Positions 1-27,298 of a stretch of 27,298 nt of DNA are shown here, one piece after another. Under the pieces are notes generated by a model that was not told where the DNA came from, did no database searches, and saw nothing but the letters and a program-made list of their open reading frames with translations. Made by a program: the position numbers and the translations under genes. This DNA comes from a virus. Its lineage: Duplodnaviria; Caudoviricetes. Every line of letters starts with the position of its first letter. Position 1 is the stretch's first letter. The stretch is from the IMG/VR virus record IMGVR_UViG_3300030098_001574, positions 1 to 27,298 of that record; one strand, given 5' to 3'.

Positions 1-702
1 AAGAACTCATGTATCTTAGTTATCTCAGATACACACATACCCTATCATCACAAGGACTCTATAGATTTTCTTAAAGCTATAAAAAGAAAATATCATCCAG
101 ATAGGATTATACATATAGGAGATGAAGTAGACTCACATGCTATTTCATTCCATGATTCAGATCCTGATTTACATAGTGCAGGTGATGAACATAAAGTATC
201 TCTACCTGTAATAAAAGAGTTAGAAAAATTATTTCCAGTTATGGATTTGCTAGACTCTAATCATGGTAGTCTAGTCTATCGTAGACAAAAAGCTAGTGGT
301 CTACCTAGAGCTGCTATGAAAACCTACAATGAATATTTAGAAGTAGGTGATGGTTGGGTATGGCATGATGACCTAATGATTAGAATGTCTAATGGACAAG
401 ACTGTTATTTCTGTCATGGTAAGTTTGCTAATGTATTAAAAGTAGCACAACAATATGGATGTCCGACAGTCCAAGGACACTATCATAGCTCTTTTAATAT
501 CCAGTATTGGGGTAATCCTAATAGTTTAAACTGGGGAATGCAAGTAGGATGCCTTATAGATTCTGACTCATTGGCATTTGAATATATGAAAACACAAAAG
601 TCTAGACCAATTATAGGTTGTGGTATAATAATAGAAGGCATACCAAAACTTTTACCTATGGTCTTAAATAAAGGTGGAACATGGAATCAGAAACTGACTT
701 AG
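1..702 (+). CDS. Calcineurin-like metallophosphoesterase (5' truncated by window edge)
   Basis: Frame 1 is open from base 1: ILVISDTHIPY (DxH), HIGDEVD (GDxxD), DSNHG (GNHE-like), FCHG, GHYH. The track ORF at 241 is only the C-terminal part. Confidence 0.85.
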   Translation, partial: KNSCILVISDTHIPYHHKDSIDFLKAIKRKYHPDRIIHIGDEVDSHAISFHDSDPDLHSAGDEHKVSLPVIKELEKLFPVMDLLDSNHGSLVYRRQKASGLPRAAMKTYNEYLEVGDGWVWHDDLMIRMSNGQDCYFCHGKFANVLKVAQQYGCPTVQGHYHSSFNIQYWGNPNSLNWGMQVGCLIDSDSLAFEYMKTQKSRPIIGCGIIIEGIPKLLPMVLNKGGTWNQKLT

Positions 703-863
703 AATATTTAACAGAACCCAAGCATGGTCTGAAACTATCTAAGAAAAAACTATATTTATATATCAATTCATCTAGGGGAATCTATGCCGAAATCAAACTC
801 AAACCAGAACAATGTATCGAACTTGCAAGACAACTACTCAACGCCAACTATCAACTTAACTGA
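681..863 (+). CDS. Hypothetical protein (60 aa)
   Basis: ORF with AGGTGG upstream, overlapping the previous gene's end; fits operon packing. Confidence 0.6.
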   Translation: MESETDLEYLTEPKHGLKLSKKKLYLYINSSRGIYAEIKLKPEQCIELARQLLNANYQLN

Positions 864-873
864 GGAGCCTACC

Positions 874-1203
874 ATGTATGAACCAATGAATAATAGAAGA
901 TATGGAGTAACAAAGAAGTATCATCACAATAATAAAAAACATTATGTGAATGTACAGTATGATACTAAAGCACTACCAAGAGTAGTAAGAATCTTTAGTG
1001 ATTCTAAATATGGAACTGAATACGCAGATATGTGTATAGATCTATCACATGATATAACAGAAAGATTACAAACATATGGTAATCCTGAAACATCATTGAA
1101 AAGAATGGCATCACAAACGCCAAGAAGATCTACTGGTGAACCTACAACTATTAAAGGTTTAATAGTAGATGAATTAATTAAATCATATTACCTGGAGGAT
1201 TAA
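874..1203 (+). CDS. Stand-alone TSCPD-like (class II RNR C-terminal-like) domain protein
   Basis: GAGGAG at 862-867 favours ATG 874. Pattern NRR.G.T.K...KHYVNV.Y...SK.G.E...LQ.YG...R.STGEPTTIKGLIVDEL resembles NrdJ C-terminal domain homologues. Confidence 0.5.
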   Translation: MYEPMNNRRYGVTKKYHHNNKKHYVNVQYDTKALPRVVRIFSDSKYGTEYADMCIDLSHDITERLQTYGNPETSLKRMASQTPRRSTGEPTTIKGLIVDELIKSYYLED

Positions 1204-1320
1204 ATGGATTTTGACACTATAAAAGAAATAGCTAAAAATAAATGGGATCAACTTAGTAAACCTTATCAAGCAGGCATTTGCATTGTATTGATAGTACTTT
1301 TAGTTTTTATTATTGCATAA
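1204..1320 (+). CDS. Small membrane protein (38 aa), not in ORF track
   Basis: GGAGG SD; MDFDTIKEIAKNKWDQLSKPYQAGICIVLIVLLVFIIA*; stop overlaps the amidase ATG (TAATG). Confidence 0.7.
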   Translation: MDFDTIKEIAKNKWDQLSKPYQAGICIVLIVLLVFIIA

Positions 1321-1742
1321 TGGAACTTCGTGGATCTACTGATTACATAGTTATACATTGTTCTTATACCAAACCTAATATGGATATTGGTTTAAGAGAG
1401 ATCAGGGATTGGCATGTCAATGATAATGGATGGCGTGATGTAGGCTATCATTATATTATAAGAAGAAATGGTGAAGTAGAGTTAGGTCGCAATGTAAAAG
1501 ATACAGGCGCACATGCTGCTGGTTACAATCACAAAAGTATAGGTATAGCTTTAGTAGGTGGTATGGCAGATGATAATTCTACAGAAGATAATTTTACAGA
1601 TAAACAATGGACGACTCTATTAGATCTTGTTAAACAAAAATTAATAGATTATCCAGACGCAAAAGTAATAGGACACAATGAGATTAGTGAAAAGGATTGC
1701 CCTTGCTTTGATGTACAAAAATGGAAAGAAGATAATTTATGA
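1320..1742 (+). CDS. N-acetylmuramoyl-L-alanine amidase (T7 lysozyme-like endolysin)
   Basis: IVIHCS, GWRDVGYHYII, GAHAAGYN, SIGIALVGG, GHNE..KDCPCFDV Zn-amidase motifs; start reassigned to ATG 1320. Confidence 0.92.
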   Translation: MELRGSTDYIVIHCSYTKPNMDIGLREIRDWHVNDNGWRDVGYHYIIRRNGEVELGRNVKDTGAHAAGYNHKSIGIALVGGMADDNSTEDNFTDKQWTTLLDLVKQKLIDYPDAKVIGHNEISEKDCPCFDVQKWKEDNL

Positions 1743-2146
1743 ATCCACTAATGTTAATTAAACCATTGTTAGGTTTAGGTAGCAGTCTACTTGGTAATCC
1801 TGTAGCAAAACTTATAACAGAAAAAACTGTCGGAGCTATAACTCATAAGCTAGAAAAAGATAAGATAATAAAAGCAAAAGAGATCGAAGCTGCTAAAGAA
1901 GTAGATGTAGCTAAGATTAGTGTACAGTTAGAACAAGTAAAACAAACTGCTAACTCATGGAAAGATGAATGGCTAGTTCTTTTTTTCTCAATAATTTTTA
2001 TAATGCATTTCCTTCCCTGGACTCAAGGATATATGATTACAGGTTGGGAGATACTAAAATCAGCTAATGATTACTTCTGGATTATTATTCTTACTATTGT
2101 AGGCGGTAGCTTTGGAGTTACAACATTAAGTAAATTTAAAAAATGA
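1739..2146 (+). CDS. Holin-like membrane protein
   Basis: Follows the endolysin (ATGA overlap); two C-terminal hydrophobic helices after SWKDEW; basic C-terminus. Confidence 0.6.
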   Translation: MNPLMLIKPLLGLGSSLLGNPVAKLITEKTVGAITHKLEKDKIIKAKEIEAAKEVDVAKISVQLEQVKQTANSWKDEWLVLFFSIIFIMHFLPWTQGYMITGWEILKSANDYFWIIILTIVGGSFGVTTLSKFKK

Positions 2147-2370
2147 TTTGGATTATAACTGCTATGCTGTGGTATGAAGGTGTAAATGTACCACACCATA
2201 CTGAGTATAAACTAAAAGAATTTAATACAAAAGTAGAATGTTTAGACTATGTATTCTGGAACAAAACAGAACTTGTAACTAAACTTGCAGAAGATAAAGG
2301 AACTAAAAACGGTAAGAAATTAAAGACCTGGACATTCTACTGTGAGAATAGACAATTGAAAGAAGTATGA
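2143..2370 (+). CDS. Hypothetical exported/membrane protein
   Basis: Hydrophobic N-terminus, two Cys, ATGA coupling. Confidence 0.65.
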   Translation: MIWIITAMLWYEGVNVPHHTEYKLKEFNTKVECLDYVFWNKTELVTKLAEDKGTKNGKKLKTWTFYCENRQLKEV

Positions 2371-2711
2371 AAATATCAGACAACACTTCTGTATCTATGC
2401 CTATGCGTAACTTGCTCAGTATCGTAGGAGCTTGTATTGTAGGAGCGTGGTTTGGATTCGGAGTAATTGAAAGATTAAATATTATAGAAACTGAGTTGCA
2501 GCTAATGCAGCAGGACTTGCTTGAGGCATCTACACAAAAGCCTATCGATCAAGAGCAGTTTATGTTATTGGAGTTTCTATCTAAGGAACAAGATAAACTA
2601 AAAGAAAAAGTAGAAGCTGAAGTACCTAACATTAAAAAGAATGATATGACTATCCAGTTTCACGAAGAAAGAATAATAGATTTAGAGGAAAAAAACGGAT
2701 ATCATGATTGA
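2367..2711 (+). CDS. Membrane-anchored coiled-coil protein
   Basis: TM segment LLSIVGACIVGAWFGFGVI followed by a heptad-rich region; coupled start. Confidence 0.7.
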   Translation: MKISDNTSVSMPMRNLLSIVGACIVGAWFGFGVIERLNIIETELQLMQQDLLEASTQKPIDQEQFMLLEFLSKEQDKLKEKVEAEVPNIKKNDMTIQFHEERIIDLEEKNGYHD

Positions 2712-2922
2712 AATAGTATTTGCTATATTGATGATCCAGAATGGAAAGGTTATTGAATATGTCCCTACGAGCGGTATGGCTGACTGCCTTGAACAGAAAC
2801 GCATTGTTACAAGACAAATCGGTGAGAGTCAGGAAGGCATATCTATGTCCTGCAAACAAGTCAAAGCAGAAGTCGAAATCGATATGGGTGATCGTAAGCG
2901 AATCATTAAAATTTTAGACTAA
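2704..2922 (+). CDS. Hypothetical protein
   Basis: Hydrophobic N-terminus with two Cys; overlapping start; last gene of the + block. Confidence 0.65.
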   Translation: MIEIVFAILMIQNGKVIEYVPTSGMADCLEQKRIVTRQIGESQEGISMSCKQVKAEVEIDMGDRKRIIKILD

Positions 2923-3227
2923 CGATTCTTAGTCCACTTAGTTCTTTTTTTCTTTCCTGTTTTAATATCATCCCATTCTCTTCTAACCCAAGCTGGATCA
3001 ACACCAGCTAAATGACAAACTGTATTGAAGTCTAGAGATGGAGACTCTAACCAAGCACGAGCAAGTTTAACATCATTTGCCCAAGGCACTTTATGTTTAA
3101 CTTCTTTCTTTTTTGTATGACCAAGATGATCTTGTTCATAAACATACTTTATAGGCACTTCACGACAAGCATCAGTAAATTGCTGTGCTATAACTGCTAC
3201 CCATAAATCTTGCTCTGGTGTTGTCAT
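2919..3227 (-). CDS. Conserved phage hypothetical protein
   Basis: PEQDLWVAVIAQ..DA...ARAWL...DFNTVCHLAGVDP pattern; start MTTPEQ at 3227 is coupled to the upstream stop. Confidence 0.7.
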   Translation of the reverse strand: MTTPEQDLWVAVIAQQFTDACREVPIKYVYEQDHLGHTKKKEVKHKVPWANDVKLARAWLESPSLDFNTVCHLAGVDPAWVRREWDDIKTGKKKRTKWTKNR

Positions 3228-3412
3228 TGACTCATCTTCTCCTTTATTTTTTCTAGATATACAACAGCATCCATTAGTTCTTCTTGTGTATCTGTTATCC
3301 AATCTATCAATGGTTTCTGTGCAGTACGCATAGTGTTACCATACTTTATGATACCATCATTAGATCTATCCAACATACGCATACAAATCTTTTTGACCAA
3401 TGGATCTGTCAT
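3224..3412 (-). CDS. Small phage protein, possibly MazG/dNTP-pyrophosphohydrolase-like
   Basis: GIIKYG...WI...QEELMDAVVYLEK acidic helix motif; function is tentative. Confidence 0.6.
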   Translation of the reverse strand: MTDPLVKKICMRMLDRSNDGIIKYGNTMRTAQKPLIDWITDTQEELMDAVVYLEKIKEKMSQ

Positions 3413-3732
3413 ATAGCACCACTTTTAAATAACGTCTGAAACTGAGAACATAATGTTTGGTTATCTTCTCTATGAAAATTATTGCGTAGTGTTTTATGCT
3501 GCGCTTGTTGTATCGCTGTGAGATGTTCTTTGTATTCTTTAGTTTGTCTGGCCCAATGTTCTTTCATTGAACCAGATAAATCAGACGGAGCTTTGAATAC
3601 CTGTTCAGCAAGTACAGTCTTAAGATATTCTTTGACTGCTGCATACTGAGAAGCCTCTAGTGCATCACGATCCTCATTGTCAAAGTTTTGCTGTAAGGCT
3701 TTTTCCATAGCCTCTTGTGATATGATAGTCAT
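3409..3732 (-). CDS. Hypothetical helical protein
   Basis: 107-aa ORF with AGAAAGGA SD. Confidence 0.75.
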   Translation of the reverse strand: MTIISQEAMEKALQQNFDNEDRDALEASQYAAVKEYLKTVLAEQVFKAPSDLSGSMKEHWARQTKEYKEHLTAIQQAQHKTLRNNFHREDNQTLCSQFQTLFKSGAI

Positions 3733-3744
3733 TATGATCCTTTC

Positions 3745-4263
3745 TTAAAATGGTTTTTCGTCTAGCTCATCCCAAGTTTTATCTTGATTCATTTCTTTAC
3801 CAAGTGATTGAAGTTTCTTTCTGGTATCCATAGCTTTCTCGTAAGCTGTAATACCATGACCAATCCACTTAGCTATTTCGTCAGCAGTATCTTTGAACTG
3901 CACACCCTTTTCGTGATGTAAATGACAAGCTAGTTCTGTGATACGACCAGCTAATCCAACTGCAATCATTCCGATTTCTTTTTCGGTAGGTTGTGGGGCA
4001 GGTGCAGGTGTTCCCTGCCCACCAGTATCCTCACTGATATCTTTGTCTGGTGCTTCTACCTTGAATGCTGTTGCATTACCATTACGTTCTTGTCCGTAGT
4101 GTACCAATACCTTGTCACCAACTGCTACCTGCGGATCAAACTTACAATAGAACTTAATCTTTGTTCCGCTTTGATCTAGTACAACAGGCATAAACCATTG
4201 ATCTTTGCCTGGTTTAGGTGGTGATAGATAATCTACTGTACCTACTGATTTATTTGTTTCCAT
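3745..4263 (-). CDS. Putative single-stranded DNA-binding protein (OB-fold-like)
   Basis: Start METNK at 4263 with AAGGAG SD; beta-rich N-terminus, Pro/Gly linker, acidic tail WDELDEKPF; next to an exonuclease. Confidence 0.55.
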   Translation of the reverse strand: METNKSVGTVDYLSPPKPGKDQWFMPVVLDQSGTKIKFYCKFDPQVAVGDKVLVHYGQERNGNATAFKVEAPDKDISEDTGGQGTPAPAPQPTEKEIGMIAVGLAGRITELACHLHHEKGVQFKDTADEIAKWIGHGITAYEKAMDTRKKLQSLGKEMNQDKTWDELDEKPF

Positions 4264-4276
4264 ATATTTCTCCTTT

Positions 4277-5005
4277 TTAATTGTTCCAATTCTCTTGAGC
4301 ATATTTACGATCCTCCTCAGACCATTTGAATCCATCTGTATTTAATGGAATCATTCTTTTAAATGTCTTTATGTTTGGTACTGTCTTCATAAATAACTCT
4401 AGAGATTCAAACGAATTTATCATAGTTTCATAATTTCTCATAATAGTTTCTTCATCTAATTCAAATACTGCTGACTTCTTATGTGAGGCATAGACTAGTG
4501 TAGCTGGTTTGCCTATGAGTACAGAGTACAAGGACTGCTGTCTGACGTGATCCTCTCTTGGTTTAGATGGTACAGCTAACGTAGCCTTCGTATCCACAAT
4601 CATATGTTCCCATTCAAAGTCAGTTACAGTAGTGATAGGATGCTCTAAATTGGACAAGGAGTGACGTCTATAGCGTTGGAAAAGGTTAGGTACTCCAAAA
4701 TCAGGAAAGTGTTCTTTGATAGCGTTTTGAAGGTTTATGGCTATACTGCCTACTTTGTCTGTTTCATCGTGCCATTCACCGTGAAACTGATTAACCATAT
4801 GATTCGTTGAATGTTCAACTATATCTTTATCAGATCTATTAAAGAATAAACCCAAGGCGCAGCCGAACTCAGCTGAATGACCCATACCCATACGAGGTGT
4901 AGTCTCAGTCTCAACACCCATAAGATTTCTAAATACCCATAGAGATGGATTGTTATACCAATCATTACCTCTACTAGCACTGTGTCTGTAATCGTGTATT
5001 TTCAT
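4277..5005 (-). CDS. PD-(D/E)XK exonuclease (RecB/Cas4-like family)
   Basis: HSAS N-terminal motif, TDF..., IVDTKAT, HVRQQSLYS (QxxxY). Confidence 0.8.
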   Translation of the reverse strand: MKIHDYRHSASRGNDWYNNPSLWVFRNLMGVETETTPRMGMGHSAEFGCALGLFFNRSDKDIVEHSTNHMVNQFHGEWHDETDKVGSIAINLQNAIKEHFPDFGVPNLFQRYRRHSLSNLEHPITTVTDFEWEHMIVDTKATLAVPSKPREDHVRQQSLYSVLIGKPATLVYASHKKSAVFELDEETIMRNYETMINSFESLELFMKTVPNIKTFKRMIPLNTDGFKWSEEDRKYAQENWNN

Positions 5006-5034
5006 TTGCTATCCTTTCTCGAATAATTTATATT
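5006..5034 (+). promoter_or_regulatory. Sigma70-like promoter giving a probably leaderless mRNA for 5041
   Basis: TTGCTA(5006-5011)-17 nt-TATATT(5029-5034); +1 would fall at or near the A of ATG 5041, which has no SD. Confidence 0.55.
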
Positions 5035-5040
5035 TTTTAT

Positions 5041-5532
5041 ATGTCTAATTACGATCAACCATTTCCTAATTATAATAGAGAAATAATCGTAACTCAACCA
5101 AATAAAAATAAACCTGCACATATTGTTAACATAAGAGAATCAAGTATTGAAACCATGTTTCATAAGAAACACATAGATGCTATACAGTATCATGCTGGTT
5201 CTATATTTAGGCGTAAGTGGGAAATGGCCCAACTTATATCTAAACCAGAAGTAAAGATAAGAGTAGATCAATCTATCAATATGTCTGTACCTGATGCTAA
5301 GCTAGATGCTATGAATGATCTTAATAGATTATACTATCAAATAGGACAGAAGTCTTATGATATACTTGAATATGTTTGTGGTTTAGGTCATAGTCTTAAA
5401 CATCTAAATAAAAAATTTAATTTCCCTAGATCTTATGGTGGTCATAGGTTCAGAGAATCTCTTGATGAAGCTGCCATATTCTATGGATTGAAAGACAAAG
5501 GTAATACTATACGTGGCAATAAGAAACGCTAA
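5041..5532 (+). CDS. Putative transcription regulator/antiterminator (DUF6456-like)
   Basis: SIETMF.KKHIDAIQYHAG..FRR.WE.AQL and C-terminal ILEYVCG.G.SL...FRESLDEAA.FYG pattern seen in alphaproteobacterial phage regulators. Confidence 0.55.
   Translation: MSNYDQPFPNYNREIIVTQPNKNKPAHIVNIRESSIETMFHKKHIDAIQYHAGSIFRRKWEMAQLISKPEVKIRVDQSINMSVPDAKLDAMNDLNRLYYQIGQKSYDILEYVCGLGHSLKHLNKKFNFPRSYGGHRFRESLDEAAIFYGLKDKGNTIRGNKKR
5069..5097 (-). promoter_or_regulatory. Sigma70-like promoter for the exonuclease/SSB block
   Basis: Minus strand TTGAGT(5097-5092)-17 nt-TATAAT(5074-5069). Confidence 0.55.
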
Positions 5533-5782
5533 ACATTTAAAGAATGTTAGGGAGTATCCCTGTTCTTATTGTCGTACTGACCAAGACATACAGGCACACC
5601 ATCTTACTCATATCAAACCTAACGGTATGTCCATGAAGTCTGATGATTGCTGGGTTGTACCTTTGTGTCCTATGTGTCACTATCATCTACATCACTACGG
5701 TGAACGTAGGTTCTGGAGAGAACGTAACCTTGAACCAGGAATCTATGCAGCAATATTATTTAAAAAAACTCTTGACAATTGA
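5513..5782 (+). CDS. DUF968/Ref-like HNH-type Zn nuclease
   Basis: PCSYC, QAHH, GMSMKSDD.WVVPLCPMCH..LH; GTG start. Confidence 0.75.
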   Translation: MAIRNAKHLKNVREYPCSYCRTDQDIQAHHLTHIKPNGMSMKSDDCWVVPLCPMCHYHLHHYGERRFWRERNLEPGIYAAILFKKTLDN

Positions 5783-5812
5783 TATTCAATAACTTACTAA
5801 TTGTGATATAAT
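5772..5812 (+). promoter_or_regulatory. Promoter upstream of 5832
   Basis: Perfect extended -10 TGaTATAAT (5804-5812); a TTGACA at 5772-5777 is too far from it to be its -35. Confidence 0.5.
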
Positions 5813-5831
5813 TGCAACAGGTGTATCAAAA

Positions 5832-6074
5832 ATGAAACAAAACAAAGACTTAAGTAAATCTGATTCGTATGCAGCTACCTTAGATTTGGACCAACTAACT
5901 CGTACAGTCAAACAAAGTATGAACTGTCCTGAGAAAGTAGCTCGTGCTATCGCTGGTTTAATATCAGCTAAGATTTATCTTGAACTTGTTTGTAAAGAGG
6001 AAGACTATCAAGAGTATCTAGTGGAACTAGAAGAACAACTTGATATGCATGATGAAGAAAAAACTATCCATTGA
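5832..6074 (+). CDS. Hypothetical acidic protein
   Basis: 80-aa ORF with AGGTG SD. Confidence 0.7.
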   Translation: MKQNKDLSKSDSYAATLDLDQLTRTVKQSMNCPEKVARAIAGLISAKIYLELVCKEEDYQEYLVELEEQLDMHDEEKTIH

Positions 6075-6405
6075 TGGCAAGAAAATAAAGGTACATTGTA
6101 CCGATATCACTATTGAACTAAGAGAACCTGAATTTGCTGATGACAATCTGACTGATTGTTATGGACATTTTCTAAAACGTAAGAACCTAATACAAATTAA
6201 CAAGGGTCTATCCGACATTGACGAGGCGAATACTACCTTACATGAACTGATGCATTGCATAGCTTGGTTGACTAACGAAACCAATGAAGGTGCATTAGCT
6301 AACGACACAGCAGAAGAACGAGTAGTCAATAACTTTACCAACTATCTTATTGGTATCTTCCGTGAAAATAAATGGCTGCTTGATTACTTCAAAGAAAAAT
6401 TATAG
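6049..6405 (+). CDS. HExxH zincin-like metallopeptidase-domain protein
   Basis: CYGHF...LIQIN....EANTTLHELMHCI...EERVV; start at ATG 6049 or 6052. Confidence 0.7.
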   Translation: MMKKKLSIDGKKIKVHCTDITIELREPEFADDNLTDCYGHFLKRKNLIQINKGLSDIDEANTTLHELMHCIAWLTNETNEGALANDTAEERVVNNFTNYLIGIFRENKWLLDYFKEKL

Positions 6406-6406
6406 C

Positions 6407-6614
6407 GAGAGAGTGCCTACAGGGGCAGTTTCGTAGATGAGATATCTCTAGACCTATACACTCTCTCCATCCATTGATCATTGGAATATTTTAACAAGGT
6501 GTGGGTACGCCAAAGCCATTAAACCTGCCTCCTAGGAGGATGTACCGAAATGGTTTCGAAGGCGTTAACTGGTCACCTCTATCCGTAGTTGATCTTGTAC
6601 TCGTCAGTACCTAC
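6407..6614. other. Structured convergent intergenic region (three stem-loops)
   Basis: GAGAGAGTG/CACTCTCTC (6407-6467); long irregular hairpin AGGTG/CACCT, ACGCC/GGCGT, AGCCATT/AATGGTT (6497-6578); GTAG..GTACT/AGTAC..CTAC (6585-6614). Confidence 0.65.
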
Positions 6615-6618
6615 AGAA

Positions 6619-7143
6619 TTACTTTTCAGGTAAAGCTATCTTGCTATAACCTAATTGTATATTTGCTTTCTTCTTTAATACATGACCAATAGTCTTGAAC
6701 AACTGTTCAGTCTCAGATCCTGCTGACCATATATAATCTTGAAGCTCTTGATGTACTGTATCAAGATGTAATAAAGCTTCACCCTCTGGTGTTTTATTAA
6801 ACTCTTTCTCAATAACATCTTGTGCTAAAGCCCTTAACTTTCTCTCTACTGCAGCATAATCATTTTCACTATACCAACTAGTCGAATCACCTTGATCTTT
6901 ATACATTTGATTAATAACATCTTGTAGTTGTTCAATCATTGTATGATAATCTTTTTCCAACTGTTTTAGTGTAGCTAACTTCTTATCAAGTTTAACTTTC
7001 TTTAAGAATTCTGGAAATAACTTCTTAGCTTGTGTTGTTTTCTTATCAGCTAATTGTAATTCGAATCCTTGTTTCTCATTACGAACAAGATCATCTACTC
7101 TTTGAAGTAAATACTCTCGTTGTCTCTCTGACATTTTACTCAT
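6619..7143 (-). CDS. Hypothetical coiled-coil protein
   Basis: 174-aa ORF with AGAAAGGA SD. Confidence 0.8.
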   Translation of the reverse strand: MSKMSERQREYLLQRVDDLVRNEKQGFELQLADKKTTQAKKLFPEFLKKVKLDKKLATLKQLEKDYHTMIEQLQDVINQMYKDQGDSTSWYSENDYAAVERKLRALAQDVIEKEFNKTPEGEALLHLDTVHQELQDYIWSAGSETEQLFKTIGHVLKKKANIQLGYSKIALPEK

Positions 7144-7324
7144 TGTTTATCCTTTCTTTCTTTATTGTTTTTATTTCGTCATACTTATCTTGAACTAAGA
7201 TATGTATAACTTTCTTTTTTGTTAGACCAGTATTCAAACAAATGTAATCTAACCAGTCTGTTATCTCCGCATGTTCTTGTGGAGTTACGTTGATGGCAAG
7301 GTATTTCCAACCATCTTTATTCAT
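7136..7324 (-). CDS. Small protein, possibly ribbon-helix-helix-like
   Basis: YLAINVT strand followed by two helices; overlapping starts and stops. Confidence 0.6.
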   Translation of the reverse strand: MNKDGWKYLAINVTPQEHAEITDWLDYICLNTGLTKKKVIHILVQDKYDEIKTIKKERINNE

Positions 7325-7643
7325 TGATAGGTTCTCTATCTACGAGAGCTGCCTTACCAATTATAGTTGGATCCATACTCATTCTTTGTTCTTGATCCAA
7401 CCATTCTTGAAAGTATTTAGTAGCCAATGCGTTATACTCTTGACCACTAAGTCTACCTTCTTCATCAATATACAAATCATAATTCTTATCATTGTATCTT
7501 GCGCCTGTGATCTCAATCATCTCACAAGATAAATGTTTGTACATACCGTTGTCACCTTTAAACTCTGGTCCATCAGTACCTTCAACAATTACATCGTAAG
7601 GATTTTTATCTACAGGTATTATTGTTACTTTAAATTTATTCAT
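7317..7643 (-). CDS. DUF3846-like protein
   Basis: Start MNKFKV at 7643 (GAAAGGA SD); MIEI....DLYIDEEGRL...YN.LAT...IIGKAALV pattern. Confidence 0.7.
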   Translation of the reverse strand: MNKFKVTIIPVDKNPYDVIVEGTDGPEFKGDNGMYKHLSCEMIEITGARYNDKNYDLYIDEEGRLSGQEYNALATKYFQEWLDQEQRMSMDPTIIGKAALVDREPINE

Positions 7644-7661
7644 ATGTTTTCCTTTCATTGG

Positions 7662-7880
7662 TGGGGGAGAGTGAGGTCTAACTGGGTGGTAAGATTCTCT
7701 CCCCCATAAAAGGCGACAGTTGAAGAGGTCGCAACTACTGCCGCCCATTACGGTGACAACTATAAAGAAGGACTAAATAATTGTCACCTATCAAGATGGG
7801 AATAACAAAACCCATCAAGAATATTATATAGATGCAGTGAGAAGATAGCACTCATTAACGGTACTAGGTCTCCCACTGCA
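7662..7880 (-). other. Array of five non-identical stem-loops
   Basis: Stems at 7662-7706, 7712-7745, 7752-7788, 7795-7816 and 7833-7880; A-C oppositions on + read as G-U on -. Confidence 0.7.
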
Positions 7881-7896
7881 CCAACCATGGTATATG

Positions 7897-8142
7897 TTAT
7901 ATGTACTTTGGTTTAGCTACAACACTAAACGCAACTTTAGGATCATCAACATAGTTCTGTGCTTCTTCTTTACTAATCATTTTATTGATTTCAATCATCA
8001 ATGAATTAGTAACTTGAATAGGCATATAACCTTTGATCCCAGAGTGTACAGGTTTACCAGTCGAAGTATCCCATTCATTGACAGGATAAGCTTTGATGTA
8101 AACTTCTTGTTCCATATCTGGATTTATTACTGGATTGCTCAT
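7897..8142 (-). CDS. Hypothetical protein
   Basis: 81 aa with AGAAAGGAG SD. Confidence 0.75.
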   Translation of the reverse strand: MSNPVINPDMEQEVYIKAYPVNEWDTSTGKPVHSGIKGYMPIQVTNSLMIEINKMISKEEAQNYVDDPKVAFSVVAKPKYI

Positions 8143-8160
8143 TGTTTTTCTCCTTTCTTT

Positions 8161-8652
8161 TTATCCTATTTTAAAACCTTGATCTGATTCCTCACAGAAG
8201 TCAGAAAATTCTTTTAACAATTCTAGATCCATTGGATAACTTGCATCAGAATCATATTTTATTTTATGATACATTACCTCCCATATTTCTTTTTCTGGAG
8301 GAGACAAGTCATTACCACAACTTGCACCTTGTTCTGTTGTCCAAGCATCTAATGCTTTCATTAATATTTCTTCTGCTTTAACTTCTTTATTTCTATTTGT
8401 TTCATAGACATCGCACATCTCTTTCAATGTACCATCATCTAATAATGATTGTAATCTGGTAGCTAACATAATACTTTTAGCTCCATCAATCTTTACAAAA
8501 TCATTGTAATTACCACGCTTGATTTCTTCAGCATCAAGTATGTCATCACAAAATTGAGTAACTAGTTTCCAGATAGGTCTCCAACCCCAGACATTAGATC
8601 TGAAGTATGTCTCACCTTTCTGTTTATTTAGTCCATATAAATCGAATCCCAT
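8161..8652 (-). CDS. Conserved phage hypothetical protein
   Basis: Start MGFDLYG at 8652 (GGAGGT SD); YFRSNVWGWRPIW and C-terminal EFSDFCEES..GFKIG. Confidence 0.8.
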   Translation of the reverse strand: MGFDLYGLNKQKGETYFRSNVWGWRPIWKLVTQFCDDILDAEEIKRGNYNDFVKIDGAKSIMLATRLQSLLDDGTLKEMCDVYETNRNKEVKAEEILMKALDAWTTEQGASCGNDLSPPEKEIWEVMYHKIKYDSDASYPMDLELLKEFSDFCEESDQGFKIG

Positions 8653-8752
8653 ATTACCTCCTTTAGAATCCATTGTACCACCAGTCTCTATGAGACCAGA
8701 GGAAGTTATTAATTAAGTAGGCTAGTTGTTGCCATAAGTTTCTACTATAGTT

Positions 8753-8938
8753 TCAGCCAGGCAACAGACTGAATATTGTAAATGCAAATACTCCAAGTCC
8801 TATAAGTCCCCATGGTAATCGTTTATTATTGTTTGCTTCTTTGTGTCGTAACTTAAAGATTACTTCTTCTTGGTCTTTAATTTGTTTGTCACGCCACCTG
8901 ATTTCTTGTTTCCATAATTGTTTTTCTTCTTGATCCAT
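8753..8938 (-). CDS. Small coiled-coil protein with C-terminal TM helix
   Basis: LPWGLIGLGVFAFTIFSLL; AAGGAG SD. Confidence 0.7.
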   Translation of the reverse strand: MDQEEKQLWKQEIRWRDKQIKDQEEVIFKLRHKEANNNKRLPWGLIGLGVFAFTIFSLLPG

Positions 8939-9165
8939 TACTGTATCTCCTTCGTGATTACATTTGTAAACATTCTTTCATCTTGTAATTCAAACTGAAA
9001 CACCAATCTTAATTCTTCTTTTGTAAAGTATTTATTTACAACCGGTATCTCAATTAACCAGTCTATCTCATCTTCTACATCAACAGCTGGTTCTGTATTC
9101 TTTACACGTTGTATTGATTCAGCTATCATTAGTTCAGCATCATCATAATTCAAACTGCTTATCAT
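8938..9165 (-). CDS. Hypothetical acidic protein
   Basis: 75 aa, coupled to neighbours. Confidence 0.7.
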   Translation of the reverse strand: MISSLNYDDAELMIAESIQRVKNTEPAVDVEDEIDWLIEIPVVNKYFTKEELRLVFQFELQDERMFTNVITKEIQ

Positions 9166-9320
9166 TGTTTATCCTTAAACTGTGATTCAAACATTTCAAA
9201 CTCTGATTGATAATCTTGTACTATCAAGTTGATTTTTGCTAGTGCAGCTGTGTATGTAATTTCTTGATCATAGTACCTATCAACAATCAAAGATATCTCA
9301 TCCATCCATTCATTTGGCAT
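9162..9320 (-). CDS. Small acidic protein (52 aa), not in track
   Basis: MPNEWMDEISLIVDRYYDQEITYTAALAKINLIVQDYQSEFEMFESQFKDKQ*; GAGGA SD; ATGA coupling. Confidence 0.65.
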   Translation of the reverse strand: MPNEWMDEISLIVDRYYDQEITYTAALAKINLIVQDYQSEFEMFESQFKDKQ

Positions 9321-9486
9321 TCTCTAGTTCCTCTCTATTTGTTATTGCTTGGTTTCTTAACCTATCAGTATGACCCCAATAACATATGATACATAAGTTA
9401 TTACCATCTTTCTTGATAGGATCCATTATGAAACCAAAGTGTTTAGCTTCTGTCTCCCAGTTGCAATGTCTGCATTTAAGTGTCAT
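9310..9486 (-). CDS. Small Zn-finger protein (58 aa), not in track
   Basis: MTLKCRHC...LCIICYWGH...; AGAAAGGAT SD. Confidence 0.65.
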   Translation of the reverse strand: MTLKCRHCNWETEAKHFGFIMDPIKKDGNNLCIICYWGHTDRLRNQAITNREELENAK

Positions 9487-9498
9487 GACTTATCCTTT

Positions 9499-9726
9499 CT
9501 AGTTTACACTAATAGTATATCTATTAGCCATTGGTTGAGTACCAAACTGTTTGAGCCACCAGTCTATCCACATATCTTCAAGCTGATCTCTCATCATTCT
9601 TGCTTTTTCAAGATCATATGTTTGAGCTACAGGATTCCTGTTACCCTCACATAAGATATAATATACTGGATCTTTCATCCACTTGGTTTGTTTCTTATCA
9701 ACCTTTAACTCAGTTACCTTATTCAT
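9499..9726 (-). CDS. Hypothetical protein
   Basis: 75 aa; overlaps the upstream stop. Confidence 0.65.
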   Translation of the reverse strand: MNKVTELKVDKKQTKWMKDPVYYILCEGNRNPVAQTYDLEKARMMRDQLEDMWIDWWLKQFGTQPMANRYTISVN

Positions 9727-9919
9727 CTGTAAACTTTCTGTGTTGATTTATTAAATTGTCTAATGCTAATTTAACAAGTTCACTTTTTTTACAGTTAAGT
9801 TCTCTTGCTATCTCTACTAACTTAGCATTCGTTTGTTTAGTTATACCTATCGAATGCCAGTTAGATACTGGTTTTTTTTCGATATTACTATCTATTAATT
9901 TTTCAAAGTCTATCTTCAT
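9719..9919 (-). CDS. Ribbon-helix-helix (CopG/Arc-like) DNA-binding protein
   Basis: HSIGITKQTNAKLVEIARELNCKKSELVKLALDNL. Confidence 0.7.
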   Translation of the reverse strand: MKIDFEKLIDSNIEKKPVSNWHSIGITKQTNAKLVEIARELNCKKSELVKLALDNLINQHRKFTDE

Positions 9920-9922
9920 CGC

Positions 9923-10150
9923 TCACTCCATGTTTTCGTTCGCTCTACCATAATGTCCTAATAGTAGTTTAGCTTTGTTAATAAATTGATTTGCAGTTTT
10001 ACTATCACCAATGTCTATCATATGCTGCGCATCAGATAGTATTGCCATGATATATAGATAGCGAAACTTACCATACATTTCTCCAGCTTCAGCATATGCT
10101 CTGTAGATTTGTTGTTTAGTTTCACCATACATTTCTTTTTGTGAAGTCAT
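9923..10150 (-). CDS. Hypothetical protein
   Basis: 75 aa with GAAAGGA SD. Confidence 0.75.
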   Translation of the reverse strand: MTSQKEMYGETKQQIYRAYAEAGEMYGKFRYLYIMAILSDAQHMIDIGDSKTANQFINKAKLLLGHYGRANENME

Positions 10151-10171
10151 ATTATTCCTTTCATTAATTAA

Positions 10172-10219
10172 GTATGGGTAGGATTTAAACCTTCTTCTAT
10201 TTCCAGTATCCTACCCACA
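10172..10219 (-). other. Intergenic stem-loop (possible processing or stability element)
   Basis: TGGGTAGGAT/ATCCTACCCA perfect 10-bp stem with a 23-nt loop; flanking pair is G-U on the minus strand. Confidence 0.65.
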
Positions 10220-10224
10220 CCTAT

Positions 10225-10482
10225 TTATTTTATGGTTTCAGAAGTTAATGTCACGCTTCCTTGATGGAAGTTTTCATTAACTGTAGACCATATAGCTACA
10301 TCCAACACTCTACCTTCACTATCAGTTATATATCCTGATAGCATTGGAGCGTTTTCATTTTCAGATTGTACTGACCAAAGAACTATCTTGTTCTCCTCTG
10401 TCGGTACATACTGATTAGTCGTTTGCTCTGCATAAGCACAACTGCCTATCAACATTGCAAACATAACAACTATAGTCTTCAT
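10225..10482 (-). CDS. Signal-peptide protein with a DUF736-like mature region
   Basis: MKTIVVMFAMLIGSCAYA|EQ; NENAPMLSGYI...LDVAIWS. Confidence 0.7.
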   Translation of the reverse strand: MKTIVVMFAMLIGSCAYAEQTTNQYVPTEENKIVLWSVQSENENAPMLSGYITDSEGRVLDVAIWSTVNENFHQGSVTLTSETIK

Positions 10483-10504
10483 AGATCTATCCTTTCTGTT
10501 GTTG

Positions 10505-10657
10505 TTAATCTTTTACAATCTTAGTGTGTATCTCATCAATCTGTAATCTTAACACATCTATCTCAGATGCACACCAATTAGATTCACTAAACTCATATTG
10601 TATATACAAGTTAACTAGCATTGTTATTGCTATTACTACGAGAATCAAATGATTCAT
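10505..10657 (-). CDS. Small membrane-anchored protein (50 aa), not in track
   Basis: MNHLILVVIAITMLVNLYIQYEFSESNWCASEIDVLRLQIDEIHTKIVKD*. Confidence 0.6.
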   Translation of the reverse strand: MNHLILVVIAITMLVNLYIQYEFSESNWCASEIDVLRLQIDEIHTKIVKD

Positions 10658-10994
10658 AAATCTTATCATAATCATATCCCATTATTGCTTCACAAAAGAA
10701 TAGATTTGCTTTGTCTGTATCGTCATCAACAATACAATCCCATGTGAAGATTTCCTTTCTATCATGTAAAAGAATGTAAGAGTCATCAAACTCCCAGACT
10801 TCCCAACCATTCTCTTGGATTATTAATTGTTCCATTCCTATTGTATTACATAGCACTGCTTGATCTGGATCCACTATGTTATCGCAGTTGTATCCTATCC
10901 AACCTGGACCAGCATAATGTTCTGACTCTGCGTATGCTATCTTCTCCAATCCCATTAGCATTAGTATTGAAGTTATTATTATCATTGCTTTCAT
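10611..10994 (-). CDS. Exported acidic Cys-containing protein
   Basis: Signal-like N-terminus ending IAYA|ES; four Cys; D/E-rich. Confidence 0.7.
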   Translation of the reverse strand: MKAMIIITSILMLMGLEKIAYAESEHYAGPGWIGYNCDNIVDPDQAVLCNTIGMEQLIIQENGWEVWEFDDSYILLHDRKEIFTWDCIVDDDTDKANLFFCEAIMGYDYDKIYESFDSRSNSNNNAS

Positions 10995-11008
10995 ATGTTT
11001 CCTTTCTG

Positions 11009-11350
11009 TTAGTAATGACAGTTAGACCAATCAGGTACACACTTACTATTTAGTTTATATAAGTTACAATCAACAAAGCCATTGTTCATAGTACCAACTA
11101 ATGTTGTTATAATACCATGATCTACTAAGGCTTGTTCAATACCTTCATTCTCTGACCAATTCTTTACTGCCATTAAAGGTATTGTTGGATCTATATCTAC
11201 ATTGGCTGATGCTTCCATATATGCCAAACCTTCATCATCATACAATCGTAATGATATAAGATTTGTATCTTTATATCTACCAAATTCACAATGTAATCTT
11301 TCTCCTTGAAACATTATATCATGTTCCATATATTCTATTTGTGCTTTCAT
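11009..11350 (-). CDS. DUF4313-like protein
   Basis: GRY..TNLISLRL....AYMEASAN...VKNWSENEGIEQALVDHGII....NGFV pattern; AAGGAGG SD. Confidence 0.65.
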   Translation of the reverse strand: MKAQIEYMEHDIMFQGERLHCEFGRYKDTNLISLRLYDDEGLAYMEASANVDIDPTIPLMAVKNWSENEGIEQALVDHGIITTLVGTMNNGFVDCNLYKLNSKCVPDWSNCHY

Positions 11351-11386
11351 ATATCCTCCTTATTCTGCACTCTATCTTTTACCCCC

Positions 11387-11409
11387 TCGGCGAGGCGAAG
11401 CCGAGCCGA
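11387..11409 (+). other. GC-rich hairpin with GAA triloop and tandem G-A mismatch
   Basis: CGGC-GA-GGC-GAA-GCC-GA-GCCG (11388-11408). Confidence 0.65.
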
Positions 11410-11450
11410 ATTTTGTTCTGGGTTTGTTCTGTTTTTATTTTCGCATATAG

Positions 11451-11485
11451 AAAAAAACCCCCAAGTCCAGAAGGACTCAGGGGTT
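11451..11485 (-). terminator. Rho-independent terminator
   Basis: Minus strand AACCCCTGAGTCC-TTCT-GGACTTGGGGG followed by seven T, 13 nt after the stop at 11499. Confidence 0.9.
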
Positions 11486-11498
11486 AATTTATGTTTTG

Positions 11499-11993
11499 TT
11501 ATTTATCTAAAGAGATTGGTTTCAAACCTTGAGCTTGACGAAGTTTATTGAACTCTTCAACAGAAAGCTCACGCTTAGCTGAATTGTCCAAATCTTTCCA
11601 ATCAATTCGATAACCTGAAGCTGTAATGCAAGTAGGAAATGCATTAGCATAAGCTTCAAGAGTCTCAGCAATTACTGTGAATTTAGCTTCATTCTCAGTG
11701 TGCCAAGTCGCAGAACCAGATTTCTTATAGTTCTCGATAGCCAACTTCTGAGACTCATGTGCCTTTTGTTTATAAGAATCAATCTTAGAATCCAAGGTTC
11801 TCACCACAGCAGTAGTAATGTTGTTAGCAAGATATACCCATTCAGATAAATCTTCCTTACAAGACTTACTTTTCAATGCCTTCTTAAAGGATTCCTCAAT
11901 TTTATCTAATGCATCAATTAAGAGTTGAGAGTTAGAAACAATCTCAATTTCTAAGTCTGATACAGATAGTTTATTGTTATTTTTATTACTCAT
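11499..11993 (-). CDS. First gene of the minus-strand block, hypothetical helical protein
   Basis: Start MSNKN at 11993 with GAAAGGA SD; has its own terminator. Confidence 0.8.
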   Translation of the reverse strand: MSNKNNNKLSVSDLEIEIVSNSQLLIDALDKIEESFKKALKSKSCKEDLSEWVYLANNITTAVVRTLDSKIDSYKQKAHESQKLAIENYKKSGSATWHTENEAKFTVIAETLEAYANAFPTCITASGYRIDWKDLDNSAKRELSVEEFNKLRQAQGLKPISLDK

Positions 11994-12028
11994 GATTAAT
12001 TTTCCTTTCAATGAGTTGATTTAAGAAA

Positions 12029-12850
12029 TACGATAAATTGTAATAATTAAATATAATAATTAAAAAATATCGTAACCATTTCAAAGTACACACCTCAGCG
12101 TTTGCGTAGGGAATCTTTTAGGATTAGCTCACATCAAGTAAAAAGAAATGTGAGTAATCCGTATGAATCGTTTACGATTCGTTAAAGATGACTGAAGCAA
12201 ACCAGTCACACAGTCCTGCTTAGACTGTGGGAACTCGAAGGGTCGAAAAAATCGAGGCACTTGTGCCGAGAAAAGAGATGCAATCCTTGCGAGGTGATGT
12301 ACAATGGTTATCGATATAAGCCCCACGCAGTGGCTTCGAACACCCATGAGGGGTCGTTGCACTTCATATCGCATGTACGATGGGGCAAGTTGTCTGCACC
12401 TTTAGGTGCGACCACTTGATACCATTGTGCGAGACTGAAGTTTTCGCAACGACTGTGATGCAGAAAGTATGATAGGAACATCACTGTCGATTATTGGGCC
12501 TTTCAAATCACCATAAAGAATGGGTGCGACAGCACCTCCGTAAGGAAAGATGCCAACCAACCTATTGAATATATATTGTTACGATTAAGAAGACGGAGTA
12601 GGTTAAGAACAAGTGAAGCATTCGTCACGCTTAGTCGAATGCGTAACGGTACACGAAGTGTATGTTCGTACATACGTAGTCGTAAAGTCGCCGATAGGCG
12701 TTCGTCCCACTACGTGGGAGAGAAGAGAAGAAGAGAAAAGAGAACGAAAACAAGAGAGTAATTCAAGACGGAAGGGGGTGCATGGGGGATTCCCCCTGCT
12801 AGGTCTGGGCAAAGCCCAGCCGACTGCAGTTCGGAGACTGCCTTGAAGTG
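12029..12850 (+). other. Large non-coding multi-hairpin element (structured ssDNA or ncRNA)
   Basis: GC-enriched, no credible ORF, more than 15 stems including long-range pairing of 12067-12096 with 12291-12317. Confidence 0.75.
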
Positions 12851-12874
12851 AGGAACACGTATGGTTGCTGCGAA

Positions 12875-13010
12875 GGGGGGTTTTTAGAAAACGATAGGGT
12901 GATAACAAAATGTATGGGGTCTAAGAGACAAGGGGGGGTTTGTTAAAACAAAGTCGTACTTGACACATATACACTAATGAGAATATATTGAAACGGTGGG
13001 GGGTTTGTTA
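12875..13010 (+). repeat. Three GGGGGGTTT(G)TTA direct repeats
   Basis: 12875-12886, 12933-12945 and 12998-13010; the last two are identical 13-mers. Confidence 0.7.
12960..12989 (+). promoter_or_regulatory. Sigma70-like promoter of the packaging/structural operon
   Basis: TTGACA(12960-12965)-18 nt-TATATT(12984-12989). Confidence 0.6.
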
Positions 13011-13035
13011 CGATCCTTTCTGTACCTCCCACGTT
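12992..13035 (+). other. Leader stem-loop with anti-SD loop
   Basis: GTGGGGGGT/ACCTCCCAC stem (one G-U); loop TTGTTACGATCCTTTCTGT. Confidence 0.65.
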
Positions 13036-13151
13036 AATCTATCATATTTACAAATTCTGAAGGGTTTGGTGTTTTAGAGTACCCTACCATTCAAATATCA
13101 ATCAACTAGCCTAAATCGAGAGATATGGGCATTTAACAAGGAGAATAAACT

Positions 13152-13253
13152 ATGCCAATGGTAAAAGGTAAGAAGTATCCATATACAAAAAAAGGTATGG
13201 CTGCTGCAAAGAAAGCTAAGAAGAAAATGAAAAGTAAAAAGGGTATGAAGTAG
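13152..13253 (+). CDS. Lys-rich micro-protein (33 aa), not in track
   Basis: AAGGAG SD; MPMVKGKKYPYTKKGMAAAKKAKKKMKSKKGMK*. Confidence 0.75.
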   Translation: MPMVKGKKYPYTKKGMAAAKKAKKKMKSKKGMK

Positions 13254-13393
13254 TGGCATCGCCAAAACCTAAGAATAAAGCCCTATACGCTAGAGTAAAG
13301 GCAGAAGCAAAGAAGAAGTTCAAGGTATATCCTAGTGCTTATGCTAACGCATGGCTTGTCAAAACGTACAAGAAACGTGGTGGCAAGTACTAA
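13253..13393 (+). CDS. Basic protein, DUF5872-like N-terminal half (46 aa), not in track
   Basis: GTG start; PKNKALYARVKAEAKKKFKVYPSAYANAWLVKTYKKRGGKY*. Confidence 0.75.
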   Translation: MASPKPKNKALYARVKAEAKKKFKVYPSAYANAWLVKTYKKRGGKY

Positions 13394-13629
13394 TGGCATA
13401 CAAGGGTGGACTACGCAAGTGGTTCAAAGAGGATTGGCGTGACGTCAAGACTGGAAAAAAATGTGGTCGCAGCGGAAAGAAAGACAAGGGCAGACCTTAT
13501 CCTGCATGTCGACCAAAGAAAGTAGCTAGTCGTATATCGAAGAGCGAAGCATCAAAGAAGACTGGACCCAAAAGAGTTAAGTGGTCTGTCACAGCATCTG
13601 GTAAAAGGAGAAAGAAATCAAATGGCTAA
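13393..13629 (+). CDS. Basic protein, DUF5872-like C-terminal half
   Basis: Start MAYKGGLRKWFKEDW at 13393 (TAATG); CGRS...YPACRP. Confidence 0.75.
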   Translation: MAYKGGLRKWFKEDWRDVKTGKKCGRSGKKDKGRPYPACRPKKVASRISKSEASKKTGPKRVKWSVTASGKRRKKSNG

Positions 13630-13888
13630 GTCACCTGCATGGCAAAGAAAAGAAGGTAAGAACCCAAGTGGGGGTTTGAATGCTAAAGGTCGTGCTAGTT
13701 ATAACAGAGGAAGAACTAAGACAGGGAAGAAGCGTAACCTGAAAGCACCAAGCAAAAAGGTAGGCAACCCAAGACGAGCATCCTTCTGCGCCAGAATGAA
13801 AGGAATGAAAAAGAAACTAACGAGTGCAAAGACAGCTCGTGATCCAAACTCTCGTATTAATAAATCATTGAGAGCATGGAATTGTTAA
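13622..13888 (+). CDS. Basic phage protein (DUF6321-like)
   Basis: AWQRKEGKNPSGGLNAKGRASY...RRASFCARM...SRINKSLRAWNC. Confidence 0.75.
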   Translation: MAKSPAWQRKEGKNPSGGLNAKGRASYNRGRTKTGKKRNLKAPSKKVGNPRRASFCARMKGMKKKLTSAKTARDPNSRINKSLRAWNC

Positions 13889-13897
13889 GGAGATATT

Positions 13898-14557
13898 ATG
13901 GTTAAATATAACAAAGATTTTCAAGATGTACCGTCAGCATTGACGTTCTTAACGTCAGACGGTGTAACAGGAGCAAACATACTCAACGGTAAGATTAATG
14001 CATCTGGATCTAAATTTGATAAGATGGATGCAACAGAAAGCAATCTAATGAAAGCTATGGACACTACAGGGTATGATCTGCCTAAGACAAACATTAATGA
14101 TTATAAAAAGGTAGCATCTAATGAGCCATCATGGTCAGATTATTTATTAGGTAGGTTTGGATTTAGACAAGGTACTGGTTTTTCTACTATGGATAGATAT
14201 AGATCTCTTTATGAAAGAAGAAACTCTTTGAAAGGAAAAGAAAAAGAAGAATTTATTAAATTAGATAATTTGTTAAAAACTAGTAGTGGTCCTAAAATTA
14301 GAAACAAGAAAACACAGGAACAACCGAACTATGGAGATATGATTCCTAGAATACCAGAAGGTTATAAAGAACCTACTCCTATGAAAAAAGAAAATATTCC
14401 ATTTAATCCAATCTTTAGACCAGGCATGGATCCAATGGGTTTACCTAATAGAAGACCTAACATGATGCCAAACAATATGGTACAGAATAGAGGCAACAAT
14501 AAAACACTTGTAAAACTTGCTACAGTAAATAGATTATTTCCAGGATTAATATCATGA
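13898..14557 (+). CDS. Hypothetical protein with Pro/Met/Asn-rich C-terminus
   Basis: 219 aa with AAGGAG SD. Confidence 0.8.
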   Translation: MVKYNKDFQDVPSALTFLTSDGVTGANILNGKINASGSKFDKMDATESNLMKAMDTTGYDLPKTNINDYKKVASNEPSWSDYLLGRFGFRQGTGFSTMDRYRSLYERRNSLKGKEKEEFIKLDNLLKTSSGPKIRNKKTQEQPNYGDMIPRIPEGYKEPTPMKKENIPFNPIFRPGMDPMGLPNRRPNMMPNNMVQNRGNNKTLVKLATVNRLFPGLIS

Positions 14558-14838
14558 GTCATGGAGGAAAAAGAAAAGGTGCAGGAAGACCAAAAGGAAT
14601 TCAAGCAGGTACAAAAGCAGAACGCTTAGCTGCTGAACTAGGTAAAGGTCAGACCACACCATTGAAGTATATGTTGAATATGTTGAACAACCCACAAGTA
14701 TCTATTGAAAAAAAGATGTGGGCAGCAAAAGAAGCTGCACCGTTTGTTCATTCTAAACTTGCATCAATTAATAAAACTATTATGGGTGATGAAGATAAAC
14801 CAGTTGCAGTAACCATAGGATGGCGTAAAAAGAAATAA
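14554..14838 (+). CDS. terS: Putative terminase small subunit
   Basis: GGKRKGAGRPKG N-terminus, AAKEAAPFVHSKL; directly upstream of TerL. Confidence 0.65.
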   Translation: MSHGGKRKGAGRPKGIQAGTKAERLAAELGKGQTTPLKYMLNMLNNPQVSIEKKMWAAKEAAPFVHSKLASINKTIMGDEDKPVAVTIGWRKKK

Positions 14839-16097
14839 TGAACATAGAGATTCCGTACGAACCTCGACCATTACAAGAAAAGATTCATAACGAATTAAAA
14901 CGATTCAATGTTTTAGTTTGTCATAGAAGGTTTGGCAAAACAGTATTAGCAGTAAATCATTTGATAATGACTTGCTGTGAAAAACCTAATGCAAGATTGG
15001 CGTATATAGCACCAACATATCGCCAGGGTAAGGCAGTCGCTTACGACTATTTGAAACAATACACAGAACCCTTAATGAAACTTGGTGGCAAACGTCATGA
15101 AACAGAACTCAAAGTAGATCTGTGGAACGGATCAAGATTACAAATCTTTGGAGCTGATAACCCAGATGCTTTGAGGGGATTAGGCTTTGATGGAGTTGTC
15201 TTAGATGAATTTGCTTTGATGTCTCCTAGAACTTGGACTGAGGTTGTACGACCAGCTATATCAGATAAACTTGGATATGTTATATTTATTGGAACACCAA
15301 TGGGTCATAATCATTTCTGGGAAGTATATGATCTAGCTAAAAGGCGTGGTGGAGAATGGTACGCTGAATTATACAGAGCTTCTGAGACTGAAGTTATATC
15401 TCAAGAAGAACTTGAAGAAGCTGCTGCTACTATGCCAGAAGATCAATTTGAACAAGAGTTTGAAGTTAGTTTCCAAGCTGCAGTATCAGGTGCATACTTT
15501 GGAAAACAAATACAGAAAGCTGAAAGAGAAAATAGAATAACTGATGTTGACTATGATCCTAACAATGAAGTTGAAACATGGTGGGATTTAGGTATCGGTG
15601 ATTCTACAGCAATATGGTTTGCACAAAGAGCAGGTAATGAAATACACCTGATTGATTATTTAGAAACGTCTGGTGAATCATTAGCTTACTACATAGGGCA
15701 GCTAAAAGAAAAAGGTTATAACTACGGTAGGCATATTGCACCACACGATATTACAACTAGAGAACTTGGTACAGGTAAATCTAGATTAGAAGTAGCAAGG
15801 GAACTTGGAATTGACTTTGAAGTTTGTCCTAGATTAGAAATAGATCATGGTATAGAAGCTGTGAGAAATAATTTAGACAAATGTTATTTTGATAAGAACA
15901 GATGTAAATATGGTATTGATTGTTTGCGACAGTACCGAAAACAATTTGATGACAGAATGCAAACATTTAAAAACAAACCTCTACATGATTGGGCATCACA
16001 CGGAGCTGATGCATTTCGTTATGGATGTTCTGTTGATGGTTCAACAAGAACTGATTGGGAAAGACCAATGAGTGTAGATATAAGATATGTAGTTTAA
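14838..16097 (+). CDS. terL: Terminase large subunit
   Basis: Walker A HRRFGKT, Walker B VVLDE, IGTPMG, nuclease motifs WDLG and HGADAFRY. Confidence 0.95.
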   Translation: MNIEIPYEPRPLQEKIHNELKRFNVLVCHRRFGKTVLAVNHLIMTCCEKPNARLAYIAPTYRQGKAVAYDYLKQYTEPLMKLGGKRHETELKVDLWNGSRLQIFGADNPDALRGLGFDGVVLDEFALMSPRTWTEVVRPAISDKLGYVIFIGTPMGHNHFWEVYDLAKRRGGEWYAELYRASETEVISQEELEEAAATMPEDQFEQEFEVSFQAAVSGAYFGKQIQKAERENRITDVDYDPNNEVETWWDLGIGDSTAIWFAQRAGNEIHLIDYLETSGESLAYYIGQLKEKGYNYGRHIAPHDITTRELGTGKSRLEVARELGIDFEVCPRLEIDHGIEAVRNNLDKCYFDKNRCKYGIDCLRQYRKQFDDRMQTFKNKPLHDWASHGADAFRYGCSVDGSTRTDWERPMSVDIRYVV

Positions 16098-16105
16098 GGA
16101 ATATT

Positions 16106-18358
16106 ATGGCAAAAGGAAGACCGTTAACGGATCACGAAATACAGGGAATAGTAGCTAGTGAACTAAGAAGTGCATTTGGTTATTATGAAACTGATTTAGT
16201 AAACTCAAGAAAGAAAGCTACTGAATATTATTTCGGTGAATCATTTGGCAATGAAGTAGAAGGAAGATCACAAGTTGTTTCAACTGATGTTGCTGATACA
16301 GTAGAATCAATACTACCTGCTTTACTTAGAATATTTACTGCTAGTGATAATATTGTAAAAGTAGATCCAGTTACTCAAGAAGATGTAGGTGTAGCCAAAC
16401 AAGCTAGTGATTATCTAAATCATATATTCAATAAAGATAATGATGGGTTCACTACATTGTATGCAATGTTTAAAGATGCACTGCTGCATAAAAATGGAAT
16501 AGTAAAAGTTTATTGGGATACATCAGAAAGAACAAAACAAGAAACTTATGAAAAACTTTCTGAAGCTGAATTCACAATGCTTGTTGAAGAAGATGGTGTA
16601 GAAGTAAAAGAACATACTGAGTACAACGATGAAACATTTGAAGAACAGAAAAAGAACATACAAGAACAATTAGATAATGCTCAAGATCAAGTATCTGCAA
16701 ATCTTATGGAGCAACAACTAAATGAAATAAATACTCCAAAGTTACATGATGTAGTTATTATTCGTACAGAAACATTTGGTAAAGTAAAAATGGAAGCTGT
16801 ACCACCTGAAGAATTTTTAATTGAAAGACGAGCAAAGAATTTAGAAGAGGCAAACTTCTTATGTCATAGAACTACAAAGACAAGAAGTGAATTAGTTGAA
16901 ATGGGTTTTGATTATGACCTTGTTTATTCTTTACCAAAAGAACACGATCAAAGTTATAATGAAGAAAAGACTGTAAGACATAGAAACATTGATAACGATC
17001 TTAGCAATGAAACTGGAGATGAATCTACAGATGAAATAGTAATCTGTGAATCCTATATTAAAATGGATCAAGATGGTGACGGTATTGCAGAGATGAGAAA
17101 GATAACTTCATCTGGTGATGATAGCTATACAATACTTGATAATGTTGTTGTAGATGCACAACCTTTCTGTTCTGTTACTCCAATCGTAGTACCACATAGA
17201 TTCTATGGTAGGTCAGTATCAGAATTAGTAGAAGATATTCAATTAATTAAATCTACTGTTATGCGTCAGATACTAGACAATATGTATCTAACTAATAATA
17301 ACAGAGTAGCTGTAATGGATGGTCAAGTTAATCTAGAAGATCTATTAACTAATCGCCCAGGCGGAGTTGTAAGAACTAAAGCAGCTCCAGGACAAGTTAT
17401 GATGCCAATGACTACTCAAACAATTAACAATCAAGCATTTCCACTACTTGAATATTTAGATACTGTTAAAGAAAACAGAAGCGGTATTACTAAATACAAT
17501 CAAGGTATGGATACTGATTCTCTTAATAAAACTGCATCAGGTATAAATACTATTCTTTCACAATCACAAATGAGAATAGAATTGATTGCAAGAATATTTG
17601 CTGAGACTGGTGTTAAAGATTTATTCAAGAAGATATTTGAATTAGTTGTAAAATATCAAGATAAAGAACGTATAGTTAAAATTAGAAATAACTTTGTACC
17701 AATGAATCCTATGGAGTGGAGAGATCGTTGTAATGTAAGTATTCAAGTTGGTTTAGGAACTGGATCAAGAGATCAACAGTTATCTATTTTAAATCAAATC
17801 TTAAGACAACAAATAGATGGTATAAGATTACAAGGTTCACCACATGGACCAATAGTAAATATGAATAATATTTATAATACATTGAAAAAGATTGTAGAGA
17901 ATGCAGGTCTTAAAGATGTTGATTCTTACTTTACTGATCCTATAGTTGGTATGCGTCAAATGCCGCCAAGAGGACAGAAACCTCCAACAGAATTTGAAAC
18001 TGTATCAAGAATACAAACGCAGCAGAAAGCAGCTGAAGCTCAGATGCAATATGAAAATAGAATGCGTGAGATTGAACTTAGATATCAGAAGATGATGTTA
18101 GACTTCGAAGGTAAAGTAAAAGAACTAGAATTGAAATACGAAGCAGATATTGATGAGAAAGCAATTAAGAGAGAAGCATTGAAAATGAAAGGTATTTCAG
18201 AAAGCAATAAACAAATGCTTGACGCTGCAACTAAAAATCTGTTACAACCTGAAGGTATACCAAAAGGACTAACACCACAACCAAAACAAGGTAGCGATAC
18301 CTTTATAGAAATAGATGTCGGATCTGATAAAGGAACAAACAAGGGGCCAAAGGGCTAA
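16106..18358 (+). CDS. Portal protein
   Basis: Follows TerL; EGRSQVVS.DV.DTVE, DALL.KNG.VKVYW, PH.FYGRS, C-terminal coiled coil; start MAKGR at 16106. Confidence 0.9.
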   Translation: MAKGRPLTDHEIQGIVASELRSAFGYYETDLVNSRKKATEYYFGESFGNEVEGRSQVVSTDVADTVESILPALLRIFTASDNIVKVDPVTQEDVGVAKQASDYLNHIFNKDNDGFTTLYAMFKDALLHKNGIVKVYWDTSERTKQETYEKLSEAEFTMLVEEDGVEVKEHTEYNDETFEEQKKNIQEQLDNAQDQVSANLMEQQLNEINTPKLHDVVIIRTETFGKVKMEAVPPEEFLIERRAKNLEEANFLCHRTTKTRSELVEMGFDYDLVYSLPKEHDQSYNEEKTVRHRNIDNDLSNETGDESTDEIVICESYIKMDQDGDGIAEMRKITSSGDDSYTILDNVVVDAQPFCSVTPIVVPHRFYGRSVSELVEDIQLIKSTVMRQILDNMYLTNNNRVAVMDGQVNLEDLLTNRPGGVVRTKAAPGQVMMPMTTQTINNQAFPLLEYLDTVKENRSGITKYNQGMDTDSLNKTASGINTILSQSQMRIELIARIFAETGVKDLFKKIFELVVKYQDKERIVKIRNNFVPMNPMEWRDRCNVSIQVGLGTGSRDQQLSILNQILRQQIDGIRLQGSPHGPIVNMNNIYNTLKKIVENAGLKDVDSYFTDPIVGMRQMPPRGQKPPTEFETVSRIQTQQKAAEAQMQYENRMREIELRYQKMMLDFEGKVKELELKYEADIDEKAIKREALKMKGISESNKQMLDAATKNLLQPEGIPKGLTPQPKQGSDTFIEIDVGSDKGTNKGPKG

Positions 18359-18578
18359 AGATATTCTAGAGGATGAACTCTTTAAAGAGTCTTTACAGAC
18401 TTTGAAAGATTCATATTCTAATGCGATATTTCAAACAGGACCAAATGATGAACTGGCAAGGACAAAGATCTACCTTGCTTATCAAATTTTAGGTAAGTTT
18501 GAAAATCATTTCCGTTCCGTTATGGAAACAGGAATACTTGCTAGTAAACAATTAGAAGAGCTACGCAAGAAAAAATAG
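18315..18578 (+). CDS. Conserved small protein between portal and scaffold
   Basis: RGQRAKDILEDELFKE...RTKIYLAYQ...ETGILA pattern. Confidence 0.75.
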   Translation: MSDLIKEQTRGQRAKDILEDELFKESLQTLKDSYSNAIFQTGPNDELARTKIYLAYQILGKFENHFRSVMETGILASKQLEELRKKK

Positions 18579-18632
18579 CACCAACCGTTCAGGAGTGCTT
18601 TTAACAACACCAACCAAACAAAGGAGTGTATT

Positions 18633-19622
18633 ATGGCTGATGAAGCTATGAATGTTCTCGATGCTAGTAAAACTATTGTAGGTCTTATGAACAATAGTGC
18701 AACTGAATCAGAACCAACTAATGAAGCAGCACCTCAAGAATCTAATGAGGCACCTGCAGAAGAAACTGTAAACCCTAGCGATGTACCTTATGCGGACATT
18801 GAAAGAGATGCAGATGCAACTACAGAAACTGTAGAAGCACAAGATGAGGCTCAAGAAGATATTCAAAATGAAAGTTCAGAGGAACCTACCTACCAAGTCA
18901 AAGTACAAGGTCAAACAATGGAGGTCACCCTTGATGAACTACTTCAGGGATACCAACGAGAAGCTGATTATACAAGAAGTAAACAAGATTTATCCTTAGA
19001 GAAATCAAGGCTTGATCAAACACTTCAAAGATCTCAATCTGAGATAAATCAAAAACTCGCTAAGCTGAATGATTTAAACTCTGCAGCACAGGCGCAACTG
19101 CAACAAGAGTATGCAAATATAGACTTTGAAAGACTGTACGAAGACGATCCTGTTGAAGCTAGTAAACTAGAACACAAGATGCGTAAGAGAGCAGATAACC
19201 TTCAAAGGATTCATTACGAAACTCAACAAGCTCAACAACAAGAACTTGCTAGATTCGTACAAGACGAACAATCTAAAATGCTTACACTCATACCAGAATT
19301 TAATGACCCTAATAAAGCTAGTGCATTAAGAAATGATATGAAAGGCTATCTACAAAGACAAGGCTTTAAAGATCAAGAGATAAATAGTATCTATGATTCA
19401 AGACAAGTTATGTTGATTAGAGATGCTTTAGCATACGATAAGATTAGACGTGCAAATCCAAAGGTTAAAAAGAAAGTCGTTAATGCTCCTAAAGTAGTTA
19501 AGTCTGGCACACCTAAAACTGCTGCAGAACAAAATGCACAGCTTAGAAAAGACAAACTAAATCGTCTCAAAAAATCTGGTGGCGTAAGAGATGCTGCCAA
19601 AGTTTTTAGAGATTTTCTTTAA
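18633..19622 (+). CDS. Capsid scaffolding protein
   Basis: Acidic N-terminus, VKVQG...VTLDELLQGY...DYTRSKQ, basic C-terminus; precedes the MCP. Confidence 0.85.
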   Translation: MADEAMNVLDASKTIVGLMNNSATESEPTNEAAPQESNEAPAEETVNPSDVPYADIERDADATTETVEAQDEAQEDIQNESSEEPTYQVKVQGQTMEVTLDELLQGYQREADYTRSKQDLSLEKSRLDQTLQRSQSEINQKLAKLNDLNSAAQAQLQQEYANIDFERLYEDDPVEASKLEHKMRKRADNLQRIHYETQQAQQQELARFVQDEQSKMLTLIPEFNDPNKASALRNDMKGYLQRQGFKDQEINSIYDSRQVMLIRDALAYDKIRRANPKVKKKVVNAPKVVKSGTPKTAAEQNAQLRKDKLNRLKKSGGVRDAAKVFRDFL

Positions 19623-19638
19623 TTAATAGGAGGCCCAA

Positions 19639-20586
19639 ATGGCACAACCAAGTAACTTGTACGATACGTACGACACTACTGGTATTAGGGAAGATTTAGT
19701 AGATGTGATTTATAACATATCTCCTGAAGAAACCCCTATACTGTCAGCGATTCCAAGAACCGCTGCAAAATCTACGAAGCATGAATGGCAACTAGATGCA
19801 TTGGCTGCACCTGCTGCAAACGCAGTTATCGAAGGTGACGATGCAACTATTGATGCTATGACTGCTACAACTAGAGCATTTAACTTTACTCAGATTTCTG
19901 ACAAAGTGATTGCACTTTCTGGAACTCAATCAGCTGTTGACGCTGCTGGTAGAGCTGATGAAATGGCTTATCAAATTGCTAAGAAGTCTAAAGAGTTAAA
20001 GAAAGATATGGAATTTGCCCTTATCAAAGGACAGGTTCAAGCTGCTGGTGATGCATCAAACGCTAGAAAATTAGGATCAATCCCTACATGGATTAAAACT
20101 AATGGTGATGCAGGATCTGGTGGAGCTTTATCTACTGGCTCTGGTACAGACTTACCTAACTCTGGTACTGACAGAGACCTTACTGAAACAATTCTTAAAA
20201 CAGTTGTTAAAGAGGTTTATGAGTCAGGCGGAGAAATGGATATGTTAGTTGTTCCACCATCTGTGAAACAAACTATATCTGGTTTCAACGCTAATACTAC
20301 TAGATTTGGACAAGCAGAAGCTAAAGTTGAGTATGCAGCTATTGATGTTTACTCATCAGACTTTGGTGATTTGCAAGTTGTTCCAAACAGAGTTATGGCA
20401 ACAACAAGTGAAAGCAATGCATTCTTACTACAAAGAGACATGGCTGCAGTAGCTTACCTAAGAGACTTTTCAGTAACTGATCTTGCAAAGACTGGTGACT
20501 CTGAGAAGAAACAACTCTTAGCTGAGTACACACTTGAAATGAGAAACGAAGCCGCACACGGTATTCTTCTCGACATCAACCAATAA
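19639..20586 (+). CDS. Major capsid protein (DUF5309/SU10-like)
   Basis: GIREDL.DVIYNISPEETP, HEWQ.D.L, NFTQI, ELKKDMEFALI, LAKTGD, EYTLE; AGGAGG SD. Confidence 0.92.
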   Translation: MAQPSNLYDTYDTTGIREDLVDVIYNISPEETPILSAIPRTAAKSTKHEWQLDALAAPAANAVIEGDDATIDAMTATTRAFNFTQISDKVIALSGTQSAVDAAGRADEMAYQIAKKSKELKKDMEFALIKGQVQAAGDASNARKLGSIPTWIKTNGDAGSGGALSTGSGTDLPNSGTDRDLTETILKTVVKEVYESGGEMDMLVVPPSVKQTISGFNANTTRFGQAEAKVEYAAIDVYSSDFGDLQVVPNRVMATTSESNAFLLQRDMAAVAYLRDFSVTDLAKTGDSEKKQLLAEYTLEMRNEAAHGILLDINQ

Positions 20587-20593
20587 TCTAAGT

Positions 20594-20616
20594 GAGGGAG
20601 CTTCGGCTCCCTCTTT
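20594..20616 (+). terminator. Hairpin / leaky terminator after the MCP
   Basis: GAGGGAGC-TTCG-GCTCCCTC (cUUCGg loop) followed by only TTT. Confidence 0.75.
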
Positions 20617-20637
20617 AGAATCATTCTAAGGAACATT

Positions 20638-20913
20638 ATGTATTACAAATTAACAGGAACAGTACAGAAAGTAGACTACACAGCTAGTGCTGCAAATAGT
20701 TCTGCTATATCTGATCAAGTTAGATATGTAAGATTATATGCTACAACTGATTGTCATATATCAATTAACAACCCTGCTGTTACAGCAACTGCTGCTATGA
20801 CACCATTGGCTGCAAAAGATTATGAATATTATAAAGTAGCACCTGGCAATATCATATCTGTGATTAGATCTTCTGGTAACGGTTCATTATATATTTCAGA
20901 ATTATCGGAGTAA
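20638..20913 (+). CDS. Small beta-rich virion protein (paralogue 1)
   Basis: VRLYATTDCHI...NP..TA...PL.A..YEYYKV.PG..ISV...G.LYISEL. Confidence 0.75.
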   Translation: MYYKLTGTVQKVDYTASAANSSAISDQVRYVRLYATTDCHISINNPAVTATAAMTPLAAKDYEYYKVAPGNIISVIRSSGNGSLYISELSE

Positions 20914-20915
20914 CC

Positions 20916-21215
20916 ATGACTGATTATAAAGCACCTACTACATTTAAAATTGATACTACACAAACTGTAGCTGTTGGCAGCTCAAGTGCTGCAACATCTA
21001 ATGCTTTTAATGCACAAACAAGAGAAATAAGAATAGTAACAACTGTTGATGCTTATGTAGAAATGAATGCAACTTCACCTACAGCAACATCATCTAGCAT
21101 TATTGTTCCTGCATTTACACCAGAATATTTTAGAGTTACTCCTGCAACTAAAGTTGCTGTACTAAGAGTAGGATCTACTGATGGTACTGCAAGAATTAGT
21201 GAACTTGCACAATGA
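20916..21215 (+). CDS. Small beta-rich virion protein (paralogue 2)
   Basis: IRIVTTVDAYV...PTAT....VPA.TPEYFRVTP..KVAV...GTARISEL; aligns with the previous gene. Confidence 0.75.
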   Translation: MTDYKAPTTFKIDTTQTVAVGSSSAATSNAFNAQTREIRIVTTVDAYVEMNATSPTATSSSIIVPAFTPEYFRVTPATKVAVLRVGSTDGTARISELAQ

Positions 21216-21391
21216 TCTCTACTAGGTTTTCACATAGAGGACAAGATAGATATAGAGACAGAAGAACAGATACACCTAATGATAATATTAAATTAGAAGA
21301 TGGTACTTATCTGTTAATACAAGCAGGTGATAATATAAAAATTGAACAGGCAGTTGGTACTGTATTTAGTGGCAGACCAATACCTAACTAA
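21212..21391 (+). CDS. Small protein (59 aa), not in track
   Basis: MISTRFSHRGQ...IKLEDGTYLLIQAGDNIKIE...; ATGA and TAATG coupling. Confidence 0.7.
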   Translation: MISTRFSHRGQDRYRDRRTDTPNDNIKLEDGTYLLIQAGDNIKIEQAVGTVFSGRPIPN

Positions 21392-21531
21392 TGGCTAGGA
21401 AAGCTAAGAGTTATATTGAACATGAACCTGGCCCAAAGAAAAGAACTTCTATTGGACACAGCGTTCGATCAAGACCAAAGAATAAACACAAGAGAAGAAG
21501 TTTTAAAAAGTATAGAGGTCAGGGTAAATGA
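21391..21531 (+). CDS. Basic micro-protein (46 aa), not in track
   Basis: MARKAK...KRTSIG...KNKHKRRSFKKYRGQGK*. Confidence 0.7.
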   Translation: MARKAKSYIEHEPGPKKRTSIGHSVRSRPKNKHKRRSFKKYRGQGK

Positions 21532-21611
21532 CATTTAAAGAACTTGTAGAACTTTTGAAAAAGAAAGAAAAACAAACTAAAAAGAAACAAAGGAATAAAA
21601 ATGGCAGATAG
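21528..21611 (+). CDS. Possible Lys-rich micro-protein (27 aa)
   Basis: ATGA-coupled MTFKELVELLKKKEKQTKKKQRNKNGR*. Confidence 0.45.
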   Translation: MTFKELVELLKKKEKQTKKKQRNKNGR

Positions 21612-22935
21612 TAAGATTAGTGAATTGACAGCATTGTCTACCCCAGCTGATGATGATGTATTTGCGATTGTAGATACTGATGCAGGTCAAACTAAAAAAA
21701 TAACAGCAGCTAATGTAAAATCGTATGCAGGTTCAAGCACAGAAGCAGTACAAGATATTGTTGGTGCTATGTTTAGTAGTAATACTGAAACTGATATTAC
21801 TGCAACATATGAAGATGCTGATGGTACTATTGATTTAGTTGTTGGCGTATCTGCTGGTAATTTACCTACAGCAATAGATGCTGCAAAAATAGGAGATGGC
21901 TCAGTATCTAATACAGAGTTTCAAAGACTTGATGGTGTATCTAGTGATATACAAACACAACTTGATGGTAAACAAGCATCCTTAACATTTGGTATTAGTA
22001 ACACAAATGTACCACAATTTACAACTGGTGTTGCTGATGATGACTTCTTAAGAATAGCAGGAACAAGTGTTGAAGGACGTTCTGCATCAGAAGTTCTATC
22101 AGATATAGGTGGCCAAGCATCTTTGACATTTGGCATAAGCGATACTAATGCAGTCAAAGTAGACAGCAGCTCTGTAGCTGATGACGAATACGCAAGGTTT
22201 ACAGCTTCAGGTTTAGAAAGCAGAAGTACAGCAGAAGTATTATCTGACATTGGCGGTCAAGCTGCATTAACTTTTGGAATCTCTAATACTAATGCTGTTA
22301 AAGTAGATAGTAGTTCAGTAGCAGATGATGAGTATGCACGATTCACTGCTAATGGTTTAGAGAGTAGAAGCACATCAGAAGTCTTAAGTGATATCGGTGG
22401 ACAAGCTTCGTTAACATTCGGTATATCAGATACTAATATTCCTATCTTTACAAGTGGAGTAGCTGACGATGATTTTCTTAGAGTAGCAGGTACATCTATT
22501 GAAGGTAGATCAGCTAGTGAAGTACTTAGTGATATTGGTGGACAAGCATCACTTACTTTTGGCATTAGTAATACAAACGCAGTTAAGGTTGATAGTGCTA
22601 GTGTTGCCGATGATGAATACGCTAGGTTTACTGCAAACGGATTAGAGAGTAGATCAACTGCTGAAGTACTATCAGACATTGGTGGTATTACTGCTAGTTC
22701 TACAGACACACTAACTAATAAAACAATAGATGCTGATGGCACAGGTAACAGCATTACCAATATTGAAAATGCAAACATCAAAGCATCTGCTGCTATTGAT
22801 GCTACTAAGATAGCTGATGGTTCAGTAACAAGTGCAGAGTTCCAATATCTTGGATCTGTTACTTCAGATATTCAAACACAATTAGATGCTAAAGCTACAG
22901 CAGGTCTGGCAGTAGCGATGGCAATCGCATTATAG
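21601..22935 (+). CDS. Fibre-like virion protein with internal repeats
   Basis: MADSKISELTAL N-terminus, two KIxDGSVxxxEFQxLxxVxSDIQTQLD motifs, five 47-48 aa repeats, C-terminal AVAMAIAL. Confidence 0.8.
   Translation: MADSKISELTALSTPADDDVFAIVDTDAGQTKKITAANVKSYAGSSTEAVQDIVGAMFSSNTETDITATYEDADGTIDLVVGVSAGNLPTAIDAAKIGDGSVSNTEFQRLDGVSSDIQTQLDGKQASLTFGISNTNVPQFTTGVADDDFLRIAGTSVEGRSASEVLSDIGGQASLTFGISDTNAVKVDSSSVADDEYARFTASGLESRSTAEVLSDIGGQAALTFGISNTNAVKVDSSSVADDEYARFTANGLESRSTSEVLSDIGGQASLTFGISDTNIPIFTSGVADDDFLRVAGTSIEGRSASEVLSDIGGQASLTFGISNTNAVKVDSASVADDEYARFTANGLESRSTAEVLSDIGGITASSTDTLTNKTIDADGTGNSITNIENANIKASAAIDATKIADGSVTSAEFQYLGSVTSDIQTQLDAKATAGLAVAMAIAL
21973..22686 (+). repeat. Five tandem coding repeats (141/144 nt) in order A-B-B-A-B
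   Basis: QASLTFGIS... units start at 21973, 22114, 22258, 22402 and 22543. Confidence 0.9.
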
Positions 22936-22943
22936 GAGAAAAC

Positions 22944-23270
22944 ATGGCTCAAGATTTTGAATCCAACGGAGCGCAGATAACAAACTCTGCAACCACAATA
23001 TATACATCAAACAGTGATGATGCAGTTGTTGGACTAAGACTTGCTAATATTTTAACAACTACTGTTACAGTAAGTGTTTGGATATCAGAAGGTGGTTCTA
23101 CAACTAGATACCTTGTAAAAGATTTATCTATACCCCCTGCTAGTTCAGTAGAGCTAGTACAAGGTGGAGCTAAATTTGTTTTACAAAGCGGAGATATTTT
23201 AAAAGGACAAGCTGGTACAGCAAGTAGTATTGATGTATGGGTATCATTAGTCGATACAATTAGTTCATAG
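22944..23270 (+). CDS. Putative tail/fibre-associated protein
   Basis: AGGAG SD; VGLRLAN...YLVKDLSIP..SSVEL..G.KFVLQSGD.L pattern. Confidence 0.75.
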   Translation: MAQDFESNGAQITNSATTIYTSNSDDAVVGLRLANILTTTVTVSVWISEGGSTTRYLVKDLSIPPASSVELVQGGAKFVLQSGDILKGQAGTASSIDVWVSLVDTISS

Positions 23271-23278
23271 GAGATAAC

Positions 23279-23458
23279 ATGGCAACAATAACATCAGTAG
23301 GTGGTGTTCAATATATAGGTGATGCACCAGCAGGTGAATCTATACACGAACATGATTCTGAAATAAATAAAGATCAAATAATAACTAGTGCTGTTTTAGC
23401 TGGACCAATTACATTTGCAGCAACTGTTACTGTTACTGGTACACTTGTTGTTGTATGA
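23279..23458 (+). CDS. Small fibre-associated protein (59 aa), not in track
   Basis: AGGAG SD; ...YIGDAP...AVLAGPITF..TVTVTGTLVVV*. Confidence 0.7.
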   Translation: MATITSVGGVQYIGDAPAGESIHEHDSEINKDQIITSAVLAGPITFAATVTVTGTLVVV

Positions 23459-23766
23459 ATAATCCATACGATAAAAATCAACCTATCCATATAGATAGAG
23501 GCACTCGTAAACTTGTAGTTAAAAATACACAAGATACTACAAATATATTAGAACAAAATAAATGGTCACAAAATAATGTTACACAAAAAGGTGATCTGCA
23601 ACGTATAGCTCAAATACCATTAATAGCTTTGAAAGTTAAAACTAAAGAACGGTTCGGACATTCTAATTTTTATAAGTTAACTAAAGAAGAGCAAAAAAAT
23701 ATTATTAAAGAAATGGTAAACAGTAATGAGTATATGTTTTTTAGAACAGGAGATAAAAGGTTATAA
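23455..23766 (+). CDS. Conserved phage hypothetical protein
   Basis: QDTTNILEQNK...RIAQIPL...FRT pattern preceding the adaptor. Confidence 0.75.
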   Translation: MNNPYDKNQPIHIDRGTRKLVVKNTQDTTNILEQNKWSQNNVTQKGDLQRIAQIPLIALKVKTKERFGHSNFYKLTKEEQKNIIKEMVNSNEYMFFRTGDKRL

Positions 23767-24413
23767 TGGCACTTGATAGTTATACAAATTTAAAAACTGC
23801 AATAGCAAACTTTCTTGCTAGAGATGATCTTACTTCAGAGATTGATGACTTCATTGATTTAGCTGAAGCAGACTTTAATCGTAGATTAAGAGTAAGAGCT
23901 ATGGAAACAGTAGACTCATCTTTTACTATAGATGCTGCCACTGAAGCATTGCCTACAGGTTTTTTACAAGTAAGAAGTTTTATACTTACAAGCCCTGATC
24001 CAGATTCTGCTTTAGTATTTATGACTCCGTTTCATCAAATAGAATCTTCTGGTAGTGATAGATCAGGACAACCAAAAGCATATTCTATTGAAGGAAGTAA
24101 TTTTAGATTCTCGCCTACACCTGATGCAACATATACTGGTAGATTAACTTACTACAAAGCATTTGATTCTATAAGTGGATCTACTGCTACTAATCACATA
24201 TTGACTAATCATCCTGATGTATATCTGTATGGTGCATTATACTTTGCGTCTACATTTATTAGAGGTATGGATCAAGGAACTGTAGTACAATTTAAAACAC
24301 AATATGAAGCTGCATTAAAACAAGTTGAAGATGCAGATGCATTAGATAAATATAATGGTTCACCTTTAGTACAAAGGTCAGGAATTAACATTAACAATTA
24401 CGATAATATATAA
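23766..24413 (+). CDS. Head-tail adaptor (tail tubular protein A-like)
   Basis: YTNLKTAIANFL.RDDL...FIDLAEA..NRRLR, F.PTPD..Y, HPDVYLYGAL. Confidence 0.8.
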   Translation: MALDSYTNLKTAIANFLARDDLTSEIDDFIDLAEADFNRRLRVRAMETVDSSFTIDAATEALPTGFLQVRSFILTSPDPDSALVFMTPFHQIESSGSDRSGQPKAYSIEGSNFRFSPTPDATYTGRLTYYKAFDSISGSTATNHILTNHPDVYLYGALYFASTFIRGMDQGTVVQFKTQYEAALKQVEDADALDKYNGSPLVQRSGININNYDNI

Positions 24414-25870
24414 TGCAAGTACCTTTTGGAGAATGGCTGCCAGACTTGCCAGATCATATGAATCCTGGAGCAACACAGGCTAAGAATGTTTATCCTGCTG
24501 TAAATAGTTACAGACCATGGAAAAGTATAACTACAGCTACAGCTAATGCATTAGATAACAGATGCCAAGGAGCTTCATCATTTACATCTGATGCTGGTAA
24601 TGTAACTATCTTTGCTGGTGACTCTAGTAAGTTATACAGGATACTAGCTAACTCAGTTGTAGATGAAAGTGGTGGTGTTAGTTATAATACTGCTGAAAAT
24701 GGTTATTGGGATTTTGTAAAGTTTGGAGAAAGTGTTATAGCTTTTAATGGTGTAGATGCACCTAGAACATGGTCACTAGATACATCAACAGATTTTGCTG
24801 CACTTGGAGGTTCACCTCCTACATTTAGACATGCAGCAGTTGTAAACAATTTTGTTGTTACTGGATTTCAACCAACAGCACAAAACAAAGTACAATGGTC
24901 AGCAGTTAATGATGCTACATCATGGACATCAGGAACTAACCAAGCTGATTCAGAAACTTTACCTGAAGGCGGAGTTGTTACTGGTGTAACAGGTGGACAG
25001 TTTGGATTAATATTTCAAGAGAATAGAATTACCAGAATGGACTACAGAGGTGGTAATGTTATATTTTCTTTTAGAAGGATTGAAGATAACATAGGAGCTG
25101 TGCAAGGTAAGACAGTAATTAAAGTTGGAAACCTTGTATACTTTTTATCTGAAGATGGCTTTAGAGTTACAGATGGTAATACATCTAAACCTATTGGTAA
25201 TGGTAAAGTAGATCGTTTCTTTAAAGATGATTTACGATTTGCACATAGAGAAAGAGTTAAAGCAGCAGTTGATTATAAAAACAAATTAGTATGCTGGTCA
25301 TATCCATCTACTGCATCAGGAGTTACTGATAAAATTATAGTTTACAATTATGAAACTTCTAGATGGTCTATTGTAGAACTATCACATGAAATGATATTTA
25401 ACTACATATCGCCTGGCTATTCTGTAGATGACTTAGATGATTATCCATCATCAGGTTCAAATAACTTAGATGCAATCAATGTACCACTTGATAGTGATAT
25501 ATTTGTTGGAGGACTAAGATCATTTGGCGTGTTTGATACTACACATAAGTTTGGTACATTTGAAGGTACACCATTAGCTTGTGAAATAGGTACAGGTGAA
25601 ACAGAAATATTTCCACAGAATAGATCATTGATTACACATGTAAGACCTATTGTTGATACTACATCAGCTACTGGTTCTATTACATTTAGAAATAGAGTAG
25701 GTGATTCACAATCTACTACATCTCCTGTTGCAACTATGCACTCAACAGGTACAATACCATTTCATAAAAGTGCAAGATATTTTAAATTCAATATGCAAAT
25801 AGCAGCAACTACATCTTGGAATGATGCGCAAGGTATAGATGTTGAAGCAATAAAAGAAGGTTATAGATAA
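24413..25870 (+). CDS. Tail nozzle / DNA stabilisation protein (tail tubular protein B, P22 gp10-like)
   Basis: FGEWLPD N-terminus, beta-propeller-like repeats, VQWSA, VYFLSEDGF; follows the adaptor. Confidence 0.8.
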   Translation: MQVPFGEWLPDLPDHMNPGATQAKNVYPAVNSYRPWKSITTATANALDNRCQGASSFTSDAGNVTIFAGDSSKLYRILANSVVDESGGVSYNTAENGYWDFVKFGESVIAFNGVDAPRTWSLDTSTDFAALGGSPPTFRHAAVVNNFVVTGFQPTAQNKVQWSAVNDATSWTSGTNQADSETLPEGGVVTGVTGGQFGLIFQENRITRMDYRGGNVIFSFRRIEDNIGAVQGKTVIKVGNLVYFLSEDGFRVTDGNTSKPIGNGKVDRFFKDDLRFAHRERVKAAVDYKNKLVCWSYPSTASGVTDKIIVYNYETSRWSIVELSHEMIFNYISPGYSVDDLDDYPSSGSNNLDAINVPLDSDIFVGGLRSFGVFDTTHKFGTFEGTPLACEIGTGETEIFPQNRSLITHVRPIVDTTSATGSITFRNRVGDSQSTTSPVATMHSTGTIPFHKSARYFKFNMQIAATTSWNDAQGIDVEAIKEGYR

Positions 25871-27135
25871 TGTCACAATTTGATGATTTAGTAGCAAAGT
25901 ATAGAAACTTAAATTATGGAACCTTACAAGGTCAAAACCCATCATCAGTAAATAGTTTACTCGATGATTATAATGATAGAAAATTTTTTACTACACATTC
26001 AGATGGTATGGGTAATAGATTTGTTAGAGATGAATTTGGCCGCTTACAATTTAGTACACCTGAAATGGGATTATTATCTGATGGTACTGGTTATGCTACT
26101 TATGATCCTTACTTTGATTATGGTGATCCTGGTTATGCAGCTGAATTCCAACCTAATGAAGATTTCTTAGTAGATGGACAAACTGTAAGACCTGATCGTG
26201 GTGGTGGCAGAGATCCAGGATATTATACTTTCCAAGGTGGTGATGTTCCTTTAAATGAATTAGACCTATCCTCTTTTAAACTAACTGATCTACCTTTAAT
26301 AGGTTTACTTACTGGTTTGTTTAGTGGAGATAAAACACAAGATGAAATAGATGCCTTTAATGAAGCGACTGCATCTGGTAATTATAGCACTGGTTTAGAA
26401 TCTGTTTTGAGTCAAGGTAACCAATTAAATAATTTTGGACCATTAGGAATAAGTGGAACAGTTATGAATACTCAACCTGATGGTTCTGGAGATACCTTTG
26501 TTGGTGACCCTGCTACAGGACAAGGTTATTCACAAACTACTCCTCAAGATGTAGGCGCAGTTCCATCTGCTGTATTTGGTCAAGTTCAAACAAACGCTCA
26601 AGGAGACACATTCTATGGTGGACCATCAGGTAACAACCAAGGTGGAAACCAAGGTGGTAACCAACCAGGAGCAGGAAGTTCAGCAACAGGTGCTTCTATG
26701 GGTATGGGTGCAGGTGGACCAAATTATTGTTTTGATCCTGATACGTTAATACAAATGGAAGACGGATCTGAAAAGAAAATTAAAGAAGTACAAATAGGAG
26801 ACAAGACATTAGGTGGAGAAGTCACTGGTGTAGTTCAATTTAAACCAAATGATGAAATACATAACTATAAGGGAGTTATTGTAGCAGGTAGTCACTTTGT
26901 AAAAGAAGATGGTAAATTTATACCTGTAGCTGATAGTCCACATTCTTATAAAATAGATATCATACCTGTTGTTTATTCATTAGACACAACTGATAGAAGA
27001 ATATGGATTAATGATATTGAGTTTGCTGACTTTAACGGTGATGGTTTTGCTAAACTATTCTTAAACAATATTGGAGCAGATCTTACTGGGTTTGAACAAG
27101 AAGTGTTAAGACAAGTAGAAAACAAATTAATGTAA
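25870..27135 (+). CDS. Putative virion protein with C-terminal Hint (Hedgehog/intein) domain
   Basis: Gly/Asn/Gln linker, then CFDPDTLIQMEDGSEKKIKEVQIGD (block A, Cys at 26728), VAGSH (block B), VYSLDT...IWINDIEFADF. Confidence 0.85.
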   Translation: MSQFDDLVAKYRNLNYGTLQGQNPSSVNSLLDDYNDRKFFTTHSDGMGNRFVRDEFGRLQFSTPEMGLLSDGTGYATYDPYFDYGDPGYAAEFQPNEDFLVDGQTVRPDRGGGRDPGYYTFQGGDVPLNELDLSSFKLTDLPLIGLLTGLFSGDKTQDEIDAFNEATASGNYSTGLESVLSQGNQLNNFGPLGISGTVMNTQPDGSGDTFVGDPATGQGYSQTTPQDVGAVPSAVFGQVQTNAQGDTFYGGPSGNNQGGNQGGNQPGAGSSATGASMGMGAGGPNYCFDPDTLIQMEDGSEKKIKEVQIGDKTLGGEVTGVVQFKPNDEIHNYKGVIVAGSHFVKEDGKFIPVADSPHSYKIDIIPVVYSLDTTDRRIWINDIEFADFNGDGFAKLFLNNIGADLTGFEQEVLRQVENKLM

Positions 27136-27281
27136 TGGCTAGTAAACAAAACTTAGAATATATCTATCAGTATGTTGATAGCCAAGAAGACTTTCAACGA
27201 ATAGTAGAAGATATAACTAATCAATTAATTACGTATCATAATACTGAGAATCAAGAGGTAGCAGCATGGTTTCTTGCGTAA
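27135..27281 (+). CDS. Small protein (48 aa), not in track
   Basis: TAATG coupling; MASKQNLEYIYQY...NQEVAAWFLA*. Confidence 0.7.
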   Translation: MASKQNLEYIYQYVDSQEDFQRIVEDITNQLITYHNTENQEVAAWFLA

Positions 27282-27298
27282 ACTGTGAACATCATTGT
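27266..27298 (+). CDS. Start of a Cys/His-rich micro-protein (3' truncated)
   Basis: GAGG SD; MVSCVNCEHHC... runs off the window. Confidence 0.45.
   Translation, partial: MVSCVNCEHHC

Follow-up and report, generated by a model that had tools for sequence, protein, structure and literature searches.

A conserved non-coding region with DNA-type hairpins as a candidate replication-start region in a clade of HTVC010P/HTVC106P-like marine podophages

A folded non-coding island lies between the diverging early and late genes of an uncultured marine podophage, and we propose, at a probability of roughly 0.45, that it represents an enlarged version of a non-coding region found throughout the clade, at which host priming starts replication. 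The island occupies positions 12029-12850 of the window, i.e., the whole 27,298-nt stretch of DNA analyzed here. Because DNA-stable loop types are present on both strands, the element likely folds as single-stranded DNA (ssDNA), and when all of the DNA-based readings are taken together, we consider a function at the DNA level quite probable.

The window is a partial genome (CheckV completeness 71%) of an HTVC010P/HTVC106P-like phage, with a portal, capsid and adaptor of the SU10 type and a terminase that is 49.8% identical to that of Pelagibacter phage HTVC106P. A marine origin was recorded for 20 of the 20 sequencing runs that contain the stretch. A TerL search of GTDB genomes for a host found no relative. 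The early genes are small and run leftward from 11993, while the late genes run rightward from 13152, behind a putative late promoter on the plus strand (TTGACA-18-TATATT, 12960-12989; sigma-70 match 11/12) that is followed by a hairpin. A search for tRNA and tmRNA genes found none, and blastn of positions 12000-13150 against 50,697 phage records gave no match. Open reading frames within the island (at most 101 aa) were not counted as genes, since its alleles contain indels and other sequences take its place in relatives. The GC-skew minimum falls at the island; since this minimum tracks gene orientation, it gives no independent support for an origin.

Several features of the surrounding genes were recorded. 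The late operon opens with four tiny Lys/Arg-rich ORFs (13152-13888; 33, 46, 92 and 88 aa) that match DUF6321 and, weakly, DUF5872; their order and number vary among close relatives, which suggests that they encode interchangeable DNA-binding virion proteins. Directly 3’ of the late promoter, an extra gene is present in L006 (4243-4929), L022 (3331-4008) and L074, the L006 copy matching a 2OG-Fe(II) oxygenase, and the position behind the promoter is held by a different gene of 180-192 aa in L008, L009, L021 and L025. Inside the early block, a plus-strand island (5041-6405) encodes a DUF6456 protein (match below cut-off), which we take to be Q-antiterminator-like, together with an HNH/DUF968 protein and a metalloprotease-like protein. 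A late protein encoded at 25870-27135 has a weak match to a Hint module, below cut-off.

The first-pass annotation had described the island as a GC-enriched, multi-hairpin fold enclosed by a long-range stem, and this description was confirmed in most respects. The 13 hairpins that it listed were all found where it had placed them, and the long-range stem was present at 12067-12099/12289-12317, with sampled pairs at P=0.66-1.0 under RNA or DNA parameters and on either strand. When both strands of 12029-12850 were folded and compared with dinucleotide shuffles (20 per setting), none of the 20 reached the native energy. For the plus strand, the energy was -275.1 with RNA parameters (z -8.3) and -143.4 with DNA parameters (z -7.9); for the minus strand, it was -260.2 (z -7.5) and -133.3 (z -9.7), respectively. 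The signal is uneven, in that domain I (12060-12320) carries most of it (z ~-7 to -8.5), followed by domain II (z -3 to -6) and domains III-IV (z -1 to -3.5); because a coding control scored alike (z -1.5 to -3.3), domains III-IV are unexceptional on energy alone. The GC content of the island was 0.41-0.46, compared with 0.30-0.41 in the remaining bins. The wording that the island is almost entirely base-pairable proved too strong: the pairing is real, but it involves 57-66% of the bases in the minimum free energy structures, and a purine run at 12720-12757 is mostly unpaired. Furthermore, the conserved context of the element extends to ~13030, beyond the end at 12850 that had been assigned originally.

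We compared the place of the island among related genomes, referred to here as the slot. An identity of at least 89% was found for 26 of 44 terminase loci, and 13 of the 26 span the whole slot; the 19 slots analyzed below consist of these 13 loci, four loci of another search, L080 and the window, with the duplicate alleles L001, L079, L081 and L082 excluded. The ~800-nt island itself is present in six other contigs and occurs as three type A alleles (window/L079/L082, L001/L080 and L026/L081). Differences among alleles often preserve the fold: in the stem at 12209-12229 a T-A pair is exchanged for C-G with the fold kept, an A-T pair becomes C-G in allele L026 in the stem below a cGCAg loop near 12323, and the stem at 12121-12160 is rewritten between alleles, the outer stem having one paired change. 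Formal covariation among the three alleles is thin, with both sides changed in 3 of 251 pairs and an unfavourable covariation term of +4.9.

In other close relatives, the slot is filled by shorter, unrelated or partly related folded modules around a conserved core. Many of these other slot types are significantly folded (z ~+0.7 to -7.8, with eight shuffles each). Comparison with L004, in which the terminase is 100% identical to that of the window but the left module and the first early gene (gene 1) differ, indicates that the slot is an exchangeable cassette, for which at least four types of module were distinguished. The link between slot type and gene 1 is not strict, the type B slot of L004 being accompanied by another gene. 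Type B slots (L003, L004, L006 and L022) have a bulged hairpin with clear compensatory changes, 3’ of a conserved CCCTGCGAGGG hairpin. Type C slots (L014, L074, L075 and L077) have a long covarying stem-loop that starts at the ribosome-binding site of gene 1, with neither an AT-rich spacer nor GNA hairpins, and may represent a separate regulatory solution.

The available text of PMC13037366 describes GNA/GNNA mini-hairpins as far more stable in DNA than in RNA, resistant to nucleases and poorly bound by SSB, and places them at the G4 origin, RSF1010 ssiA and N4 promoters. A loop census of 11 representative slots against 300 shuffles showed that cGNAg triloops were enriched ~20-fold on both strands (6 vs 0.3 on the plus strand and 5 vs 0.2 on the minus strand) and that GNYA tetraloops were enriched on the plus strand (6 vs 1.0), whereas RNA-type loops on that strand were at chance (GNRA, 1 vs 1.1; UNCG, 1 vs 0.4). 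In the element of the window alone, two plus-strand cGNAg triloops were counted, compared with 0.05 in shuffles. Over all 19 slots, 20 of 35 distinct triloop stems carry a GNA loop (11 plus, 9 minus; shuffled fraction, 0.118), a count whose significance a binomial p would overstate because the slots are related and not independent. Of 11 GNA hairpins with a stem of at least 5 bp in genomes G001-G003 and the window, 10 map to the slot or to the spacer that follows gene 1, G003 and the window being near-identical in the slot region. Thus, the suggestion that the island is selected for DNA-type folding was supported by the enrichment of cGNAg and GNYA loops across relatives. However, restriction of this selection to the plus strand was not supported: GNA loops show equal enrichment on the minus strand, which also carries the hairpin with the best conservation, and helix mismatches show no strand bias (G.T vs A.C, 12 vs 10).

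The conserved core consists, in order, of a minus-strand hairpin, the purine run, a 13-bp anchor, plus-strand hairpins and G-boxes. The anchor, TAAWTCAAGACGG (12759-12771, plus strand; variants TAAAT..TCGG), was found in 19 of 19 slots and is single-copy in G001, G002, G003 and the window. To its left, a minus-strand GNA-triloop hairpin (12705-12719 in the window, 48 bp from the anchor, key loop 12711-12713) recurs at -48 to -50 in 14 of the 19 slots when a stem of at least 4 bp is required and in 15 when at least 3 bp is required. Its loop is GAA or GTA, its stem has several sequences, and its closing pair is C-G in 9 slots and G-C in 5. The four type C slots have neither this hairpin nor GNA loops. 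The intervening purine run of the plus strand (12720-12757; a pyrimidine tract on the minus strand) has a purine fraction of 0.77-1.0 in 15 of the 19 slots and 0.6-0.7 in the four type C slots. To the right of the anchor lies a variable cluster of plus-strand hairpins (12772-12845), which includes a cGNAg hairpin with a varying middle base (GGA, GAA or GTA) in 7 of the 19 slots and cAAAg in some others; the loop is cAAAg in the window, cGAAg in L026 and cGGAg, cGAAg or cGTAg in other slot types. Downstream of these hairpins come plus-strand G-boxes (at 12875, 12932 and 12998, within 12875-13032) and the late promoter.

A profile of the core gave no match in distant TerL loci or in the isolates HTVC106P, Greip, Lederberg, Venkman and MW202481. 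Scanning for the anchor pattern returned 18 stretches, of which 6 were known loci and 12 were dropped as chance coding matches; among the matches listed, these lie inside genes. Likewise, a TACAAT..GATATA pattern returned 44 stretches, comprising one known locus and 43 that were attributed to chance (L138, on inspection, proved to be coding), and a late-promoter pattern returned 15 stretches, all on contigs already in the comparison set. In the distant isolates L083, L084, L085, L086 and L047, TACCC or C-run motifs upstream of the terminase genes replace the G-boxes of the clade.

Leftward of the island lies gene 1 (11499-11993, minus strand), which encodes a 164-aa, all-helical protein of a clade-specific family. 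This protein had no fold match and no atlas match and is therefore not assignable as the binding partner of the element. In the spacer after gene 1, a strong terminator-like hairpin on the minus strand (11456-11485) was observed, which could make gene 1 a separate transcription unit. The same spacer holds a plus-strand satellite motif, GCGAGGCGNAGCCGAG (11390-11405), with a GNA mini-hairpin; the motif occurs in the window, L004, L006 and L026 (three times), and in allele L026 it lies inside the element. Between gene 1 and the first stem is an AT-rich spacer (12000-12066) with overlapping -10-like hexamers, TATAAT on the plus strand (12052-12057) and TATATT on the minus strand (12055-12050), to which a promoter role may be assigned on the basis of these motifs. 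In domain I (12067-12317), the long-range stem closes a multi-hairpin junction, and a plus-strand -10-like TACAAT on its 3’ arm (12300-12305) faces a 4-5 nt bulge of the 5’ arm. Domain II (12318-12522) consists of nested stems, the first of which is the cGCAg triloop hairpin. In domain III (12523-12704), short plus-strand hairpins have cGACAg, cGTAAg, cGAAg and cGATAg loops, and an ATTGAWT-like motif near 12564 is conserved.

We suggest that replication could start in this region as follows. The duplex would be opened in one of two ways: the purine-rich end of a plus-strand transcript would form an R-loop over the purine run, or a phage nuclease would act together with an SSB-like protein. Both opened strands would then form mini-hairpins that resist SSB, and those flanking the anchor on opposite strands would serve as priming or loading signals, one per template strand, in the manner of ssiA/ssiB or the G4 origin. 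Domain I would refold, its stem rebuilding the -10 box facing the bulged template, and host RNA polymerase might prime there or transcribe toward the left, into the early genes, as at Frpo. The core comprises one anchor per genome, with a GNA hairpin of the minus strand at a set distance on its left and hairpins mostly of the plus strand on its right. No polymerase, primase or helicase family was detected among 52 ORFs of the window or 30 ORFs of relatives, and neither DnaB_C nor PolA was found in any of 5 records, two of which are 100%-complete relatives. No RepB’-like primase, initiator or HUH protein was detected in these ORFs; therefore, the partner would be a host enzyme, with a DnaG, PriA or RNA polymerase route possible. 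These missing enzymes agree with the host dependence stated for HTVC010P-type phages, which have no RNA or DNA polymerase of their own according to the available text of PMC8477408. Products of the early block include a Cas4-like nuclease (4277-5005; weak PHROG match) and a conserved, acidic-tailed protein (3745-4263), which might conceivably be an SSB-like OB-fold protein, although its OB-fold matches all had E >0.001 and its structural model has a pLDDT of 53. Counted against a replication start are the type C slots (4 of 19), which are devoid of the -49 hairpin and GNA loops, the thin formal covariation among type A alleles, and RNA contigs inside the element that may reflect transcription.

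The same core would fit a genome terminus equally well, and the two readings need not exclude each other. If a genome end or terminal repeat lay at the core, terminase would recognize or cut the anchor and G-boxes, a nuclease-resistant GNA hairpin would end the 3’ end of each strand, protecting it or self-priming duplication of the repeat, and the left modules would be the first DNA into the cell. The position of the single-copy core, at the early/late divergence and ~1.8 kb upstream of a putative small terminase gene, is in keeping with this role, as is its polarity (minus left, plus right), which sets each hairpin near a 3’ end if the repeat spans the anchor. The T7 ‘hairpin end’ would be a precedent, although our literature search did not retrieve it. 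One contig, L007, has its start 61 bp to the left of the anchor, immediately beyond the minus-strand hairpin, but other contig ends near the slot are scattered; moreover, the material consists of assembled contigs only, and the one DNA contig that is unbroken over 10500-14725 is neutral on a repeat. In the available text of PMC10504331, a direct terminal repeat of 125 bp is described for 4 of 9 circular Skadi assemblies, with no position given, and PMC13037366 reports the nuclease resistance of mini-hairpins. Given also that the core was not found in the five isolates named above, we regard a terminus as a rather doubtful explanation.

Two further readings concern the left domains. Domains I-III might constitute a ~700-nt structured RNA of the plus strand, running from ~12064 (behind TATAAT) to near the anchor; it could serve as a decoy for RNA polymerase in the manner of 6S RNA or as a primer precursor resembling ColE1 RNA II, and DNA-type hairpins would be limited to the core. 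The element does contain three of the four near-full-length RNA contigs of at least 140 nt that map to 5000-24900 in two metatranscriptomes of one study (12225-12366, 12427-12593 and 12604-12762; the fourth is in the capsid gene). These contigs have a depth of 2, and they are a weak hint of transcription, because the runs were selected through their match to this stretch and the contigs are unstranded; stretches left uncovered in these runs were not read as silent. A plus-strand -10-like hexamer lies 7-9 nt ahead of the first stem in the window, L008 and L012, the plus strand is ~15 kcal/mol more stable than the minus strand as RNA, and the c(GCAA)g loop of allele L080 is also compatible with GNRA; a -10 box that faces a bulge in a stem would be 6S-like if RNA. 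However, GNRA and UNCG are not enriched, the plus strand has no G.T excess, and cGNAg triloops also occur within domains II-III, where one is retained via a compensatory change. No Rfam family matched the element: the window gave only two chance miRNA matches outside it (E 0.37-0.78), and 10 related loci gave none. No terminator was predicted on the plus strand, and overall we judge a structured RNA to be unlikely. Less likely still is that the element is solely an ssDNA promoter of the Frpo kind, from which the early operon would be expressed while the plus strand is transiently single-stranded, with no role in replication or packaging. The promoter geometry that had been suggested at first was recovered in slot types A and D and is not evident in types B or C. 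A long stem adjoins the AT-rich spacer in the three type A alleles, L008, L012 and L021 and sets TACAAT or TAATAT on the 3’ arm facing a bulge, bubble or side hairpin, even though the arm sequences differ; TG precedes the -10-like box in three type D slots, and a polymerase templated by the 5’ arm would run into gene 1. On the other hand, the window fold rebuilds no -35 box and has no TG at -15/-14, a promoter leaves the minus-strand hairpin and the anchor unexplained, and no route to ssDNA on entry is known for a tailed dsDNA phage.

A replication start of this kind would have relatives among known ssDNA signals. In RSF1010, ssiA and ssiB lie on opposite strands, and opposite-strand hairpins are likewise found in the element, together with a stable DNA mini-hairpin at a fixed place. 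GNA/GNNA mini-hairpins of RSF1010 ssiA/ssiB and the G4 complementary-strand origin also lie in a non-coding control region (PMC13037366, available text). In contrast to these systems, the element belongs to a tailed dsDNA phage with no detected RepB’-like primase, helicase or initiator, it includes large exchangeable folded modules, and priming is here a proposal. Frpo and the class 1-3 ssDNA promoters of F/IncI1 plasmids are described in the available text of PMC12672017 as a large template-strand stem-loop directly upstream of the first early operon; the element shares such a stem-loop upstream of the first genes and a -10-like box on the opposite arm, a likeness of fold geometry. It differs in that the box was seen in types A and D, with TG in D only and no clear -35, and in that there is no conjugative ssDNA stage. 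Hairpin promoters of the N4 virion RNA polymerase have cGGAg/cGAAg triloops on 5-6 bp stems (PMC13037366, available text), as in the element, but no 3,500-aa virion polymerase is present, the largest ORF seen in a complete relative being 1,261 aa with no family match. The early/late spacers of HTVC010P-type pelagiphages share the genome plan, with no polymerases and host-dependent replication (PMC8477408, available text), whereas the isolate spacers examined (TerL identity 44-50%) are AT-rich and have neither the core nor GNA hairpins. The large phage RNAs GOLLD and ROOL and 6S RNA have a similar length, a multi-domain fold and a stem with a bubble; the element is set apart from them by the absence of an Rfam match, by its DNA-type loops and by its replacement with unrelated modules in phages whose terminases are 89-100% identical. 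Altogether, parts of the element resemble known ssDNA signals, and the whole does not classify as an RSF1010 ssi, an N4 promoter or a member of an Rfam family. Our literature search, with the supplementary tables of PMC10690425 (candidate viral RNAs) outside its scope, found no published description of the element.

A more far-reaching possibility, which we put forward as a long shot, is that a lineage of tailed dsDNA phages starts infection on plasmid-style ssDNA signals: the genome end would be opened or resected, a fold-back promoter active only as ssDNA would form for the early operon, paired hairpins on opposite strands would prime host-run replication, and the entire cassette would be swapped between phages like an incompatibility module. 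The literature searched held no description of how replication starts, or how ends are completed, in HTVC010P-type phages. This clade offers a candidate site that is single-copy, covarying and marked by DNA-type loops, and that is testable with synthetic ssDNA. If the site does prime or transcribe as ssDNA, single-strand signals of the plasmid type would extend to tailed dsDNA phages.

Follow-up and report, generated by a model that had tools for sequence, protein, structure and literature searches.

The locus and its gene blocks

The window, by which the whole analysed stretch of 27,298 nucleotides is meant, is a 27.3-kb virus record of approximately 71% completeness, with a GC content mostly between 32% and 39%. 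Its minus-strand block (2919-11993) holds small genes, mostly without known function, and its plus-strand block, from 13152, holds terminase, portal, scaffold and capsid genes (Table 1); 'early' and 'late' are used below as labels by gene position rather than by expression. Four small Lys-rich ORFs (13152-13888) open the virion operon; two adjacent ones match different parts of the DUF5872 model and another corresponds to DUF6321, a gene that proved a poor anchor for finding relatives. The nearest cultured phage to the window is Pelagibacter phage HTVC106P (TerL 50%, capsid 47%), and the host group, as distinct from any individual host, is likely SAR11.

Upstream of the virion operon lies a sigma-70-type promoter that is the best consensus match between 5000 and 14500 and agrees with the consensus at 11 of 12 positions. 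Judging from promoter spacing, transcription is predicted to start at approximately 12995-12996. The stem of a hairpin begins 6 nt after the promoter, and transcription is therefore predicted to open with this hairpin; its 5' arm is a G-run, and the stem extends to 12 bp over 12992-13035. The initial annotation of this DNA had placed a promoter directly 5' of a 9-bp stem, and both elements were confirmed at the positions given in Table 1. No terminator-like site was detected 3' of the hairpin.

Table 1. Positions of the promoter, leader elements, virion operon head and predicted Shine-Dalgarno (SD) targets in the window
Feature	Position	Strand	Remarks
Upstream GGGGGGTT run copies	12875..12945 (starts 12875, 12933)	+	third copy (12998) is the hairpin 5' arm
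Sigma-70-type promoter	12960..12989	+	TTGACA 12960-12965, 18-nt spacer, TATATT 12984-12989
5'-terminal RNA hairpin (predicted)	12996..13032	+	9-bp stem 12996-13004/13024-13032
Open loop, 19 nt	13005..13023	+	predicted fold
Anti-SD seed UCCUUUCU	13014..13021	+	equals last 8 letters of 16S gene in six SAR11-related genomes
Second, weak predicted hairpin	13058..13093	+	leader; only in sub-lineage with long leader; not terminator-like
Virion operon head	13152..16097	+	small basic ORFs (DUF5872, DUF6321), then terminase subunits
Terminase small subunit	14554-14838	+	in virion operon head
Terminase large subunit (TerL)	14838-16097	+	in virion operon head
Predicted target: AGAAAGGA SD of gene 3409-3732	3738..3745	-	best loop duplex, -16.8 kcal/mol
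Predicted target: SD of gene 4277-5005	5012..5019	-	gene with weak Cas4-like/nuclease PHROG match
Predicted target: SD of gene 6619-7143	7150..7157	-	loop complementarity
Predicted target: SD of gene 7317-7643	7650..7656	-	loop complementarity
Predicted target: SD of gene 7897-8142	8151..8158	-	loop complementarity
Predicted target: SD of gene 9310-9486	9493..9500	-	loop complementarity
Predicted target: SD of gene 9923-10150	10156..10162	-	loop complementarity
Predicted target: SD of gene 10225-10482	10489..10499	-	perfect 11-bp match
Predicted target: SD of gene 10611-10994	11000..11009	-	loop complementarity
Predicted target: SD of first minus-strand gene 11499-11993	12003..12009	-	loop complementarity

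The loop motif is predicted to be single-stranded (mean unpaired probability 0.69-0.97), and TCCTTTC would be expected by chance 0.03 times in the whole 1.14-kb spacer. Taken alone, the hairpin folds modestly better than shuffled sequences (z -2.1), and the case for it therefore rests on conservation. RNA data comprise one metatranscriptome run, in which 7% of the words are present and whose contigs, which cannot show transcript ends, do not lie over the hairpin; this proves nothing. A search centred on a Pelagibacteraceae single-cell genome covered 21 genomes; the 16S end is present in six of them, and all six read ...CACCTCCTTTCTA. The loop word corresponds to the distal 8 letters of this end and not to the CCUCC core, the comparison being with the gene sequence rather than with the mature RNA end.

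Conservation of the hairpin in two phage clades

Relatives of the window were chosen by TerL in a motif-blind manner, giving 44 loci, 16 of them with enough upstream DNA to include the promoter. Promoter, G-run arm, TCCTTTC in the loop and C-rich 3' arm are present together in 15 of these 16; in the exception (L103) the hairpin is shorter and the motif is missing. The loop, whose presence in related phages the initial annotation had named as a point to check, is kept in these 15 TerL-picked loci with variable length and flanks. TTGAC and ATA(T/C)T are likewise retained in relatives with the same spacing. Further clade members came from a promoter-plus-G-run scan and from motif scans, which are not motif-blind; TCCTTTC is present in 12 of 13 distinct clade hairpins, and loop length ranges from approximately 10 to 24 nt. 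Loose pattern scans yielded mostly unrelated matches, with the promoter in 1 of 118 metagenome matches, and a CCTTTC-loop hairpin was among the strong anti-SD loops in none of 24 distant low-GC terminase loci.

Among the 13 distinct hairpins, the 3' arm differs only by C-to-U changes at four positions, which keep G-U pairs, and by one A-C at the outermost pair. Double stem changes do not occur in this clade because the G-run is fixed. The late strand outfolds the opposite strand in 17/17 hairpins. G-U exceeds A-C in the stems by 47 to 1, a ratio that is biased by the stem finder and is given no weight. The element has been lost at least twice (L103; L531/L746).

Whether or not they carry the hairpin, relatives have G-runs of the form GGGGGGTT ahead of the virion operon, frequently two or three of them, and the last one precedes the first late gene in L540, L548, L551, L570, L576, L590 and others. 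Given its presence in hairpin-less relatives, the G-run is probably an older, DNA-level signal, possibly for packaging or protein binding. The G-run in L548, L553 and L554 leads into an ATCC(C/T)T arm akin to the present loop, which may be the source of today's loop, and the loops of L087 and L088 hold an antisense SD plus ATG. The element might on these grounds, and on that of its repeated loss, be non-functional as RNA, combining a packaging or origin signal in the DNA (the G-runs) with a leftover antisense copy of an early ribosome-binding site (RBS) or an old pairing arm. Such an origin without RNA function is very unlikely, as it does not account for the G-U-preserving changes, the strand asymmetry, the fixation of the motif while the surrounding loop varies, or the recurrence of the same loop word on unrelated, covarying and G-run-free stems in the clade of HTVC106P.

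Some relatives differ in the layout of this region. The first late gene lies within a few bases of the predicted start in L531 (205-235), L740-L749, L556, L750 and L770, where the hairpin is missing, and these mRNAs look nearly leaderless. A single locus, L569, has a hairpin approximately 2670 nt before TerL with the loop word ACCUCCU (core anti-SD), and the UCCUUUC hairpin is missing.

In HTVC106P, a 13-bp stem unrelated in sequence to that of the window bears a 25-nt loop with UCCUUUCU, 24 nt before the terminase small subunit gene. The clade set comprised 53 loci in which TerL shares at least 78% identity with that of HTVC106P and at least 1150 nt of upstream sequence is available; among the large-loop hairpins lying no more than 2.2 kb from TerL, the strongest was chosen motif-blind. 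CCTTTC lies in the loop of 38 of 44 distinct strongest hairpins and of 8 of 186 others. Of the six misses, four carry a motif hairpin at lower rank, L402 and L420 being the remaining two. Stem pairs interchange among G-C, C-G, A-U, U-A and G-U, with three to four distinct Watson-Crick pair types at each of pairs 2-7. The 31 hairpins of this clade include 23 distinct 5' arms and compensatory stem changes, whereas the window clade shows one-sided G-U changes only. The stems contain no G-run, the late strand outfolds the opposite strand in 35/38, and an upstream TTGA word is found in 37/38 leaders. No match to the HTVC106P leader was detected in other isolates of the phage collection. Two further features were observed in these leaders, namely a weaker upstream CU-loop module (CUCCCU or CCCUUU loop) in 37/38, and a perfect 8-12-bp palindrome of variable sequence directly 5' of the main stem in 38/38 distinct leaders (approximately 36069-36084 in L361, which is HTVC106P, and in the same place in L363-L441).

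The TerL tree places the window's hairpin group amid hairpin-less relatives and the HTVC106P group separately. This placement suggests that two independent origins of the hairpin are likely, with weak tree support inside the group and mosaic phage genomes. The structured leader with an anti-SD loop is real and conserved, and its occurrence in both clades probably reflects convergence.

The same geometry bears on a cis-acting role. As a 5' leader, the hairpin could protect the late mRNA against decay from its 5' end through its stem, and could use its pyrimidine-rich loop to bind a host factor for ribosome loading at the SD-less first gene or at the terminase small subunit gene. Ribosomal protein bS1 would be an example of such a factor. 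The hairpin is located at the predicted +1; the ATG follows it by 5-25 nt in the HTVC106P clade, where an SD-like word precedes the ATG in only 8/38, and many window-clade members have an SD-less ATG approximately 5-10 nt after the hairpin. However, many close relatives have the same first gene with neither hairpin nor SD, the distance to the first ATG varies from 5 to approximately 120 nt, the exact 7-mer is retained rather than just any U/C-rich stretch, and the division of SD types between early and late genes would be left unexplained. A cis-acting leader is on this evidence unlikely, albeit a serious candidate. No conserved cis partner was found for the loop, GAAAGGA being mostly absent downstream of the hairpin. 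A cis pseudoknot with a downstream SD was also considered and rejected, with AGAAAGG located 3' of the stem only in L393/L395 and L398/L399.

Shine-Dalgarno usage and loop complementarity

In the window, TCCTTTCT occurs in nine copies on the plus strand and none on the minus strand. There are 11 other TCCTTTC sites on the plus strand, ten of which are separated by 5-9 nt from a minus-strand ATG that opens an ORF of 58-242 aa; the exception, at 10753, stands ahead of a mere five codons. The complementarities that the initial annotation had reported between the loop and minus-strand SD regions were all reproduced, with matches of 11/11 at 10489, 10/10 at 11000, 13/14 at 3732, 9/9 at 5011, 7149 and 9492, 8/8 at 8151, and 7/7 at 7650, 10156 and 12003. 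Its statement that virion genes use other SDs is equally borne out, these being of AAGGAG, AGGAGG and AAAGGA types and none GAAAGG. The loop-RBS duplex averages -10.9 kcal/mol at 22 minus-strand starts and -6.5 at 33 plus-strand starts (p 1.5e-5), and the homologue of gene 10225-10482 is a top-three predicted target in most clade relatives. The loop motif was rejected as the RBS of a minus-strand gene: as already recognized in the annotation, no minus-strand ATG follows it in the window, and L087 and L088 are the only aligned relatives that have one.

SD classes were also counted by gene block in related phages. The ORF caller picks the start that pairs best with the 16S tail, which may inflate SD counts on both sides; block boundaries were set by hand and starts were de-replicated. 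Pooled over loci that are related and hence not independent, GAAAGG SDs were found at 56/127 early and 0/79 late starts in the window clade (14 loci), at 38/148 early and 2/68 late starts in the HTVC106P clade (19 loci), and at 17/121 early and 3/118 late starts in hairpin-less relatives (12 loci), whose early genes favour AGGAG/GGAGG (52/121). By deposited annotation, HTVC106P has this SD at 4/23 early and 0/47 late genes, and the hairpin-less phage Greip at 0/13 early genes. Avoidance of GAAAGG inside late coding sequence was considered separately and gave no consistent signal, with observed/expected values of 0.81 (window clade), 0.58 (hairpin-less) and 0.28 (HTVC106P clade).

The GAAAGG share is 38-77% in 12 of 12 hairpin-bearing window-clade loci with at least six early genes, compared with 8-12% in the three nearest hairpin-less loci. 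Several hairpin-less loci are nevertheless GAAAGG-rich (L103 8/17, L746 7/13, L789 8/21, L590 5/13). The pattern is one-way: every scorable hairpin-bearing genome of the window clade is GAAAGG-rich in its early genes, but GAAAGG-rich genomes do not all have the hairpin. An independent set of 59 loci (49 distinct leaders, 13 with hairpin), drawn from 80 sharing a downstream gene, gave GAAAGG counts of 26/64 with the hairpin and 34/189 without it among genomes with at least six early genes (p 0.07 per genome, 4 vs 13 genomes). The median GAAAGG share in the HTVC106P clade is 0.17, which is not clearly above that of hairpin-less genomes (p 0.07).

The initial annotation had also suggested that host genes with this SD would be silenced, a suggestion that is not upheld. 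A 300-kb portion of a SAR11-related genome, roughly a quarter of the whole, has GAAAGG SDs at only 2 of 278 ORF starts, and host-gene silencing was rejected as a main role on this count; any targets are therefore phage genes. Either SD class is rare in this genome (L607-L621, G017; 8 and 2 of 278 ORFs), unlike in phage early genes.

Co-variation between loop and early SDs, a check proposed with the original observation, gave a divided result. Cognate pairing is favoured between clades (p 0.005-0.02), a signal confounded by lineage because hairpin-less relatives show the same preference; within clades, loops do not pair significantly better with the RBSs of their own genome (8 and 12-13 hand-picked genomes, p 0.12-0.66). 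Lineage-specific long matches in L087 (-22.6) and L424/L433 (-21.6) are suggestive only. It also counts against a switch acting on early genes that the SD class is the plain complement of the 16S tail, a match that needs no RNA regulator.

Identity of the loop word with the 16S gene end, a conserved core 7-mer and flanks that do not track targets within clades would equally be expected of a protein decoy, in which the loop would imitate the 3' tail of 16S and capture a ribosomal or phage protein that normally holds this tail, with no mRNA pairing. A decoy leaves the avoidance of the GAAAGG SD by late genes unexplained, and no candidate protein was found; it is the least probable of the explanations considered.

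Predicted action of the leader and known systems

Dozens of related marine phages carry a predicted hairpin at the start of the virion transcript with a loop word that equals the 16S gene end. Trans pairing best fits the combination of a one-way pattern, an exact word on exchangeable stems, the lack of any conserved partner in cis and a variable distance to the following gene. The explanation favoured here, with a probability of approximately 0.45, is that the leader presents an anti-SD loop like those of Cuckoo and RsaE, and that this loop acts in trans on early mRNAs of the phage itself. RNA would be made from approximately 12995, the virion-operon mRNA would carry the hairpin at its 5' end, and the hairpin's open loop would pair in trans with the AGAAAGGA RBSs of presumed early genes. 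Pairing would block ribosome loading at early genes and would spare the virion genes, which use AGGAG; this scheme presumes that the minus-strand genes are early and that the promoter fires late. Loop pairing of 7-11 bp would presumably suffice without Hfq, with a few targets pairing over 13-17 nt with one or two breaks; no Hfq was found in five SAR11-related genomes, the completeness of which is not known. The leader may act while still part of the full-length mRNA, or after cleavage as a 5' fragment shielded by its stem. The RNA-based early-to-late switch first put forward for this locus is consistent with a loop that is conserved, predicted to be unpaired, encoded by the late strand and complementary to an early SD class avoided by late genes in two clades; its host-silencing component finds no support.

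The promoter conforms to an ordinary sigma-70 consensus and could be active as soon as infection begins, which counts against a switch confined to late stages. The same pairing could in that case cap or tune early output throughout infection or in dormancy. No late activator was identified in the window, where ORF 5041-5532 has a sub-threshold DUF6456 match only; StxS is a late-promoter leader made constitutively that acts as an sRNA (PMC7547250), and part of the HTVC106P-type phages have been suggested to be temperate (bioRxiv 2019.12.14.876532). However, with no terminator after the hairpin, constant firing would express the virion genes too, and neither an integrase nor a clear repressor was found in the 71%-complete record; no prophage carrying the window's TerL was found in the genome contigs searched. 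Pairing with such altered timing appears quite unlikely.

A broader proposal, held more tentatively than the trans-acting leader itself, is that SAR11-type podoviruses split the host's anti-SD sequence into two codes, with early genes using the distal tail (AGAAAGGA) and virion genes the core (AGGAG); the hairpin of the late mRNA would copy the distal tail and shut off the early code without a protein, having arisen at least twice on unrelated stems. If true, small phages without a recognised RNA polymerase would time their cycle by a 40-nt RNA and two RBS classes, in a host group in which Hfq was not found, as a protein-free counterpart of T4 RegB. It would also explain the sorting of SD types by gene block in these genomes. 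The element is carried by a cultured phage, HTVC106P, and is therefore open to testing now; the pair of loop and SD is a potential compact tool for shutting off one RBS class.

Several described regulators resemble this predicted mode of action. The Cuckoo family (RSs0680/CcsR, alpha-r14; RF02344) occurs in Rhodobacteraceae and Rhizobiales, and shares with the present element freely varying stems, a fixed anti-SD loop word and an alphaproteobacterial setting (PMC4615179). Leaders of the HTVC106P clade resemble it further in having two CU loops, though with different words. Cuckoo RNAs differ in their loop motif (CCUCCUCCC, compared with UCCUUUCU of the distal 16S tail in loops with UCCUUUC(U) here), in bearing two to four adjacent motif hairpins where the window has one, and in being free host sRNAs rather than a phage mRNA leader. 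The Cuckoo Rfam model gave no match at E<=5 in 11300-13300 and, in six related loci, none that reached the gathering score.

In Staphylococcus aureus, RsaE and the UCCC-loop sRNAs block initiation through unpaired C-rich loops, and they are expressed independently of Hfq (PMC2790875). Both systems have an unpaired pyrimidine motif, here a predicted one, that is complementary to RBSs on several mRNAs; mRNAs with the complementary RBS are enriched as a class in the present case (56/127 early vs 0/79 late vs 2/278 host). RsaE has another motif, belongs to another phylum and, like its relatives, is a stand-alone host sRNA with host targets that has been tested experimentally, whereas the present case is a prediction from sequence.

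The T4 endoribonuclease RegB is a protein made early that cuts GGAG with S1 as co-factor (PMC3014915). Inactivation of early mRNAs at a common SD motif, with late ones spared, is predicted here as well; the predicted effector is RNA, however, and selectivity would come from two SD classes. No RegB-like family was detected in 57 ORFs (PHROGs) or 19 window ORFs (Pfam), many ORFs having no family and the record being 71% complete. For StxS, an sRNA that arises from PR', the late promoter of lambdoid phages, early termination, RNase E and Hfq are required, and rpoS and stx1 are its targets (PMC7547250). Like the leader as predicted here, it is a regulatory RNA that originates at the 5' end of a late phage transcript; the present locus differs in having no terminator and other predicted targets, and in the lack of Hfq in the five SAR11-related genomes.

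No description of this leader element was found in the published work consulted. A table in PMC10690425 (Fremin et al. 2023) includes candidates with Pelagibacter as host, a name that occurs 85 times in it, so the element may already be listed there without a name of its own.

Other predicted structures lie outside the leader. A strong intrinsic-terminator-like site on the minus strand (11456-11485) lies directly 3' of the first minus-strand gene, and an AT-rich 21-nt inverted repeat (12029-12074), in a region that folds strongly on both strands (z about -4), lies just 5' of it. Parts of the non-coding, GC-rich block at 12200-12700 fold favourably (z down to -3.5), and the block could represent a structured RNA in its own right; it has no Rfam match and a full-length match only in locus L081 (89%). 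Two segments of it (12225-12366 and 12427-12593) match two short contigs of a single metatranscriptome (depth 2), and these are the sole close metatranscriptome matches within 7300-27298. A large-looped, G/C-rich stem on the minus strand (7657-7706) is located just 5' of the SD of gene 7317-7643, and this SD itself pairs further upstream in the predicted fold.
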